A stretch of 64,000 nucleotides of DNA from Acidobacteriota bacterium (lineage in GTDB: Bacteria; Acidobacteriota; UBA6911; RPQK01; JAJDTT01). The position numbers and the translations under genes are program-made. Below are positions 1 through 64,000 of this stretch, piece by piece (position 1 is the first letter of the stretch; the number at the start of each line of letters is the position of its first letter). The notes beneath the pieces are model-generated. The model did not search any database. It was not told the DNA's origin and saw only the letters and a program-made list of their open reading frames with translations. The stretch covers positions 3,936,001 through 4,000,000 of the forward strand of contig CBDCJH010000002.1 in assembly GCA_965217775.1 (NCBI GenBank), given 5' to 3'.

Positions 1-277
1 GGAGATCGAGACGGATGCCGAAGTGGTTGGGATGGCCGCGCGAGCGCCGTCGAACCTCATTGATCCCGCCACGCTCACGAAGGGCGCGGTCCAGCGAGAA
101 ATGCAAGGCCTGTGCGGTAAACCGTAGTGAGTCGAGGAAATTGCTCTTCCCGGCGCCGTTCGGGCCGACGAGGATCGTCAGTGGCGCCAGTTTGATATCG
201 CAGGCGGCGATGCTCTTGTAATTTCGCAGGACGACCCGTGTGATCGTCCTGGGATCAGCGTCAATCTTCACAGACAT
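1..277 (-). CDS. AAA/ABC-type ATPase (AAA_15/AAA_21-like), N-terminal part; runs off the left edge
   Basis: Not in the ORF track. Manual translation from ATG at 277 gives MSVKIDADPRTITRVVLRNYKSIAACDIKLAPLTILVGPNGAGKSNFLDSLRF, with an N-terminal NYKS motif and Walker A GPNGAGKS. Confidence 0.8.
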   Translation of the reverse strand, partial: MSVKIDADPRTITRVVLRNYKSIAACDIKLAPLTILVGPNGAGKSNFLDSLRFTAQALHFSLDRALRERGGINEVRRRSRGHPNHFGIRLDL

Positions 278-311
278 TCCACCCCGAGAGTCAGCTTGCC
301 AACCACGCCCC

Positions 312-440
312 TTACTTGTAACACACGAGCCGGAAGCCCCGGTCAGCACAATGCCGAGCAAAGGCAAACACCGTGGACAATCCTACGTCGTCCGCGTTCG
401 GCACCGCATAGAAAACGGAGAGGCCGACACAGAGCCCATC
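312..440 (-). pseudogene. Degraded PIN-domain (VapC-like) toxin remnant
   Basis: Directly downstream of an RHH antitoxin. VFAFARHCADRGFRLV resembles the VapC C-terminal AFAFDxHFxxxGFxL motif with the Asp lost; the N-terminal DT motif is absent. Confidence 0.5.
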
Positions 441-696
441 ATTCCCGGGATGTTTCACAGGCAGAAACGAAAAAGTCGTCGTGGCGGCGGGCGACATCGC
501 TTCGCCCGGAGTGGAATCGCCCGGCAGCGCTGATTGCACGCTGTGCGCTGCCCGTGTGCGCCCCCTGCTCCTTCCGAGTCAGGAATATGTCCACCCCGTC
601 GCTCACCAACACCGAGATCGACAATCCCCGCTCCGCGGCAAGCAATCGCAATCGAAGGAGCTGCTGTTGCGTCAACTGCACCGGGGTTCGAGCCAT
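439..696 (-). CDS. CopG/ribbon-helix-helix antitoxin
   Basis: MARTPVQLTQQQLLRLRLLAAERGLSISVLV...AAGRFHSGRSDVARRHDDF matches the RHH antitoxins of vapBC pairs. Confidence 0.7.
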   Translation of the reverse strand: MARTPVQLTQQQLLRLRLLAAERGLSISVLVSDGVDIFLTRKEQGAHTGSAQRAISAAGRFHSGRSDVARRHDDFFVSACETSRE

Positions 697-703
697 AGCC
701 GAC

Positions 704-732
704 ATAATGGTACGTCACCGCCTGAATGACAA
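704..732 (-). promoter_or_regulatory. Sigma70-like promoter of the RHH antitoxin, probably leaderless
   Basis: Minus strand TTGTCA (732-727), 17-nt spacer, CATTAT (709-704); ATG follows 7 nt later. Confidence 0.5.
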
Positions 733-744
733 CATTCCGGGTTT

Positions 745-2082
745 AAGGTGGCGGCGGTGGCGGCAAACGCCGTCCCGGCCTTCGCTTCGGACTCGCCGGC
801 CAGCGCCTGTTCCCACTGGCGTTGGGCCGTCTTTCGATGCCGCGCCAGGGAGATGGCGAACGCCTCGATGGACGACAGCAGCCTCTGTTGCAGGCCGGTC
901 ACCAGCAGGCCGGCGGCCGCGCGGGCGCGCGCCTTGGCCCTCCGGAACCGTTTCTCCCGCAGGCCGCGGTAGCGGTCGAGAAGCCGTGAGAGGACGAGTT
1001 CCGCGGCATCCTCCGGCAGGCCGTCGATAAGCACACGGCGCACCTCGCGTTGGGGAAAGCCGCCCTGCACTTCGCGGATGTCCTCCTTGAGGCGCCGCAC
1101 CATCACCGCTTCGAGGGCGGCCTTTCCCCGCACCGGCACGCCTCGGGTGAAGCGGTAGGGGTCGAGCAACTCCAGCAGCGTGGAGAAGCTGTTGGAGTGG
1201 CCGTTGTGGGGGGGTGGCGGAAAGGAACAGGCGATGCTCGAACCGGCCGCTGAGGTCGCGGATGGCGCGGGTGAACTTGGTCTCGATGCCGTAACGGCCG
1301 CCGCTCGACGGCGCCGCGTGGTGGGCTTCGTCCAGGATCAGCAGGCTGCCCGGCAACAGGTCGCCCAGCCACTCTCGCATGGGGTCCGCATACGCCGGGT
1401 CGATGAGCAGATTGTGCGAGACCAGAAACCGGCTGTGGGTGCGCCACGGGTTGACGCCGAACCCACGCTCCTGACGGACACGCGCCAGATAAGCCCGGTC
1501 CAGGATCACGAACAGGAGGCCGAAGCGCTCCTCCATTTCGGCCTTCCACTGCTCCAGGACTGACGCGGGCGCGGCGACGACCACCGTCCGGACTTTCTTG
1601 CGGAGCAGCAACTCGCGGGCGATGAGGCCGGCCTCGATGGTCTTGCCCAGGCCGGTGTCGTCCGCGATGAACAGGTTGACGCGCGGCAACCGGAGCGCCT
1701 TGCGCAGCGGCTCCATCTGGTAGGCATCGATCTTGATTCCGGCTCGGAAGGGCGATTGGAAGAGATTGGGATCGGTGGCGGTGACACAGTTCCAGCGCAG
1801 GGTGTGCAGGAAGGCGCTGAAGTGGCGCGGCGGGTCGAAGCCCTTGGCGCCGAGGTCGCTCCACGACTCCTGCTCCAGGATGCGACGGTCGATCTCGAAG
1901 TCCCAGTAGATGTCCAGGGTCTGTCCCTGGGCATCGTCGTCGGCGCAGGCTAAACGCACGCGAGGGAACATCGGCGAGCCGTCTGACTCCACCGATTCCA
2001 CGAGCCACCGACGTGACCGCACTTCCACGAGCTCGCCCACCTTCGGCGGGCGTTCAGGCAGTATTGTGTGCGCGTGTTCCAA
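745..2082 (-). pseudogene. drmD: DISARM-type SNF2 helicase DrmD, frameshifted and C-terminally truncated
   Basis: SPFRAGIKIDAYQMEPLRKALRLPRVNLFIADDTGLGKT and DEAHH motifs. The SATPHNG motif is broken by an extra base in the G7 run at 1208-1214; the reading frame continues in ORF 672..1169 (MVRRLKEDI, QRLLSS) and similarity ends near 745 with no helicase C-terminal domain. Confidence 0.8.
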
Positions 2083-2336
2083 GTCGCCGTTTCCCCAGAG
2101 GGCCGAGTGTACACTGGCGCAAGTGGCAATTCATGCCTATGGACTATGCCTAGACTACCTAAAAAGTGAATCGAGTTGTGCTCGGAACGGGACGTTTCCA
2201 CGGCCCGTCACTCGGGAGTGTGGGGGACTAAAAGTCCCCTCCTATGTTGCCTGAAATCGATATGTACTCTACTCCGGACCGCTCCGCCAGTTCTTCGTTG
2301 GTTCGGAAAAATGGGGAAATCCAGTCCTTGGTCCGC

Positions 2337-2365
2337 TTGACACGGAGTGACTCGAAAAATATCTG
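2337..2365 (+). promoter_or_regulatory. Putative sigma70 promoter of vapB
   Basis: TTGACA at 2337-2342, 17-nt spacer, weak -10 TATCTG; ATG follows 6 nt later. Confidence 0.4.
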
Positions 2366-2371
2366 TTGAAC

Positions 2372-2566
2372 ATGAAACGAATGGATCTCCTTCTGAATGA
2401 GGAGCTACTCGAAGAGACGTTGCGCCTTAGTGGAGATCCCACCTATTCAAGAACGGTGACACGAGCGATGACCGAGTTCGTGAAACGGGCCAAGGCAGGG
2501 CGGATCCTGCACCTCGCCGGCTCGGGACTATGGGAAGGCGACCTGGACCGGATGCGGGGCAACTAG
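2372..2566 (+). CDS. vapB: VapB-family (DUF2191-like) antitoxin, orphan
   Basis: MKRMDLLLNEELLEETLRLSG..TYSRTVTRAM...LAGSGLWEGDLDRMR is the typical pattern; no toxin gene follows. Confidence 0.75.
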   Translation: MKRMDLLLNEELLEETLRLSGDPTYSRTVTRAMTEFVKRAKAGRILHLAGSGLWEGDLDRMRGN

Positions 2567-2591
2567 CGACGCAAGTCCCGTTAGTCACGCC

Positions 2592-4118
2592 TTACTCATT
2601 TCCCTCACGAAGCCGGTTCACGGTGTAGGCGGCCAGCTTCGTCACCAGCGGTTCGCCGTCTTGGGAACGAATTCTCTGCCCCGGGCGCAGTTCGTACACA
2701 CGACCCTTCAACAAGGGATCCGAAAGGCGGAGCGACACTCGGCGTGCATCTTCCGAGACGGACACCTTCTCGATCCGGACCGGAGTGACGTCTGTCTTGG
2801 GCGACCCGTACTCCCCGTGGTAGCGGTAGTAGTAATGGAACAGGGAATAGTCATCGACGAGTGCCGCGGTGGCCGGATCCACCGGCTGGGTGAAGACGAG
2901 GTCGAACCCCGATTCGGTCAACCGCATCTCCTGGATATCCATGGGAGTCTCTCCCGTCCAGGCCACCCGCTGCAATCCCTCTCCGATTCCCCAGATCCGT
3001 GAGGTCTGCGCCACGTAGAGGTCTCCATTCGGGGAGAAGGCCAACCGGATGTTTCCCTTGCGAAGCCCGCGCCCCTCGATGAACGGGAAGCAGGCCCCCT
3101 GCCAGGTCCCCGCGACCTTTTCCAGGTAGACCCGGTGAATCCGGGGATAGGTCCAGTCGGCGATGAACATCTGGCCCGAGTAGGGGCCGAACCGGCCTCC
3201 GGTGCGGTCCTCCAGAGGCTGTCCCAGGGAACCGGCCATGTCGTTCTGAGGAAGCTGGATCGCCGGCATCGTGCGCCAACGCGCCAACGTCTTCACCTCG
3301 ACATCCACGGGGTTGATGCCCTCGAAGTCCGGATGCCAATTCAGAGAGGAGGGGTGTCCATAGAACGATCCGGGCGTGACATGATGCAGAGGAGAGGTCC
3401 CGACCCAGCCCCCCTGGTTGTCGGTGGCGAACAGCGCCCCTTCCCGGTTGAACCCCAGGCCGTTGGGCTGCCGGAAGCCGGAGGCGACGGGCACGAAGTC
3501 GCCGGCAGGAGTGACCTTGATCACCCAGCCGCGATAGGACACGGGTGAATTGTGCCCGAACCGGCCCACCGTTCCGGGCTTGGGGTTTTCAGCGACCCGT
3601 CTCCGATTTGTCGCCGGTCCCCTGCCCGATGACCTGTGACGGCTCGAGCCCGAGGCCAATCCCAGACCCAGGTAGAAGTTCCCTTCCCCGTCCCGGACCA
3701 GACCATAGGCAAATTCGTGGTAGTTGCCCGACATTCCCCATTCGTCGCTGAGGGTCTGGTAGTGATCGGCCCGTCCATCTCCATCGGTGTCAACGATCCG
3801 CGTCAACTCGGACTGCTGCACCACGAAATATTCCCCCGGCTTCCCCGCAACGATTCCCAGCGGGATCTGGAGTCCGGCGGCGAACCGGCTCCAGAGGCCC
3901 GAGTCCTCATCCCGCCGGTAGAGGCCCCCGCGGCGAAAGCAGGCCACCAGCCGGCCGCGTGAATCGAAATCGATCCCGCCTACCTCGGGCGCCACGCCCC
4001 GGGGTGTCTCCACGGTCTCGATCCGGTAGCTCTCCCTGGGGACCTGCGCCAAGGCGGAGAATGGAACGAACCAAGCCGCCGCCAGCCCTAGCAAGACCAG
4101 AGCTCCGGTTTCTCTCAT
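2592..4118 (-). CDS. Secreted beta-propeller protein (glucose/sorbosone dehydrogenase-like, PVC-type)
   Basis: Signal peptide; DTDGDGRAD, NYHEFAYG, GFRQPNG, TDNQG and GPYSGQMF motifs; ATGA overlap with the upstream cytochrome gene. Confidence 0.7.
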   Translation of the reverse strand: MRETGALVLLGLAAAWFVPFSALAQVPRESYRIETVETPRGVAPEVGGIDFDSRGRLVACFRRGGLYRRDEDSGLWSRFAAGLQIPLGIVAGKPGEYFVVQQSELTRIVDTDGDGRADHYQTLSDEWGMSGNYHEFAYGLVRDGEGNFYLGLGLASGSSRHRSSGRGPATNRRRVAENPKPGTVGRFGHNSPVSYRGWVIKVTPAGDFVPVASGFRQPNGLGFNREGALFATDNQGGWVGTSPLHHVTPGSFYGHPSSLNWHPDFEGINPVDVEVKTLARWRTMPAIQLPQNDMAGSLGQPLEDRTGGRFGPYSGQMFIADWTYPRIHRVYLEKVAGTWQGACFPFIEGRGLRKGNIRLAFSPNGDLYVAQTSRIWGIGEGLQRVAWTGETPMDIQEMRLTESGFDLVFTQPVDPATAALVDDYSLFHYYYRYHGEYGSPKTDVTPVRIEKVSVSEDARRVSLRLSDPLLKGRVYELRPGQRIRSQDGEPLVTKLAAYTVNRLREGNE

Positions 4119-6628
4119 TCCCTTCCGCTCCCCACCAGGATCTCAAAGCGAGTGTCCCCGTCGATGGGAATCCGAACGCGGTCCTTCTCTACGGTTCCCC
4201 GGCTCGCGGTCATCCGAACCGGACCCACGACGATCGCGTCGAACCGGAGCGGAACCTGGACCCGCTCGATCCGAAACTCCCACCGAAATCCGTCCGCTGC
4301 TGCCGTGGGACGGATTCGTTCGTAGACCTCCGCTCCGCCCACCGAGTAATGGAATTCCGGGACATCGTCTCGCAGGCGGTAACCCCGAATGCGGCTCTCC
4401 GGAACGCGTTCGGAATCGGCCAACCGGAATGGGAAACGGGTCGACCGGAAAAATCGCCTCCCAGGGATCTTGGGGGTGAGTGTGTAACCGTCGGCTCCGG
4501 TCTTCCTGTGCATGGTGGCCTCAAGATCCAGAAACTCCCCCCGCCAGGCGTACAGGAGACGGTGCGTGCCGGCATCGAAGCAGTAGGAGAGACCGCCGGG
4601 AAGACCCACTGCGATCGCCGCCGGAGTCGCCTCCGGCATGATGGTCCGAACCACGACGCTTGCAGCGGAGGGAACCGGGCGGGTTTCGGCCGTCCAGGGA
4701 TCGGGCGGCGGATCCAGCCCGACGGGAAAAGGGCCGGCCGCACCGACGCCGAGCGCCCCCCAGATCCTCTGAATGCTCTCTTCCCTCTCCTCTGGTGCGA
4801 TGTCCGTGAAGTGCTCCGGCATCGAGGTCCCGGACAGGATCCGGGCAGGATTCAACATGAATCGCCGGTACCACGGATACCGGAGGCGATGAGCGGCGGC
4901 GGCCAACTGGGGCGCCCGCTCCCCCTGGGCCCGGTAGTCCGCCCAGTCATGACAGCCGGTACAGCCCAGGCTTTTTCCTTCCGTGTCCCGCCCCAACAGC
5001 GTCAGTCCGTGACTCGTATCTTGCTGGGACGTCACCGACTCCACGGCAGGAGCCGAAGGATCGAGACCCGAAGCCTGGGCGAACCCGTGGATCAGCGGTT
5101 CCACCTGGTTTCGAGGAAAACCGGGCATGCGCAGAGTGAGCCAACTCCTGAGCCGGACGTTCTCCAGAAGCGCCTGTTCCAGGAATTCGAGCCGCAGCTT
5201 CTCGCCGGCTGCAGTCAGGACCGGCGCTCCGGCCGCCTGCCCGCTGCCGAATTGGTCCATGACATGACAGGCCGTGCAACGGAGCCGGCGGACCCGGCGG
5301 TAGAAGTCATAGACGGGTGCGGGGCTGGTGTCGGGGAATCGTTGTTGAAGGCGGATGAAGTTTCGAATCGCCGCCCGCTGTTGTCCGTCCAAGCGATAAC
5401 GGGGAAGGGTGGGTCCAGGATTTTCAGCCAGACATCCCCCATCCAGAGACAGGTCGGCTGCGGCGGGGGCCGGCGGATGGGAATCGGCGGCATGCTCGCG
5501 GTCCTCCAGCGCGTGACAGGAGAGACATCCCCGGGACCGGATCAGCTCCTCTCCGCGGGCCGCATTGCCTCCCGTCACCGGCTTTCCCGGCGACTCCGGC
5601 CCGGAACTGGTCAGGTAGGCGGCAATCTGCAGCGCCTCCGCGTCATCCAGGTGCAGCGAAGGCATACGGCTCCCAGGATGGTGGCGGGCGGGGTCCTCCA
5701 GGTAGCGGGCCAAACCGGCGACGGTCAGCTTCGACCCGACGCCATCCAAGGAATAACTTTCCGAGGTGTGGCATGCGGTGCAACCCAGAGAGGCGTAGAG
5801 GTCGCGGCCGCGGCCGGCGTCCACGTCCGGCCGGTCCGCTTCTCGAACCGGCAAGCCGGTGATCGCCCGCGAAGTGAGAAACGCCGTTACGTCCCTGGCC
5901 TCCTCCTCGTCCAGCAACGCCGGCATGGTCGCTTCAGGTCGGACCGCGGCCGGATCAAGCAGCCAGCGGTGAAGCCAAACCGGGTCCAGCCCGGCGGCGG
6001 CGGTCAAGTCGGGTCCGCGTCGGCGATCCAGGGATTCAGACCCACTAATGTGACAATTGACGCATCCCAGGTTCTCGACCAGGTCTCGGCCCCGTTCGAC
6101 CCGGTCCTGGTCCGGACCGGGCGCGCTCCCCGGTTCATGGAACAGGACCCGGGAAGGGACCGGCTCCAGAGGAAAATGCTCCGATTCCCAGCGCAGCCGG
6201 AGCCGGGCCGGCCCCGGAAGACGCCGATATCTAAGCCGAATGCGATGTCGGCCGGCGCCCAGGACCACGGCTTCGTTGCCGACCCTCTTACCGCCGACCT
6301 CCAACCGGCCCCCGCCCTCGAATCGATAGCGGCCCGGCTCCAGAATCGAAAGGAAGCCCTCCCACTCGGCTTGGAAACCGGGGTCCAGGGAGGGGTGAAG
6401 GGACTCTCCTTCCTCCAGGTAGAAATTGGGAGTCGGAGTCACCAAGTGGACCCGATGCCGTCCGTCTTCGTAGCGGGCGGCCAACCCCGGCCGGAGTTCC
6501 CTCTTCCCGAGGTCCGGCGGTCCCGGGGACGAACCCGTCTCACTTCCCGGACGGCAGGCACCCATGACGGTCAAGACGAAAAGAATGAGAAGGCCGTCAA
6601 ACCGGAATCGACTCGATTTCGGATTCAC
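4115..6628 (-). CDS. PA14-like domain plus pentahaem c-type cytochrome, probable lipoprotein
   Basis: GTG start at 6628 after a GAGGAG RBS; lipobox-like VMGAC; five CxxCH motifs (CVNCH, CTACH, CLSCH, CTACH, CTGCH). The ORF-track extension to 7975 is spurious. Confidence 0.8.
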   Translation of the reverse strand: MNPKSSRFRFDGLLILFVLTVMGACRPGSETGSSPGPPDLGKRELRPGLAARYEDGRHRVHLVTPTPNFYLEEGESLHPSLDPGFQAEWEGFLSILEPGRYRFEGGGRLEVGGKRVGNEAVVLGAGRHRIRLRYRRLPGPARLRLRWESEHFPLEPVPSRVLFHEPGSAPGPDQDRVERGRDLVENLGCVNCHISGSESLDRRRGPDLTAAAGLDPVWLHRWLLDPAAVRPEATMPALLDEEEARDVTAFLTSRAITGLPVREADRPDVDAGRGRDLYASLGCTACHTSESYSLDGVGSKLTVAGLARYLEDPARHHPGSRMPSLHLDDAEALQIAAYLTSSGPESPGKPVTGGNAARGEELIRSRGCLSCHALEDREHAADSHPPAPAAADLSLDGGCLAENPGPTLPRYRLDGQQRAAIRNFIRLQQRFPDTSPAPVYDFYRRVRRLRCTACHVMDQFGSGQAAGAPVLTAAGEKLRLEFLEQALLENVRLRSWLTLRMPGFPRNQVEPLIHGFAQASGLDPSAPAVESVTSQQDTSHGLTLLGRDTEGKSLGCTGCHDWADYRAQGERAPQLAAAAHRLRYPWYRRFMLNPARILSGTSMPEHFTDIAPEEREESIQRIWGALGVGAAGPFPVGLDPPPDPWTAETRPVPSAASVVVRTIMPEATPAAIAVGLPGGLSYCFDAGTHRLLYAWRGEFLDLEATMHRKTGADGYTLTPKIPGRRFFRSTRFPFRLADSERVPESRIRGYRLRDDVPEFHYSVGGAEVYERIRPTAAADGFRWEFRIERVQVPLRFDAIVVGPVRMTASRGTVEKDRVRIPIDGDTRFEILVGSGRE

Positions 6629-6699
6629 GGATGATCCGATCCCTCTCCTCCATCTCCGGATCGGTGCGAGCAGAACAGGTCCTGGAGATTCCGCAAGCT

Positions 6700-8052
6700 T
6701 CACTCCGAACTTCCGGTGCGTCTTACCAGCTCCTCCACCTTTTCCACGATGATCTCTTCCACCGGCGCCCGGAAGGGGCCTGATTGCCCGTAGCCGACCA
6801 TGGCGCCTGCACCTTCGTAGCCGCCCTCCTTGAGCACCCTCAGGGAGGGAATGTAAGCGAAGACCTCGTTGGAATAGCCGGCGACCCAGACCGTGTCCCA
6901 TCCGTGGGCCTCCCTGAGCCGCAGGGAGTAGTCGACGACCACCTCGCCCGCCAGGTGAATCAGGGTGAGGTCCTCCCCGAACTGCCAGACCTGAATCGGG
7001 TACGGATAGCTGTCCGGCAGCCTCCCCTCCCTCTCGATTCTCTCCAGCAGGAACCGGGCGTGACGCTGGCGGCTTCCCGTCTCCCGCCGGACCCGGGCTT
7101 CCAGCTCTAAGCGCGAAGGCGGCTTGCTGAAGGGGATCGCCACCCGCTCGAAGGCGGTGGTGAGAGGACCCCCGACCGGAGCCATCTCCCCGTCCAGCAC
7201 CAGGTCCACGGCAAATGCCAGAATCCGGCCGTAGCTCCTGGCCAGATCCACCGATCTTCGGGGGAGGGGGTTGGCGTCGGCTCCGCAGCCGGTGACGAAC
7301 AGGGCGGTGGTGCCCGGATGCTTTTCCTGCAGGGATTCCTGAGCAAATCCGGGCCAGTCTCCATTGATCTGGTAGCCGGACAGGACCGTGGCATGGCAGG
7401 CGTATCCGAAGACCACGGCCCGCAACTCGCCGTCGGCTCCGTGCACGGCCAGGACCGGGACGTCGTGGTCCACCGGACCGGGCAGATGCCGCTTCCCGGT
7501 CCGGACACGGCGGCGATTGACGGCAAACCCCGCCGACCCCTGTCCGAAAGTGAGCCGAGCCGGCGAGAGCTGCTCCACGGACTGGCCGATCACCTTCACG
7601 ATCTCGTCCAGGACCCAACTGGTGTAACGGCGGACGACTCGAACGTGCTCCCGTTCCATGGGGTATGCCGGCCGAAGTACGTCCCCGGCGACGGGGCCGC
7701 TGTGAGTGTGGGAGAAGTTGAGGCCGACCCGGTCCCGGCTCAGCCCGAATTCCTGCCAGGCCCGGTCCGCGATCTGGTCCGAGAGGCGGCGGCTGAGTCC
7801 CAGCAGATCGATGGTCACCAGGACGGTCACCGCCCCGGTCTCGTCCTCCAGGGCCAGAGCCTTGGCGTGAATTTCCTGCAAGACCTCCCCCGAAGGCCGT
7901 TCCCGGGACCCATAGCCCGCCAGCCAAATGGGTTCTTTGGGCGTGATCGGCACACTGGCCACTCCCGCTTTCCACCCCGATTGCCCCTGACCGGCAGCGG
8001 TCTCAACAACCAACAGAAACAATACAATCGTCCAGGGCGAGACTCTTTTCAT
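6700..8052 (-). CDS. Neutral/alkaline ceramidase N-terminal-domain family hydrolase, secreted
   Basis: ITP..LAGYG, SHTHSGP, VNRR, YACHAT, GCGADANP and GGYE motifs; signal peptide. Confidence 0.8.
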   Translation of the reverse strand: MKRVSPWTIVLFLLVVETAAGQGQSGWKAGVASVPITPKEPIWLAGYGSRERPSGEVLQEIHAKALALEDETGAVTVLVTIDLLGLSRRLSDQIADRAWQEFGLSRDRVGLNFSHTHSGPVAGDVLRPAYPMEREHVRVVRRYTSWVLDEIVKVIGQSVEQLSPARLTFGQGSAGFAVNRRRVRTGKRHLPGPVDHDVPVLAVHGADGELRAVVFGYACHATVLSGYQINGDWPGFAQESLQEKHPGTTALFVTGCGADANPLPRRSVDLARSYGRILAFAVDLVLDGEMAPVGGPLTTAFERVAIPFSKPPSRLELEARVRRETGSRQRHARFLLERIEREGRLPDSYPYPIQVWQFGEDLTLIHLAGEVVVDYSLRLREAHGWDTVWVAGYSNEVFAYIPSLRVLKEGGYEGAGAMVGYGQSGPFRAPVEEIIVEKVEELVRRTGSSE

Positions 8053-8059
8053 GACCTCC

Positions 8060-9007
8060 TCACTCCTGTTCTTCGGTCAGGATTTCGTCCGCGAACCGGC
8101 GGACTGCGTCCAGGGTCTCCCGGGTGCTCGGAGCGTCCACCGAGAGGACCAGGTAGTCGAGTCCCGCTTCCCGATAGCGGCGGACGTCGTCGCGGACTTG
8201 CGCGGCGGTGCCGGTCAGGTGGAGCCGTTCTCCGTTGCCGTCGTAACGGGCATCTCCCAGGACCAGCGTGTGTCTCAGAGTGACGCCCACGGTCCGCGGG
8301 TCCCGTCCCTCCGCGCGGCAGATTCGATCCAGATCCTGGCGGGCCGTCCCGACTTGGCGGGGAGAGAGCCGAATACCGTGCCAGGCGTCGCCCAGCCGGA
8401 CGCTCCGGCGCAGGGCGAAGCGGGAATTCCCTCCCACCCAGATGGGAGGATGCGGCTGCTGCACCGGCCGCGGGAAGAAGACCATTCCCGAGGTGCGGAA
8501 GTGCTCTCCCCGGTACTCCGGGACCTCTTGGGCGCACGCGGCCTTGAAGATCTCGATGTGCTCGTCGGTAAGCGCGCCCCGCTTCCGGTAGGGCGCCCCC
8601 ATGGAGGCGAATTCTTCCGGCATCCAACCGACGCCCACGCCGTAGATCACCCGCCCTCCGGAGAGGACGTCCAAGGTGGTGATCATCTTGGCGTTCAAGA
8701 GGGGATTCCGGAAAGGAAGGACCAGGACGCTGACGCCCAGGCGCAACCGGCGGGTGGACCCTCCCACGAAGCTGAGGGTGGCCAGGGACTCCAGGACATT
8801 CTGTGCCTCGGGACTGGCCTTGCCGGGACCGAACTGGCCCGGGTAGCGCCGCACCAGATCCGCGGGGAAGAGAGTCCGGTCGCTGACCCAGACCGAGTCG
8901 AATCCGGCGCCTTCGATGGCCTCGGTCATCCTCAGGACGTAATCGGCCTGAGCTCCGGCGGTGACTGCCGGTGTGACCGAAGTGGTCGCGGCGACTCCGA
9001 ACTTCAT
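8060..9007 (-). CDS. LLM-class (luciferase-like) oxidoreductase, probable F420-dependent type
   Basis: GFDSVWVSD, LDVLSGGR, GVGVGWMPEEF and PPIWVGG motifs. Confidence 0.85.
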   Translation of the reverse strand: MKFGVAATTSVTPAVTAGAQADYVLRMTEAIEGAGFDSVWVSDRTLFPADLVRRYPGQFGPGKASPEAQNVLESLATLSFVGGSTRRLRLGVSVLVLPFRNPLLNAKMITTLDVLSGGRVIYGVGVGWMPEEFASMGAPYRKRGALTDEHIEIFKAACAQEVPEYRGEHFRTSGMVFFPRPVQQPHPPIWVGGNSRFALRRSVRLGDAWHGIRLSPRQVGTARQDLDRICRAEGRDPRTVGVTLRHTLVLGDARYDGNGERLHLTGTAAQVRDDVRRYREAGLDYLVLSVDAPSTRETLDAVRRFADEILTEEQE

Positions 9008-9102
9008 GCCTTTCCTGCGCCCTCCGCCCGGGAATCTTATCACCCCGGTGAAGGAGCGGTGATAGACTTCGGTGAAGCCGCAACGAGCATTTCGCGGAGT
9101 AC

Positions 9103-10569
9103 TTGAACATGTATTCTCGAATGACAGTCCTGCTGACCGTTTTGATCTTCGTCGCTTCCGGCTCTTCTATCCTCGGAAGCTCACACGCAGACGGTGTGGA
9201 GATCGGCAACCGGAAGCAGCTTTTCATCGACGACCACGTGGTGGAGTCCACCCAGGGCGTCACCCGACGGTTGAACCGGCTGGAACGTCATCCCGGCAAT
9301 CCGGTTCTGGTGGGTGACCGTCCCTGGGAACGATGGATGATCTCACCCAATGGGAGGGCCGTTCTCTTCGATCGGGAGAACGGCGAATTCAAGATGTGGT
9401 ACATGGCCTCCCACCCGGAAGAGGGGGCGCCGGGCGGGTTTCGGTACAAGGTGGGTTACGCCGTGTCCCAGGACGGTATCGAGTGGGAAAAACCGAATCT
9501 GGGACAGGTGGACTGGGAGGGTTCGCGCGACAACAATCTCATTCCCCGGGGCGTCAACTGGATGCGGCGGGCCAATGTCATCAAGGACCTCCGAGACCCG
9601 GACCCCCAGCGCCGGTTCAAGATGACCTACGTGGACGTGTTCGACGGAGGGGCGGCCATCACCAAGGGCTATTCTTCCGACGGTGTCCACTGGAGGCTCA
9701 ACGGCGACGGGAAGCCCTGGTTCCGGCGGCCCCACAACGGCAACCTGTTGGGTTGGGATCCGCGCATCGAGCGCTACGTCTTCTACGTGCGGATGCGCGC
9801 CGCACAGAATACGGTGGGGCGGGCCGTCAGCCCGGACTTCGTCACCTGGTCGGAACCCGAGACGGTGATGGCTCCCGGACCGGCGGAACCCGACCTCCAC
9901 TTCAAGGGACTGGCCGCGTTCCTTTACGAGGACCTCTACCTGGGCTGGCTCTGGGTCTTCGAAAGAGGGGCAAAGGAGTTCGTCGCGGCTGCGGCCGAGT
10001 TGGCCGTGAGCCGGGACGGGATCCACTGGAACCGGCCCTTTCCCGGGTCCTTCGTTCTGGAGCGTGGGGAGGATCCGGCCTGGGACAGCCGGCTCAGCAT
10101 CCCGGTGGCTCCCGTGGTGCACGACCAGCGGATCTGGTGCTATTACTGGGGCGAGAACATGCCCTACACCGTGGACGCCATCCGGAAGGTGAAGGACGGC
10201 TGGGTCCAGGACGGGCAGCGGATACAGAGGGCCACCGGTCTGGCCACCTTGCGGTTGGACGGATTCGTGGCGCTCTCGGCGAAGGGAGAAGGATCGGTCA
10301 CCACGAAGCTTCTCGAGACTCCCGGCGGCCGACTGACGGTCAATGCCCGGGTTGGGGGCGAACTTCGAGCGGAGGTCCTGGACGAGAACGGTCAGGCGAT
10401 CCCCGGATACGAGGTTCAACAGTCCAGGCCGGTTCGGGGAGACTCATTGCATCACGTACTGACCTGGGGGAGCGGATCGGAACTGGTTCCTCGCCGGAAG
10501 GTGGGACTTCGGATTCGATTCCACTTGCGGGATACGGACCTGTACGCCATTCAGGTCAGAGCCGATTGA
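9103..10569 (+). CDS. Secreted GH32-like five-bladed beta-propeller protein
   Basis: Signal peptide; KQLFIDD, AVSQDGIEWEKP, SRDGIHW and LRLDGF motifs. Confidence 0.65.
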   Translation: MNMYSRMTVLLTVLIFVASGSSILGSSHADGVEIGNRKQLFIDDHVVESTQGVTRRLNRLERHPGNPVLVGDRPWERWMISPNGRAVLFDRENGEFKMWYMASHPEEGAPGGFRYKVGYAVSQDGIEWEKPNLGQVDWEGSRDNNLIPRGVNWMRRANVIKDLRDPDPQRRFKMTYVDVFDGGAAITKGYSSDGVHWRLNGDGKPWFRRPHNGNLLGWDPRIERYVFYVRMRAAQNTVGRAVSPDFVTWSEPETVMAPGPAEPDLHFKGLAAFLYEDLYLGWLWVFERGAKEFVAAAAELAVSRDGIHWNRPFPGSFVLERGEDPAWDSRLSIPVAPVVHDQRIWCYYWGENMPYTVDAIRKVKDGWVQDGQRIQRATGLATLRLDGFVALSAKGEGSVTTKLLETPGGRLTVNARVGGELRAEVLDENGQAIPGYEVQQSRPVRGDSLHHVLTWGSGSELVPRRKVGLRIRFHLRDTDLYAIQVRAD

Positions 10570-10627
10570 CGATATCGACGGGCGTTCAAGAGAGTCCACC
10601 TAGAATTCAGAATCCTCCGAAATTCCC

Positions 10628-12484
10628 ATGCTCTGGCTTCCCTTCGCTCTGCTCGCCCTCCTGACCCCTCCCCAGGAGAAAGAACCGCCCACCGAGGAAA
10701 AGCCGAAGGGTTCTCACGAGACCGTCGTCGTCACGGCCAGCCGGCAAGAGCAGCCTCTGCTCGAGAGCACGGCTCTGGTCACCGTCCTGTCGCGGGACGA
10801 CCTCCGCCGGTCGCCGGCGCTGGTCCTGGACGATGCTCTGCGCCAGATCCCCGGGTTCAGCCTCTTTCGGCGCAGCAGCAGCATGATCTCCCATCCGACG
10901 ACCCAGGGAGTCTCGTTGCGGGGCATCGGACCCTCCGGAACCAGCCGCACTCTGGTCCTGTTCGACGGCATTCCCTGGAACGATCCTTTCGGCGGCTGGG
11001 TCTACTGGAACCGGATCCCCCGCACCGCCCTGGAGAGCGTGGAGGTGGTTCGGGGCGCCACCAGTCCTCTGTACGGGAGTACCGCGTTGGGAGGGACCAT
11101 TCAGCTTCGTACGGCCCGCGACCAGCGCCACCTGGACGTCCGGGGCGTGCTGGGGAGTCACAAGTACGCCGACCTGGATCTCGCCGCTTCCGATCAAGTG
11201 GGAGACTGGGGGTATCTGGCCTCAGCGCGGGTCCTTGATACCGACGGCTTCTTCATCGTCGACGAGGCGCTCCGGGGAGAGGTGGACACGCCGGCCAACA
11301 GCCGGTTCGAGACCTTCTTCGGCCGGGTCTCCTACAAGAGGTTCCACGTCGGCGTCAACACGTTTCGGGAACGGCGCAGCAACGGGACACAACTCCAGCA
11401 GAACGACTCCCGGATCGCTCTCCTGGAGACGGGGATTCAGGGCGATTCCTGGCAGGGCCGTTTCTACGTCCAGTCGGGCCTTTTCAAGAATACCTTCTCC
11501 CGGGTCCTGAGTGGCCGTTCCCGGGAATTCGTGACCGCCCGGCAGGAGTTCCCCACGCTGGGGACTGGAGGGTCACTGACCTGGAACCCGCGGGGACAAC
11601 TGCTGCTTGGAACCGATTGGAGACGAGTCAGTTGGCAGGACCGGGTGCAGAATCTGGCCGGCCTCTTTGTCCAGCAGACCGTGCCCATCCATACCCGGCT
11701 GGACTTGCAGCTCGGCGCACGGACGGACTGGTGGCAGGGCCGCACCACCGAGACTTCCCTGAATCCTCGCTTGGGCATCCTGTTGCGGAGCGCCCAGTGG
11801 TTGACCCTGCGCAGTTCGGCGTACCGCGGATTCCGGGCTCCCACGCTGAATGAGCTCTATCGCCCCTTCCGGGTGGGCAACGTCATCACCGCCGAGAACC
11901 CGGATCTGGGCGAGGAGCACCTGTGGGGGGGAGAGCTGGGAGCCGACCTCCATCCGTCAGACTCCGTGCTGTTCCGGATCAACGGCTTCTGGAATTCGCT
12001 TCGGGATCCGGTGGGGAATGCCACCGTCTCCGTGGGCCCCCAGTTCATCCAGCGCCAGCGGCAGAATCTGGGGCAGGTTCGGGTCCGGGGCCTGGAGCTG
12101 GAGACGGGCCTGCAGGGAGACCTTCCCTGGAGCCTGCGGATGGGATACCTCTACTCGCAGACCGATGTTCGGGAGACGGGCTTGAGGCTGCCGCAGGTCC
12201 CCCGCCATCAGTTCACGGCGGAGATCCGTTACGACGGGCCGTTCACGGCGGCGTTACAGGGACGGTGGATCGGGGACCAGTTCGAGGACGATCGCAACAC
12301 CATGGTCCTGGAGCGGTTCTTTCTACTGGGCGCCAGCGTCCGAAAACCGCTGGGCGAATCGCTGGAGATCTTTCTGTCTGTGGAGAATCTGCTGGACCAG
12401 GACTACGTGGTCCGGCTGACGCCGCTGCCCTCGCTGGGCATCCCCCGCCTCGTTTACGGCGGCGTCCAACTTCGGCTGAGGTAA
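10628..12484 (+). CDS. TonB-dependent receptor
   Basis: TonB box ETVVVTA; plug-domain motif VEVVRGATSPLYGSTALGGTI; FRAPTLNELY; VENLLD. Confidence 0.92.
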   Translation: MLWLPFALLALLTPPQEKEPPTEEKPKGSHETVVVTASRQEQPLLESTALVTVLSRDDLRRSPALVLDDALRQIPGFSLFRRSSSMISHPTTQGVSLRGIGPSGTSRTLVLFDGIPWNDPFGGWVYWNRIPRTALESVEVVRGATSPLYGSTALGGTIQLRTARDQRHLDVRGVLGSHKYADLDLAASDQVGDWGYLASARVLDTDGFFIVDEALRGEVDTPANSRFETFFGRVSYKRFHVGVNTFRERRSNGTQLQQNDSRIALLETGIQGDSWQGRFYVQSGLFKNTFSRVLSGRSREFVTARQEFPTLGTGGSLTWNPRGQLLLGTDWRRVSWQDRVQNLAGLFVQQTVPIHTRLDLQLGARTDWWQGRTTETSLNPRLGILLRSAQWLTLRSSAYRGFRAPTLNELYRPFRVGNVITAENPDLGEEHLWGGELGADLHPSDSVLFRINGFWNSLRDPVGNATVSVGPQFIQRQRQNLGQVRVRGLELETGLQGDLPWSLRMGYLYSQTDVRETGLRLPQVPRHQFTAEIRYDGPFTAALQGRWIGDQFEDDRNTMVLERFFLLGASVRKPLGESLEIFLSVENLLDQDYVVRLTPLPSLGIPRLVYGGVQLRLR

Positions 12485-12539
12485 TGAGTCGCTTCTCGGG
12501 CCGGTCATAAGTATGGCAAGCGAACTCTGAGGAGGGGTC

Positions 12540-12950
12540 ATGAGCAAGGAGACTTATTCCCCTTGGGATAGCGCTGAGCTTCTCGATAACAGCCCGTGGT
12601 GAAAGTCCCGCGAGCACCGAGACCGTTCCTGCGCCCGCCGGACAAGGCGCGATTCGGGTGCATACCGGGAGTATGTGCCCGAATCGCAACGCCGTCCGCC
12701 GGGATGCAGGGACGGTCGAATGCCGTGATGACTTTTGCCACGGGCTGTTAAAGCACTTGGCAATGTTGCTCGCGCCAACGGCATGACATTGATTGCTGCG
12801 AAGACCAAATTGGCTCGACAAAGCTTGTACAAAGCTCTGTCGGGTGAACGCGACCCCCGGATCGGAACTGTGATGAAGGTCCTTGGCGCACTTGGCGTGC
12901 AACTGTCCGTCACACCCAAACTGCGTCCTGGTACGGATGTGACGACGTAA
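12540..12950 (+). pseudogene. Addiction-module antidote protein (HI1420/TIGR02684-like), split by a MITE
   Basis: N-terminus MSKETYSPWDSAELLD from ATG 12540 (GAGGAGG RBS); C-terminus KALGNVARANGMTLIAAKTKLARQSLYKALSGERDPRIGTVMKVLGALG resumes after 12748. Confidence 0.8.
12590..12747. mobile_element. 158-bp MITE-like element with 18-bp terminal inverted repeats
   Basis: CAGCCCGTGGTGAAAGTC (12590-12607) vs GACTTTTGCCACGGGCTG (12730-12747), 16/18 complementary; flanked by TAA/TTA; internal hairpin at 12649-12687. Confidence 0.8.
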
Positions 12951-13202
12951 TTCCTTGATCTCGAACTATTGTGCATATTGACGAAGAATATTTGGTAGGG
13001 GCGCCCCTTGTGGGTCCAAAGCGGAGCAAGACGGCACCAGACGAAGAGGCGGCGGCGGCAAGGCCACCGCTACGGCGAAGAAATTTTGGTTCCGGCTATG
13101 CCGGGTTAGGGATGTGGCGGGTCGCCCGTTCCTGGGTGTTTCGTTGGGAGTTCGGCGACCGGAAAGCGTAAAGTGGGGACTCCGTCCCCCCTGCCCCCCT
13201 AA

Positions 13203-13255
13203 TCGGCGGCAAGAAAGCCGCCGCTCCCGTTCGGCGACAAGAAAGTCGCCGCTCC
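13203..13255. repeat. Two tandem REP-like palindromes
   Basis: TCGGCGGCAAGAAAGCCGCCGCTCC and TCGGCGACAAGAAAGTCGCCGCTCC, 28-bp period, just past the aldehyde dehydrogenase stop. Confidence 0.7.
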
Positions 13256-13266
13256 AGGCGTCGCTC

Positions 13267-14685
13267 CTAGCCGTCCAGGTGGACGACGACCATCTTGGAC
13301 TCGGTCATCTCTTCCACGGCGTAACGGGGGCCTTCCTTGCCCATGCCGCTGTCCTTGAGGCCTCCGTAGGGCATGAGGTCGGCCCTCCACTGGGTGCCCC
13401 AGTTGATGTGCAGGTTGCCGCTATCCACTTCCTGGGCGAATTTCAGGGCCCGGTCGATATCCTGAGTGAAGATGGCCGCCGAGAGGCCGTAGCGAGTGTC
13501 GTTGGCCATGGCGATGGCCTGGTCGATGTCGTCGAAGCGATTCACGGCCACGGCGGGACCGAAGAGCTCATCGCAACTGATCCGCATGGCCGGGTCCACG
13601 TCGGCCAGGATGGCCGGTTCCACCAGGGCCCCGTTGCGGGCTCCCCCGGTGAGCAGGCGGGCTCCGCCGTTCGCGGCTTCCTGAATCCAGTTGGACACGC
13701 GGATGGCGTCCGATTCCCGCACCAGCGGCCCCATGGTGGTCCCTTCCTGGAGCTGATCTCCGATGCGAATCCCCTCGACGCCGGTCTTGAGGCGGTCCAG
13801 GAAATCGTCGTAGATCCGGTCCGCGGCCAGCACCCGCTGCGCCGAGATGCAGACCTGTCCCGCGTTGGCGAATCCGGTGGCCACCGTGGCCGCGGCCACC
13901 TTGTCCAGATCGGCGTCGTCCATCACCAACAGCGGGGCGTTGGACCCCAGTTCCATGGTGACCTTTTTCATTCCGGCCACTCGGCAGATATGGTCCCCCA
14001 CTTCGTAGCTGCCGGTGAAGCTGATCTTGCGGACTCGAGGATCGCCCGAGAGAAAGTCGCCCACCTCGCTGCCGGGACCGGTCAGGCAGGACAGGGCCTG
14101 GGGCGGGGTCCCCGCCTCCAGCAGAATCTCCACTAGCTTGAGCGCCGACAGGGGCGTGTCGGTGGCCGGTTTGACCACCACGGCGTTGCCGCCGGCCAGT
14201 GCGGGTCCGACCTTGTGGCAGACCAGGTGCAACGGAAAGTTGAAGGGAGTGATGGCCGCCACCACGCCGCACGGCACCCGCAGGGTGAACCCCAGCCGTC
14301 CGGCGCACCCCGGCGCCGCGTCCAGGGGGAGCACCTCGCCGGTGATCCTCTTGGCCTCTTCTCCCGAGAGCCGGATGATCTCGGCCGCCCGTACCGCTTC
14401 GATCCGGGCTTCCGCCAGGATCTTGCCCTCTTCGGAACTGATGGTCCGGGCCAGATCCTCGGAACGCTCCTCCATGAGGTCCGCCGCCTTGGTGAGGATT
14501 CGCGACCGGTCGTAAGCCGGCATCTTCCGCATCACGCGGGCCCCCTCGACGGCGCCGGCCAAGGCTGCGTCCACGTCGGCGGGCCCGGCCTTGGGTACGG
14601 TGTCCACCACCGAGTCGTCGTAAGGATTCCTGACTTCGATCAGTTGGGGCGTCTCGGTCCATTCACCTTGTACGAACATTCTCAT
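13267..14685 (-). CDS. Aldehyde dehydrogenase family protein
   Basis: ITPFNFP, FTGS, ELGSN, AGQVCIS (catalytic Cys), ELFGP and PYGGLKDSG motifs. Confidence 0.95.
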   Translation of the reverse strand: MRMFVQGEWTETPQLIEVRNPYDDSVVDTVPKAGPADVDAALAGAVEGARVMRKMPAYDRSRILTKAADLMEERSEDLARTISSEEGKILAEARIEAVRAAEIIRLSGEEAKRITGEVLPLDAAPGCAGRLGFTLRVPCGVVAAITPFNFPLHLVCHKVGPALAGGNAVVVKPATDTPLSALKLVEILLEAGTPPQALSCLTGPGSEVGDFLSGDPRVRKISFTGSYEVGDHICRVAGMKKVTMELGSNAPLLVMDDADLDKVAAATVATGFANAGQVCISAQRVLAADRIYDDFLDRLKTGVEGIRIGDQLQEGTTMGPLVRESDAIRVSNWIQEAANGGARLLTGGARNGALVEPAILADVDPAMRISCDELFGPAVAVNRFDDIDQAIAMANDTRYGLSAAIFTQDIDRALKFAQEVDSGNLHINWGTQWRADLMPYGGLKDSGMGKEGPRYAVEEMTESKMVVVHLDG

Positions 14686-14774
14686 GACTTTTTCTCCTTA
14701 CCGGTCCGTTTCAAAATCTCGGCGCCAGAACACCCGGCCGGCGCCTGGCGAGACGTTCACCGTTGGCGGTCGCA

Positions 14775-16241
14775 CTATCGAAAGCGGAGGGAGTAGAGAT
14801 CCGCGTCCCGCATCACGATTCGCAGCCGAACCGGCTTGCCGGCGATCCGGTTCAAGGTATCCCGAATTGCCTTGGGGTGACCCCGGTCCCAACTGACCGT
14901 GTGCTCGACCTCGTCTCCAAAGATCAGGGGCGAGTCCTCCAGCGCGAACCCGGGAACCGGATGGCCATGGAGGTCCTGGACCTCGATCCGGATGCTCCCT
15001 GCGGCCGACGTGGAAAAGTTCAAGATCAGGTCGTTTCCCTCGAAGATGAAGGGCTTGGTCACCATCTCCCCACCCTTGTAGTCGGCCCGGAGAGAGGCGA
15101 ACCCATCCATGCGCACCGTCATACGCTCCAGGTGGGCGCTGGGTGACGTGTAGTTTCGGGCCACGTAAAGGGAGATCTCGTCGTCGCCCGTGGGGACGAC
15201 GCCGGAAGAGACCATGTTGGTCCGATGAACCCAGTTCTTGGGGTCCCGGCCCGGCCGAATGAAGGCCTGTCCGAACCGCCGGTTCCAGTGCATGCCGTCA
15301 CGGCTGGTCATGAACACGCCGTCGGAGACCCCGGCCCCCGGCGCGTTGTCGTGGTACGTCCTCCAGGGAACGAAGCGCTTGGGAAAGGCCAGATAGATCT
15401 GGGGAGCCCGGAAGTAGGGCTGGGTGGCGTTGGTGTAGAAGTGCTCCCGCGGCGCCCCTCCGTAGTCGGCCCACTCCCCCTTGGTCCAGTGAATGAAATC
15501 CTCGGAAGTGGCGCATTTGACGGTGCGGACCCCGTCCCTGAAATCCCGGTAGATGGCCACGTAAAGCCCCCGAACCGGATCCCAGAAGGGAACGTTCAAC
15601 GAATCGAAGGCCCCGTCGCTGATGACCGGATCTTCCTGGATCTTGGTCCAACGGATGCCGTCGGGCGAAGCCAGAGCCAGCAGCGGTCCGCCTGCCAGCG
15701 CCTTGTACTGCTGGGAAGGATCCGCTTCCGGGTTGCCGTCCTTGAAGGGAGCAAAGTTGTGCCCGCCCCTGCCGGACCAGACGATGTTGTTGTCCTTGGA
15801 GCTCTCGAACTCGATGAGACCCAGTGATGGACGGGTCCAGGTGATGCCGTCCTTGCTTTCGACGTAGCAGGAGACCTCCTCGTGCTCCGGGATCACCGTC
15901 TCGCCGGGAGCCACAAATTTGGGGAAGGTATAACCGGCGTGACTGCTGCCGCGATAGTACATGCGGTAGAGGTCCCCGTCCTTGAAGACGGTGTGGTAGA
16001 GCGACGTGGTCCCCTCCCAGGGTTTGTCGAACTTGAGCACGATCCCCGCCGGCCGGGGCTCCTGAAGCTGGAGCCGCACTCCCTTCATGGAATCGATGAG
16101 GTAATCGTCGACGAAGAGCTCCAAGCTGGAGCCGAGATCCAGAGGTTTCAGCTTCTGACCGTGGCTGGAGGCACGGGAGTCAACCGAAACCAGCGTGAGT
16201 AGGACCAGCAAGCCGATGGATGTTGGAAATCGCCCTTTCAT
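14775..16241 (-). CDS. Secreted GH32-like beta-propeller protein
   Basis: Signal peptide; ELFVDD, ESKDGITWTRP, FDSLN, SRDGMHW and VRMDGF motifs. Confidence 0.65.
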   Translation of the reverse strand: MKGRFPTSIGLLVLLTLVSVDSRASSHGQKLKPLDLGSSLELFVDDYLIDSMKGVRLQLQEPRPAGIVLKFDKPWEGTTSLYHTVFKDGDLYRMYYRGSSHAGYTFPKFVAPGETVIPEHEEVSCYVESKDGITWTRPSLGLIEFESSKDNNIVWSGRGGHNFAPFKDGNPEADPSQQYKALAGGPLLALASPDGIRWTKIQEDPVISDGAFDSLNVPFWDPVRGLYVAIYRDFRDGVRTVKCATSEDFIHWTKGEWADYGGAPREHFYTNATQPYFRAPQIYLAFPKRFVPWRTYHDNAPGAGVSDGVFMTSRDGMHWNRRFGQAFIRPGRDPKNWVHRTNMVSSGVVPTGDDEISLYVARNYTSPSAHLERMTVRMDGFASLRADYKGGEMVTKPFIFEGNDLILNFSTSAAGSIRIEVQDLHGHPVPGFALEDSPLIFGDEVEHTVSWDRGHPKAIRDTLNRIAGKPVRLRIVMRDADLYSLRFR

Positions 16242-16367
16242 CTACTCCTCCTGTACGTCGTTTTTGGGACGCCGACCCGAAGCATACGACCTAGACCATC
16301 GCGAGAAAAGGGAAACGAGGAAAGTGGCGTGAGAGAAGAGGGATCAGGGCGGCTCCGCCCGGGAGGG

Positions 16368-16802
16368 CTACCCGCCCGGACCGTCCGCGCTGAAGTAGGC
16401 TTCCAGGGAATTCAGCTGATCCGCCAGCTCCTCGATGTGATGTTGAAGCAGATTGCGAACCGACAACAGCCCTGTGACGCGATCCTCCGAGTTCACTACC
16501 GGCAGGTGCCGGATGTGGCGGGAGACCATGAGCTCCAAGGCCTCTCCCGCTTCCGCCTCCTCCCCAACCGTCTGGACGGCCGTCGTCATGACCTCACGGA
16601 CGGTTGTGGCTTCGGGATCCAGCCGAGGAACGACGACTCTCAGCATGACGTCCCGTTCGGAGAAGATCCCGACCAGTTCGTCCCCCTCCAGGACGGCGGC
16701 GGCTCCGATTCTGGCATTCCGCATGGACATGGCGGCCGAGAGCACCGTCGAGTCGACTGCCACACTTGGCGGCGGCACTTGCGCTAACTTGATCACCTTC
16801 AT
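16368..16802 (-). CDS. CBS-domain pair protein
   Basis: LVGIFSERD, VREVMT and IRHLPVV motifs. Confidence 0.9.
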   Translation of the reverse strand: MKVIKLAQVPPPSVAVDSTVLSAAMSMRNARIGAAAVLEGDELVGIFSERDVMLRVVVPRLDPEATTVREVMTTAVQTVGEEAEAGEALELMVSRHIRHLPVVNSEDRVTGLLSVRNLLQHHIEELADQLNSLEAYFSADGPGG

Positions 16803-16919
16803 TCCAACATCTCTCCAAACCTTAATAAATCAAGGCGGGAATGGATCGAGTATAACACAGCGTTTGCTGGAAGAGCCCCGGAATCGAGCGTCGAAGACAA
16901 GCCGGAAATGGTCGGACGG

Positions 16920-17777
16920 TTACATGACCACCGGCCCGGAGACATCCTCATCTTCTTCGATCTCCAGGACTTCCGCCGCCCGGATCCAGCGCTTGCGCCG
17001 CTGGAAATAGACTGCGGCCGCGATGATCCCCAGAGCCAGTCCGATGGCGTGGGTCCGATAACTGACCTGGGGTTGAACAGCAGAGGGCAGGAAGAGAATC
17101 AGAGCCACACCCAGGCTTCGCATGACCCGTTTCTTCAGGAGGATGCTCCGCTCCACCAGGATATAGACGGCCAACCAGAATCCGGCCATCACGTGGGTCA
17201 TGCCCGAAGCTCCCACCAGGTGAACCTCGGGGGAATAGGTCAGAAGGGAGAGGTAGTTGGTGACGACGCTCAGAACGATGACGCCCAGGGGATAGACTCC
17301 GAAGCCGAAGTAGCCGTAGAGGAGGTAGCCGAAAAAGACCACGAAGGGAAGATTGGAGAACAGATGCATCCAGTTGGAATGAACGGCCAGAGCGGAGAAC
17401 AGCCGCCAATATTCCTGCTGGTCCATGACCCTTTCGGGTACGGCCGCCAGGAGTCGGAAGAGCTCAGGAGAGTCCCTCCAAACCAGAACGGAGACGAACA
17501 AGATGACCATGGCGCAGGCGGCCGCGACGAGTCCGCTGTTCTCGGCCGCTTCCGCGAGAGGAGGGTCCGCTTGACCACGATCCGCGGCTGTGTCCAGTTG
17601 AATTCCGTTGTCATGCGCAAGATACCAGCGATTTTCCATCATAGGAGCGGGGACCCCCGGGTTCAACGAGAGGGAGGCGTGGAGTCCTCGGTTGGCACCG
17701 TTCCGGTACGTTTCCGGGGTCTGTGCCGTGCTAACATTGACGTAGTCGGCTTGGTCTTTGCGTCCGTGAGACGTCAC
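16920..17777 (-). CDS. Rhomboid-family intramembrane serine protease (start uncertain, may be ~17642)
   Basis: YWRL, HxxxxHLFSN and GASG motifs, downstream His (THAIG), several TM segments. Confidence 0.85.
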   Translation of the reverse strand: MTSHGRKDQADYVNVSTAQTPETYRNGANRGLHASLSLNPGVPAPMMENRWYLAHDNGIQLDTAADRGQADPPLAEAAENSGLVAAACAMVILFVSVLVWRDSPELFRLLAAVPERVMDQQEYWRLFSALAVHSNWMHLFSNLPFVVFFGYLLYGYFGFGVYPLGVIVLSVVTNYLSLLTYSPEVHLVGASGMTHVMAGFWLAVYILVERSILLKKRVMRSLGVALILFLPSAVQPQVSYRTHAIGLALGIIAAAVYFQRRKRWIRAAEVLEIEEDEDVSGPVVM

Positions 17778-17779
17778 CC

Positions 17780-18199
17780 ATGAGTTGTTTGCGAAGTCCC
17801 GTCCCTTCCGACCTCAAGGTGTTGAGAAAGCTCTGGCCGCGGCTGTCCGATGTGGCGCTGGAGGCGCAGATCCGCGGCCCCCGGCTCCGAATCATCGAAG
17901 CCGGTGGGAAGCCGGTGGGTTTTCTCAAGTTCCACGTGATCTGGGAATCGCTCCCCTTCATCGAGCTCATCGTCATCCTGGAATCGGAGCGGGGTCTCGG
18001 CTACGGCACCTGCGCGGTGCGGGAGTGGGAGCGGCAGATGGCGGAACGCGGCTTCGACCTGGTGGTCATGTCCACCCAGGCCTCCGCCACGGCCCAGCAC
18101 TTTTGGCGCAAGCTCGGCTACCGGGATTGCGGCGCGCTCACGATACGGGACCAGCCCGCCGAGATCTTCATGCAGCGCCGCTTGGCCGGGGATTCCTGA
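17780..18199 (+). CDS. GNAT-family N-acetyltransferase
   Basis: ERGLGYG acetyl-CoA motif; AQHFWRKLGY. Confidence 0.85.
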   Translation: MSCLRSPVPSDLKVLRKLWPRLSDVALEAQIRGPRLRIIEAGGKPVGFLKFHVIWESLPFIELIVILESERGLGYGTCAVREWERQMAERGFDLVVMSTQASATAQHFWRKLGYRDCGALTIRDQPAEIFMQRRLAGDS

Positions 18200-18256
18200 C
18201 TGTCCTTGGCGACATTTGCAGGGGACTGATAAAGTTCGTTCGGAGATTTCAAGCAC

Positions 18257-18330
18257 GCGCCCGTAGCTCAGCTGGACAGAGCAACGGACTTCTAATCCGT
18301 GGGTCGGGGGTTCGAATCCCTCCGGGCGCG
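18257..18330 (+). tRNA. tRNA-Arg(TCT)
   Basis: Acceptor stem GCGCCCG/CGGGCGC, D arm TAGCTCAGCTGGA, anticodon arm ACGGA-CTTCTAA-TCCGT, T loop GGTTCGAATCC; CCA not encoded. Confidence 0.95.
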
Positions 18331-18409
18331 CACTTCATCTGTCTTTCCTCTTGCCTCAAAAGCTCTCCCACCGGCCTGAGCCCGGCGAAATCCCGGAAGA
18401 AAAAGGAGG

Positions 18410-18600
18410 GGAACGGCGACTTCCAGTCGCCGAACAGGAGCGGCGGTTTCCAGCCGCCGAACAGGAGCGGCGGTTTCCAGCCGCCGAACAGGAGCGGCGG
18501 TTTCCAGCCGCCGAACTCCCAAGTGCCAACGGGGCAGGAATGCAGGAGGGAATGAGCTTGCGGGGGAGCGCGGGAATGGGCGACTGGAAATCGCCCCTCC
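18410..18600. repeat. REP-like cluster: four tandem 27-bp palindromic units plus one inverted copy
   Basis: GGAGCGGCGGTTTCCAGCCGCCGAACA-type units at 18410-18516; inverted unit GGCGACTGGAAATCGCCCCTCC at 18579-18600. Confidence 0.85.
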
Positions 18601-18606
18601 TTTTCC

Positions 18607-20028
18607 TCAGAAGTTGTAGCCCATGGCGATGTTGAACTGGTCGAGACCGGTCTTGGCGCGGTTCAGGTTCCACTGATAGTCGGCTTTGAGGACGATATTG
18701 GAAATCGGCTTCAGCTCCAGGCCCAAGGTGTGGAACGACCGGTCCCGTGCAGGATTGCGAAGGTATCCGGCTGGCACCTGGGCCTGGGTGTCGAGAGTCT
18801 CGGCCCGGTAGTAGGGCATCAGCCTCACGTCTTCCCGGACCCGGGAAAGCAGGTTGTAACCGAATTGCAGATAACCTCCCTGTTGAGTCCCGCCCACCGA
18901 ATTCTTCCCGGTGTATCCGAGGGCCTGGTTCAGCTCCGCCACGTCGTCCAGGGAAGCACGGGCATAGAGCCCTCTCAAGTCGAAGCCCTCCATCCGGATC
19001 TGGGCGTGGAGCTCCCCGATCCGGGTCCCCACGTCCAATTCCTGTCCGTCGAACGTCAGCCCCTGACCCGAGCCCCCGTTGTAGATGGAGCCCCCGAAGA
19101 AGACTCCCGGAGTGGGATTCAGATCGACCCGCGCCACGACGGCCAGGTGGGAGGCCTTCGCCTTGTACCCCTTTTGCCGGCCGCCCCGCAGGCCGTTGGA
19201 GCTGAACTTCGAACCCAGCAGGCCATTCACCACGTAGACGCGGTAGTCGACCATCCCCGCGGATCCCACGAATCCGAATCCGTTCTCCCGCCAGGTGCTG
19301 GGCAGGATCCGGCGTTCGGTCTCCGGCCGATTGGCACCGATGAAGACCGTGGGTTCATGAAGCTCATTGACCAGACCCATGGGCACCAGGAGCAATCCCC
19401 CGCGAAGGGTCAAGTGGTCGTTCACCAGGCAGTCCAGATAGGCGAACTCGACGGAGGTGGAGCCGCCGAGACTGGTGGATCCATGCTCGATCTCGATCTC
19501 AGAGTTGAAGACGAAGCGGTCGTTGAATCGATAGCCGGCGTAGAGGATGGCCCGCAGAAAATCGAGTTGAGAGGTCATTGAGATGGGGTCTCCGGACTCG
19601 TCACGCCCACTGAAGTTGTTGTAGAGCATCTCGCCATAGCCTGCGATGGAAACACCCTGACGCTTCCTGTAAATGCTGGCCGCCGCCGGGCCGAGTCCTT
19701 TGCTTCGCGCCTGTTCGTCGGTGACTTCGATGTCCGGTTCGCCGCTCCGCAGCCGTTCCACTTCGATGGCGAGAATGTCGACCTGACGGCGGACTTCCGC
19801 CAGCTCCTCGTCCCGAGATGCCTGTTTCTCAGATTTCGGGACCGCCTCCGGCTGTGGAGTCCTCTCCTTCTCGAGCTTTTCCAACCTCCGCTTCAACTCT
19901 TCGATCTGGGCTTTCAGATCTTGCTTGTCGGTGCCCATTACCGGCGGCAAGAGGGCGGACAGCAACAGGCCGGCCATGAAATACTTCCACCATCGTTTGT
20001 ACGTTCTTGATCTTGCCTTCCGCTGCAT
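18607..20028 (-). CDS. Outer-membrane porin-like protein with N-terminal coiled coil
   Basis: Signal peptide, coiled coil, SIAGYGEMLY, FNSEIEIEH, EFAYLD and NELHEPT motifs, C-terminal Phe (GYNF). Confidence 0.7.
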   Translation of the reverse strand: MQRKARSRTYKRWWKYFMAGLLLSALLPPVMGTDKQDLKAQIEELKRRLEKLEKERTPQPEAVPKSEKQASRDEELAEVRRQVDILAIEVERLRSGEPDIEVTDEQARSKGLGPAAASIYRKRQGVSIAGYGEMLYNNFSGRDESGDPISMTSQLDFLRAILYAGYRFNDRFVFNSEIEIEHGSTSLGGSTSVEFAYLDCLVNDHLTLRGGLLLVPMGLVNELHEPTVFIGANRPETERRILPSTWRENGFGFVGSAGMVDYRVYVVNGLLGSKFSSNGLRGGRQKGYKAKASHLAVVARVDLNPTPGVFFGGSIYNGGSGQGLTFDGQELDVGTRIGELHAQIRMEGFDLRGLYARASLDDVAELNQALGYTGKNSVGGTQQGGYLQFGYNLLSRVREDVRLMPYYRAETLDTQAQVPAGYLRNPARDRSFHTLGLELKPISNIVLKADYQWNLNRAKTGLDQFNIAMGYNF

Positions 20029-20239
20029 GCGAATCTCCCTGTGTTCCGTAGGCGGAGCTCAATCCCGTTCAGCTGTCACTGTTGATGGAGGATAGCTATA
20101 GTGAGGATCGGTCTTTACTCGAAGGCCGAAATACCGGATAGGGGTACACCGATGCCACCGGTGTACCCCGCCCCCTCAGTTCATTCCCCCGGATTTTTCA
20201 ACATTGAATGCCTCATGGCCGCGTGCCGCGAGCATCTTA

Positions 20240-20256
20240 TTGAAAATGGATTTCAA
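20240..20256. promoter_or_regulatory. Fur-box-like palindrome
   Basis: TTGAAAATGGATTTCAA resembles the 7-1-7 TGATAAT-N-ATTATCA box; lies between the divergent porin and propeller genes. Confidence 0.5.
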
Positions 20257-20297
20257 CATCAACCTATGTCGTCATTTTTTCTTGGAAAGGTCGAACC

Positions 20298-21941
20298 ATG
20301 AACAAGCTGCTTGTGATCGCACTGCTGTTGAACGCCGCCGGGGAACTCGAGGCTGGGGAGAAGGTCAAGACCTCTCCCTTCACGGAACCCCAGAAACGCT
20401 CCAAGCGGATCCGCGTCAACAACGGGGCTTGGAATCCCATCGTCGACGTCACCGACGTGTTCCCGGGAAACCGGGCCTTGGATCGCCAGGGTGTCTTCAA
20501 GCTTTTCGATGCCGCCATCGGAGTCAAGCTTCGTCTCGAGCAGGCGGAGAGATCCGCGCCTCTGCTGGAGGCGACGGCGGAGTGGGAGCAGGGGAAATTC
20601 ATCGGCCCCCTGTTCATCTGGAGAGCCGACGGACTGCTCCACATGATCTATGAATGCTCCCGGGCCGAGTCCACGGCCTACGCCACCAGCACCGACGGCT
20701 ATCACTGGACGCGCCCGGAACTGAGCCAGGTCGAATTCGACGGGTCGTCGGCCAACAACCTGCTGCAAAACGGCATCCGGGGCGCCACGGGCGTCTTCAT
20801 CGACCCTCAGGCGCCCGCGGCGGAACGCTTCAAGGCCATGGGCGGCGACATGGCGTGGTACGACCCGGAGACCCTGCAGCCTCTGGAAGGCGAGGAGGCC
20901 ATGCGCCGCTGGAACCGCCTGGTCTATGAGAAGGACACGTACACGGGGCCTCGAGCCGAGATCTGGGGACGCACTCTGGGCTGGATCTCGGCGGACGGCC
21001 GGGACTGGAAGCCGCTGGAGAAGGCCCTGGGCATGCGCCCCGTCAATGGCGGCATCTCCGCCCACTATGACGAGGCCAACGGCGAATACATCGCCTACCA
21101 GCAGATCATGGGCAACACTGCCGAGCTGATGCCGGGGATCGGCACCGCCCGGATCGAGGAGGAAACGCAGCGGCGCGTCATCGGGTTCTCACGGACCAAG
21201 GACTTCCGGACCTGGCCGGCCCCCAAGCTGATCCTGGCTCCCGACGCCCTGGACGACCTGGACATCTCCTTTTACGGAGCCAACTACTTTCCCTATCCGG
21301 GGCGTACCGATCTTCACGTCATGGTCATCCCCGTCTATCACCAGCGGAACGATCACGTGGACACCCAGATCGCCTTCAGCCGCGACGGACTCTTCTGGAT
21401 CCGGCCCGAGCGCCGGCCCGTCCACACGGTGGGCCCCGCCGGCAGCGGGGACGATTGCCAGGTGCACACCTGGCGCAACGGCATGCTGGAGCTTCCCGAC
21501 GGGCTCTGGGCCGTGCCCTACACGGGAATGTCCAGCCTCCACAACGTCTACGGACAGGACCATCTCTTTCCCCAGGGCCGGCCTATTCAGATCCGCTACA
21601 TGTTGTGGAAACCGCACCGCTTCTGCGGGATCGAGGCGGAGAGCGAAGGCCGGTTCACGATTCCCACCATCTACCGGCACGGGGACGAACTGCGGCTGAA
21701 CTACCGCTCCGCTCCCGGAGGCTGGATCAGCGTGGAGTTGATGACCAAGAGCCCCTCCATGAATCAGGCCGATCTGCCGCCCATCGAGGGATTCACCTTC
21801 GCCGACTGCGACCGGCTGACCGGCGACGAGTCCGATCGAATCGTGACCTGGAAGGGCAGGAGCGATCTCTCCGGAATCGGAGAGACGGCGGCGATTCGCA
21901 TCAGGATGTTCCAGGCGAAGCTCTTCGCCTACAAGTTCTAA
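20298..21941 (+). CDS. Secreted GH32-like beta-propeller protein (divergent paralogue)
   Basis: Signal peptide; ATSTDGYHWTRP, VFIDP and FSRDGLFW motifs; C-terminal IRIRMFQAKLFAYKF. Confidence 0.6.
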   Translation: MNKLLVIALLLNAAGELEAGEKVKTSPFTEPQKRSKRIRVNNGAWNPIVDVTDVFPGNRALDRQGVFKLFDAAIGVKLRLEQAERSAPLLEATAEWEQGKFIGPLFIWRADGLLHMIYECSRAESTAYATSTDGYHWTRPELSQVEFDGSSANNLLQNGIRGATGVFIDPQAPAAERFKAMGGDMAWYDPETLQPLEGEEAMRRWNRLVYEKDTYTGPRAEIWGRTLGWISADGRDWKPLEKALGMRPVNGGISAHYDEANGEYIAYQQIMGNTAELMPGIGTARIEEETQRRVIGFSRTKDFRTWPAPKLILAPDALDDLDISFYGANYFPYPGRTDLHVMVIPVYHQRNDHVDTQIAFSRDGLFWIRPERRPVHTVGPAGSGDDCQVHTWRNGMLELPDGLWAVPYTGMSSLHNVYGQDHLFPQGRPIQIRYMLWKPHRFCGIEAESEGRFTIPTIYRHGDELRLNYRSAPGGWISVELMTKSPSMNQADLPPIEGFTFADCDRLTGDESDRIVTWKGRSDLSGIGETAAIRIRMFQAKLFAYKF

Positions 21942-22026
21942 TGCGATCCCGTTCGGCTGGACATGGGAAAAATACAGCGTCTATGATGCATAGGAAGTCG
22001 TTCCAACTTTTACGGAGTCAAAGATC

Positions 22027-23337
22027 ATGAAAACCCTGCTCTCCCTGGTCCTGCTCTTTTCGGCCGCGGCTCCCCTTCACGCGGGCAATTGGCCCCAATT
22101 CCGGGGCCCCAGTTTCAACGGGTCGACCCCCGAAAAGGGTTTGCCGACCCAATGGTCGCCAACCGAGAACATCGCGTGGAGCGCGACCTTGCCCGGACCC
22201 AGTGCGGCCACGCCCGCCGTCTGGGAGGATCACGTCTTCGTCTCCAGCACCGACCCGGAATCCAACTCGCTGAAGGCACTCTGCTTTGACCGGATCAGTG
22301 GCAAGCTCCTCTGGCAGAGGGACGTCGCCACCGGGATCAACAGGGACAGCCGGAGCGACTTCGCCTCGCCCTCTCCCGCCACCGACGGCAAGCTGGTCGT
22401 CTTCTTCTATGGCAATGGGGAGATGGCGGCGTTCGACTTTTCGGGGCATCAGCTCTGGCGGCGCCAGATTCAGAAAGACTACGGCGAATTCGCCTTCTTC
22501 TGGACCTTCTCGTCCAGTCCGCTCCTCTTCGACGGCAAGCTCTACCTCCAGGTGTTGCAGCGGGACGTTCCCATCGAGGGACGCGGTCTGAAGGACCGCA
22601 AGAACCGGTCGTACATCCTGGCCATGAAGCCCGAAACCGGTGAGACCCTGTGGCGCAGCTTCCGCCCCAGCCAGGCGGTGGCCGAGTCTCGCGAGGCCTT
22701 CACCTCACCCGTCCCCTTTGTCCACAACGGGCGCCGCGAGTTGTTGGTGGTTGGCGGCGACGACCTGAGCGGCCATGACCTGGAGACCGGCAAGGAACTC
22801 TGGCGCTGGGGGACCTGGAATCCCACGCGCATCCGGCACTGGCGCCTGGTCCCCTCTCCCGTGGCCAACCAGGACGTGATCCTGGCCTGCGCTCCCAAGC
22901 GGGATCCCATCTACGCCATCAAGACGGGCGGAGTCGGAAAGCTGGACGACAGCGCCATCGCCTGGGTCAGCAAGGACGTCCGGCCGGTGACCTCCGACGT
23001 ACCCACCCCCGCGTACTACGACGGAGATTTCTTTGTCCTGAGCGACGTTCGCAAGTCCCTTTCTCGAGTCGAGCCCAAGACGGGCAAGGTGAAATGGACG
23101 ATACAGACGCCCGGCCGCAGCAAGTACGAAGCCTCGCCATTGGCCGGTGACGGCAAGATTTACCTGGTCAATTTCGACGGCGACGTCGTGGTGGTGGACG
23201 CGGCGGGTGGTGAGGTCCTCAACCAGATCGCCATGGGCGACGCCGAGGACGCCCCAGTCCGCTCGACCGTGGTGGCAGCCCAGGGTCACCTTTTCGTCCG
23301 GACCAACCGGACCCTGTTCTGCGTGGGCCAGAACTGA
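22027..23337 (+). CDS. PQQ-binding-like (BamB-like) beta-propeller repeat protein
   Basis: NWPQFRGP, ASPSPATDG, repeated G-x-x-x-W motifs. Confidence 0.85.
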   Translation: MKTLLSLVLLFSAAAPLHAGNWPQFRGPSFNGSTPEKGLPTQWSPTENIAWSATLPGPSAATPAVWEDHVFVSSTDPESNSLKALCFDRISGKLLWQRDVATGINRDSRSDFASPSPATDGKLVVFFYGNGEMAAFDFSGHQLWRRQIQKDYGEFAFFWTFSSSPLLFDGKLYLQVLQRDVPIEGRGLKDRKNRSYILAMKPETGETLWRSFRPSQAVAESREAFTSPVPFVHNGRRELLVVGGDDLSGHDLETGKELWRWGTWNPTRIRHWRLVPSPVANQDVILACAPKRDPIYAIKTGGVGKLDDSAIAWVSKDVRPVTSDVPTPAYYDGDFFVLSDVRKSLSRVEPKTGKVKWTIQTPGRSKYEASPLAGDGKIYLVNFDGDVVVVDAAGGEVLNQIAMGDAEDAPVRSTVVAAQGHLFVRTNRTLFCVGQN

Positions 23338-23349
23338 CCCGGTAGCACG

Positions 23350-24447
23350 CTACGCCAGTTTGCCCCGGCCTACCAGGGGCCAGACCGTCTCCACGCGGCC
23401 GTCCCGGATCCCGTAAAGAACATCGTGTAGAAAGACCGTCGAGTCCGAGTATCCGGGAATGATCTCGATCTTGTCCCCAACTCGGGGCGATTCGCTGGGC
23501 TCGGCCAACCGGATGATTCCGTGCTCGGCCGACATCACGAACTCCTTGACCGCGATCTCCCCCAGGACTTCGGCGGGGGCGTCGTGCCGGTTCATGGTCT
23601 TGAATCCGGCGTCGCAGATGATGCGGGCGGGGTGGGGGCGGCTGGTCACGGTGGACAGGATCGTCAGTGCGAATTCGTGCTCCACGCCGAAGTGGCGCCG
23701 GTAGGCGATGTCGCAGTAGATGCCGCCTCCCGCCTCGATCTCCGTGATGCCGGGAACGAAAGCGCTGATCCGATAAGTCCCGGTGCCGCCGCAACTGATG
23801 ATCTCGACCGGAATCCCAGCCTCGCGGATGGCCTGGGCGGTGTCCGTCAGCTTCCCCAGCGCCTCCTCGACCATCCGTTTCTTCTTTCCCAGGTCCGGTT
23901 CGAACAGTGCATGGGCCTCCCAGGTCTGCAACCCAGCGAAGCGGACGTGCCGCAACCGGGCGATCCGGCGGGCCAGGGACACGGTGGGTTCTCCCGGCAA
24001 GACTCCGGCGCGCTGCATCCCCACGTCCACCTCGATCAGGACCCGGGGACGGACGCCCTTGGCCCCGGCGGCGCGGTCGATGGCCTGGGCGTTTTCGAAC
24101 TGGTCCACACAGACCATCACGTCGGCCTGGCGGCAGACGTTGACCAGACGATCGATCTTAGTCGCACCCACGATCTGGTTGGCCACCAGGATGTCGCGGA
24201 TCCCGGCGGCGGCCATGACCTCGGCCTCCCCCAGCTTGGCGCAGGTGATTCCGTGGGCCCCCGCTTCGAGACACAGATTCGCCAGAGCCGGCGTCTTCAT
24301 CGCCTTGGTGTGGGGGCGCCATCCCACCTTGGCATCGCGAATGATGGTGGTCGCCATGCGGTCGATGTTGCGCTGAAGGACGTCCAGATCCACCATCAGG
24401 GCGGGCGTGTCGAGCGCCTCTTTGGGTTGTCCCACCAAACTGCTCAT
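23350..24447 (-). CDS. DSD1/D-threonine aldolase-like PLP-dependent enzyme (alanine racemase fold)
   Basis: LDTPALMVD, RPHTK (PLP Lys), GGTGT, DAGFK and SAEHG motifs. Confidence 0.88.
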   Translation of the reverse strand: MSSLVGQPKEALDTPALMVDLDVLQRNIDRMATTIIRDAKVGWRPHTKAMKTPALANLCLEAGAHGITCAKLGEAEVMAAAGIRDILVANQIVGATKIDRLVNVCRQADVMVCVDQFENAQAIDRAAGAKGVRPRVLIEVDVGMQRAGVLPGEPTVSLARRIARLRHVRFAGLQTWEAHALFEPDLGKKKRMVEEALGKLTDTAQAIREAGIPVEIISCGGTGTYRISAFVPGITEIEAGGGIYCDIAYRRHFGVEHEFALTILSTVTSRPHPARIICDAGFKTMNRHDAPAEVLGEIAVKEFVMSAEHGIIRLAEPSESPRVGDKIEIIPGYSDSTVFLHDVLYGIRDGRVETVWPLVGRGKLA

Positions 24448-25012
24448 TTATCTTTCCTCCTGCCGGAGTCCCGCCGGGCGATCCACGGCGGCCACGCCCA
24501 TTTCATCGATCCCTCCCAGTTTACTACGGCGCCGTCTTTCGACCGTCAAATTACGCTGCAGGTCGCGCGGCGGCGGCGGAACTCGGGACCCGAATACCAT
24601 TTTCGCCTGTCTTCCAACGGAAATCGCTCGTCGAGTTGAAGCCGAAAAATGGTTACTTACAGCGTTCGATCGCGCACCCCGCGCGCAGACCCATCGCGGT
24701 GACCACTCGTGGCAACCGGTTCCTGCGCACTATAGCCTCCGTGCGATTTGCACCAGGATTTTCAAGGTGACAGGCAGCGTTGAAGTGCGCCATGCGATTG
24801 CCGGGGAACTCCTTGCTAGTCAACTCGGCCACCGCCATTATCCGTATTCGGTTGGGTCCACCGTATTTAAGTCCGGTAGCGAATGCGGTGAGTCCGGTCG
24901 TCTTCGGTGCTAGCCTCCGACGTGCGACTCGTCCGGCAGCACCGTCCCGCCCCTGCGAGTGAGACCGAACCGGGAATCTACAGCTGTGGACTCAAAGGCC
25001 GAGTTTGCCGTC

Positions 25013-28000
25013 TTAGGCTGATCGACCACTGAGCACATCCTCGATCAACTGACTGATGGCGGATGAGTCGATGCCACCACGCCGATCATCCTGGGTGACG
25101 ATCAACGTACCATTGGCACCGCCACCTTCTTCGTGCGGCAAGATGCAGTTGTCGCGGTACCACTGTTCCTTCTCTTGCCAGCGTCGCTTGTAGTAGTCGT
25201 CCCGCAGCATGCCCAGATGCTCCCAAATATATTTCTCGCCGGTGTCGTCGTCCTCGATTGTAAAATCAGGAAACTTGTCGTAGAGAACGTCGTCGATTTC
25301 CAGCTGCTGTTCATACTCGTAGTCGATGTTCCTAACATGCAACAAGTTCGCGATGATGACCTCAGATTTGGATCGGACGAGCTCGCCGCGGGTTGTGTTG
25401 TGTATGAGTTGCTCTTCCAAAAACCTCCCCCTGAATTCGATCGGATTTGGTGGGCGGAATAGGTTGGTCAATCGACATACAACGGCCGAGTAGCGATCGG
25501 AACTGAACCGGTGCAGATCGGTGGCTGAACCCTGAAGCAGTACGACAACCTTATCCTTCTGTCGCGTGAGCGCTGTGTAGAGCAATTCGCGAGTGACCAT
25601 GAGCGGCGAACGGGGCAGGACCAGCAATACCTTGGCGAACTCGCTGCCTTGTGCCTTGTGGACGGTCAACGCGTAAGCCAGTTCAAGACCGGCTTCGCCC
25701 TCCTCCTTAAAGTCGCTATTGTAGAAGGTGAAGGACGTTCCACGCTGGGTGGAGAACTCGATCTCGAGGTTCTGGGGCCACCAGTTCCGGCTCCTCGTCC
25801 TCCGATGGCCGACGACGATCCCGATCTCACCGTTCGCCAGATAACCGCGCCCATCCGGCCTTGGATACATCCGCTGCTTGGGTACTGACCAGTTGCGATT
25901 GTTGATCACTTTGTCGCCATAAATGATCTGCTGGTCACCCTTGGGTTTCGGAATGTAACGCATTTTGCCCGGATTATGGGCAAGGTCGATTTGGCGACCC
26001 TTGTAGCGAGTGTGGATGAACCGGTTGAGCGTATCGACACCCCACGGCTTCTGGCGGACAGGGCTCAGAATCTGCCATGCTTCGGCCGCGATGCCAGCGC
26101 CTTCCCTGTCGCCGCGCTTGGGGTGGAACCAAATGGATCTGTTCCACTCGCTGCCGCCAAGTCTGATGCCGAGGGCCTGCCATTCCTCTATGTCCGGATC
26201 GAAATCCAGCGTCCGGCGCAAAACCTCGGGCAGCACCGTCTGCAGCTCGTCGGGCGTCTCCCACGAGACAAACTCGACGGTTCGGCTCGTACGCATGCCG
26301 GAAAGAATCTCAAAGACTTGGTCGTCGCCGGCGCTCGTCTCGCCGCGTCCGAACCATGAAGCGAGCAGAAGGTCGTCACCTTGGCCTGCTCCCGGACGGC
26401 GAGGAATCATCAGTTCGGCGAAACCGGAAGCGACGTGGGGTTGATCGATCGCGAAGTCTTCAGGTTTCAGATGGGCGACAATGTCCACGAATGGCCGTCC
26501 TGCGCCGATCGGCGGCAGCTGTCGGTAGTCGCCGACGAAGATCAACCGGACGACCCCGCTCAAGGATTCGATCAGAGCTGCCATCATCTCCTCGGTGAGC
26601 ATCGAGCACTCATCGACGATCACCGTCTTGGCGACCCTCTCCCCGCGTGCACCGGTCAGGAGGTACCGTTGGGTCCGGCCATCATAGCGATCCGTCAAGA
26701 TCAGGTGCTGCGCGACCGTATACGCGCGGCAGTTCTCGATACCGGCCTTCCGAGCCACGTCTTCCATCCGAACCCGAGCCTTGCCGGTCGGTGCAAGTAG
26801 AAGTACCCCACCTCTGTTGATCTCCGGTTGGGCGCATAGGATGGACAGCAAGGTGGTCTTGCCCGTTCCCGCCCGTCCGGCCAAGACACTAAAACGAGAC
26901 GACGCAAGTTCCTCAATGGCTGCGGTTTTCTCCGTGCGCGCCTTCTCCTCTCGGTCCCGTTCTTCTGTTTCATCCGGCATTTCCTTAAGGAACGCATCGA
27001 TTACCGCCCGCCAGTTCACGTCCATGCAGTGGCGCCTTGCGGCAACCCGTTTTTCGACGGTGGAGCGTATTAGGTCTCCAGCTTCGCCAAGACGGACAAG
27101 CTGATATGCCAGTTGGTTATTGGCCATCTTGACGATGCGAATCTCGCCCTGGAATACCTCATCTTCGGCGACACCAAGCAGGTCGGTCGTGATCTGGGCC
27201 GTCTGCTCCTCCCCATCTTCCTCCCCTCGACGCAGGGCGCGAACGATGTCATCTCGGGAGCGAAGCGTGTCACCGTTTCGCGCAGCAGCTTCAAGGCTGC
27301 GAATGGTCAGGGCGCGAAGCCGTCGGACATCGACAGCCGTCTTGACGAGCGACGGCTCCGGGATGGGGAATTCTTTCCGGAGCTTCGCGTTCGGAAACAT
27401 GCCGCGATCGACAACTCCGATCGAGACGGGCCGATCGGATAGGCGTGTAGCCTCGTACACGAGGTATGGGTTCTTCGTGATCTCAGCGTCCGAAGGGTCA
27501 ATTCCGTGATCTCTACGCTCGACTGGTGAGACCAACAGATCGGCCTGGTCCTGCGTTATATCCATGCGACTGAGCAGCGCGAGAAAAGCCCGACGACCAT
27601 TGTCCATTCGCTGCCAGGCCTTGGCTATCGAGTCGTCGATGTGTCGAGCCAGCTCGGGCGGCAGAAATTCATCAGGATTGTCGAGGGTCCTGAACCAAGC
27701 TGGCCAAGGGTCCGTTTCGTCGCCGATCCTATCGAGAAGTGACTGAGCGATGAAGTTGCCCATCCTGACACTCATCGCGGAGAGCACCACACCGAGTCCC
27801 GGAAACGGACCGCGTTTAATCCAAAGGCGACTCAACTCCCTGTCTATCCATCTTTCGAAGCGATCAGGCACGTACCCGAACAACTCGGAGCAGCGATGCA
27901 GCGCACTACGCATCGCCATCAGGGAACTTATCGCGGCGTCGTTTCCGACGTGCTCGGTGACGTAAGAGAACTCGACAAACCGATCTTGTGGCGCAAACGC

Positions 28001-28831
28001 TACAGCGTTCGCAGGATCGAAGGCGCGACCGTCATCACTTTTTGCCAGCGCCTCATGGTACGGAAGCAGGAAACCATCCTCGAATTCCGGCCGGATCGAG
28101 TGGACGACCATGCGCTCCCACAGAAGGCTCCGAAGCTTCTCGCCCGGCGACCGGTTGTACCGGTACTCCGTAAGGTCGCCAATCTTCTTCACGCGCCCGA
28201 CGCCGATGAGCACCCGCCGGCCCGTATCATCGACGAGTGGAACTTGCTTTGCGTAGAAAAATACAAGGGACTTTTCGGGTCGAACATGATTCCAGAAGCA
28301 GTCGAGCAAGGCGCGGTGGTTGCGATGATCCTGCAGAAAATTCGACTTGAAGGGTAACCGCGGCTCCAGCTCTGCGTTCACTTCGTCCAACGGGAACTTG
28401 TCCATGAGGCCAGCAACGCTGTTTTTCGGATCTCCGAAAACTTCGTTTCGCATCATCCACCGAAACGGGATTGCTGCCGCTCCATACGGCGGATGACGCA
28501 ATGGAGTCGGGCGAAAATGGCCGTGTGTCTGAGGACTGGTCTTGACGTAGGGATGCTGTTTCCGGTGGACGAAGTCGAAGTCAGCCATGAAGCTGGCCCG
28601 CTCGTTGACGCACGGCGGCAGCGGAATGTCCCGAGCTATCAGGTCTTCGAATGACCGGCCCTTTACGGTTTCCTCGACGCGGTCGTCCTTGGAATCCGAG
28701 ATGTTCTTCAACTTGAGACACGCTGTGTTGAACTTCGGTTCCTTGCATACGGAGCCGTTCCAGCCGTTGTCGTGCCACGGGACCCGGATGGACACATGGT
28801 GTAACGGATATGAAAAATTAATCATGTTCAA
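25013..28831 (-). CDS. RecD-like SF1B helicase with C-terminal PD-(D/E)XK-type nuclease domain
   Basis: GRAGTGKT, IVDECSM, GDYRQLPPIGAG, AYALTVHKAQGSEF and LYTALTR motifs; C-terminal VRSKSE..YEYE..PDFTI..WEHLG. Confidence 0.88.
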   Translation of the reverse strand: MNMINFSYPLHHVSIRVPWHDNGWNGSVCKEPKFNTACLKLKNISDSKDDRVEETVKGRSFEDLIARDIPLPPCVNERASFMADFDFVHRKQHPYVKTSPQTHGHFRPTPLRHPPYGAAAIPFRWMMRNEVFGDPKNSVAGLMDKFPLDEVNAELEPRLPFKSNFLQDHRNHRALLDCFWNHVRPEKSLVFFYAKQVPLVDDTGRRVLIGVGRVKKIGDLTEYRYNRSPGEKLRSLLWERMVVHSIRPEFEDGFLLPYHEALAKSDDGRAFDPANAVAFAPQDRFVEFSYVTEHVGNDAAISSLMAMRSALHRCSELFGYVPDRFERWIDRELSRLWIKRGPFPGLGVVLSAMSVRMGNFIAQSLLDRIGDETDPWPAWFRTLDNPDEFLPPELARHIDDSIAKAWQRMDNGRRAFLALLSRMDITQDQADLLVSPVERRDHGIDPSDAEITKNPYLVYEATRLSDRPVSIGVVDRGMFPNAKLRKEFPIPEPSLVKTAVDVRRLRALTIRSLEAAARNGDTLRSRDDIVRALRRGEEDGEEQTAQITTDLLGVAEDEVFQGEIRIVKMANNQLAYQLVRLGEAGDLIRSTVEKRVAARRHCMDVNWRAVIDAFLKEMPDETEERDREEKARTEKTAAIEELASSRFSVLAGRAGTGKTTLLSILCAQPEINRGGVLLLAPTGKARVRMEDVARKAGIENCRAYTVAQHLILTDRYDGRTQRYLLTGARGERVAKTVIVDECSMLTEEMMAALIESLSGVVRLIFVGDYRQLPPIGAGRPFVDIVAHLKPEDFAIDQPHVASGFAELMIPRRPGAGQGDDLLLASWFGRGETSAGDDQVFEILSGMRTSRTVEFVSWETPDELQTVLPEVLRRTLDFDPDIEEWQALGIRLGGSEWNRSIWFHPKRGDREGAGIAAEAWQILSPVRQKPWGVDTLNRFIHTRYKGRQIDLAHNPGKMRYIPKPKGDQQIIYGDKVINNRNWSVPKQRMYPRPDGRGYLANGEIGIVVGHRRTRSRNWWPQNLEIEFSTQRGTSFTFYNSDFKEEGEAGLELAYALTVHKAQGSEFAKVLLVLPRSPLMVTRELLYTALTRQKDKVVVLLQGSATDLHRFSSDRYSAVVCRLTNLFRPPNPIEFRGRFLEEQLIHNTTRGELVRSKSEVIIANLLHVRNIDYEYEQQLEIDDVLYDKFPDFTIEDDDTGEKYIWEHLGMLRDDYYKRRWQEKEQWYRDNCILPHEEGGGANGTLIVTQDDRRGGIDSSAISQLIEDVLSGRSA

Positions 28832-29041
28832 GTTGTCTGACTCCGAATTGTTACTGAAGGCATTGCGGCCGACTACTCAAGGCCAGCGTCATGGCATAAA
28901 CGAGTGACGGGGCGTATTCGCCGGCGTCCGCCCAAGCCGCTCATCTATCGCATCGCATCCTCCGGCGAGATGCACGACGGATGTCTGGTCACTCAGCATC
29001 GGCTACACCTTGTATACCAATTGTCGCTCCGCCCGGAGGGA

Positions 29042-32000
29042 CTATGGCGCCAACACCTCGATCAGCTCCGCGATCACCTGGAATTGCTCTTCTTCCGCAC
29101 CGGTAAGGACGATCGGGTCGAAGTCCGGATTCACGGGCTGGAGGATGATCGTCTCGTGGCGCCAGGAGTCATGGGACGCCACCTTCTCGCTACGGTACCG
29201 CTTCACGGTGTAGCGCTGTCCCGTCTCGGGGTCGGTGGCGTCGCGGAGTTGGACGAGGACGGTCTTCCCCTGCCGGCTGCCCTCCACCGGGGCGCGAAAG
29301 AGACAGTACGAACCATCCGGGATGGCCGGCTCCATGGACCTGCCGATGACCTGCGCGGCGAACATGCCGGGGCGCAATCGGCGGCCCGAGTCGACGGCCA
29401 CCCAATCGAATGAGTCGTCCTCGACGTGCTGTGAATCGCCGAAGGCGCCCGCCGCAGCCTTGAGTGGAAAGAGCGGCACACAGTTGACATATCGATCTTC
29501 CGGGAGACCCTCCATAATCCTCAGATGCGGTGGAAGGGGTCGTCCGGACTCCCGGCCTTCGCCCTCGCCCGAGCCGGTCCGTAGCCGACGATAGGCTTCG
29601 GAAGCCATCCAGGCACTAACGATTCGCTGGAAGGACACGTCGTTCATGTACCGAATGAAGATCTCCTCATTCTGATCCATCCGTTCGACGAACAGCCCCT
29701 CGATCTGGTTCTTGAACACCATCTCGAACTTGTCGACCGAATTCACCGAGGCAGCGTGGCGCAGGCTGTCGTCCGTCAGAGCCGCCTCGACGATCTGGTC
29801 GAAGAAGAGCTGATCGGCCTGGTTGAAATCGGTTCCAAAGCGCTCGTTGATGACGTCGATGAGTTGGGAGAGGGGTACTTCATCCTCCCTCGCCAAACCG
29901 GATCCCACCTCCGTCGGGCCGTCCAAGGACCGCGCCTTGCCTTCCTGAAGCGAGATCGAGCCCTCGCTGATCTTCTGCAGCCGATAGTACTCGAGCCGCA
30001 CCTCGTCATCGAACTGGTAGGCCGGCCCGCTCCGGCGACGCGGCAGCTTCGCCGCCAGATGGCGCAGGAAGACGTACAGACGCTCGAGATCCGAGTCCTG
30101 GTAGGGGATCACTTGGCTCAGGAACCCGTAGAGGTTGCGGAACGCCCGGACCTTGCCGCGCCAGAGTTCCGCCTCGTCCTCCTGGTCTCTCTGCAGCACC
30201 GTGAAGCGGGACACGGCCGGATCGAGCGCCGCATTCATGATTCGGTGGTCCCGAACGCTCTGGCGCTGCCTGGGCTTGAAGTACACCGAGCAGAATCCCT
30301 CCACCTCTTCATCGAGGTAGATTCCGGAGGCGTCCAGGTCTCCCTTGACCAGATACATCCGGGCGGGGTCCACCTCGTCGCCCATTTCCGCACCCTCGTA
30401 GTACGTCTTGAAGGCCTCGTGTATTTCGTCACGGTCGTTGACGAAATCGAGGACGAAGGTGTCCTCCTTCAGGGGGTGGGTGCGGTTCAGGCGCGAGAGT
30501 GTCTGGACGGCCCGGATCCCGGCAAGCCGTTTGTCCACGTACATGGTGTGCAACAGCGGCTGATCGAAGCCGGTCTGGTACTTTTCGGCTACCAGGAGAA
30601 CTTGGTATTCCTGCGTACCGAACTTCTCGGGCAGCTCCGTCTGGCGAATCCCGAGGTTCATCTTCACCTCGGTGTATTCGACACCCGAAAGCTTGTCGTC
30701 CTGAACTGCGCCGGAGAACGCGACCAGCGTCTTGATCGAGTATCCCTTCTCCTTGATGTAGCGATCGAAGCTCTGCTTGTAACGCACCGCCTCGAGCCGC
30801 GACCCGGTGACGACCATCGCCTTGGCGCGGCCCCCGATCTTGTGCCGGGTCACGGCCTGGAAGTGTTCGACCATGACCTCGGTCTTCTGTGCGATGTTGT
30901 GCGGGTGCAGACGCATGAAGCGGGCCAGCGCACGAGCCGCCCGCTTGCGCTCGACGTTGGGATCGTCCTCACAGGCCTTGAGGAGTTGATAATAGGTGAC
31001 GTAGGTCGTGTAGTGCTTCAGCACATCGAGGATGAACCCCTCCTCGATGGCTTGACGCATGGTGTAGCGGTGCATCGGCTCGCCGTTGCGGCCGAAGACC
31101 GCGAGGGTCTTGTGCTTGGGCGTCGCCGTGAAGGCGAAGAAACTCAAGTTCGCCTGCCGGCCGCGCTTCGCCATGCTGCGAAACAGTTTTTCCAGATCTT
31201 CGCGCCCTTCCTCCTTGGCGCGCACGCGAGCTTCCTCCCGAAGGCGTTCGCCCCCAAGGACTTCCTTGAGGTCCGTCGCTGTCTCTCCCCCCTGGGAGCT
31301 GTGGGCCTCGTCCACGATGACGGCACAGCGTCGTGTCGGAAGGACGCCGGTTCCCTGCTCGCCCCGCTCCTCGGCCATCTTCAAGAGTTGCCGTGACACG
31401 AACGGGAACTTCTGCAGGGTGGTGATGATGATCGGCACGGCCGTCTCCAAGGCATTGGCGAGCTGCTTGGAGCTCTTCTCTATCTTCTGCAACACCCCGA
31501 ACTTGTGTTCGAATTGGTAGATGGTGTCTTGGAGCTGCTGGTCGAGCACGACGCGGTCGGTCACGACGATCACGCTGTCGAAGATCCGCTCATTCGCGTC
31601 GTCGTGCAGCGAGGCCAGCCGGTGGGCAAGCCAGCCGATGCTGTTGCTCTTGCCGCTGCCCGCCGAGTGCTCGATCAAGTAGTTCTGTCCGACGCCGTCT
31701 GCCCGGGCCCCTTCCACCAGCGTGCGCACGGCGTCGAGTTGGTGGAAGCGCGGAAAGATCATCGTCTCGACCTTGACCTTGCGGCCACGATCATCGCGCT
31801 TCTCATTGATCTGAAGGTGGATGAAGCGCGCGAGCAGGTCGAGTAGGCTGTGGCGTTCGAGCACCTCCTCCCAGAGATAGGCTGTGCGGTAGCCGCGGCA
31901 AGCGGGATCGACCGGGTTGCCCGCCGCGCCGTCGCAGCCTTGGTCGAAGGGCAGGAAGTGGGTCGCGTTGCCGCCGAGTCGGGTGGTCATGCGCACGCAC

Positions 32001-32587
32001 TCCGTGTCGACGGCGAAGTGAACGAGGGTCCGCCGCTTGAACTCGAAGATCGGATCCCGGGGGTCGCGGTCGCGCCGGTACTGGCGCATGGCGTCTTCCA
32101 CCGTCTGTCCGGTCAGTGGATTCTTGAGCTCCACGGTAGCGACGGGGATGCCGTTCAGGCTCAGCGTGACGTCGAGTGATTTTTCCGATCGGGTTGAGTA
32201 GTGGAGCTGGCGCGTGACACCAAGCCGGTTGGCGGCGTAACAAGCCTCAAGCTGGGGATTCAGCCCATGGGCCGCCTTGAAGAAAGCCACGCGCAACGTG
32301 CGCCCGTAGCACTTGAAGCCGTGACGTAGCGTCGCGAGCGATCCATTCGCATCCATCCACTTGCACAGGTCGCCGAGCACTTGCACGGCGGTCCGGTCGC
32401 CAAGGAGCGCCTCGAGCCTTGACCATTCCTTGGGCTGGGTCTCCTGGATGAAGGCCAGGACGATCTCCGGAAAGATCGCGCGCTCGCGGTCGAAACCCTC
32501 CGACAGGACGGGCTTGTAGCCGTGATTGAGCAGGTGTGTCTCGATGACGGCCTCGAAGGCGGCTTCGGTGTGACTCTTGTGGCTCAT
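29042..32587 (-). CDS. hsdR: Type I restriction endonuclease subunit R with C-terminal S24 (LexA-like) peptidase domain
   Basis: [38 protein letters not shown] and TGFDQP motifs; tail with AAAG, GRSMEP, TVKRY and LQPVNP. Confidence 0.93.
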
Positions 32588-33234
32588 GCCGAGAGTTCCT
32601 CGAGTCGTTCATCAAGCCACCAGACGGCAACCTGACAATACGGGTTGAGCGCACCCGTCCCGGCGACGATTCGATCTCGCTCTCTCTTGAAGCGCGAGCG
32701 AGGAACCCGGCCTCGGAGTCGTGCTCTCTCAAGGCGCCACCACTTGAGGATGGCATCGAGCAATCGTTTCCGGTTGTTCTTCAAGAACGGGAGATTGAGG
32801 TTCAAAACCTGGTCGATCTGTGAATCAAACACCTGCTCGCCGGAGCGGATGCGGCCGTCCGCCTCATAGCGAACTCGCGTGTCGATGTGATGGTCTGGAT
32901 CCGCCGGGTTCCACAGAAGATCCTGGTCACCCTTGCGCGTGTCGCAGTGCTGGAGGTGCGGCGGATGTCCTTTCCCGCCGCAGCACGCGCCGAGGAGGTT
33001 CCGGTACGCAAGCTGTTCGCCGGCGTAATGGCGCTGACAATGCCAATGCTCGATCTTCATGGCCGTGCGATCATCGCCTATCCGGCCCATGCAGTAGCAA
33101 CAGATCTCGCGTTGCTCGGTTACGAGCGCATGGCGGAGGACATCCTTGTCAGCGTAGTTGTCGTAGTCGCAGTACGGCGTCTTGCGATGCACCGTCAGGC
33201 TCCGCGGCTCGGAGCCTTTGACGATTGTCCTCAA
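32584..33234 (-). CDS. ptuB: HNH endonuclease (TIGR02646/PtuB-like)
   Basis: [30 protein letters not shown] and LNLN..LKNNR motifs. Confidence 0.82.
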
Positions 33235-34547
33235 TCCTTGCCCTCCACGAAGTCAAGCAAGGTCCGCAGGTACGTCACCTCAGGGTCACTCTCCCCGAGG
33301 TGATCGACGAGCTTTTCCAGCAGATCACGGCTGCAATCGAACTGCCGAGCACTGATGGCCTGCGAAATGTCCTTAATCAGGTGCTGTACTTCCTTCGCGC
33401 GCGGGTCCGCGTCCATAATCTCCTCCAACACCCGGCTCGAATCGACGCCGAAGGAGTGCGGTGGCGGGTAGACTTGGCCAGGCGAGATGATCTGGATCCG
33501 CTCGTGCGGCACTTCCCCGATGACCTGGGGCGAGTGGGTCGTCGCGATGAACTGGCAACGAGGAAAAGCGGCCGTCAGATTGTGGACGATCTGCCTCTGC
33601 CACTTGGGATGTAGATGCAGGTCAATCTCATCGATTAAGACCGTTGCCCTGCCTTCTGCGAGTGGATCAGTGAGGTGGGGATTCGCTTGCGAAAGTCTTC
33701 GCGCAAGGTCAAGGGCGATAGACAAGATGCCACGTTCCCCATCTGACAATTGTCGTACATCAAGCGTGTCCCCAGCCTTTGTCACGAACAGCGCTGGGTT
33801 GGGCCCCTCACCTGTGCGAAGATTGCTGCATTCGGGGAGGAATCGAGCAGCCGCGGTTTCCAACGCCGCAATATGCCCCTCCGAAGCATCGTTTTCCGAT
33901 GAGAGCGCCACTTGAGCCCGCATCCAGTCGACGAACTGATCAATCTTCCATGAACGCGCAACAAGGGCGTCCGCGTAAGCTGCGGCCCGTCCTCCAGCAG
34001 CCCTTCCCTTGGAACGCCCGACAGCCAAGACTGATCGGTTCGTCGAATAGAAGACCGAAAGCGCAGGTACTGAGAGCGCTTCTGCTGCCCGGCGAAGCTC
34101 TACCTTCGAGGGTATGTACAAGTCTGAGTCAGTTAGGCCCTGCGAGCGTTCCAACTCGCGGAGAAGATTGCGAGCTCGAGCTCGCAGCCGTTCCGTTTCG
34201 AGAATTTCTCTGCGAAGTCGTTCAAGATTCTCCAGAGGCTCCGCCGCAATCTTCTGTCTCCACACGAGCCGGGTGAAGCGAAACTCTTGCTCGCCGACAC
34301 CGAAGTGCATCGTAGAATCCAAGAAGGGAAAGCCAACTCGGATGTCACCAATTTCGAACGACATTGCCTTTGCACGAGACGGGGTAATCGCGGGCAACAC
34401 CCGTGACAGACAAACTCGCAGAGCGTCGAGCACGCTCGTCTTGCCGACGCCGTTCACCCCGACGATTAGATTCACGCCCGGCCGAAACCGAAACTCTGCC
34501 GTCTTGATCGCGCGCATGTGAGCAAGCATGAGGCGGGTAACGATCAT
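33231..34547 (-). CDS. ptuA: ABC-type AAA ATPase (PtuA-like)
   Basis: GVNGVGKT, LSDGE, VLIDEIDLHLHPKWQR and TTHSP motifs; ATG at 34547 overlaps the hsdS stop. Confidence 0.85.
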   Translation of the reverse strand: MIVTRLMLAHMRAIKTAEFRFRPGVNLIVGVNGVGKTSVLDALRVCLSRVLPAITPSRAKAMSFEIGDIRVGFPFLDSTMHFGVGEQEFRFTRLVWRQKIAAEPLENLERLRREILETERLRARARNLLRELERSQGLTDSDLYIPSKVELRRAAEALSVPALSVFYSTNRSVLAVGRSKGRAAGGRAAAYADALVARSWKIDQFVDWMRAQVALSSENDASEGHIAALETAAARFLPECSNLRTGEGPNPALFVTKAGDTLDVRQLSDGERGILSIALDLARRLSQANPHLTDPLAEGRATVLIDEIDLHLHPKWQRQIVHNLTAAFPRCQFIATTHSPQVIGEVPHERIQIISPGQVYPPPHSFGVDSSRVLEEIMDADPRAKEVQHLIKDISQAISARQFDCSRDLLEKLVDHLGESDPEVTYLRTLLDFVEGKD

Positions 34548-35830
34548 TCGGCCGTCTCCACATCGATCTGGCCAGCAATGGCCGAAGCAATAAGCGCACC
34601 GCGACGTTCCTTGAGAAGCTTGACAGTGCATTCGGTCTCGGAGGAAACGGCGTCAATCTTACGAATACCCTTCTGTACCGCACCCACGATAGCCAATTGC
34701 TCCGCTTGAGGAGGTCGAAGTAAAGGCATTTCCATCAAATTGGTCACAGATATGGAGGCCAGATTCGTTGATTGCTTGGACCGACTCTCGAAATAAGCCT
34801 TCGCGTGATCACTAGTTATCCATTGAGCGAGCCAATCTGAAGAGATATCTCTCGCGCGAACAGCGAACACATGGTTCTGATGCAAGCAAGGATCGATCTC
34901 TCCGGTCCAGATAGCGCCGCGCCCCAACTTGTCGGCATCACCTCCTTCATTCATCAAGACATCGCCGGCACGTAGCAAGTATGAGCCTGCTTCCTGTTCC
35001 GGAATTGCAACGGCCTTCAAATCCGAAAGGTCCAAGAAGCCATCTTGGACGTTTGCCACTCGCAGATAGGGGTACTTCATCACTGTTCGCGACCGGTACT
35101 TTTTCCCAAGGGCAAGACCTGTTTGCACTGTGCCTACGAACTTGAGACGAGTCACCTCCCAATGCGAAGGAATTTCTCCCAGCCACGGGATGCCGGAGTG
35201 ACGGCGAGAGACGTTCAGATCGATGCTTCGGGTGACAGTCCGGCTGACCAGCGACCGGCGCTTCTCGGCAAGTAGCCCGATCACTCGCTCCTTCTCCCCG
35301 ATCAACGCATCGATCCACGATGTCTCACGGTCCAGGTAGTCGGCAATAGCACGTTGTTGCGTCAGGGGGGGGACACGTACGGAGTAATCCCGTATGTAAG
35401 CCTCGGGGACCCGCTGTTGGCCCGCTGTCCCGGTCATGCGTGCTTCACCACGGAGTCGGAAACGTGGATCAACGGTCACGTAGTATAGAAATCTACCGTC
35501 AAGCTCGGTGCTCGGCCTAAGAACGTGTAACTCTGTTGTTCCAAAACCAACTCCGTTCTTCGTACCGACTATCAATGCACCCTTACCGTTCTCGAAACAC
35601 GGAGTAATCTTCGCGACCACGACATCGCCGTCAAAGAACTGCGAGTATCCGGACTTGACATCTTCGAGACGGATAGTCGTTGCCAAGTCAAGCTGTCCCT
35701 GTTCGCCGATGGCTTCCATCGGGAGAAATGAGATCTCGGAGCGGCTGCTCAGCGAGGCGCCTTTATATTGTCTCCTCAAGGTTAGGAAGCGAAGTCGCTT
35801 TCTGGGCCACTCTCCAGTGCAGGCGGTCAC
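34544..35830 (-). CDS. hsdS: Type I RM specificity subunit
   Basis: Two target-recognition domains separated by PPLTQQRAIADYLD and SGIPWLGEIPSHWEV; C-terminal PPQAEQLAIV..ERRGALIASAIAGQID; visibly lower GC. Confidence 0.93.
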   Translation of the reverse strand: MTACTGEWPRKRLRFLTLRRQYKGASLSSRSEISFLPMEAIGEQGQLDLATTIRLEDVKSGYSQFFDGDVVVAKITPCFENGKGALIVGTKNGVGFGTTELHVLRPSTELDGRFLYYVTVDPRFRLRGEARMTGTAGQQRVPEAYIRDYSVRVPPLTQQRAIADYLDRETSWIDALIGEKERVIGLLAEKRRSLVSRTVTRSIDLNVSRRHSGIPWLGEIPSHWEVTRLKFVGTVQTGLALGKKYRSRTVMKYPYLRVANVQDGFLDLSDLKAVAIPEQEAGSYLLRAGDVLMNEGGDADKLGRGAIWTGEIDPCLHQNHVFAVRARDISSDWLAQWITSDHAKAYFESRSKQSTNLASISVTNLMEMPLLRPPQAEQLAIVGAVQKGIRKIDAVSSETECTVKLLKERRGALIASAIAGQIDVETAE

Positions 35831-37824
35831 CCCATCACCTCCCGAAGCAGCCGCAGGATTCTCTCCTCCGCCTGCTTCAGATCCGCGTCGATCTCCTCCA
35901 GCGGACGAGGCGGTGTGTACTTGTAGAAGTGCCGATTGAAGTTGATCTCGTAGCCGACCTTGTCCTTGCGGCGGTCCATCCAGGCGTCGGGCACGTGTGG
36001 CCTCACCTCACACTCGAAGTACGCTTCGATGTCCTCCTTGAGCGGCACGTTCTCGAAGTCGCGCAGGGCAGCGTCGGGCTCGTAGCCCTTGTGCCGGCCA
36101 CCCTTCGCCACAGGCTCCGCCACGGGATCCTTCTGCGTGAAGACATCGCGGAACAGCTTCTGCTCGGGCTTCTTCCACTTCGACTCCTGCTCGCGCAGCA
36201 GGTCCTGGATTCGCTCCCAGAGCACGTTCCAGTCGCGTCGTAGCCCGCGCCCGATCGCCTTGTCGATGTCTTGGACATCGTCGAGCAGGTGAGGGCACGC
36301 GTCCAGGAATCGCGCCTTGTCCTCGATGGTCATCTGGTAGCGCAGGCGTAGCGGGCGCTCGACGGTAACGCGGGTGTAGCCGAAATCGGCGTTGTCGAAG
36401 ATCTTCGAGTGGTTTCCGTCCTCGAAGCGGCCGTAGAGCTTGACGATCTGGGCGATCTGCCGCGCGGTGAGATGGCGGCGTTTGTCGCCGAGGCTGCGCC
36501 TGCTCTCCTTGCTTCCCCCGGGCGTCCATACATCGCGCGCGTCGAGGAGTTGGATCTTGCCCTTCCGCCGCTTCTCTTTGCGGTTGGTGACGATCCAGAC
36601 GTAGGTGCCGATGCCGGTGTTGTAGAACATCTGCCCGGGCAGGGCGATGATCGCCTCGAGCCAATCGTTTTCGATGATCCACTGGCGGATCTTGCTCTCG
36701 CCGGACCCCGCGCGCCCGGTGAAGAGCGGGGAACCGGACAACACGATGGCCAGACGCGACCCATACTTGTGCTCGATCGGACGGACGGGCTCAAACTTGG
36801 CGATCATGTGCTGCAAAAACAGCAGCGAGCCGTCGTTCACTCGAGGTAGTCCCGCACCAAAACGGCCCATGAATCCGCGCCTTTGGTGCTCCTCCCGAAT
36901 CTCGTTCTTCTGCTTCTTCCAGTCCACGCCGAAGGGGGGATTGGTGATGAAGTAGTCGAAGGTCTTGCCCTCGAACCGATCCTCGGTGAAGCTGTCGCCG
37001 AAGCGGATGTTACCGCTGCCGCCGTTGTGGTCCACCTGTTTCATCAACATGTCCGACGCCGCGGTGGCGAAGGCGCGCTTGTTGTAGTCCTGCCCGAAGA
37101 CGAATAGGCGTGCGGCGGCGTGGTGCTGGCGCAGGTAGTTCTGGGCCTCGGCCAGCATTCCACCAGTGCCGCAGGCGGGGTCCAGGAGCGTGCGCACGGC
37201 ACCGGGTGTCGCGAGCAGCTTGTCGTCCTCGATGAAGAGGATGCTCACCATGAGCCGGATCACCTCCCGCGGGGTGAAGTGGTCCCCTGCGGTCTCGTTG
37301 GCCAGCTCGTTGAAGCGCCGAATGATGTTCTCGAAGATCAGTCCCATCTGCTCGTTCGGGACTTGCTTCGGGTGTAGGTCCATGTCGGAGAACCTCGATA
37401 CAACGAGATAGAGGATGTTTGCTTCGTGCATTTTCTCGATCTCGGGTTCGAACTCGAAGTACTCGAAGATTCGGCGCACGTTGGCCGAAAAGCCCCGGAT
37501 ATAGCTGCCCAGATGCCGGTCGATGTGGTATGGGTCACCCCTCAGCTTCTGGAAGTCGAGGTCGGAGTGATTGTGGAAGGACTGAGCGGCCGCAACGTTC
37601 AGCCGCGCGTCCAAGGCCTGACCGACAAGCCTTTGTCCCCACCTCCTTTGTTCTGCCAGCACCTTGGACTTCGTCCGCGCAAGCACGCAGTCGAAGCGCC
37701 GCAATACGGTCATGGGCAACATGACACGCTCGTACTGCGGCGGACGGTAGGGCCCGCGCAGCAGGTCCGCGATACTCCAGATCAGGTTCGCGAAGTAGTT
37801 GTGATCAGGCATTGGTCCGCTCAT
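35827..37824 (-). CDS. hsdM: Type I RM N6-adenine methyltransferase
   Basis: IWSIADLLRG, GDHFTPREV, DPACGTGGM, NPPF, MFYNTGI and GYEINF motifs. Confidence 0.95.
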   Translation of the reverse strand: MSGPMPDHNYFANLIWSIADLLRGPYRPPQYERVMLPMTVLRRFDCVLARTKSKVLAEQRRWGQRLVGQALDARLNVAAAQSFHNHSDLDFQKLRGDPYHIDRHLGSYIRGFSANVRRIFEYFEFEPEIEKMHEANILYLVVSRFSDMDLHPKQVPNEQMGLIFENIIRRFNELANETAGDHFTPREVIRLMVSILFIEDDKLLATPGAVRTLLDPACGTGGMLAEAQNYLRQHHAAARLFVFGQDYNKRAFATAASDMLMKQVDHNGGSGNIRFGDSFTEDRFEGKTFDYFITNPPFGVDWKKQKNEIREEHQRRGFMGRFGAGLPRVNDGSLLFLQHMIAKFEPVRPIEHKYGSRLAIVLSGSPLFTGRAGSGESKIRQWIIENDWLEAIIALPGQMFYNTGIGTYVWIVTNRKEKRRKGKIQLLDARDVWTPGGSKESRRSLGDKRRHLTARQIAQIVKLYGRFEDGNHSKIFDNADFGYTRVTVERPLRLRYQMTIEDKARFLDACPHLLDDVQDIDKAIGRGLRRDWNVLWERIQDLLREQESKWKKPEQKLFRDVFTQKDPVAEPVAKGGRHKGYEPDAALRDFENVPLKEDIEAYFECEVRPHVPDAWMDRRKDKVGYEINFNRHFYKYTPPRPLEEIDADLKQAEERILRLLREVMG

Positions 37825-38049
37825 TTCACATCATCACCGCCTGCTCTTCTCGCGCGACGGTCCGCCGTTCAGAATTGTACCGCGAATAGAAACCCGGGAA
37901 CTCCCGCGCATGCGCATCGGCCTCGCGGTCCACGAACCGGACCTCCTCACCGTTCGACATGAAAACGAAAGGAACAAAGAGGACGCCACATATTTACATC
38001 AGCATGCCTCCAGGACCTGCCGCGGGCTTCGCTCCGGGGACGCGAAGGG

Positions 38050-38348
38050 ATCGACCACCCGTAGGCCGTCGAGCAAGTTGCCCGTCCTGCAAGTGCTCCG
38101 TCAGGAGAACAGCGCATTCGGCCGCCTGCGCGGTGGCGACGATGAGCGCGTCCCACCAGGAGAGGCGAAAGCGTTCCTCGAGGATCTACACTCGCCGGAG
38201 GATGGCAGGATCGATCTGGACGGGTTCCCAGACTGAGAGGGCTTCGACGATCTGGCGGGCCTCCGCAGGATCGAAGTTGAGGCGCCGGGTCAGAGGCATC
38301 GTGCCGGTAGACGAAGACGTTGGTGTCAACGAAGTCCGGGCCGGTCAT
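38050..38348 (-). pseudogene. PIN-domain (VapC-like) toxin pseudogene
   Basis: MTGPDFVDTNVFVY N-terminus; after a deletion/frame change ...RFRLSWWDALIVATAQAAECAVLLTEHLQDGQ, preceded by an in-frame stop. Confidence 0.75.
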
Positions 38349-38568
38349 ACAACTCCTCGCGCGTCGGCTTGCGGCCCTCGGGCCATTCGATCTTGCCCGG
38401 TTTCATCACTAAGTAGCGTTTCATCGCCATCTGGCAGTCGTCTTCCCGGCACCGCATCCGCTCCAACAAGTCGGCGATCCATCGGGAGATGCTACGGGCG
38501 TCTTCGGCCGCTTTGACCCGCAGCCACCGGACCAAGTCCTCCGGCAGAATGATCGTCACGTTCTTCAT
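38326..38568 (-). CDS. CopG/RHH antitoxin
   Basis: MKNVTIILPEDLVRWLRVKAAEDARSISRW...KPTREELYDR; overlaps the PIN gene start. Confidence 0.78.
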   Translation of the reverse strand: MKNVTIILPEDLVRWLRVKAAEDARSISRWIADLLERMRCREDDCQMAMKRYLVMKPGKIEWPEGRKPTREELYDRPGLR

Positions 38569-38596
38569 GGCAAGAAGTCCGAAACGAAAGGCACAA

Positions 38597-38657
38597 GAAT
38601 AACGCTCCGGCACGCCCGCCGCCCAGAGAAGAACATGCGTGTCGAGAAGGAAACTCG
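38597..38657 (-). pseudogene. Truncated N-terminus of a second VapC toxin
   Basis: Translates SFLLDTHVLLWAAGVPERYS (typical LLDTHxLLW), lacks a start codon, and is cut off after about 20 codons. Confidence 0.7.
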
Positions 38658-38659
38658 CC

Positions 38660-38900
38660 CAGGGCGCTCGAAAGGTGCCTCGATCTCGGCTGATCCCATG
38701 CGGTCAAACTCCTCCGGCAGCGAGATTTCGTGGGCCAGGAATCCGAGTCGGCCCGCCTCGGCGGGTTCCGGAACGTCCACCGCGATGACTTTGACCATCG
38801 GTTTTCCCGCATGCGCAATGATGAACGGCTCGCCATTGGCGGTGACCCGGACAAGGCGCGAGAGATGCGTCTTGGCTTCGTGCATGTTGACGGTGCGCAG
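38660..38900 (-). CDS. Phd/YefM-family antitoxin (stop codon apparently lost; ORF reads through to 38565)
   Basis: RTVNMHEAKTHLSRLV..GEPFIIAHAGKPMVKV..RLGFL. Confidence 0.75.
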
Positions 38901-39029
38901 GGCAACACCCCTTCCCTTGTCGAACTTGGTCCAAATAATTTAGTTCGAGTGTGACGGCTCTGCGAGTCCAGCGATTCCGTTTCGGAAGGCGAGTGCGAGC
39001 AAGCAAACCGGGACTGTCCCCATCTTTCG

Positions 39030-39139
39030 CCGTTTACGGTCGAAGCCCTCTACCGAGACGACGTGAAGCTATGATTCAGCAGGTGCGCCTCGATGACTGT
39101 CTCGAAGGCGGCTTCGCCAGTCCTCTTCATGATGTTCAT
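39030..39139 (-). pseudogene. hsdR: Relic 5' fragment of a second hsdR
   Basis: MNIMKRTGEAAFETVIEAHLLNH then (frameshifted) EGFDRKR, compared with the intact HsdR N-terminus [22 protein letters not shown]. Confidence 0.75.
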
Positions 39140-39354
39140 TCAAATCTCGAACGAGGCAGGCCAGACTGGCGGATTATCGACATCAACGTGCCGACACGCA
39201 CCTCTAAATGATCGGGCTCCGGGACTGTGACCGTACCGTCGGCGCCGGTCTCTTGCATTGCCACGTGGCTGCCACGCCTTCTAACCTTCACGAAACCAAA
39301 TGACTCGAGGATCCGGCAGACTTCCCGGCCCGAAAGAACGCGGAGCCTACCCAA
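39136..39354 (-). CDS. hicA: HicA-family toxin
   Basis: LSGREVCRILESFGF..RRRGSH..GTLMSIIRQSGL. Confidence 0.85.
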   Translation of the reverse strand: MGRLRVLSGREVCRILESFGFVKVRRRGSHVAMQETGADGTVTVPEPDHLEVRVGTLMSIIRQSGLPRSRFE

Positions 39355-39568
39355 CGGCGACCTCGACGCGGGTTACGTAGACTTCCCCACGCAGGCGCTT
39401 GGCGATTTCCCCGGCAGAGGCGGTCTCGAAAAACAGAGTCAGCGCTTCGGCGAGGTTGTCGCGTGCTTCGGACACGGTGTCGCCTTGGCTGACGACATCC
39501 ACTTCCGGGCACAGGGCAACGTATCCATCTCCTTCGCGTTCGATGATCGCAGTCAACTGCCTGTTCAT
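39347..39568 (-). CDS. hicB: HicB-family antitoxin (short form, no DNA-binding domain)
   Basis: LTAIIEREGDGYVALCPEVDVVSQGDTVSEARDNLAEALTLF. Confidence 0.88.
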   Translation of the reverse strand: MNRQLTAIIEREGDGYVALCPEVDVVSQGDTVSEARDNLAEALTLFFETASAGEIAKRLRGEVYVTRVEVAVG

Positions 39569-39783
39569 GGTGTGTCTCCAATTCTGCACGTAACCTAACT
39601 GACGTCCGGCTCGCGGAACTAGACTATCATCAGCATCAAATTCGAGGGCCATTAACAAGCAATTCGCGCGGCAGGCGCCACGGGAGGCATATGGGGAGTC
39701 CGTCATCGAGGAGAAACGGTGCCCGCCGCCGGGCGCCGTGGCCCGAATGGACAGTCTCCGGGCCGGGAAGTAGAATTCCGGCC

Positions 39784-40863
39784 ATGTCACGCCTGACTTC
39801 CATCGTTGCGATTTTTCTGGCCCTTGGGACCATGCTCCCGGGCCAATCCGAAACCCGGCGCTACCTCTATATGAGCACGCCGGACGGAGCTCAGGTGGAG
39901 GGCCGATCGGGAACCGGAATCCTCATCTTCGATATCGACGACGGCCACAAGTTCGTCCGGAGGATCCACATCCCCATTTTCCAGGAAGGACTTCGAGGCT
40001 TCACGGGGAGCCTGATCAACCACGCCGTCTACTACTCCACGACCAACCACCGCCTGGGCGCCTTCGACCTGGAGGCGGAGAAGATCCTGTGGGAGAACAC
40101 CTTCGCGCCGGGATGCTGCGATCGCTCCTCCATCACCATGGACGGCAAGAAAATCTACGCGCCCACCGGATTCTGGTACACGGACGACGACGCCGGCTTC
40201 GTCGTGGTCAATGCCCAGAACGGAGAATTCATCAAGCGGATCGCCGTGGGCCCCAACGCCCACAACAGCATCGTGAGCCTGGACGGGCGGCATGTCTTCC
40301 TGGGAACCCGGACCATGCTGACCATGTTCGACACCCGGGACGACAGCATCGTCCGCCAGATCCCCGACGTGGGCGAATACATGATTTTTCCGTACACCGT
40401 CACGCGCGACCACAGCCTGGCCTTCGTCTGCCTGGGGAAACACGTGGGGTTCGACGTGGTCGATCTGAAACAGGGCAAACTCCTGCACCGGGTCTTCGCC
40501 GGCGCGGAGAAAATTCGTCATCGGACCCACGGCGCCGGCCTGACGCCCGACCACAAGGAACTGTGGATCAGCGACCAGGCGGGCCGAAAGCTCTTCTACT
40601 TCGACGCCACCCGGATGCCGCCCCGGGAGATGGGCCACGTGAATCTTTCCATCGGAGGCCATGGCTGGGTCACCTTCAGCCTGGACGGCAAGTACGTCTA
40701 CTCCCACGCGCCCGACATCTTCGACGCCAGGACCAAGAAGCGTGTCGGCATCTTCCGCGATGAAGAGGGCCGCCCCTTCGCCAGCTCCAAGTTCATCGAG
40801 GTGCATTTCCGGGACGGCAAGGTCGTCACCATGGGGAACGAGTTCGGACTCGGCCGTCATTGA
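39784..40863 (+). CDS. Secreted YncE/YVTN-like beta-propeller protein
   Basis: Signal peptide; repeated DGKKIY, AHNSIVSLDG, THGAGLTPD and FSLDGKYVY blades. Confidence 0.65.
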   Translation: MSRLTSIVAIFLALGTMLPGQSETRRYLYMSTPDGAQVEGRSGTGILIFDIDDGHKFVRRIHIPIFQEGLRGFTGSLINHAVYYSTTNHRLGAFDLEAEKILWENTFAPGCCDRSSITMDGKKIYAPTGFWYTDDDAGFVVVNAQNGEFIKRIAVGPNAHNSIVSLDGRHVFLGTRTMLTMFDTRDDSIVRQIPDVGEYMIFPYTVTRDHSLAFVCLGKHVGFDVVDLKQGKLLHRVFAGAEKIRHRTHGAGLTPDHKELWISDQAGRKLFYFDATRMPPREMGHVNLSIGGHGWVTFSLDGKYVYSHAPDIFDARTKKRVGIFRDEEGRPFASSKFIEVHFRDGKVVTMGNEFGLGRH

Positions 40864-40889
40864 TCCGCATTGCTCACCGGAGGTCCATC

Positions 40890-42053
40890 ATGAAACGACG
40901 CTTCCGTGCCCCATTGCTCACCCGCCGCGGCATGGTGAATTCCACTCTCCTGGGCCTGGCCGGTATCGGCGCGGCGAAGGCATCGCCGTTGGGGCCGCCG
41001 GCCCCGGTATCAGCCGGCGCCGAGGGTACGGACCACCTCGTCAACATGGACCAGGTCGAGCGTTTCGTCGCCGTCGACAACAAGTGTGCGTGGCCCAACC
41101 TGACCCTGATGCCCGACGATTCCATCGTCGCCACCATCTTCGGGAGTCCCTGCCACGGCTTCTGCGACGGAGCCGCCGAGTGCTGGAGAAGCGAGGACGG
41201 CGGCCGCATGTGGAACTTCGTGAGCATTCCGGCCCCGAACGAACCGGGGACCAACCGGAAGGACCTGGCGGCCGGCCTCACGCCGAAGGGCTCCTTCGTC
41301 GTCCTCTGCAGCGGCTCCAAGGTGGCTCCTCCCGATCCGGTCACCCGCATGAGACCCATACTGCAATCGGTGGTCTGCCGTTCCACCGACGGCCTCAAGA
41401 CCTGGACCTGCCGGAGCAGCCTGGAACTGCCCCCCGGCGCGGACCACGTCATCCCCTTCGGCGACATCGCTGCCCTGCCCGGGGGACGGCTCGCCGTGAC
41501 CGGCTACACCGGCGACCACATCACCAAGAACACGGCCTGGGTCTTCTTCAGCGATGACGATGGACGCACCTGGGGCAACCCCCGCCCCCTGGGGGTGGAC
41601 GACTTCAACGAGTCGACTCTGCTCGTCACCGGAGGGAACCGGCTCCTGGCCGCCACCCGGACCCACCGGAACAGTCATACCCACATCTCGGTCTCGGAAG
41701 ACGCCGGACAGACCTGGAGGCATCTGGGACCCGCATCCCTTCCGGGACAGATGCCGGCCAACCTCATCCGGCTGCAGGACGGGGGGATCCTCCTCACCTA
41801 TGGGTCCCGGCTGCGGGGAATGTTGGGTGTCTTCGCGCGCATCAGCCGCGACGAGGGCCTGACCTGGGGCGCGCCGAGGGTGCTCTTCAACACCACGGCG
41901 CGCCGGGCGAACACGCGGCCCGGCGGCACCGACGGCGGCTACCCCTCCAGCGTGCAGTTGAAAGACGGCACCATCGTCACCGCCTACTATTGCCAGCGGA
42001 TCCCCATGCACCAGCGCTACCACATGGGCGTGGTCCGGTGGCGGGTCTCGTGA
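40890..42053 (+). CDS. Sialidase-like Asp-box (BNR) protein with Tat signal
   Basis: TRRGMV; Asp boxes SEDGGRMW, SDDDGRTW, SEDAGQTW, SRDEGLTW; DGGYP. Confidence 0.8.
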   Translation: MKRRFRAPLLTRRGMVNSTLLGLAGIGAAKASPLGPPAPVSAGAEGTDHLVNMDQVERFVAVDNKCAWPNLTLMPDDSIVATIFGSPCHGFCDGAAECWRSEDGGRMWNFVSIPAPNEPGTNRKDLAAGLTPKGSFVVLCSGSKVAPPDPVTRMRPILQSVVCRSTDGLKTWTCRSSLELPPGADHVIPFGDIAALPGGRLAVTGYTGDHITKNTAWVFFSDDDGRTWGNPRPLGVDDFNESTLLVTGGNRLLAATRTHRNSHTHISVSEDAGQTWRHLGPASLPGQMPANLIRLQDGGILLTYGSRLRGMLGVFARISRDEGLTWGAPRVLFNTTARRANTRPGGTDGGYPSSVQLKDGTIVTAYYCQRIPMHQRYHMGVVRWRVS

Positions 42054-42086
42054 GCGTGCGTTGAAGAAGTCGGGGTCGGTGCCGGC

Positions 42087-43232
42087 TTATGCCGATGCTG
42101 ACCGTGCAGACGGTTCGCCGAATCGGTGGAGGGCCATCTTCTCCTGGGTCATTCGGACCGCATAGGCTTCCGCCGTAGCGTTGAGCTTGGCCATGGCCGA
42201 GGCAGGCAGGGTCAACTCGGTCCCCTTGAGATTCTCTTCGACGTGCTCCGGTTTCTCCGCGCCGGAGAGGACGCTGGCGACCTCGGAATGGGCGGCGACC
42301 CAGCCGACGCAGACCTGAGGCCGGGTTACGCCCAGCTCCCCGGCTACCTCGTCCAGGACTGTCACCACGTCCATGAGAGCGGACCCTTCAGGAACCTCTC
42401 TTCCCGGCACCAGGCTGCCCCCTCCCAAGGGACTGAAGGCCATGAGTCCCAGGTTTCCCCGCCGAATCAGTGGGAACAGCCCATCGACCATGAGGCTTCT
42501 GCGATCCCCCGCCACGACGGTGAAGTAGTCCTGCAACCCCACCATAGGCGATCTGCCGGATTGATTCCCCACTTCCATCAGTTCCTCGACCTGCCTCGGC
42601 AGATGGTTGGAGACCCCCCAGTACCGGATCTTTCCCGACTCGACCAGGGCGGTCATGGCCGCTGCGATCTCCTCCATGTGAGCCCGCGTCGGAGCCTCCC
42701 GGTCCGGCTCCTCTTCATGAAAGGAGGGAGTCTTCTTGTCGGGACCGTGAAGGAAATAGAGGTCGATGTAGTCCGTTCCCAGGCGCTTGAGACTGGCCTC
42801 CACCCTGGTTCTGAGGATCGGCTCGGTGAAGGCGATCTTCTCTCCCTCGACCCGGGGATAGGCCTTGGTGGAGATGACGACCTCGTGCCGGCGGCCCGCA
42901 ATCCCGTGGCCCAGAGCGATCTCCGACTGGCCCGACCCATAGGCCTCGGCCGTGTCGAAGAAGTTGATCCCCACGTCGATGCAGTGGCGCAAAAGATCGT
43001 GTGCCTCTTTGCTGTCCCCCTCGCGGGACAGATGGGTCCGGAAGGCGGTCCCCTGACACAGCCGGGAGACCCACAGATCGGTGTGGCCGAATCTCACCAA
43101 GTGGGAAGGGTGCTCGGTTGTCTCGCCCGGCGGCGGCGTGGTGCAGCCGGCTTTGGAAAGGCCCAGGACTGCCGATCCTGCGGCGGCCCCGAGAGTCGTG
43201 AGGAAGTGTCTTCGATCCGTGTCAGCGACCAT
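42087..43232 (-). CDS. Aldo/keto reductase with twin-arginine leader
   Basis: DRRHFL leader; FFDTAEAYG, ISTK, SLKRLGTDYIDLYFLH, GKIRYWGVSN and FSPLGGG motifs. Confidence 0.9.
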   Translation of the reverse strand: MVADTDRRHFLTTLGAAAGSAVLGLSKAGCTTPPPGETTEHPSHLVRFGHTDLWVSRLCQGTAFRTHLSREGDSKEAHDLLRHCIDVGINFFDTAEAYGSGQSEIALGHGIAGRRHEVVISTKAYPRVEGEKIAFTEPILRTRVEASLKRLGTDYIDLYFLHGPDKKTPSFHEEEPDREAPTRAHMEEIAAAMTALVESGKIRYWGVSNHLPRQVEELMEVGNQSGRSPMVGLQDYFTVVAGDRRSLMVDGLFPLIRRGNLGLMAFSPLGGGSLVPGREVPEGSALMDVVTVLDEVAGELGVTRPQVCVGWVAAHSEVASVLSGAEKPEHVEENLKGTELTLPASAMAKLNATAEAYAVRMTQEKMALHRFGEPSARSASA

Positions 43233-43276
43233 TGCCAGCTCCGTGGAAAAACCGCGGCAGCGGCCGCCGCGGACGC

Positions 43277-44719
43277 TCAAGCGATGATGTCGTGGACCAC
43301 CTTGCCATGCACGTCGGTCAGGCGGAAGTCCCGGCCCGAATACCGGTAGGTGAGCCGCTCATGGTCGATCCCCATGAGGTGGAGGATGGTGGCATGGAGG
43401 TCGTGGACGTGTACCCGGTTCTCCACCGCCGTGAGGCCGAACTGGTCGGTGGCGCCGTAGCTGAAGCCTCCCTTGACGCCGCCGCCGGCCATCCAGACGG
43501 TGAAACCATAGTGGTCGTGGTCCCGGCCCTTCTGGCCCTCCGAGGTTGGCGCCCGGCCGAACTCGCCGCCCCAGATCACCAGGGTCTCGTCCAGCATGCC
43601 CCGCTGCTTCAAGTCCTTGATCAGGGCCGCGATTCCCCGGTCGCAGGCATCGGCCAGCTTCTTGTGGCCGCCGACGATATCACTATGGCCCGTGTCCCAG
43701 GCGATGTCGTAGTGATCGATGGAGTGGGACACCTGAACCATCCGTACTCCGCGCTCCACCAAGCGCCGGGCCAGCAGGCACCCCTTGGCGTACTCGCTGT
43801 CGCCGTAGAGTTCCCGCGTGGCCTTGCTCTCCTGCGAGAGGTCGAAGGCTTCGGGCGCCGCGAATTGCATGCGGAAGGCCATCTCCATGGCCTGAATGCT
43901 GCTTTCCAGGTGATGATCCTGTTGCTGCCGCTCCAGGTCGAGGCGGTTGAGGCGGGTCAGGAGATCGACCTGCCGCCGCTGTTCGGTCCGGGGCAGCCAG
44001 TTGTTCTTGAGATCGCTCAAGATGCGGTCCGGCTTCATCTCGTGCAGGTTCACGTAGGTTCCGGCGTAGGCTCCGGGGAGGAAGGAGTTCCCCCAGTTCG
44101 CCAGCTTGCCGCGCGGCTGGCCCCGAGGGCTCATGGCCACGAATCCCGGTAGATCCTGGTTGTCGGAACCCAGTCCGTAGACCAGCCAGGAACCCATGCT
44201 GGGCCGGCTCGGCTGCAGGTGCCCCAGGTTCATCATCAGGATGGCCCCGGCGTGCTCCGGGATGTCCGTGTGCATGGAATGGACGAAGCTGATGTCGTCG
44301 ACGCACTCACCCACATGGGGAAAGATGTCGCTGACCCATTTGCCGCACTCGCCGTACTGCTTGAATCCGAAAGGCGAGGGGAAGAGCCCGTTCTTGGTAT
44401 TGCGAAGGGACTTCCGGTCGACGATGGCGGGGCGCTGACCCTGGTATTTCCCGATCTCGGGCTTGTAGTCGAAGGTGTCGACCTGGGACGGTCCGCCGGG
44501 CATGAAGAGCTGGATCACATGCTTGGCCCGGGGAGCGAAGTGGGGCGCCTTGGGGGCCAGAGGGGAACCCGTTGCCGAATCGGGTGCCGCCGAGACCCGG
44601 GTCCCCAGCCCGCGTTCGCCGGCCAGGACACCGGCGAGTCCCAGGACGCCGAATCCCGCGCCCAGCCGGTGCAGCATGTCGCGTCGATCGAACGGCGGTG
44701 GTTGCGGCGGATGGAACAT
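43277..44719 (-). CDS. DUF1501 domain protein (Tat-exported, sulfatase-like)
   Basis: DRRDML, GGPSQVDTFDYKP, ARRLVERGVR, WDTGH, WGGEFGR, GRDH and VHDLHAT motifs. Confidence 0.92.
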   Translation of the reverse strand: MFHPPQPPPFDRRDMLHRLGAGFGVLGLAGVLAGERGLGTRVSAAPDSATGSPLAPKAPHFAPRAKHVIQLFMPGGPSQVDTFDYKPEIGKYQGQRPAIVDRKSLRNTKNGLFPSPFGFKQYGECGKWVSDIFPHVGECVDDISFVHSMHTDIPEHAGAILMMNLGHLQPSRPSMGSWLVYGLGSDNQDLPGFVAMSPRGQPRGKLANWGNSFLPGAYAGTYVNLHEMKPDRILSDLKNNWLPRTEQRRQVDLLTRLNRLDLERQQQDHHLESSIQAMEMAFRMQFAAPEAFDLSQESKATRELYGDSEYAKGCLLARRLVERGVRMVQVSHSIDHYDIAWDTGHSDIVGGHKKLADACDRGIAALIKDLKQRGMLDETLVIWGGEFGRAPTSEGQKGRDHDHYGFTVWMAGGGVKGGFSYGATDQFGLTAVENRVHVHDLHATILHLMGIDHERLTYRYSGRDFRLTDVHGKVVHDIIA

Positions 44720-44790
44720 GGTTCGAAACTCCTGAATGCTTGGCGCCTATTGTTGCACGATCCTGACCTCGCTGGAAGAGAACGGACAGT

Positions 44791-47151
44791 TTACCGCACG
44801 TACATGAATTCGTTGGAGCTCATGAGCACCTGGCCGTACCGCTCCCAGGGGGTCAGCTCCATACCGGACGGTGACTCGGCCCGCAAGAACCGGAGGGCCA
44901 AGCCGGTTTCCTCGTCGCTCGGGGACCGGCCGAACAGGAGACGGTAGGCGCGCCCGATTCTCTCCGAGTCATCGGCGAAGTCGTTTTCGAGCCTCTTGGA
45001 GAGCGCCTTGGCCCGATCCACCATGAAGGGGCTGTTCATCAGAAAGAGAAACTGTTGGGGAACGATGCTGGTGCCCCGCTCGGGGACGGTGGCCCGCATG
45101 ATGGGAAAATCGAACAGCCGCAGGAACTGGTCGGAGCCGGACTGGTCGCCATTGCGGCTGACCTTGGCGTAGAGCGTACGCCGCCGGCTGCCGGTGATGT
45201 CGTCCACCGGCGGCCCTCCCATCTCCAGATCCAATTCCCGAGTCACGGCCAGCAAGGAGTCCCGCCAAGACTCCACGTCCATTCTCCGGGGGTTCATGCG
45301 CCAGAGCAGCTCGTTGTCGCTGTCGAGGGCAAAGGCCCGAACATCGAACCGGCTGCTCATCTGATAGGTGGCCGAGGTCATGATCAGACGGTGCAGCGAC
45401 TTGAGCGACCAACCCGACTCCATGAAGCTGGCAGCCAGCCAGTTCAGCATCTGCTCATGGGTCGGTGCCCGACCCAGCGTTCCGAAGTTGCCGGGCGACC
45501 GGACCAGCGCCTTGCCGAAATGATGCATCCATACCCGGTTGACCATGACCCGCGCCGTCAGGGGATTGGCCGAGCTGGCTACGGCCTCGGCCAACTCGAT
45601 GCGCCCGCTCCCCTGGGTGAACCGGGGCGTATCCACACGGGAAAGGACCCTCAGGAATCGCCGCGGCGCCATATCTCCCGGTGTTCGCAGGTTTCCGCGA
45701 GTGGCCACAGGCATGTCCTGGTTCCCGGTCTCCGCCAGAACATGGGCAAAATCGTATTTGGGAGGCGTGCCTTCCTTGAGTTTTTCGACCTCCGCCTTCC
45801 ACTGCTTGACCAGTTTCTCCTCTTCGGCCGACAGCTCCCGCTTCTCCTCCCGGGCCCGAGCCCGGAGGTCCGCCCCTCTCCGCTGGGCCGCCTTGATCTT
45901 CTCCTGGTAGTCGTCATAGGCCTCGACCACGCCCTCCGGAACCAGGGGCAGCTCACCGCTCATGGTGTTGTCGAAGATCCCGGCCAGGGAGTAGTAATCC
46001 TGCTGGGGGATGGGATCGAACTTGTGGTCATGACAACGGGCGCAGGAAACCGTGACGGCCATGAAGCCGCGAGTCAGAGTGTCGATCCGGTCGTCCAAGG
46101 TCTCGCCCCTGGCCTGGGCCACACTGTCGGGATCGCCGCCATCGGACGAATAATAGGGTCCCAGGGCGAAGAATCCGGTGGCCACGGCGTCTCCGATGCC
46201 ACCCACCAGATCACCGCTGATCTGGAGCTTGATGAAGCGGTCGTAGGGCAGGTCGTCGTTGAAGGCGGAAACGACCCAATCCCGGTAGCGCCAAGCTTGG
46301 GTCAATTCCTGGTTCCGCCGATCCAGAAACCCGCCGAACCCGTCACTGTACCGGGCCACGTCCAGCCAATGACGAGCCCAACGTTCCCCGTAGCGGACGG
46401 AGCCGAGTAGTTCAGTGGTCTTCTGCTCGACGGCTCCTTGCGGATCCCGCCGGGCCGCTTCCACGAATTCGGCCACCGCGTCGGGAGTCGGCGGCAGCCC
46501 GGTCAGATCCAGATGCATCCTCCGGACCAGGGTCGCCGGATCCGCCCCCGGAGCCGGCTCCAACCCGGCCGACTCCAGTTTCGCCAGGACGAACAAGTCG
46601 ATGGGATTCCGAACCCAGGACTCATCCGATACCTTCGGAGGCACCGGCTTTCGGACCGGTTCCCAAGCCCAGTGATCGGCGCGAATCTTCGCCCAATCCG
46701 GTTCTCCTTCGGGAGCCGGCCGAGAGACGGCCTGCTGCTTCTCGGGCCACGGCGCCCCCAGCCGGATCCATTCCACCAAGTCGGCGACTTCCCGCTCCTT
46801 GAGCTTGCCCCCAGGCGGCATCTGAATCGGGTCCCCCCGCACCGCCCGGATCAGCAGACTCTCGTCGGGCCGGTGGGGCACGATGGCGGGTCCCCGATTG
46901 CCACCCTGCAACAACCCCGCCCGCTGATCGAGCCTCAGATTTCCTTGGGGGGTTTCGATGGCCGCTCCATGGCAGGCGAAGCAGTGTTTCGCCAGCAGGG
47001 GTCGCACCCGGCGCTCGAAGAACTCAAGATGAGACGCTTCATCCGTCTGGGCCGCCAAGAGGACCTCCCCCCCGAACCAGCAGGTGCCCAGGACGGAGCA
47101 AGCCGACAGGAACCGCCGAATCCAGGAATGCCTCTGCCCCAGCAAGGTCAT
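44791..47151 (-). CDS. Planctomycete cytochrome c plus DUF1549/DUF1553 (PSD1) protein
   Basis: FFERRVRPLLAKHCFACH, YGERWARHWLDVARY, CARCHDHKFDP and NPLTARVMVNRVW motifs. Confidence 0.92.
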   Translation of the reverse strand: MTLLGQRHSWIRRFLSACSVLGTCWFGGEVLLAAQTDEASHLEFFERRVRPLLAKHCFACHGAAIETPQGNLRLDQRAGLLQGGNRGPAIVPHRPDESLLIRAVRGDPIQMPPGGKLKEREVADLVEWIRLGAPWPEKQQAVSRPAPEGEPDWAKIRADHWAWEPVRKPVPPKVSDESWVRNPIDLFVLAKLESAGLEPAPGADPATLVRRMHLDLTGLPPTPDAVAEFVEAARRDPQGAVEQKTTELLGSVRYGERWARHWLDVARYSDGFGGFLDRRNQELTQAWRYRDWVVSAFNDDLPYDRFIKLQISGDLVGGIGDAVATGFFALGPYYSSDGGDPDSVAQARGETLDDRIDTLTRGFMAVTVSCARCHDHKFDPIPQQDYYSLAGIFDNTMSGELPLVPEGVVEAYDDYQEKIKAAQRRGADLRARAREEKRELSAEEEKLVKQWKAEVEKLKEGTPPKYDFAHVLAETGNQDMPVATRGNLRTPGDMAPRRFLRVLSRVDTPRFTQGSGRIELAEAVASSANPLTARVMVNRVWMHHFGKALVRSPGNFGTLGRAPTHEQMLNWLAASFMESGWSLKSLHRLIMTSATYQMSSRFDVRAFALDSDNELLWRMNPRRMDVESWRDSLLAVTRELDLEMGGPPVDDITGSRRRTLYAKVSRNGDQSGSDQFLRLFDFPIMRATVPERGTSIVPQQFLFLMNSPFMVDRAKALSKRLENDFADDSERIGRAYRLLFGRSPSDEETGLALRFLRAESPSGMELTPWERYGQVLMSSNEFMYVR

Positions 47152-47182
47152 GCCTCCATTCGTTGTCTTCTACCTGGCTTCG

Positions 47183-50100
47183 CTAGAATTCGTAGCGCAA
47201 GCCGAACTGCATCACCCGCGGCGGAATCATCACCTGAGAGTAGTTGCCGAAGCTCCCGGGAAAAACGAAGGAGAGCGTTTCCCATACGTCGGGGTTGAAC
47301 CGAACGCTGTTGGTCAGATTGAAGACCTCGGCCCGGAACTGAATGCTGTGACTCTCGAATGGCAACGGAAAGCGCTTTCCGAGGGCCATGTCGATGGAGA
47401 AGATCCCATCGCCGCGCAGGTTGTTGCGCTGCCCGACTTCGCCGGGCAGGACCTGCCTGAAAGAAGCAAGGGCCGCTGCCGGATCGCTGAATACATTCGG
47501 TCCGCTGCCCCCTCCGATCAGCCTCGCGTTCTTCGTGTTCGTCTGCTCCGGAACGGCGCCGACCGGTTCGGCGAAGTGTTGGTAGCAGTAGCACGTGGGC
47601 CAAGCCAGACCGTTCAGCACGCTGAGGGGCAGGCCCGACGTCACGCGCATCAGGCCGCTGACCTGCCAGCCGCCGAGCAGAGCCTCGCCCGCGGTCCCCA
47701 GGTTGGGCAGGACAGCCTTCCCTCGGCCGACGGGCAACTCGGCCACCCAGTTGGCGTTCCATTGGTGGCGCATATCGAAATCGGAAACGGATCGCTGCGC
47801 CTCCCGGTCCCAGGAGTTGATCACGCTGAACGCGGACCAGTAGGTGTCTCCCGGAATCTGGCCGAACCTTTCACCGACGCCGCGGCGCGCGCTGACGGAG
47901 ACCAGGTCCGTGGATTTGGACAAGGTATAGTTCAAGTGGAACTGGAACCCCTTGGAGAAGGCTTTGCGCAACGACACCTGCATCGAATGATAGGTCGAGG
48001 TTCCGAAAGACCGGAGTGCATCGAAGGCCCAGAACTGGGGATTCATGAATGCACCCGGCCCCAGATCGCTACAGAACGGGGCGCAGGCATAGTCGATATA
48101 GTAGATCGACGTGCCGGTATCGGGACTGCCGGACCGGATGACGTCGTAGACGCGCTGAGTCGCGGTTGCGTCCGGAGTCGCGGCTCCGGAATAGACGTTT
48201 TCCCAGAACGCGATGGGCTGCACGGACCCGGTCGGCGTCCCGCGCCGTACCATGAGTTCGAGGTCATGGAGCGCGTCCAGAAGATATCCGCCGGACACCG
48301 GATCCTTGAAGTTGGCGTACTGGGCTGAGGCGGTGTCGTTGACGAGCAGCCTGCGACCCAGTCGGCCAACATAGCCGACCTCGAGCAGAAATCCTCCGTC
48401 AAACTCGCGGGCCAGGGAAAAGGTGGGATTGATGCTGTACGGCGGCACCACGCTGGAATCGACACCCTGGCTCCATCCCAGTCCCATGGGGTTCGGGGTG
48501 CCAGGTCCGCCTGGCGGAGGAGGCAGGATCCCCGCCGCTGGGAGATTCGAAAGTCCGGCGAAGCGAGGCGACGCCGCCACAGTGGAGATCTGGTTGGTCA
48601 CCTTGCTGGTGAGGCCGAACGCATTCCGGTCGAGCATCTGCATCATGCCCATCCCGAAGCTGCTGTAGAAGATACCCGCCCCGGCCCGGATCGACGTCCT
48701 CCCCAGGCCGCCGAACAGCTTGCCCAAGAAACCATCCCCGAAATCCGGCGAGTAGGCCACGGCAAGCCGAGGCGAGAAATTCTTGTAGTGGGTGGCCCAC
48801 AGCGGACCGCCTTGCGGGTCGTCCACTCCCACGAAGCCGATCGGCCCGGCATCGCGCGTGGGCCGGCCGTTCGCCGCCAGGTCCAGACGGTGGGCGATGT
48901 ACTGGTCGAGACCCGGCGTGATGCTGACCTGCAGTCCATTCACTTCCCTGACCGGCGGCATGATCGACCAGCGCAGGCCGGCCGTGACCGTCAGGCCCGG
49001 CTGGACGCGCCAAGTGTCCTGGAGGTAGAGCTCGAATTGTTCCGCCCCGAAAGTTCGGCTGACAGGATCTCCCAGCGACAAAGGATTGCCGGCCAGGTCG
49101 TAATTGTAATTCGCATCGAAGAAGTTGAGGACCCCGAGGGCAGTCGCCATCGTCTCCCGGTAAACTCCCGGGTTGGCCGGCGCCACGGCGAGTGGCCCGT
49201 CGAATACCGTGGGGGCGTCGAACAATGCCCACGCGGCCTGCTTCGCAAAATGAAAGCTGTTGCCGTAGCTCAAACGTTGGTTCCGTGTTGAGAAGAATGC
49301 TCCGCCGAACTGCAGGGTGTGCGATCCACTTATAACGGAGAAGTCTCCCGCCACAGTCTGCGTCGGCAAATAGGTGTCCCTGGGCGTCGTCGAACCCTCC
49401 ATATCGTCGATGATGCTATCTCCGAGACTTGCCCTGGATTCCGTCTGAACGCCCGAAATGATCAACTTCTGGCCAGTGAATCCATAGCGGAACGTGCCCA
49501 GGACGTTGGTCCCGAAGGTGCCGTCGTATCCGAGCGCCAACCCACGGCTGGTGTCCGCGGTCTCCCGGTTCGGGGCCTGGCCGGGAAACTGGGGCACGCT
49601 CGAGATGCTGTCGTTCTGGTAGTTGGTGCGCAGGAACATGCGGTGCCCACCGTTCTGATCCAAGTTCCAATCCAGCTTCGAGATGAACGTGTTCCAGACC
49701 AGGGGAGTCGAGGCCGCGAACCGGAATCCAGCCGTGTTCAGACCGTCTCCGACGGTGGAGTCGTTGGGTTCCGGAAAGGAGCTGAAGTACTGGAGGGTGG
49801 CAGCATTGGGACCGGTCCCCAGTGGATCGATCCGGCTACTGATGAATTCCGGGCTGAGCGTCTGTATTTCGCCGCTGGCACCCCTGTAGCGGACGAATCC
49901 ATCGCGCATCGAAGCCGTCGGAACTCGGCGCACCGCGCTGCCCTCGCTGGCGTCCCGGCGGCCTTCGTAGTTGACGAAATAGAAGACACGATCCTTCTTG
50001 AAGGGACCGCCGACCGAGGCTCCGAAGACATTGCGGATGAGCTTCGGACGATCCACACCGGCCCTGTTGTTGAAGAAATCATTCGCCGCCGTGACCGTGT

Positions 50101-50896
50101 TCCGGTGGTATTCGTAGAGCGATCCATGGATGTCGTTGGACCCGCTCTTCGTCACCAGCGACACCTGCGCGCCCGACGAACGGCCCTGGTCGGCATTGGC
50201 CGTGGTCGTCACCACCCGGAATTCCTGGATCGAATCCAGCGTGTTGCGAAGGACGCTGGTAAATGGCAGGCGTCCGTTCTGGTCGTTCACGTCAACCCCG
50301 TCCAGCGTCACGTTCGACTGGTCACTCTGGGCTCCGTTGACGGTCCCGTTCCGGATGTCTCCCGACAATTGGGCGTCCAACGGGTCCGCAGTCAGGAACG
50401 TGACCCCCGCCTGCAGCGAGAGCAGGCCGGCCGGGTTTCGCGCATTCAACGGCAACTGGCCGATCGGCTTGGTTCCGAACGCGTTTCCGACCGATGCATC
50501 GGTAGTGTTCAGCTGTCTGGCCGCGGCGGACACCGTGACGGACTCCGTGAGCGCCTCGACGTCGAATTTCACGGGAAGGTCGATCTTGGTGTTGACGAGC
50601 AAAGTAATGCCCTCAATGGTCACCAATTCGAAGCCCGGCTGAGCGGCCGCCAGCGTGTAGGAGCCGGGTGGGAGCTGGGGAAAGACGTACAGTCCCTCAT
50701 CGTTGGAGAGTACGGTTCGCTGGAGGCCGTTGGCCTCGTTCAGGATGGTAATCTCGACGCCGGGAAGCACGCCGCCGGTCTCGTCGGTTACGACCCCACT
50801 CAAACTGCTGGATTGAGCGTAGGAATATGGAGCGGCTATGAGGATCGCCACCAGGAAGGCTGGCAACAGAGAGTAGAAGGGTGATGGTTTCATCAT
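47183..50896 (-). CDS. Oar-like TonB-dependent receptor with N-terminal carboxypeptidase-regulatory-like domain
   Basis: GVVTDETGGVLPG, LPLNARN, IQEFRV, TKSGSN and QFRAEVFNLTN motifs; C-terminal QFGLRYEF. Confidence 0.92.
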   Translation of the reverse strand: MMKPSPFYSLLPAFLVAILIAAPYSYAQSSSLSGVVTDETGGVLPGVEITILNEANGLQRTVLSNDEGLYVFPQLPPGSYTLAAAQPGFELVTIEGITLLVNTKIDLPVKFDVEALTESVTVSAAARQLNTTDASVGNAFGTKPIGQLPLNARNPAGLLSLQAGVTFLTADPLDAQLSGDIRNGTVNGAQSDQSNVTLDGVDVNDQNGRLPFTSVLRNTLDSIQEFRVVTTTANADQGRSSGAQVSLVTKSGSNDIHGSLYEYHRNTVTAANDFFNNRAGVDRPKLIRNVFGASVGGPFKKDRVFYFVNYEGRRDASEGSAVRRVPTASMRDGFVRYRGASGEIQTLSPEFISSRIDPLGTGPNAATLQYFSSFPEPNDSTVGDGLNTAGFRFAASTPLVWNTFISKLDWNLDQNGGHRMFLRTNYQNDSISSVPQFPGQAPNRETADTSRGLALGYDGTFGTNVLGTFRYGFTGQKLIISGVQTESRASLGDSIIDDMEGSTTPRDTYLPTQTVAGDFSVISGSHTLQFGGAFFSTRNQRLSYGNSFHFAKQAAWALFDAPTVFDGPLAVAPANPGVYRETMATALGVLNFFDANYNYDLAGNPLSLGDPVSRTFGAEQFELYLQDTWRVQPGLTVTAGLRWSIMPPVREVNGLQVSITPGLDQYIAHRLDLAANGRPTRDAGPIGFVGVDDPQGGPLWATHYKNFSPRLAVAYSPDFGDGFLGKLFGGLGRTSIRAGAGIFYSSFGMGMMQMLDRNAFGLTSKVTNQISTVAASPRFAGLSNLPAAGILPPPPGGPGTPNPMGLGWSQGVDSSVVPPYSINPTFSLAREFDGGFLLEVGYVGRLGRRLLVNDTASAQYANFKDPVSGGYLLDALHDLELMVRRGTPTGSVQPIAFWENVYSGAATPDATATQRVYDVIRSGSPDTGTSIYYIDYACAPFCSDLGPGAFMNPQFWAFDALRSFGTSTYHSMQVSLRKAFSKGFQFHLNYTLSKSTDLVSVSARRGVGERFGQIPGDTYWSAFSVINSWDREAQRSVSDFDMRHQWNANWVAELPVGRGKAVLPNLGTAGEALLGGWQVSGLMRVTSGLPLSVLNGLAWPTCYCYQHFAEPVGAVPEQTNTKNARLIGGGSGPNVFSDPAAALASFRQVLPGEVGQRNNLRGDGIFSIDMALGKRFPLPFESHSIQFRAEVFNLTNSVRFNPDVWETLSFVFPGSFGNYSQVMIPPRVMQFGLRYEF

Positions 50897-51430
50897 GTGA
50901 ATCCTCCTCGTCAAGCCCGACGCCAGGACACTCCCGGCATTGGGCTCGCTTTGACAGCCAGAGCGATGGGGGATCGGATAAAAAGATTCGAAAGAGAAAA
51001 CATTTCTAGAGAACTAAGGATACGCTCCTGCGCTTGAGCACATCGGATTCCAGCTTCGCGCTGATGCCGAAAATGGCAGTCCCAGGTTGGAACTGGGAGT
51101 GGCGCAGCTTCCGATTCTTTCCCTGCCGCGAGGGCCCGCCCCCGGCTGAGTGAAGGATTCTCCACCCTTGCTGACCTGTCGGCGCCTCCCCTGTTTCCAA
51201 TCGTGAACGTCGCAGCATGAAGTGTGACCTTATTTACACAAAGCATACCAGACCATGACCGATGATTCACATTGGGACGAACCTGGAGTCGCGGGTCGGT
51301 GCGACGGCGGTGAGAACTCATTCCGAATCTGAGGCTGGCAATATGGGACGCACTGTAAGATGATGAATTTCGCCCTCCATCGTGCCTCACGCGACTCCAA
51401 ATGAGCGGAAGACCGATGTCCTTGAAACCC

Positions 51431-52951
51431 ATGAGACCCCATCTCGGACTACTCCTCCTGGTTCTGGTGGGCGCCGGCCTCCGCGCCGCACCCGAGACCA
51501 TCGACGTGGGTTCCCGGAAACAACTGTTCGTAGATGGCCGCTTCATCGATTCGAACTACAGAGTCCAGATCACCATGATACCGCCCTGGCAGGACCGGCG
51601 CACCCTGCTGGAGCCGGACCGGGACTGGGAGGGTCCCGGACAGGGCGGCTCCATCGGCCCCTATTCCAGCGTGCTCAAGGACAACGGGAAGATCCGCATC
51701 TGGTATGACCAGCGCCAATACGGCGATGACCCCTTCCCGGAGGTGCTGAGAGTCTGCTACGCCGAGTCCGACGACGGATTGGTGTTCGTCAAGCCTCGTC
51801 TGGGAATTCATGAGGCCGGCGGGTCCCGCCAGAACAACGTGGTGCTCCCCGGGAAGATTGGAGGCTCGTCCGTCTGGATCGATCCCCACGCTCCGCCCGA
51901 GCACCGCTACAAGACCCAGGCCAAGGTCTATCCGTCCGCCGAGCTTCACCTGCACACGTCGCCGGACGGCATTCGTTGGAAGCTCTTCTCCAAGCTGGAT
52001 CCGGGTCCCGGCGGCTGGGACACCCAGAGCATCATCTTCTGGGATCCGCCTTCGTCGCGTTATCTCCTGTTCACCCGATACTGGACCCGATTCGACGACC
52101 GGAACCGGAACTTCCGCTCGGTCCGCCGCCTGGAGTCCCGCGATCTCGTCCACTGGACGAATCAGAGCGTCGTGGTGGGACCCGACTCCACGGACCGGGC
52201 GACCCATGTCACGCCCACCGGCCAGCCGCCGGTGGACTATTACGGCGCCGACGTCTTCCGGTACGAAGAGGCGGATCAAGTCTATATTCTCTTGGCCCAA
52301 GCCTTCTGGCATTGGAAGCCGAGACCCCTCATATCCGGATTGGGGCCCAGCGCCATGGACGTGCGGCTGTTGGTGAGCCGGGACGGGAAACAATTCCGGC
52401 GGGTCGGAGAAAGAAAGCCCTTCCTTCGGATGGGCCCGCCCGGAAGCTTCGACTCGGCCCGGGTCTGGGCCCTGCCCCACCCCGTCCGCATGGGCGACGA
52501 ACTCTGGATCTACTACAACGGGTCCAACCGGGACCATGATCGGCAGTTGGATTCAGAGTCTTCCAGGCACCGGACGGGCATCAGCCGGGCCGTCATGAGG
52601 CTGGACGGCTTCGTATCCGTGGACGCCCCATACGGCGGCGGCCGCTTCACCACTCCGCCGATCCGTTTCAGCGGGTCACGACTGGAATTGAACCTGGACA
52701 CGGGAGGCGGAGGCCGGGCGCTGGTGGAGATCCTGGACAAATCGGGGCGAACCGTACCCGGTTTCTCGCGCGAGAAGGCACTGCCGCTGAACGGGAACTC
52801 GGTCCGGTTGCCGGTGCGCTGGAGGGAGGACCCAGACTTGGAGAAGCTGGCGGGCCAGCCGGTCCGCCTCCGGTTTCATCTTCAGGACTGCAAGCTCTAC
52901 GCCTTTCAGTTCAAGGAGAGCGAGAGCGGAAGACCCCGGGCCATCCGCTGA
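51431..52951 (+). CDS. Secreted GH32-like beta-propeller protein
   Basis: Signal peptide; KQLFVD, YAESDDG, WDTQS, VSRDG and MRLDGF motifs. Confidence 0.65.
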   Translation: MRPHLGLLLLVLVGAGLRAAPETIDVGSRKQLFVDGRFIDSNYRVQITMIPPWQDRRTLLEPDRDWEGPGQGGSIGPYSSVLKDNGKIRIWYDQRQYGDDPFPEVLRVCYAESDDGLVFVKPRLGIHEAGGSRQNNVVLPGKIGGSSVWIDPHAPPEHRYKTQAKVYPSAELHLHTSPDGIRWKLFSKLDPGPGGWDTQSIIFWDPPSSRYLLFTRYWTRFDDRNRNFRSVRRLESRDLVHWTNQSVVVGPDSTDRATHVTPTGQPPVDYYGADVFRYEEADQVYILLAQAFWHWKPRPLISGLGPSAMDVRLLVSRDGKQFRRVGERKPFLRMGPPGSFDSARVWALPHPVRMGDELWIYYNGSNRDHDRQLDSESSRHRTGISRAVMRLDGFVSVDAPYGGGRFTTPPIRFSGSRLELNLDTGGGGRALVEILDKSGRTVPGFSREKALPLNGNSVRLPVRWREDPDLEKLAGQPVRLRFHLQDCKLYAFQFKESESGRPRAIR

Positions 52952-53151
52952 GATCGATTCGGCGGCGGCGGGTTCCCGGGGCGACCCGCTATCGTACGCC
53001 GCAAACTGTGGATATGATCCGGGGAAAACGCTCTTTTTGATCGGGACCTCAACTGGCAGGAGCAATTGGAGTTCAATTCCGGCAACGCCCCAGCTTCACA
53101 GTGGACGTGGCCGGGCGGCCTTTGGAGTAGCGATCGGGCACACCATCTCGA

Positions 53152-54769
53152 GTGAACTAAAACGTCACGACGCTTCGCGGAGACTTCTCCGGCGGCATTA
53201 CCTCCGCCGTGGTGACGCTGCCGGTCGCATTGGCCTTCGGCGTGGCGTCGGGCCTGGGGGCGGCCGCCGGCTTGTACGGCGCTATTGCCGTCGGCTTTTT
53301 CGCGGCTCTGTTCGGCGGTACGCGAGCCCAACTGTCCGCCCCCACGGCTCCGACGACCGTTGCCATGGCGGTCATCCTCACCAGCCACTCCTCCAATCTC
53401 GCGGAAGCCTTCACCGTGGTGGTGCTGGCCGGCCTGCTGCAAGTGCTCATGGGCATATCCGGGATCGGCCGCTTCGTGGCGTACACGCCTTACGTGGTTG
53501 TCTCCGGATTCATGTCCGGCATCGGCATCATCATGATCGTGATTCAGATCTTGCCGTTTTCTCGGCGCGCCCGCGGCGCCGGGCGGACCGCTGGGGACGA
53601 TTCACGCGTTGCCCGAGGCGGTGGCCAATATCAATGGCAGCGCGTTTGCCCTCGCCGCCTTGACTCTGGTGGTTGTGTCGGTCTGGCCCCGCCGCCTGGC
53701 GATACTGCTGCCCGCTCCCCTTCTGGCCCTGATTACCGGCACCCTGGTGGGCCTGCTGTGGCTCGGCGGCGCCCCCGTCGTCGGACCCGTGCCTGGAGGT
53801 TTGCCGGAACCGCATTTGATGTTCCCCTCCGCCGGCTTTATTGCGGGTGCCCTCCAACCGGCGATCATTCTTGCCCTGCTCGGCTCCGTGAACAGCCTTC
53901 TCACTTCCCTGGTCGCCGATTCCCTCACTGGCGGACACCACAATCCCAACCGGGAACTGGTGGGTCAGGGAATCGGCAACATGGTCGCGGGATTCATGGG
54001 AGGCCTGCCTGGAGCCGGGGCCACCATGGGAACCGCCATCAACATACGGGCCGGCGCCCTGACCCGGGCATCGGGAGCCTTTTCCGCGGTGGTCCTGCTG
54101 GTGTTTCTATTGGGTCTTGGCCATTACGTCGAGCCGATTCCCCGCGCCGTTCTCGCCGGCCTCCTGATCAAGGTCGGCTGGGACATCGTCGACTGGAATC
54201 TTCTCGCCCGGATTCACCGCATCCGGCACGAACACATGGCGGTCATGCTGCTCACGCTGAGCCTGACGGTGTTCGTCGACCTCGTGACCGGCATCGCCAT
54301 CGGGCTGATCGCCGCGGGAATGACTCACGCTCGGCAGTTGGAACGCCTGGAGATGGACAGCGTGGTATCGGTGCCGCTGCTGGACCAGACCTTCTTTGCC
54401 CTTCCCAAGGGACCGTCCGGATCGGACCCCTATCTGGCGCGAGTCGGCCTGTTGGCGCTCAAGGGCAGCTTTACCGTCGCCTCCTCCAACCGATTGGCCC
54501 GCGCGATCAGCGCCGACATCAAGGATCATGATGTCGTCATTTTCGACTTCTCTCAGGCCACGTATTTCGACGACAGCGCGGCCATGGTGATCAAGAAGTT
54601 GATGGACATCGCTCGGGAAGAGCAGACTGGGCTTATCGTGATGGGCCTCTCCGGCTCGGTAGCGAAAACCCTTCAGGCGCTCGCCGTCTTGCGGGAGGTG
54701 CCGGAGAAGCAGGTCTTTTCGACGCTGGACGAGGCGCGGCAGGCGGCGAAAGACCTCCTCGGCGGTTGA
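53152..54769 (+). pseudogene. SulP/SLC26 anion transporter with STAS domain, disrupted
   Basis: LRGDFSGG..LPVALAFGVASG, GFMSGIG and NRELVGQGIGN motifs; in-frame TAA at 53158-53160 before the LRGD motif; +1 frameshift in the T4 run at 53557-53560. Confidence 0.85.
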
Positions 54770-54802
54770 CGACAACGAGCTCGCCGTGGACAGCCGGAGC
54801 GG

Positions 54803-55228
54803 CTAGAGAGGCCAATCCCGGAGGAGCCGCTCGGTTTCCTCCGAGTGCGTCGTTTCGTCGCGCACCATGTCTTCGAGTTGGACCACCAACCCCTTGTCAC
54901 CCAACTCTTCCGCCTGTTGGGCCCGCTCCGTATAGTCCCGCGTCGCCTTCTGCTCGGCTGCCAGGACCTGTTCGACCATCTCCTTGTTCGTGGCAGCCGC
55001 CGGAACCGGCCGGGGCACCATGGTCGGCTCGCCGCCCAGGGCCACGATCTTGTTCGCCAAATACTGGGCATGCAACTGCTCGTCGGTCACTTCACCGAGA
55101 AAGAACTGAGACAACTGAGGCCTGTAGGGACCCGTCGTCTTGGCGGCGTAGATCAGATATTGGATGATCGCACCCAGTTCTCCAGCCAGGTCTTCATTCA
55201 AATTCTCGATCATCTCCTGCTTGGTCAT
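54803..55228 (-). CDS. Ferritin-like (bacterioferritin-type) di-iron protein
   Basis: ELGAIIQY, DEQLHA, EQKATRDY and DETTH motifs. Confidence 0.88.
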   Translation of the reverse strand: MTKQEMIENLNEDLAGELGAIIQYLIYAAKTTGPYRPQLSQFFLGEVTDEQLHAQYLANKIVALGGEPTMVPRPVPAAATNKEMVEQVLAAEQKATRDYTERAQQAEELGDKGLVVQLEDMVRDETTHSEETERLLRDWPL

Positions 55229-55476
55229 GTTCCGCTCCCTTTCTGCCTCGTTGACTGGTCGTCGCTCTATTCATGATACATCCGTGGTCGCCGACCTTGA
55301 GGTGGCGGTGCCTTTCTTCCTTCCATGGCACACCGCGGCTACGTTTACGTTCTCAATAACCACGCGGCGGGTAGACCTGTGGGAACGCGTGTGGACACCT
55401 TCGCGGAACACCCGCTGATGAAGCCGACCCTCAAACGTGCCTGAAGTTATCTCGGCGGCAATGCAACACTCGCACG

Positions 55477-56610
55477 CTAGGGGCCGGTGACACCTCGTGC
55501 CTGGTCGCGCAGCTTCCTCAGCCGGTGCCATTCCGCTTCGGTCTCTTTGGCCAGACGGTGTTCCCCCATTGCAGCATAGGTTCGCAGTAAAAGGTAAAGA
55601 CCTTCAATCGAATAACGATCCAACTTCACGGCGCGCTCCAGCAACTCTCTGGCTTGTCGGTAGAGCCGTCGATCCAGTTGGAGACGACCCAACGAAACAT
55701 GCGCGGTAACCGAATTGGGCGCCACTTCCAACGCACGCCGCAGGGAAGCAGAGGCCTTCTCACCTTCTCCCTGCCGTGCCCATGAATCCCCCAATTTCAC
55801 GAGAACGTCCGGATCGCGCGGATTCAGCTTCGTTGCTTGCTGGTACGTTTCAAGGGCCGCCTGAAATTTCCCCAGACCTTCGTACAACTCCCCCATGGCC
55901 GCCAACAACAGGATCTTGGAGGGAAGATCCTGGGTCAGCGAAAGACCCTGCTTCATAAAGGCCTCTGCATCCGGATTGGACCCGGTGATAAACGCGGCCA
56001 CGCTGGAAAGCAGCAGAACGTATGAATCAGTGGGAAAACGGCTTCGAGCATCGGCCAGAACTTCCTGAGCCCGCCGATCTTCCTTTCCCTTGAGCAGGGC
56101 CAAGCCAAGGTCATAGTACGTCTGGACATCAACACCACGTTTGAGCGCCTCTTCCAGATGCCGGATAGCGGTTGGATACTGTTCCAGTTGCACCAGCGCA
56201 CCTCCGACCAGACGCAGTTCGTCGGCGGTCAGCGTCTGTTCGCCGGTTCCTTCATAGAGTCCAACCACGCGTGCATAGGCCCCCATTCGGAAGCAAGCGA
56301 GGGCTAGATTGAACCTCGTCTCCTTTGATGCAGGGTCCAACTCCAGTGACTGCGAAAATGCTCTCGCCGCCGGTGCGAACTCCCCTTGCTGCACGTAAAC
56401 CATTCCCAACAGGAAATGGACCTCGGGATCGTTGCCGCGCAGTCTCGCGAGAGTCTCCAACTGCTGCGCGGCTTGCTGCCACTGTCCACCTGCAATATTC
56501 GTCTGAGCCTTCCGATAGATCTCGTCTGCGTCCCGGTTCTGTCCTTGAGAAACCTGAGAAAGGGCAAATGCCAATACTGCAGAGATCAAGATGTGAAGCT
56601 TAGTCCGCAT
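55477..56610 (-). CDS. Secreted tetratricopeptide repeat protein
   Basis: Signal peptide; multiple TPR units (HFLLGMVY..G..A..F..SLELDP). Confidence 0.88.
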   Translation of the reverse strand: MRTKLHILISAVLAFALSQVSQGQNRDADEIYRKAQTNIAGGQWQQAAQQLETLARLRGNDPEVHFLLGMVYVQQGEFAPAARAFSQSLELDPASKETRFNLALACFRMGAYARVVGLYEGTGEQTLTADELRLVGGALVQLEQYPTAIRHLEEALKRGVDVQTYYDLGLALLKGKEDRRAQEVLADARSRFPTDSYVLLLSSVAAFITGSNPDAEAFMKQGLSLTQDLPSKILLLAAMGELYEGLGKFQAALETYQQATKLNPRDPDVLVKLGDSWARQGEGEKASASLRRALEVAPNSVTAHVSLGRLQLDRRLYRQARELLERAVKLDRYSIEGLYLLLRTYAAMGEHRLAKETEAEWHRLRKLRDQARGVTGP

Positions 56611-56730
56611 TTCTCACCATGGGGCGTCCAGCGCAGTCTGTCCCCTGGAGGCTGCCACGAAATAATTGGAAATGCCTGAAGAAAAGGTGTTTGTCTTGGG
56701 GCACATAGCGACTTTTTTTGGAAACTCGGG

Positions 56731-58443
56731 TTAGCACTCTTCCTGTATTTCCAGGATTCGATTCACTGGAACCTTCGTAAGCTTCTGCTCCTTCCCGTTG
56801 GGCCAACGGATCAGGATCTGATCAATAACGCTGTGCGACCCCAGGCCGAAGTGTAAACGCAGGTCATTCTGAGACTGATAGCTGCCGCCACTCTGGACCT
56901 CTCGGATCTGACTGAGTTGCCCGGTTCGAACCGAAACACGGGCTCCAATCGCACTGCGGTTCGAACAGGTGCCCTTCAGCTTGAGCAGCAGCCAGTTGCC
57001 CTTGGAACTACTGTCATTCAACAGCAGTGATGGAGCTTCATCCAGATTCGAAATCAACAGATCCATGTGACCGTCGTTGTTGAAGTCTCCCACGGCGAGG
57101 CCTCGACTGTTCCTGACCTCGCCCAGCCCTGAACCTGCCTTCTCCGTCGCATCCTCAAAACGGCCGTTTCCAAGATTGCGAAAGAGTTGATTCGCCTGGC
57201 GAAACGAGGTCCCAAGCTGATGGACATCAACCTCCGGATAGACATGTCCGTTGGCGAGAACCAGATCTTTCCAACCGTCCAAGTCAAGGTCGACGAAAGA
57301 CACGCCCCATCCAAGCTTCTGCCACGTCGCCCGCCCGAGACCCACGTTGTAGGTTCCGTCGCTGAAGAAACCGCCGCCGCCGTTTTTATAAAGCGTGTTC
57401 GTGTCATCGGAAAAATTCGTCACGATGACGTCCAAGTCATGGTCGTTGTCATAATCGGCGAAATCCACTCCCATACCCGCCTGCTCCCTGCCGCTGTCAT
57501 TGACAGCCAAACCGACAAGCAGGCCCACCTCGATGAAGGATCCGTCTCCCTGGTTCTGGAAAAGGAAGTTGGGCATTGAATCGTTGGCCACGTAGATATC
57601 CGGATCCCCGTCCCCGTCGTAGTCACCCCACACCACGCCCAGGCCATATGACGCCCGGGACTCTCCCACATGGGCCTCCATGGTCCCGTCCAGGAACCGC
57701 GCATCCCCGAGATTTTCGAAGAAACGATCTCCTTGTGCCGTCAGTCCGCGTGGACCGCACTGGACCTTGATTCCCCGATAACGGCAGAGAGGGCCATCCC
57801 TGGGAGGATTATTGACATCGAAATAGAGATAATTCGCAACGTACAGATCGACGTCACCGTCTCGGTCATAGTCAGCGAAGGCGGCGGCAGAACTCCACGA
57901 CGGATCGTCGGCTCCCGACTCTCGACTGAAGTCTCGAAAGGTCCCATCTCCGTTGTTCAGAAACAGGACATTGGGCCCATAATTGGAGACATAGAGATCG
58001 TCCCAACCGTCATTATTCACGTCTGCCACACTGACTCCCATCCCCCACCGGTGGTCTCCTACGCCAGCACGCCGGGTCACATCCGTGAAGGTTCCGTCTC
58101 TGTTGTTCCGGAAAAGATGGTTTACCGCTCCATTGTCCCCTTTTCGCTCGGCCTCCAGTGTGGAGCCGTTGACCAGATAGACATCCACCCAACCGTCGTG
58201 GTCGTAGTCGATCAGGCCGATCCCTCCGCTCATTGACTCGAGGATGTATTCCTTGGACCTGAGTCCGCTGGTGAGAGTGAAGATGAGGCCCGTGTCTTTA
58301 GTGACATTCCTGAACCTGGGAAATGCCGGCACCGACCCGATAGTCGAAAGAGAAAACATCAGCACCGTGGCGGCAGCGCAGGCGCGCGGAGTCCGCGCCG
58401 ATTTCTCACGCTGACAGGGGACCAAACAAAACACGACTTGCAC
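56731..58443 (-). CDS. CRTAC1-family protein (FG-GAP repeats plus ASPIC/UnbV); start may be further downstream
   Basis: Repeated DYDxDGxxD motifs; SNRSAIGARV, GGSYQSQ and LHFGLG. Confidence 0.9.
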   Translation of the reverse strand: MQVVFCLVPCQREKSARTPRACAAATVLMFSLSTIGSVPAFPRFRNVTKDTGLIFTLTSGLRSKEYILESMSGGIGLIDYDHDGWVDVYLVNGSTLEAERKGDNGAVNHLFRNNRDGTFTDVTRRAGVGDHRWGMGVSVADVNNDGWDDLYVSNYGPNVLFLNNGDGTFRDFSRESGADDPSWSSAAAFADYDRDGDVDLYVANYLYFDVNNPPRDGPLCRYRGIKVQCGPRGLTAQGDRFFENLGDARFLDGTMEAHVGESRASYGLGVVWGDYDGDGDPDIYVANDSMPNFLFQNQGDGSFIEVGLLVGLAVNDSGREQAGMGVDFADYDNDHDLDVIVTNFSDDTNTLYKNGGGGFFSDGTYNVGLGRATWQKLGWGVSFVDLDLDGWKDLVLANGHVYPEVDVHQLGTSFRQANQLFRNLGNGRFEDATEKAGSGLGEVRNSRGLAVGDFNNDGHMDLLISNLDEAPSLLLNDSSSKGNWLLLKLKGTCSNRSAIGARVSVRTGQLSQIREVQSGGSYQSQNDLRLHFGLGSHSVIDQILIRWPNGKEQKLTKVPVNRILEIQEEC

Positions 58444-58701
58444 TCCCTCTTATGTCCTGTTGACGCAAGGATTCCCATTGTAATCCAACAGGTGGCCCGG
58501 ACCCCGATCCGGGCCCCGATCCTTGCTTATTTTGGTCTATCGGCACCCTCCTCTGGACTGGAACAGCCGCAGGTCGTGATGGCAAGATTAGAGAAGGCGC
58601 CCTTGATTTGACGGAATCCAGGCCCGCGACGCCGGGTGGGAAAACGCCATGGATGGTACGATCTCCATCACACAAGACCAATGCCGACGGGAGGCCAAGA
58701 T

Positions 58702-59994
58702 ATGACTAGGAGAGAAATTCTTCTGACTCTGAGCCTGGGAGCCGGAGTCCGCACGGTGAAAGCCGCAGGTTTGCGGCGGTCGTCCGCTCCTTCCTTGACT
58801 CCGACTGGACGGGGTGCACCGAGCGCCAGGCTGAGAAAGGTCAAGGATCTGGTCATCTACAGAGACGACCGGAAATATTGCGGACCGGGTCCGGGTGTCG
58901 CCGTACTCGGCGATGGACGAGTCATGATCGCGTTCCGCCGCGTGAACCGCCTGCCAAGCGGTCTAGCGGCCCACCAGGATCCCAGAACGGAAGTCTGCAC
59001 CATTGTGTCCGCCGACGGCGTGAACTGGAACAACGCGCCGCGACGAGCTTACGGCGGCGACTACCAGACAGTGGCGATGACCAGGACCAGCAAGGGCACG
59101 CTCCTCATGGCTCATCACGCCATCACCCTGGTGCCGGAGCGAACCTTTGAGGAGGCGCGGACCCGCCTGCGAGGTCAGGAAGGATTCCGAAAGGGATTGC
59201 CGCCAGGTCTCTTCCGAACCCAGGGATGGCCCATGATTGAAGCGGGTGCAAACGTTTTCCGGTCCACCGACGACGGACAATCCTGGGATGGTCCCCACTA
59301 CGTGAGGATTCCCGAATATCCTCCCGTGCTAGGGGGTACCGGGAGTTCCCTCAACACCCGGAATCCTGTGGTTGAGTTGAGTGACGGTACGCTCGTTTTC
59401 GCCGTTTACAACGTAGAGACGGCGACCAGTGCGTTGCTCGTGGAATCGACGGACGAAGGTCTCAACTGGCGTCGCAGAGGGATGATTGCTCGAGGGCGGC
59501 CGGACGGGCTGGGCTACAACGAGACCATGATCCACGAGTGCCCTTCCGGCGACCTCGTGGCCTTTATGAGGGGCCAGCGCCGAGGTTCTCCGATGGAAGA
59601 GCAAACGCTCTACACCGCCAGATCCGGAGATGAGGGTAGAACCTGGTCGACTCCCCGCCGCCCGAAGGGCTTCTTGGGCCACCCCTTCGGTACGGCTCGA
59701 ATGCCCAGCGGAAACGTCCTTCTGGTCTACGGGTACCGCTTGCAGCCCTTCGGGATTCGAGCCCGCCTTCTCGACCCGGAGTGCACCGACATCATGGGCC
59801 GGAAAGAGTTCGTACTACGAGACGACGGAGGCGGCACGGACCTCGGCTATCCCCTCGCGGCGACCCTGCCGAACGGCCAGGCCATCGTGGTGTACTACAT
59901 GAACGATCTGGGGGATCGGCCGGAACCGCCGTACGGTGCGGGGGGGACAGGGACCCGCTACGTCGCCGCCACCATCGTGGAAGAGCGCGTCTGA
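58702..59994 (+). CDS. Sialidase-like Asp-box protein with Tat signal
   Basis: MTRREIL; YCGPGP; STDDGQSW, STDEGLNW, SGDEGRTW; YNET; DLGYP. Confidence 0.8.
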   Translation: MTRREILLTLSLGAGVRTVKAAGLRRSSAPSLTPTGRGAPSARLRKVKDLVIYRDDRKYCGPGPGVAVLGDGRVMIAFRRVNRLPSGLAAHQDPRTEVCTIVSADGVNWNNAPRRAYGGDYQTVAMTRTSKGTLLMAHHAITLVPERTFEEARTRLRGQEGFRKGLPPGLFRTQGWPMIEAGANVFRSTDDGQSWDGPHYVRIPEYPPVLGGTGSSLNTRNPVVELSDGTLVFAVYNVETATSALLVESTDEGLNWRRRGMIARGRPDGLGYNETMIHECPSGDLVAFMRGQRRGSPMEEQTLYTARSGDEGRTWSTPRRPKGFLGHPFGTARMPSGNVLLVYGYRLQPFGIRARLLDPECTDIMGRKEFVLRDDGGGTDLGYPLAATLPNGQAIVVYYMNDLGDRPEPPYGAGGTGTRYVAATIVEERV

Positions 59995-60051
59995 AACTGG
60001 CAGAGGAATTGCGTCGGAGTCACGGCGCGATCAGCCGCCCGACGCCAGCGG

Positions 60052-61392
60052 TCAGGTTTCCAGCGACCAGCGAATCGAACCCATGTGATAGCGGTGGTGT
60101 CCCGGCATCCGGTCCGCATGGTAGACCGTGACCAGGGTTCCATCGGGTAGCTGAGCCGTAGCGGGATAGGAGCCGTCGGTGCTTTCCTGTAGATGGGTGA
60201 CGATGCGCGGCGCGCTCCAGGACTTCCCTTCGTCTTTGCTCCAGCGAATCGCCGGGCATCCGGGCCCGTGATTCAAGGGACTGAAGCCGTACTGGTCGTA
60301 CCATGCCTCCTCTTCGTAAGGAGTCCTCGGGGGCAGATCGGCCTCCGTCAAGGTGGAACCTCTGCGGATCCGCCGGCGGAACAGGGTTCCGCGCACGAAT
60401 CCCGGCAGGTCGTTGGGGTGACCAAAATGAACCCGCTCCCGCACTCCGAACGTCAACAGCACCCGTCCGTCGGCGAGCTCCAATAGATGTCCGGGCCGGT
60501 GATCCGGCCCCCCGAGTGTGAGCGGCCCCGCCTCGGTCCACTGGCGGCCCTCGTCTTCCGAAACAAACAGAGCCACGTGACTCCACTTGTCCACGGCGGC
60601 CAGCCAGCGGCCGCTACGCAGCCGCACGGCCACCGTGGAGCCGAACCACCGGGCCCGAATTCCCGGCTCACCGATCAGCACGGCCTCGTCCCAAGTGTGC
60701 CCGTCGTCATTGCTGAACAACATGTAGGAAGCCGCATCCGCTCCCTCGCTCGGCGGGACGCCCGTGGCCCGCGCCCCCAGATTTTTCTTGTAGTTCCGGC
60801 TCCACCTCAGTTCCCAGGCCGGCGCCGCCAACGTCTTGCCGGGACCCCGGATGATGTTTCCATAAGGGATGAGATGGGTGACTCCAGGTGGCTGTGGCAC
60901 CGAACCCGTCCACTCCCAGGTCCGCCCCCCGTCCCGAGACCGGCAGATCCGGACCGGCTCTCCCCGATCCCGGTAGCGATCCTCCCGGTATCGTTCGGTT
61001 TCCGCCAGCACGACCAGAGATCCATCGTGGGCCATGCCCACCGAATTCCTCAGATGGGAGAATCCCGGTTCGTGACGAGCCGCCACGCCTCTTAGCTTCC
61101 AGAACCTGCCTCGATCCTCACTCGCCCAGATCTCGATGTCCCCCTTGGGGCCGCCGTGCGTAGGCCTGTTGTAAATTGCGGCCAGGAGAGTCCCGTCTTT
61201 CAGACTGGTGAGACTGGCGTAGGCACAGACGTTGTCGATCGCCAGGTAATGCTCCAGGACTTTGGGATGCGGCTCCCGATACCAGCGGGTTGTCTGGGCG
61301 CGAACCGCTCCGGCTCCCAAGCCCGCAATGGCGGCTGATCCAAGGCTCTTGGCGGAAGCTTCAATGAGGGTACGCCTGGTGATTTTCTTCAT
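60052..61392 (-). CDS. Sialidase-like Asp-box protein with Tat signal (tandem paralogue 2)
   Basis: ITRRTLI; SRDGGRTW, SNDDGHTW, SEDEGRQW, SKDEGKSW; DGSYP. Confidence 0.8.
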   Translation of the reverse strand: MKKITRRTLIEASAKSLGSAAIAGLGAGAVRAQTTRWYREPHPKVLEHYLAIDNVCAYASLTSLKDGTLLAAIYNRPTHGGPKGDIEIWASEDRGRFWKLRGVAARHEPGFSHLRNSVGMAHDGSLVVLAETERYREDRYRDRGEPVRICRSRDGGRTWEWTGSVPQPPGVTHLIPYGNIIRGPGKTLAAPAWELRWSRNYKKNLGARATGVPPSEGADAASYMLFSNDDGHTWDEAVLIGEPGIRARWFGSTVAVRLRSGRWLAAVDKWSHVALFVSEDEGRQWTEAGPLTLGGPDHRPGHLLELADGRVLLTFGVRERVHFGHPNDLPGFVRGTLFRRRIRRGSTLTEADLPPRTPYEEEAWYDQYGFSPLNHGPGCPAIRWSKDEGKSWSAPRIVTHLQESTDGSYPATAQLPDGTLVTVYHADRMPGHHRYHMGSIRWSLET

Positions 61393-61442
61393 CTTCCTGA
61401 CTCCGATCTCGTCTTCAGCTCGCTTATCCCGGACGGCATGGC

Positions 61443-62804
61443 CTACGATTTTCGGGAAGGCAGCGACCAACGGATCGCCCCCATGTGGAAGCGGTGGTGT
61501 CCCGGCATCCGGTCGGCATGGTAAACCGTGACCAGGGTCCCATCGGGGTGCTGAGCGGTGGCCGGATAGGAGCCGTCGGTGCTTTCTTCCAGATGCGCGA
61601 CGATGCGCGGCGCGCTCCAGGAGTCACCCTCGTCTTCGCTCCAGCGAATCGCCGGGCAGCCCGGGCCGTGAGCCATCCCCCGACCCCATCCGTAGTGGGC
61701 ATACCACGGTTCGTCCTCGTACGCGGACCTGGGCGGTAGATCCTCCGGGGTCAAGCCGGAACCGGCCCGGACTCGCCTTCGAAACAGGGTTCCACGCACA
61801 AACCCGGGCAGATCGTTGGGGTGGCCGAAATGCTCCCTCTCGCGGACTCCAAACGTCAACAAAACCCGCCCGTCGGCCAGTTCGAGCAGATGTCCCGGCC
61901 TGTGGCGCAATCCCCCCGCCGTCAACGGTCCCGCCTCCGTCCATTGGCGGCCTTCGTCCTCGGAGACGAACAGGGCCACGTGACTCCACTTGTCCACGGC
62001 GGCCAGCCAGCGGCCACTCCGCAGCCTCACGGCTACCGTGGACCCGAACCAACCGGCTTTCGGCCCCGGTTCCCCGATAAGGACTGCATCATCCCAGGTC
62101 CGGCCGTCGTCATGGCTGAACAGCATGTAGGAAACGGCCTCGGCTCCTTCGCCGGTGGGGACACTTGGGGCCCGGTCGCCGAGCCTTTGCTTGAACTTTT
62201 TCCTCCACCTCAGGTCCCACGCCGGTGCCGCCAGCGTCGTGCCCGGACCCCGGATGATGTTTCCGTAGGGAATCAGATGTTTCGCGTCGGCAGGAGCCGT
62301 GACCGTACTCGACCGCTGCCAAGTCCATCCGCCGTCCGCAGATCGGCACACCAGTGTCGGGGCGCCACGCTCTCGAAACCGATCCTCACGCCATTTTTCG
62401 GTCTGAGCCAGCACCAGCAAGGATCCATCGTGCGCAGTGCCGATGGAATTCCGAATGTGCGAGAACCCGGGTTCATGCTGGGCGGCGACCCCTCTGAACT
62501 TCCAGAATCTGCCTCCGTCTTCACTCGCCCAGCATGCGATGTCCCCTCTGGGGCCGCCGTGGGTGGGCTGACTGAAGATCCCCGCCATAAGGGTCCCGTC
62601 CTCCAACGTCGCCACGCTGGCGTAGGCGCAGACGTTATCGATGGCCAAGTAGCGACCCTCGACTTCCGGGTGCGGTTCCCGATACCAGGCAACGGTCTGA
62701 GCACGAGCCGTCCCGGCGGCGCCCATTCCCGCCACGGCAGCGACTCCGAGGTGCTTGACCGCAGTTTCGATTGCTGCGCGTCTTGTGAATCTTTTCAGCG
62801 TCAT
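61443..62804 (-). CDS. Sialidase-like Asp-box protein with Tat signal (tandem paralogue 1)
   Basis: FTRRAAI; same Asp boxes; long stretches identical to 60052..61392. Confidence 0.8.
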   Translation of the reverse strand: MTLKRFTRRAAIETAVKHLGVAAVAGMGAAGTARAQTVAWYREPHPEVEGRYLAIDNVCAYASVATLEDGTLMAGIFSQPTHGGPRGDIACWASEDGGRFWKFRGVAAQHEPGFSHIRNSIGTAHDGSLLVLAQTEKWREDRFRERGAPTLVCRSADGGWTWQRSSTVTAPADAKHLIPYGNIIRGPGTTLAAPAWDLRWRKKFKQRLGDRAPSVPTGEGAEAVSYMLFSHDDGRTWDDAVLIGEPGPKAGWFGSTVAVRLRSGRWLAAVDKWSHVALFVSEDEGRQWTEAGPLTAGGLRHRPGHLLELADGRVLLTFGVREREHFGHPNDLPGFVRGTLFRRRVRAGSGLTPEDLPPRSAYEDEPWYAHYGWGRGMAHGPGCPAIRWSEDEGDSWSAPRIVAHLEESTDGSYPATAQHPDGTLVTVYHADRMPGHHRFHMGAIRWSLPSRKS

Positions 62805-62809
62805 TGGTT

Positions 62810-64000
62810 TCAGCTCCTCTCGATGCCGGGCTTGAAACGGCCGAACTCGCGAGTGACAGAGGAAGCTGCCTCGCGGACCCAGGTCGCAGCAATATACTTT
62901 TGGTGACCGCCGTCCTCCTGACTGTTGAAATAGTAGGTCACCATCGCGGTGCCGTCTTTCAGGAGCGCCGCAGCAGGATAGCCCAGGTCTCTACCTCCAC
63001 CGTCCTCACGCAGAATCAGCTCCTCGGCCGCACCTATCTGTTCACATTCGGCGTCGACGAGCCGGGCTCGAATTCCGTAGGGCGGTCTTCTGTACCCGTA
63101 CGCAATCAAGACCCGACCGCTAGGCATCCGGAGCACGGTACAGGGATACCCCCATAGATCCTCTCGTTTGGGTTCGGACCAGGTTCGGCCGGAATCGGTC
63201 GAAAACGCCGTATAGGTGTGCCCCGCCTTCGGACTGGACCGCATGAAGGCCACGAGTTTTCCGGAGGCACATTCGTAGACCACCGTCTCGTTAAAACCTG
63301 TCCGCCCCTGGGGTCGAGCGATCACACCGCGGCGGGACCAACGAATACCCGCGTAGGTATCCCCGGACGCGAAAGGATTGTGAGGAGACTCCATCAGGAA
63401 TACGGTCTCCGGGCGATCGATGGTGTAGACCGGCAACATCAGACTCTCATCTCTCATGACCAGCGCCGGTCCCCGAAGGTGTACCCGGGACTGTTCTCCG
63501 GGGAACAGGGACCGGACTCCCTCCACCGGCGAGACCCAATAAGGAGGGCTCCAGGTCTCGCCCCAGTCTGTCGAGCGGCGAACGTAGATACCGCCGGCGA
63601 GCGCGTGGAGATCGTATTCCTTCAGATAATAGAGCCCGATGTGTTGGTCGCCATGGCGCTGCTTGAGTTGTGTGTATTTCCTCTCCGGAATTACGGTGCA
63701 GGGATGGGTCATGAAGAGCAAGGTGTTGTCCGGCAACCAGGTGAGATTGGGGTTGGTGGTCACGCCAACCTCGAAGACCCGGGGTTCCGGGTCCCAGGTG
63801 GCGCCACCGTCTTCAGAGGAAATCAGGCACTGTTCCACTTCCGGATGCACGTGTCCCCGGCCTACGGATCTCCGGAAAGCCAGCAGCACCTTGCCGTCCC
63901 GGAGCACTAGGGGAGAAGGGCCGGGCCCGCAATAATAGGCAGGGTTCCGGTAGATGTCGGCGTCCCGGATCTTGGTGAGTGTTCCTGGCGTGGACGGCCC
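62810..64000 (-). CDS. Sialidase-like Asp-box protein, N-terminus beyond the right edge
   Basis: Frame open to 64000 (..IYRNPAYYCGPGPSPLVLRDG); SEDGGATW, STDWGETW, STDSGRTW; FNET; DLGYP. Confidence 0.8.
   Translation of the reverse strand, partial: GPSTPGTLTKIRDADIYRNPAYYCGPGPSPLVLRDGKVLLAFRRSVGRGHVHPEVEQCLISSEDGGATWDPEPRVFEVGVTTNPNLTWLPDNTLLFMTHPCTVIPERKYTQLKQRHGDQHIGLYYLKEYDLHALAGGIYVRRSTDWGETWSPPYWVSPVEGVRSLFPGEQSRVHLRGPALVMRDESLMLPVYTIDRPETVFLMESPHNPFASGDTYAGIRWSRRGVIARPQGRTGFNETVVYECASGKLVAFMRSSPKAGHTYTAFSTDSGRTWSEPKREDLWGYPCTVLRMPSGRVLIAYGYRRPPYGIRARLVDAECEQIGAAEELILREDGGGRDLGYPAAALLKDGTAMVTYYFNSQEDGGHQKYIAATWVREAASSVTREFGRFKPGIERS

Follow-up and report, generated by a model that had tools for sequence, protein, structure and literature searches.

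Genetic organization of the locus

When a pair of nuclease genes lies inside a type I restriction-modification (RM) operon, does it merely travel with the restriction enzyme or does it depend on it? The question is raised by five intact genes on the minus strand (37824..29042) of the window, the whole 64,000-nucleotide stretch of acidobacterial DNA analysed here. Their order is hsdM-hsdS-ptuA-ptuB-hsdR. These genes and the neighbouring features are as follows.

35827..37824, minus strand: hsdM, 665 aa; type I methyltransferase; NPPF motif at nt 36931-36942
34544..35830, minus strand: hsdS, 428 aa; specificity subunit; GTG start overlaps the hsdM stop
33231..34547, minus strand: ptuA, 438 aa; Septu ABC/SMC-type ATPase; ATG overlaps the hsdS stop
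32584..33234, minus strand: ptuB, 216 aa; Septu HNH nuclease; TTG start overlaps the ptuA stop
29042..32587, minus strand: hsdR, 1181 aa; restriction/translocase subunit; ATG overlaps the ptuB stop
29042..29461, minus strand: HsdR C-terminal LexA-like S24 domain, residues about 1043-1181; Pfam Peptidase_S24
25013..28831, minus strand: RecD-like SF1 helicase, 1272 aa; PADLOC candidate PDC-S68; same island
39065..39115, minus strand: hsdR 5' end relic, about 1.2 kb upstream of hsdM; direct repeat and tblastn match
24530..40900, no strand assigned: strain-specific island; PDC-S68, the five-gene operon and unassigned small ORFs

All four junctions are 4-nt start/stop overlaps: GTGA between hsdM and hsdS (35827-35830), then ATGA (34544-34547), TTGA (33231-33234) and, between ptuB and hsdR, ATGA (32584-32587). 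Purine-rich stretches lie directly 5' of the overlapping starts. The ptuA start was set at the ATG at 34547, within an open frame that extends back to 34631, because all PADLOC PtuA models align from residue 29 of the longer frame.

Identification of the Septu pair

In profile searches the ATPase matched PADLOC PtuA model PDLC00271 (E 5e-113), along with the Pfam families AAA_21, SMC_N, AAA_15 and AAA_23. It contains a Walker A motif (GVNGVGKT), an LSDGE signature, a Walker B motif (LIDE) and a TTHSP sequence. Its sequence matches in the PDB are the PtuA proteins of retrons Ec83 and Ec78 and the Septu PtuA of 8ee4 (E 1e-31 to 1e-35). The HNH protein, encoded by a single-copy gene in this genome, matched PADLOC PtuB model PDLC00322 over residues 1-213 (E 2e-69), PtuB models aligning from residue 1. 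Its match to NCBIfam NF041761 (E 6.5e-26) falls under the cut-off and that to TIGR02646 (48.7 bits) just below the cut-off of 52.15. PtuB carries CxxC, EHW, RNLL and HCD motifs and gave no match in Pfam and no sequence match in the PDB. The two proteins score under the NCBIfam retron-Ec78 PtuA/PtuB equivalog cut-offs. The best models being Septu PtuA and PtuB, the gene identities, order and translational coupling proposed in a first-pass annotation are borne out by profile matches, motifs and the four overlaps.

A PtuA with the full ATPase motif set, followed directly downstream by an HNH PtuB gene, places the pair in Septu type I. It does not qualify as retron type I-A (Septu type II), a reverse transcriptase being absent beside ptuAB. 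That absence had been claimed for the window at the outset; indeed, all 13 RVT_1 matches of the genome fall outside it, the nearest lying approximately 5 kb before its start and belonging to one of several near-identical 526-aa frames.

An atypical family of Hsd subunits

An HsdM with an NPPF motif, a two-half HsdS and an HsdR combining a PD-(D/E)xK nuclease with an SF2 motor, all in one operon, identify a type I RM system. HsdM matched PADLOC MTase_I model PDLC03029 over its full length (E 1e-256) and Pfam HsdM_N and N6_Mtase, its C-terminal 190 aa or so having no Pfam match. HsdS matched the full-length Specificity_I model PDLC03072 (residues 7-426, E 5e-103) and Pfam Methylase_S. HsdR, with GSGKS and DEAH motifs, matched HSDR_N, SWI2_SNF2, T1R_D3-like and ResIII families. 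Two of the subunits fall below the curated NCBIfam cut-offs for the canonical families: HsdM scored 70.9 bits against hsdM (cut-off 242.75) and HsdR 194.9 bits against TIGR00348 (cut-off 284.55). Relatives of the Hsd proteins in the PDB are remote ones only. Judged by these sequence scores, the Hsd proteins are members of an atypical type I family, that of PADLOC MTase_I PDLC03029.

A PtuA lineage nearly confined to the hsdS-hsdR slot

A joint PtuA tree (FastTree) was built from 142 full-length sequences drawn from two public collections, one of genome contigs and one of metagenome contigs. The clade containing the window's PtuA (support 98) comprises 51 sequences, which are kin and hence not independent: 49 are encoded in the hsdS-hsdR interval of a single atypical Hsd family, one is stand-alone and one lies in an unreadable context. 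Outside this clade, 2 of 91 sequences are embedded. IQ-TREE analysis of the 77 genome sequences recovered a corresponding clade (support 98) in which 24 of the 25 members are embedded; the embedding label changes four times on this tree, as opposed to a mean of 22 after shuffling, and none of 500 shuffles reached so low a number. Thus, hsd-embedded copies do form a clade, as the first-pass annotation had supposed, and close homologues do not occur mostly away from hsd genes (49 of 50 readable members are embedded), the outcome that it had set against its own proposal of an RM-guarded effector. Embedding together with near-confinement of the lineage to a type I RM operon is the pattern of a PrrC-like effector.

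The second gene encodes PtuB in every locus tested, including all ten divergent ones scanned. The window's embedded PtuA resembles that of ordinary Septu type I in length and in its best-matching model, and has no extra domain. Identity among PtuA sequences of the clade drops to about 33-36%, and the hosts are spread across many phyla. In pairwise comparisons of 21 loci, PtuA identity correlates with that of HsdM (r 0.88) and HsdR (r 0.76; as high in 0 of 2000 permutations), HsdM and HsdR correlating with each other at r 0.91. An HsdR tree of 64 sequences placed 24 of 25 PtuAB operons inside a single subclade of 29 (support 100). The PtuAB lineage and the hsd genes that flank it have diversified jointly and move between phyla as a unit.

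In 25 of 26 embedded loci, hsdS and ptuA overlap or are no more than 20 nt apart, as scored by taking the in-frame start nearest the upstream stop, a rule biased toward tight junctions. On the other side, 16 of 23 loci have ptuB and hsdR closely joined, the remaining seven carrying 281-2733 nt of extra DNA between them. Two loci have kept hsdMS-ptuAB with no hsdR downstream, and one lacks hsdS. Finally, two embedded loci, L037 and L066, fall in another PtuA clade, the latter also in another HsdR clade; going by these tree positions, they represent a second, independent capture of PtuAB into the same slot.

The Hsd family without PtuAB

This HsdR family occurs in 59 of 401 genomes sampled from the phylum, with PtuAB adjacent in two. 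Even within the PtuAB-bearing HsdR subclade, only two of the seven members in the phylum sample have PtuAB. At two loci whose HsdR is 80% identical to the window's, the slot holds an M78/HTH gene, with or without DUF4411; in other members of the family it is occupied by GmrSD, RhuM-Fic (PDC-S23), Fic-like or AlbA_2 genes, or by nothing. DarTG2 is reported in the same position in EPEC (PMC12255303), and the slot was named a likely hotspot by Payne et al. (2024), according to whom Hma is a common host of embedded Septu. These Hsd proteins show no specialisation for PtuAB, and the hsdS-hsdR slot is a general hotspot. The relationship is asymmetric: the Hsd family needs no PtuAB, while the PtuAB lineage is almost never found without Hsd, which is the known distribution of PrrC. 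Such a distribution fits the idea of an effector guarding the RM system; co-inherited hotspot cargo fits it as well.

A strain-specific island

The flanks of the locus (22000-24529 and 40900-43300) lie 16.4 kb apart here and 1.2-2.1 kb apart in 5/5 genomes of the same genus. The cassette is contained in an island of 14-15 kb, absent from those five genomes, with a GC content (0.55-0.62) below that of the flanks. At the hsdR relic, a 53-nt direct repeat is 85% identical to 32515-32567, and tblastn aligned HsdR residues 8-24 at 76% identity (E 4.6e-4 in a 3-kb search space). The island's SF1 helicase matched PDLC05065 (E 0, 1507 bits) and Pfam AAA_30, AAA_19 and UvrD_C_2; a PDC-S68 helicase lies downstream of hsdR at another of the loci too. 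In one case the PtuAB-hsd operon is found on conjugative plasmids, the same five genes of this compact operon being annotated on the conjugative plasmid 1 of Ketogulonicigenium vulgare WSH-001, a harmless bacterium available in culture. The locus is best explained as a horizontally acquired composite defence operon.

A LexA-like tail on HsdR

The C-terminus of HsdR (residues 1043-1175) matches Pfam Peptidase_S24 with 30.9 bits, above the cut-off of 23.3. Its motif sites are AAGAF, with the Ala-Gly pair (nt 29441-29455), GRSMEP (29327-29344) and VKRY (29195-29206). We take the SMEP and KRY motifs to be the catalytic dyad of LexA (serine nucleophile and lysine base) and AAGAF its cleavage site. 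G.SMEP, KRY and AAGAF are invariant in all ten S24-bearing HsdR tails. The same tail is found on at least 120 long proteins, type ISP enzymes included; among the matches listed, G.SM.P and [VLI]KR[YF] occur in 118/120 and exact AAGAF in 96/120. A search of the PDB with a profile of the tail returned LexA chains as 10 of 11 matches, all weak (E 0.12-0.99), and an AlphaFold model built from ten sequences was unusable (mean pLDDT 37).

After LexA cleavage, the N-terminal fragment carries a ClpXP degron. It seems conceivable that the HsdR tail is a RecA-triggered self-cleavage switch, common to type ISP enzymes, which would leave the HsdR body with an Ala-Ala end resembling a ClpXP-type degron and so hard-wire restriction alleviation to the SOS signal. 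EcoKI is reported to avoid self-damage by the ClpXP route (PMC4231737). The S24 tail may give some ATP-driven restriction enzymes another way, distinct from that ClpXP route, of preventing self-damage once DNA has been injured.

Does PtuAB depend on the Hsd complex?

The near-confinement of a Septu lineage to the RM operon suggests cooperation with the restriction enzyme. The reading that we prefer, with a probability of roughly 0.45, is a composite operon in which the RM system provides the first line of defence and PtuAB a second-line, Hsd-dependent abortive-infection nuclease, which would cut tRNA or DNA as do characterised Septu and retron I-A effectors. Septu and retron PtuAB are reported to cleave tRNA-Tyr and abort infection (PMC13096335). 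In the window's lineage, PtuAB would have come to rely on the Hsd complex, in all likelihood HsdM/HsdS, for its restraint or for sensing, and would act once the restriction enzyme is lost or inhibited, following the logic of PrrC and Ronin. Ocr, ArdA, Stp or another protein may be the trigger, none being favoured by the present results. In a bolder version the Septu lineage would no longer be autonomous: HsdM2S1, with or without HsdR, would keep the PtuA-PtuB complex inactive until Hsd is lost or is bound by a DNA mimic or another anti-restriction protein, whereupon the HNH nuclease would be set free and infection aborted. That such a Septu lineage, with the Hsd complex as its sensor, and an HsdR with a RecA-triggered S24 switch are both at work in this operon seems doubtful.

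A quite different reading, to which we give real though lesser credence, is that a self-sufficient Septu system landed once in the hotspot of a mobile RM operon and has been passed on with it ever since, relying on the operon's promoter and translational coupling while the two systems remain independent and their defence additive and layered. A clone of stand-alone Septu Ec-B88 with nothing but 300-bp flanks is reported to confer defence (PMC13096335), so a partner is not a general requirement of PtuAB. In keeping with an autonomous passenger, the slot is frequently empty or filled by one of many unrelated cargos, close HsdR relatives carry other genes in place of PtuAB, the hsdR relic on the 5' side of hsdM points to recombination at the edge of the slot, and the operon occurs on conjugative plasmids and, here, within an island of 14-15 kb; co-inheritance alone could yield the correlations between PtuA and Hsd identities, and a selfish benefit of linkage has been proposed for embedded systems (Payne et al.). 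A passenger of this kind should, however, escape frequently, yet 1 of 50 readable clade members lies outside an hsd operon despite deep divergence. Because slot cargo otherwise turns over fast, such long retention of PtuAB suggests selection for linkage.

Cooperation might also take the form of a restriction accessory rather than a guard, the SMC-like ATPase recognising DNA ends or stalled HsdR translocation complexes and the HNH nuclease completing degradation of the invader. PtuA is related to Rad50/RecF/SMC ATPases, Septu PtuAB has been reported to cut DNA in vitro, and ptuB mostly adjoins hsdR tightly. We regard this as improbable, since the reported in vivo target of Septu Ec-B88 and retron Eco7 is tRNA-Tyr, two loci retain hsdMS-ptuAB without hsdR and no result here points to DNA-end sensing. 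RM systems themselves cause post-segregational killing, and an operon on a strain-specific island and on conjugative plasmids could in principle use PtuAB to kill cells that lose the RM island. Such a role is very improbable: no antitoxin-like partner or instability element was seen, and PtuAB families are established phage-defence effectors.

Embedded defence and RM-linked suicide effectors in the manner of PrrC and Ronin are a concept already in print. If PtuAB is indeed Hsd-dependent, the locus would join PrrC as a second natural example of a suicide nuclease standing guard over a restriction enzyme, independently evolved and made from a retron-type effector. One effector pair would then be wired to different sensors, a retron or an RM complex, with a bearing on the evolution of layered immunity and anti-anti-restriction.

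Comparison with known systems

Septu type I (Ec-B88; E. coli ATCC 25922, PDB 8ee4) consists of the same two proteins, ptuA preceding ptuB and reverse transcriptase being absent; the window's lineage differs in lying inside a type I RM operon, to which it is coupled by translation (49/50 readable members). In retron type I-A (Ec78/Eco7, Ec83), or Septu type II, homologues of PtuA and PtuB are reported to be held inactive by a linked sensor. Retron PtuA is the nearest solved structure to the window's PtuA by sequence, but is longer (542-552 aa versus 438 aa), with only residues about 197-434 aligning, and the retron has a reverse transcriptase and msDNA, whereas no reverse transcriptase lies close to the window's ptuAB. 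The systems embedded in type I RM, BREX, DISARM and Hma (Payne et al. 2024) likewise place one defence system inside another; a Septu lineage confined to type I RM is not described in the main text of that study.

Two systems serve as precedents for an RM-linked suicide effector: PrrC (PMC2610378) and Ronin, that is, RonA with HsdMS (10.1101/2023.04.06.535777). As reported, Ronin with its HsdMS decoy and EcoR22I are RM-derived complexes that respond to anti-restriction proteins by killing the cell. Ronin mostly lacks hsdR and has a 61-aa membrane peptide as its effector, whereas the window's lineage mostly retains hsdR and has PtuAB in that role. PrrC of EcoprrI (hsdM-hsdS-prrC-hsdR) is, like PtuAB, an ABC-ATPase-based nuclease in the hsdS-hsdR slot, of a lineage found almost only embedded. 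That the RM enzyme masks PrrC and that Stp activates it is reported from experiments, while PtuAB is known here from its sequence; and PrrC is one polypeptide with a different nuclease domain, where the window encodes PtuA and PtuB as a pair.

The operon and its genes

The five genes lie on the minus strand and were assigned to families with Pfam, PADLOC and NCBIfam:

37824..35827, minus strand: hsdM, type I methyltransferase (PADLOC PDLC03029, E 1e-256)
35830..34544, minus strand: hsdS, specificity subunit (PADLOC, E 5e-103)
34547..33231, minus strand: ptuA, Septu PtuA (PADLOC PDLC00271, E 5e-113)
33234..32584, minus strand: ptuB, Septu PtuB (PADLOC PDLC00322, E 2e-69)
32587..29042, minus strand: hsdR, with HSDR_N, an SWI2/SNF2-type motor and T1R_D3

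All five are intact and all catalytic motifs were found, confirming the order hsdM-hsdS-ptuA-ptuB-hsdR proposed in the first-pass annotation. The 4-nt start/stop overlap that it had described at each junction is likewise present (GTGA, ATGA, TTGA and ATGA, in that order). The ptuA frame is open upstream to 34631; since all PtuA models align from residue 29 of that frame, the ATG at 34547 is supported as the start. The genome holds one copy of ptuB, and a phmmer search of PtuB against the PDB gave no match. HsdM and HsdR fall short of the scores set by NCBI for its curated type I families, and those of their relatives with solved structures are remote, which makes the restriction-modification (RM) system a member of an atypical family. 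The PADLOC model PDLC03029 spans the whole length of HsdM, including the C-terminal ~190 residues past the Pfam methylase domain (about 473-665; 35827-36410, minus strand), which match no Pfam family. Predicted promoter and terminator sites between 24500 and 39800 were no more numerous than in shuffled sequence, so that the operon boundaries rest solely on gene spacing.

Retron I-A systems restrain PtuAB. The window had been reported to lack a reverse transcriptase, and indeed none of the 13 RVT_1 matches in the genome falls inside it. Eleven of these, scoring 120-125 bits, are on the same contig (C2), ten in open frames of 522-526 aa and one in a 381-aa frame; the closest (C2:3930174-3930872) lies ~5 kb ahead of the window start. 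This pattern fits a mobile retroelement present in many copies.

Distribution of the PtuA lineage

Besides an alignment of 25 PtuA homologues, two samples were drawn: the best 80 of 580 confirmed relatives in genomes, with one genome per species, and the best 80 of 558 on metagenome contigs. The homologous loci (numbered with an L) were read as six-frame ORFs searched with the window's proteins. Wherever PtuA exceeded ~35% identity and the flank was readable, the locus read hsdM-hsdS-ptuA-ptuB-hsdR with the same Hsd family, the exceptions being L021 and L176, the latter having ptuB with no hsdR after it. Bit scores at these embedded loci were 750-1270 for HsdM and 1440-2220 for full-length HsdR. 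Where phmmer missed the second gene, it proved to be a PtuB of another subtype (PADLOC PDLC00346) in 10 of 10 proteins scanned.

In an IQ-TREE phylogeny of 77 genome rows (4 short rows excluded), the window's clade comprised 25 rows (SH-aLRT 98), 24 of them embedded. With FastTree, applied to 142 full-length rows from both collections (19 short rows excluded), the window's clade grew to 51 rows (support 98): 49 embedded, one unreadable (L174) and one stand-alone (L021, adjoining kinase and menaquinone genes). The hsd-embedded copies therefore form a clade, as the first-pass annotation had anticipated, and the contrary pattern that it had named, close homologues occurring mostly without hsd genes, is not what the tree shows. 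Of the 91 rows beyond this clade, two were embedded (L037 and L066); L066 goes with a different HsdR subclade and so represents a second capture into the hsdS-hsdR slot.

Hosts of the sampled loci include Acidobacteriota, Alpha- and Gammaproteobacteria, Spirochaetota, Cyanobacteriota, Bacteroidota, Chloroflexota and Verrucomicrobiota, and conjugative plasmid 1 of Ketogulonicigenium vulgare WSH-001 is annotated with the same five genes. Departures from the layout comprise L011 and L163, with no hsdR downstream of ptuB, and L168, where hsdM is followed directly by ptuA without hsdS.

Co-inheritance of PtuA and Hsd proteins

Pairwise identities were compared across the 21 loci in which PtuA, HsdM and HsdR are all complete. 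PtuA identity correlated with that of HsdM at r 0.88 and with that of HsdR at r 0.76, a value reached in 0 of 2000 permutations of a Mantel test; between HsdM and HsdR, r was 0.91. Mean identity was 41% for PtuA versus 65-69% for the Hsd proteins, making PtuA the faster evolving. In a 64-row HsdR tree, 24 of 25 PtuAB operons fell in a single subclade of 29 (support 100). Gene junctions were scored at the 26 embedded genome loci. Because the rows are kin, the junction and correlation figures overstate independence.

Table. Gene junctions at 26 embedded genome loci. Tight, overlap or <=20 nt; the start-codon rule used is biased towards tight junctions.
hsdM/hsdS: tight 15/23; other 8
hsdS/ptuA: tight 25/26; other 1
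ptuA/ptuB: tight 24/24; other 0
ptuB/hsdR: tight 16/23; other 7, with 281-2733 nt of extra DNA

Other occupants of the hsdS-hsdR slot

A search of 401 genomes of the phylum with HsdR (E <= 1e-100) returned 73 matches in 59 genomes. Clade-type PtuA stood beside that HsdR in only two of the 401, the window's own and another (G363), the locus of the latter being a duplicate of one from the PtuA sample. Forty of the 73 HsdR loci were inspected by rank, skipping contig-start matches and several second copies, and PtuAB was present at one. Both the hsdS-hsdR and the hsdM-hsdS gaps were surveyed for cargo:

L111, 9724-10905: M78/HTH (ImmA/IrrE-like) gene in the hsdS-hsdR slot
L112, 4302-6203: M78/HTH gene, then DUF4411, in the hsdS-hsdR slot
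L115, 3640-5332: M78/HTH gene, then DUF4411, in the hsdS-hsdR slot
L116: Fic-like protein as cargo
L135: GmrSD as cargo
L141: RhuM-Fic, PDC-S23, as cargo
L145: AlbA_2 protein as cargo

The HTH/M78 gene, whose matches to RmrA/CapP are weak, is the commonest alternative cargo among the closest HsdR relatives; the HsdR proteins of L111 and L112 share 80% identity with that of the window. In L180 (1106-2251) an M78 gene comes after ptuB. Neither gap holds cargo at L120, L121, L128, L134 and L147 (hsdM being undetected in L147). The slot is thus a hotspot, and the RM system can do without PtuAB.

The surrounding island

The flanks of the region are 1.2-2.1 kb apart in five of five same-genus genomes versus 16.4 kb in the window, the block missing from that site corresponding to about 24530-40900. 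This proximity of the flanks in relatives indicates that the operon, a PDC-S68 helicase and some unassigned ORFs make up a strain-specific island of 14-15 kb. Its GC content is lower than that of the flanks; no integrase, tRNA or flanking direct repeat marks an integration site at its edges. For the small ORFs at 37.9-40.9 kb, from hsdM to the right edge, neither Pfam nor PADLOC gave a match. Two features of the island are:

25013-28831, minus strand: RecD-like helicase, 1272 aa, PADLOC candidate PDC-S68 (E 0), directly downstream of hsdR
39065-39115, minus strand: hsdR 5'-end relic of 51 nt, upstream of hsdM, in a 53-nt repeat of 32515-32567 (85% identity)

Homologues of the helicase follow hsdR in L003 (15200-18994) and lie near ptuB in L176 (2523-4301, minus strand). 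In translation the relic reproduces HsdR residues 8-24, and it looks like a scar left by recombination where the cargo slot meets the 5' end of hsdR.

A LexA-like tail on HsdR

The last ~140 residues of HsdR (about 1043-1181; 29042-29461, minus strand) match Peptidase_S24 above the Pfam cut-off. Such a tail is found on 10 of 64 HsdR rows, six with PtuAB and four without (the window, L002, L009, L010, L012, L014, L111, L112, L113 and L117). All ten share AAGAF, G.SMEP and KRY without variation. These motifs match the Ser-Lys dyad and Ala-Gly cleavage site of LexA; the residues concerned in the window's HsdR are Ser1084, Lys1129 and Ala1046-Gly1047. A tail-only search restricted to long proteins (E <= 1e-5) yielded 1812 matches. 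Among the 120 listed, whose tails share 70-94% identity with that of the window, an HsdR body was present in 69 and absent from 51, the latter being 49 type ISP enzymes and two DEAD-box/PF09369 proteins by precomputed Pfam assignments; 118 of the 120 keep both catalytic motifs. The predicted structure of the tail has a mean pLDDT of 37, too low for a fold search, a phmmer search of it against the PDB gave no match, and we found no published description of an HsdR-S24 fusion.

The N-terminal fragment of LexA, which ends in Ala-Ala, is a substrate of ClpXP. Cleavage at the Ala-Gly site would leave an HsdR ending in ...KAAA. Given this ClpXP-type end and the match to the LexA dyad and cleavage site, the sequence suggests that the tail may be a RecA/SOS-triggered self-cleavage off-switch for restriction, that is, a means of restriction alleviation. 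Restriction alleviation of EcoKI, for its part, goes through ClpXP (PMC4231737).

A sister clade of the HsdR family bears another kind of C-terminal extension, ~170 aa long and conserved at its end (L126, L128-L133, L146, L148 and L149, L132 being the second hsdR copy of the window's genome); it presumably resembles an AlbA_2/Schlafen-type domain.

Partner or passenger

The PtuAB lineage hardly ever occurs anywhere but in the slot, which often has other contents. An accessory reliant on the RM system would be expected to show this asymmetry. In favour of such dependence, PtuAB has been retained in the slot across phyla while diverging to about 33-36% identity; cargo there otherwise turns over fast, PtuAB being kept by two of the seven phylum-sample members of the PtuAB-bearing HsdR subclade; and the slot captured PtuAB twice. 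We put the probability that PtuAB function is coupled to Hsd at about 0.45. An autonomous module, captured once and since carried along by a mobile operon, could produce the same asymmetry and is a somewhat less likely alternative. Against dependence stand the lack of specialisation of the Hsd proteins for PtuAB, the lack of any extra domain in embedded PtuA, the few loci lacking hsdR or hsdS, and the ability of stand-alone Septu to work alone (PMC13096335).

The initial idea of an RM-guarded, PrrC-like effector with the Hsd complex as sensor is supported in part: the near confinement of the lineage to the slot speaks for it, whereas the Hsd family mostly lacks PtuAB (present in 2 of 59 HsdR-bearing genomes). 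The particular triggers proposed with it (Ocr, ArdA, Stp) are speculative. The locus is a conserved, lineage-specific composite operon.

We found no published description of a Septu lineage restricted to type I RM operons, though Payne et al. (2024) may already list Septu, in supplementary tables, as embedded in type I RM. That paper describes defence systems nested within type I RM, BREX, DISARM and Hma, the backup logic of PrrC, and the same asymmetry for PrrC. DarTG2 occupies the same hsdS-hsdR slot in EPEC (PMC12255303). Ronin consists of RonA plus HsdMS, and its description (10.1101/2023.04.06.535777) presents both Ronin and EcoR22I as RM-linked cell death systems triggered by anti-restriction proteins; the operons of L011 and L163 resemble Ronin in their hsdR-less layout.

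Follow-up and report, generated by a model that had tools for sequence, protein, structure and literature searches.

The hsdR gene of a Type I restriction-modification (R-M) operon in an Acidobacteriota genome continues beyond the normal end of the restriction subunit into a C-terminal tail which, judged from its sequence and predicted fold, is a complete LexA-type S24 autoprotease module, with a cleavage-site region, a Ser nucleophile and a Lys base. The reading we favor, at a probability of about 0.5 when taken as a whole, is that self-cleavage stimulated by RecA filaments turns restriction off, that the cleaved HsdR is then degraded, and that the neighboring PtuAB genes are independent cargo. 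The window, the whole stretch of DNA that was analyzed, is 64,000 nt long.

Gene Organization of the R-M Operon

The operon hsdM-hsdS-ptuA-ptuB-hsdR is intact and occupies the minus strand, and the membership of hsdR is indicated by the presence of hsdM and hsdS on the same strand, joined by short overlaps. The methyltransferase subunit gene hsdM (35827..37824; 665 aa) specifies a protein with Pfam HsdM_N and N6_Mtase domains and a PADLOC MTase_I match of 851 bits. Its 3' end overlaps by 4 nt the gene for the specificity subunit, hsdS (34544..35830; 428 aa), the product of which matches Pfam Methylase_S and PADLOC Specificity_I (E 5e-103). Inside the operon are the adjoining genes for a Septu ATPase, ptuA (33231..34631; PADLOC PtuA, E 5.4e-113; Pfam AAA_21), and a Septu HNH nuclease, ptuB (32584..33234; 216 aa; PADLOC PtuB, E 2.1e-69), the latter overlapping both ptuA and hsdR by 4 nt. 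The NCBIfam equivalog scores for Septu are below their cut-offs (233.6 for the ptuA product, where 500 is needed), while PADLOC detects both components. Since the family match of PtuA begins only at residue 29, the true start of this gene is probably near 34547.

The initial annotation proposed that a switch within HsdR might release the neighboring PtuAB. However, ptuAB is found between hsdS and hsdR in just 7 of 26 loci with a tailed HsdR, and the module is present on many enzymes that have no PtuAB nearby, so PtuAB was rejected as a regulated partner on co-occurrence.

On the same strand as hsdR, and 210 nt downstream, is a gene (25013..28831; minus strand) for a RecD-like SF1 helicase of 1272 aa that matches PADLOC PDC-S68 at 1507 bits. 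In 9 of the 78 related loci a homologue follows the module within 6 kb on the downstream side, which makes it a recurrent neighbor and a candidate member of the system. No minus-strand terminator or promoter pattern was found in the interval between hsdR and this gene, and a search of the island borders for tRNA genes found none.

The Restriction Subunit and the Integrity of the Fusion

The hsdR gene (29042-32587; minus strand) is a single, uninterrupted ORF of 1181 codons without an internal stop. Residues 1-1000 (29588..32587) make up the HsdR body, with a PD-(D/E)xK nuclease, an SF2 motor and a C-terminal helical region, and Pfam places HSDR_N at residues 118-204, SWI2_SNF2 at 282-523, a T1R_D3-like domain at 658-707 and Peptidase_S24 at 1043-1175. 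The families PF04313, PF18766, PF04851 (ResIII) and PF22679 all score above their cut-offs, PADLOC REase_I matches with an E value of 8e-34, and the GSGKS and DEAH motifs are legible in the sequence. The NCBIfam model TIGR00348 (hsdR) gives 194.9 bits where its curated cut-off is 284.55, and by its domain matches the protein is a member of a divergent HsdR family, the body being 83-97% identical to 119 database clusters. It is otherwise a normal Type I restriction subunit. Relatives without the tail end 4-30 residues past the motif AYRRLR, which shows that the tail follows a normal HsdR C-terminus, as the initial annotation had it. Between body and module is a flexible linker rich in Gly, Glu and Ser (residues ~1001-1019; 29531..29587), and it is here that the tail-less homologues end.

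The span in which the S24 region was first noticed, 29042-29545, corresponds to residues 1014-1181 plus the stop codon, and the four strings then quoted are all present: the 11-residue linker string at 1006-1016, the 11-residue Ala-Gly string at 1037-1047, VIGRSMEP at 1080-1087 and YTVKRY at 1126-1131. The fusion is real, being a single minus-strand ORF of 1181 aa with a Pfam S24 match above the cut-off and a LexA fold. A stop between hsdR and the S24 region had been raised as something that raw data might reveal, but there is none; contigs from three sequencing runs, which may include the source sample, run through the junction, the linker and the entire tail and show 0 differences and 0 gaps there. 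In a fourth run, which belongs to another study, the only changes are substitutions, with no indels, and of the 10 substitutions affecting residues 1000-1181, nine are synonymous and one is conservative. This natural strain variant lends support to the favored explanation. A mis-assembled or frameshift-fused pair of genes, hsdR and a separate S24 gene, might be suspected from the two-contig state of the assembly and from a cultured relative, Halomonas sp. PA16-9, in which the helicase and S24 parts are in different frames. Against this stand the exact agreement of the three runs across the junction, with the caveat about their origin, the absence of indels in the fourth, and the same in-frame fusion in 101 of the 120 nearest HsdRs. 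For practical purposes an artefact of assembly is thereby refuted.

The S24 Module

The module itself spans residues ~1020-1181 (29045..29530). Its match to Peptidase_S24 (PF00717; residues 1043-1175) has an E value of 2.4e-7, and its score of 30.9 bits exceeds the cut-off of 23.3. An AlphaFold2 model of residues 1000-1181 has a mean pLDDT of 88.7 and a pTM of 0.82, with low values (pLDDT 57-67) confined to the first ~20 residues, which are those of the Gly/Glu linker. In a Foldseek search with this model the best 38 matches were all C-domains of LexA, lambda CI or UmuD, and VIA-align superposed it on residues 73-198 of E. coli LexA with Z 12.2 and an rmsd of 2.8 A over 118 aligned residues. 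The first LexA residue in the structural alignment is 73-75, which precedes the cleavage site, and so the cleavage-site region is covered. A phmmer search of the tail against PDB sequences returned nothing at E <= 0.01, but a profile built from 46 tail relatives matched PDB chains of LexA, CI and UmuD only, and weakly (E 1e-3 and up), in line with the fold search. The S24 profile search and structure prediction proposed with the initial annotation are therefore both positive.

In profile and pairwise alignments, Ser1084 (29336..29338), the predicted nucleophile in the motif GRSMEP, and Lys1129 (29201..29203), the predicted general base in YTVKRY, fall on the corresponding LexA motifs, G-x-S-M in the case of the serine and the TVKRY of the genome's own LexA in the case of the lysine. 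The predicted scissile bond is Ala1046-Gly1047 (codons at 29447..29452). All of these are conserved among the 278 modules that were compared: the Ser is invariant (278/278), the Lys is kept in 276, at P1 there is Ala in 271 and Cys in 4 (together 275/278), and at P1' there is Gly in 264 and Ser in 10. Cys is the P1 residue of the UmuD cleavage site. The cleavage site and Ser-Lys dyad recognized at the outset are, thus, family-wide features. Because Ser, Lys, the P1 Ala and the P1' Gly are kept across so many modules, proteolysis by the module appears to be under selection, while the 10 modules with Ser at P1' count against the favored explanation.

The tail shares with the LexA C-domain (MEROPS S24, PF00717; PDB 1JHH, 8TRG) not only the fold over LexA residues 73-198 (Z 12.2, as above) and the G-x-S-M and T-V-K-R motifs, but also an Ala-Gly site in an upstream loop and a strand of the form P-x-N-x-x-F-x-P-I-V. 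It differs in having ~25 conserved residues before the site (RIVE..PEERY.TCVPL), modeled confidently against the core, and in several longer loops, and it is only 31% identical to the LexA of the same genome. There is no N-terminal winged-helix or HTH DNA-binding domain, since residues 1-1000 are HsdR domains (Pfam), and a 1000-aa restriction subunit takes the place of the winged helix as N-terminal partner. The closest conventional relatives found are XRE-family HTH-S24 repressors resembling phage CI (P0162, P0178, P0236 and P0258), which share 45-50% identity with the tail and carry HTH_3 or HTH_31 in front; these are small DNA-binding repressors, whereas here the same module is carried by enzymes.

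The S24 domain could be used purely for dimerization or for docking to RecA, its catalysis being vestigial. The C-domains of LexA, CI and UmuD form dimers, and a role in dimerization would suit Type I and ISP enzymes, which are described as cutting DNA once two motors meet (PMC3553963, PMC7049714). A complex prediction for the tail homodimer scored 0.00 and is evidence neither way. The retention of Ser (278/278), Lys (276/278) and Ala-Gly (264-271/278) on very different hosts would be unexpected in a mere scaffold, and makes a non-proteolytic role highly improbable.

Distribution and Partner Enzymes

The fusion was at first treated as a one-off but belongs to a large family. There are 1927 cluster representatives that match the module, and the 78 genome loci in which it was located bear the names of more than 15 phyla or classes, across which it remains 60-80% identical. 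Proteins that carry it include two HsdR families, Type ISP/IIG enzymes, PLD, McrC, LlaJI, AlwI, HNH and Schlafen proteins, and giant helicases. Among 85 representatives, the partner domains were Type_ISP_C (12), SLFN-g3 helicase (5), MZB helicases (4), HNH_4 (4), HTH repressors (4), HsdR (3), HindI-type HsdR (3), PLD (2), Schlafen AlbA_2 (2), IIG/N6_Mtase (2), and one each of LlaJI, McrC, AlwI, HsdS and ResIII helicase, with no recognized domain in the remaining 39. The module is, as read from these proteins, portable among many DNA-targeting defense enzymes, and its position in the host protein is variable.

The same in-frame tail is found on 101 of the 120 closest HsdR bodies. Another 17 of the 120 are without it and are scattered on the tree, indicating that the tail is dispensable, and tail-less versions of the same HsdR are common at 83-85% identity. 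In five HindI-type HsdRs (L040, L050, L057, L065 and L079) the entire module is internal, lying after the motif GYHQFHAV and just before the Walker A sequence GSGKS, an arrangement that is new here and in which cleavage would split the enzyme in two. From the sequence layout, the cut would separate the nuclease-bearing part from the motor and the S24 core would remain on the motor. At the two Type ISP/IIG-like loci examined (L014 and L032), the tail is on the methyltransferase-specificity protein and the SNF2/HKD helicase-nuclease is a separate gene.

Frequent recent domain swapping was suspected from the ~70% identity between the tails of HsdR and ISP enzymes, but was rejected by a tree of 77 tails (46 HsdR tails taken from 147, and all 31 ISP tails). 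The HsdR/ISP label requires 2 changes on this tree compared with 17-29 in shuffles, and the tails thus co-evolve with their partner class, the high identity reflecting constraint. Carriage of the module within prophage-borne R-M systems gained no support either; neither a pattern-limited query of IMG/VR viral contigs nor a tblastn search of 50,697 phage records found it, and a plasmid search gave one weak match to the module only.

A Proposed Mechanism for Built-In Restriction Alleviation

In the favored explanation, the module would cut its own chain at Ala1046-Gly1047 when contacted by a RecA-ssDNA filament, by analogy with LexA, CI and UmuD. Such filaments arise at chromosome damage and repair, when unmodified target sites may appear, and cleavage would then inactivate the restriction enzyme. 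The genome encodes RecA, ClpX and a separate, canonical LexA (205 aa, located elsewhere). The cleaved HsdR would end in PLKAAA-COOH, a putative ClpX signal similar to ssrA or the LexA fragment, through which the nuclease may be degraded. The degron on the LexA fragment reportedly reads VAA, and ssrA-like degrons end in a hydrophobic residue followed by Ala-Ala. The host tmRNA encodes the tag ANDEFALAA, and the KAAA of the predicted new C-terminus resembles its LAA ending and might be recognized by ClpX. In relatives with the internal insertion, cleavage would break the polypeptide directly ahead of Walker A. Restriction alleviation of this kind would be hard-wired and post-translational, and would shield self DNA while it is being repaired.

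A RecA/ssDNA-responsive switch, as first proposed for this protein without a choice of direction, is plausible by analogy. The opposite direction would have the S24 module hold the enzyme inactive, as a steric block or in an inactive dimer, until RecA-triggered cleavage licenses the nuclease, with RecA filaments on phage replication or recombination intermediates serving as the infection sensor. The conserved catalytic residues, which imply that cleavage matters, would be equally expected, and the insertion beside Walker A in HindI-type HsdRs could block ATP binding until cut, that is, act as a zymogen-like block relieved by cleavage, a point against the off direction. Schlafen, DUF2075-type helicase and HNH partners, moreover, fall outside the classical enzymes that tell self from non-self by modification, and may have to be licensed. 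But a long flexible linker (pLDDT 57-67) and placement at the chain end on ~15 unrelated folds are a poor fit with partner-specific autoinhibition, the internal form would keep the S24 core covalently on the motor after cleavage, R-M enzymes would presumably have to attack incoming DNA before any RecA filament forms, and the same HsdR commonly exists without the tail. Activation by cleavage is, on balance, improbable. The comparative and modeling evidence favors the off direction because the position of the module varies (including internally, before Walker A) and its tether is flexible. A mechanism able to serve on so many folds would be expected to be partner-independent, and a chain break that makes a new C-terminus would be one. 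For L014 and L032, where the tail is on the methyltransferase-specificity protein, switching a nuclease off is too simple a description, and the 17 tail-less HsdRs among the closest 120 also weigh against the favored explanation.

Self-cleavage may also inactivate the enzyme in response to something other than RecA filaments, such as a phage protein (an anti-restriction factor or antirepressor), pH or stress, or proceed as slow constitutive turnover. RecA-independent LexA-like S24 regulators, for example IrvR, are described in PMC7101444, among conventional proteins the XRE-type repressors come closest to the module, and the genome's own LexA is a distant match at 31% identity. The conservation of the module (60-80% identity across loci bearing the names of more than 15 phyla or classes) would suit a universal, conserved partner like RecA better than lineage-specific phage proteins, and a trigger of this other kind is possible but unlikely.

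Significance

A search of the full-text literature found no description of this architecture, although supplementary tables of comparative-genomics papers may list it. The closest functional parallel is the alleviation of EcoKI restriction by ClpXP, with the same proposed outcome, in that HsdR is proteolyzed when damage endangers self DNA; the degron is described there as still unidentified (PMC4231737). EcoKI HsdR has no S24 domain and is recognized during translocation, in contrast to the RecA-triggered self-cut proposed here, which would act autonomously and could be carried over to other enzyme classes. The clearance of LexA and of Staphylococcus aureus phage CI by ClpX offers a second likeness, as cleavage bares a ClpX signal on the N-terminal fragment: LexA cleavage uncovers latent ClpX signals, and the CI N-fragment is bound by ClpX only once cleaved, according to PMC10584840. 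Here the fragment to be removed would be an enzyme of 115 kDa, in place of a small DNA-binding domain.

More generally, and as a tentative extension somewhat short of even odds, the ~160-aa LexA-like module may be a portable 'SOS-cleavable tag', fitted to the end or into the interior of nearly any immune enzyme that targets DNA, through which contact with RecA would cut the enzyme and expose a degron, on targets that span Type I, ISP/IIG, IIS and IV restriction enzymes, PLD/HNH nucleases, and Schlafen-type and giant YprA-like helicases. How hosts protect themselves from DNA-cutting defenses during repair and recombination is understood only in the case of a handful of Type I enzymes of E. coli. 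The question of why other R-M classes have shown no restriction alleviation is raised in PMC4231737. A self-contained, RecA-sensing cleavage module on at least 12 enzyme classes would, if true, be a direct answer, making post-translational restriction alleviation general, far beyond the ClpXP/EcoKI case, and bringing enzymes, alongside transcription factors and UmuD, under the S24 autoprotease paradigm. Engineers might also gain from it a compact protein switch that responds to DNA damage. Were the switch to work in the 'on' direction, RecA filaments would be an infection signal for nucleases, and either direction would be new. If the module is indeed such a portable tag, DNA-directed innate immunity would be shut down, protein by protein, during chromosome repair.

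Gene content and the HsdR-S24 fusion

The hsdR gene of the window (29042-32587, minus strand) is an uninterrupted ORF specifying a protein of 1181 aa, and is the last of five genes joined by short overlaps, following hsdM (35827-37824), hsdS (34544-35830), ptuA (33231-34631) and ptuB (32584-33234), all on the minus strand. Pfam domains above cut-off are HSDR_N (residues 118-204), SWI2_SNF2/ResIII (279-523), T1R_D3-like (658-707) and Peptidase_S24 (1043-1175; 30.9 bits against a cut-off of 23.3), and the four strings quoted from this protein in the initial annotation are all present in its translation. The genes flanking the defence genes have ordinary metabolic and envelope functions.

The fusion of HsdR to an S24 domain, as originally proposed, is real. 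Contigs from three public runs, among which the source sample may be included, cover 28900-29686 or 28900-29810 and span the junction with no differences and no gaps. A run from a second study carries a strain variant that differs by substitutions only, with ten changes across residues 1000-1181, nine synonymous and one conservative (A1088V). When the HsdR body (residues 1-1000) was compared with its 120 closest database clusters (83–97% identity), the same in-frame tail was found in 101 (99 by motif search, and the cluster representatives P0003 and P0297 by eye), a disrupted tail in two, while the remaining 17 end 4-30 residues past an AYRRLR motif. These tail-less proteins are scattered over a FastTree phylogeny of the 120 bodies (13 changes, against 13–17 in shuffles, in a tree poorly resolved at this similarity), and the tail is dispensable and has apparently been lost often.

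At 29781-29851 the contigs break, and dozens of 31-44 nt contigs stack to a word depth of about 1340, against 8–17 in the flanks; this is probably a stretch that numerous related hsdR variants of the samples have in common. The body (29588-32587, minus strand) shares 83–85% identity with more than 100 clusters, whose source names include Acidobacteria, Phycisphaerales, Gammaproteobacteria, Desulfobulbaceae, Accumulibacter and Armatimonadetes. Restriction subunits are rarely so conserved, which suggests that the family as a whole has spread rapidly by horizontal transfer.

Fold and catalytic residues

An AlphaFold2 model of residues 1000-1181 (46 relatives as input) has a pLDDT of 88.7 and a pTM of 0.82, and its sole low-scoring part is the Gly/Glu linker (57–67). 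The top 38 Foldseek matches are all C-domains of LexA, lambda CI and UmuD, and VIA-align superimposes the tail on residues 73-198 of E. coli LexA (Z 12.2, rmsd 2.8 Å, 118 residues), so that the cleavage-site region is included in the match. The alignments match GRSMEP to G-x-S-M of LexA and YTVKRY to T-V-K-R, giving Ser1084 (29336-29338) as the predicted nucleophile and Lys1129 (29201-29203) as the predicted base, with the predicted scissile bond at Ala1046-Gly1047 (29447-29452; all minus strand). The tail has every part of a LexA-type module, and both Pfam and structure prediction bear out its initial assignment to S24. A separate canonical LexA of 205 aa, just 31% identical to the tail, is present in the source genome, which also encodes RecA and ClpX.

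The proposed cleavage site and Ser-Lys dyad are strongly conserved. Among 346 proteins, 329 had some tail match, and 278 full-tail modules entered the alignment. Ser is present in all 278 and Lys in 276, while P2 is Ala in 275, P1 is Ala in 271 (Cys in a further 4) and P1' is Gly in 264 (Ser in a further 10), a pattern indicating that selection acts on catalysis. A role purely in docking or dimerisation leaves this conservation unexplained.

Distribution and partners of the module

The S24 module belongs to a family that is both large and portable. A word-seeded tail search confined to proteins of 649–2067 aa gave 1791 matches, and the best 120 of these (tail identity about 67–93%) comprise 21 with the Type ISP specificity domain PF18135 and 99 with HsdR-type domains. 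Exhaustive phmmer searching of 1.84 billion cluster representatives returned 1927 matches at E ≤ 1e-3, 232 of them at E ≤ 1e-30. Partners were scanned in the 85 representatives of at least 240 aa among the best 150 of the 1927 (65 shorter ones were dropped): Type_ISP_C (12), SLFN-g3 (DUF2075) helicase (5), MZB-containing helicase, HNH_4 and XRE-type HTH (4 each), HsdR and HindI-type HsdR C-region (3 each), PLD, Schlafen AlbA_2 and MmeI-like/N6_Mtase (2 each), and LlaJI, McrC, AlwI, HsdS and ResIII helicase (1 each), with the partner unrecognised in 39. Two Type ISP/IIG-like loci carry the tail on their methyltransferase-specificity component and have a separate SNF2/HKD gene upstream. In a tree of 77 tails, the sequences group by partner class (2 changes of class, against 17–29 in shuffles); judged from this tree, the module does not shuffle freely, and similarity across classes reflects constraint.

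In one-genome-per-species contigs, 78 loci encode the module, almost all in metagenome-assembled genomes, named for Acidobacteriota, Binatia, Gamma-, Alpha- and Betaproteobacteria, Planctomycetota, Actinomycetota, Myxococcota, Latescibacterota, Gemmatimonadota, Chloroflexi, Nitrospirae, Spirochaetes, Verrucomicrobia, Elusimicrobia and others. Viral contigs (with the query used) and the phage records searched gave no match to the module, and plasmid records gave one weak match, in Halomonas sp. PA16-9 (NZ_CP040452.1, 4977-7447). Here, an S24 ORF of 159 aa (IAAG, GESM, TVKLY) overlaps, in a different frame, a DUF2075/SLFN-g3 helicase ORF of 686 aa, a split due to a frameshift or sequencing error, and the island also holds PIN_8, AbiEi/AbiEii and a NACHT protein.

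Outside the window, the source genome has a 122-aa open frame (G000:C2:730898-731176, minus strand) that shares 49% identity with tail-query residues 89-180 and resembles a piece of a second module of this family. In same-genus genomes the module is part of proteins of 249, 477, 736, 923, 1019 and 2008 aa. Planctomycete proteins at three loci (L082:1681-5373, L085:2332-6441 and L086:2575-6456) begin with a HIT domain, continue with a ResIII/SF2 helicase and end in an S24 module (43–48% identity to the query), an architecture not known among described defence systems.

Neighbouring genes

A link between the tail and PtuAB, raised as a possibility in the initial annotation, did not hold. Among the related loci, 26 encode a full-length HsdR body, all with sufficient upstream sequence; PtuAB lies between hsdS and hsdR in just seven of these (L012, L024, L031, L033, L039, L047 and L051), so the tail does not serve to regulate PtuAB, which sits in the R-M operon as embedded cargo.

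A PDC-S68 RecD-like helicase gene (25013-28831, minus strand; 1507 bits) begins 210 nt after hsdR on the same strand. At 9 of the 78 related loci (L011, L014, L021, L028, L032, L038, L044, L071 and L080) such a gene likewise lies downstream of an S24-tailed gene, and the tailed genes belong to different classes. The gene order is SNF2/HKD, IIG-like MTase-S24, DRT1a, PDC-S68 at L014, and SNF2, IIG-like-S24, GajA-GajB, PDC-S68 at L032. The island seems to be built of modules, in which PDC-S68 forms a constant flank and the cargo in between varies; PDC-S68 could be a functional partner or a mere island anchor.

Predicted consequences of self-cleavage

Five HindI-type HsdRs (L040:5068-8703, L050:5065-8685, L057:5059-8685, L065:2300-4288 and L079:3-2597) hold the whole module internally, with AAAG, GRSMEP and YTVKRY all present, between ...GYHQFHAV... 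and ...GVVWHTQGSGKS (GSGKS Walker A), in one open frame without stop codons. Cutting these proteins would part the nuclease-bearing N-part from the motor, leaving the S24 core attached to the latter. Mere loss of an inhibitory tail cannot be the shared mechanism. At L064 the same module is C-terminal, in an HsdR that belongs to this HindI-type family.

The sole event shared by all architectures is a chain break with a new C-terminus, predicted to be [A/V/I]-A-A. In the window this end would read ...PLKAAA, and may be compared with the host tmRNA tag, ANDEFALAA. PMC10584840 describes latent ClpX signals revealed by LexA cleavage, and a phage CI N-fragment bound by ClpX only after cleavage, while EcoKI restriction alleviation is attributed to HsdR proteolysis by ClpXP in PMC4231737. 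Because of the variable module position, the flexible linker in the window's modelled tail, the shared new C-terminus and these precedents, we favour a mechanism in which RecA filaments would stimulate self-cleavage of the module, and cleavage would inactivate and destabilise the enzyme. S24 regulators independent of RecA do exist, according to PMC7101444.

Literature searches of the main text of papers turned up no account of restriction or defence enzymes with an S24 tail, and term look-ups in R-M reviews and in articles about YprA helicases, bacterial Schlafens and BREX were likewise negative; some such proteins are already auto-named 'SOS-response transcriptional repressor LexA' by JGI. 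The S24-tailed HsdR is confirmed as an observation, and its initial interpretation is partly supported. It joins two known kinds of protein, an S24 autoprotease and a restriction enzyme, and implies an undescribed control of restriction at the protein level.
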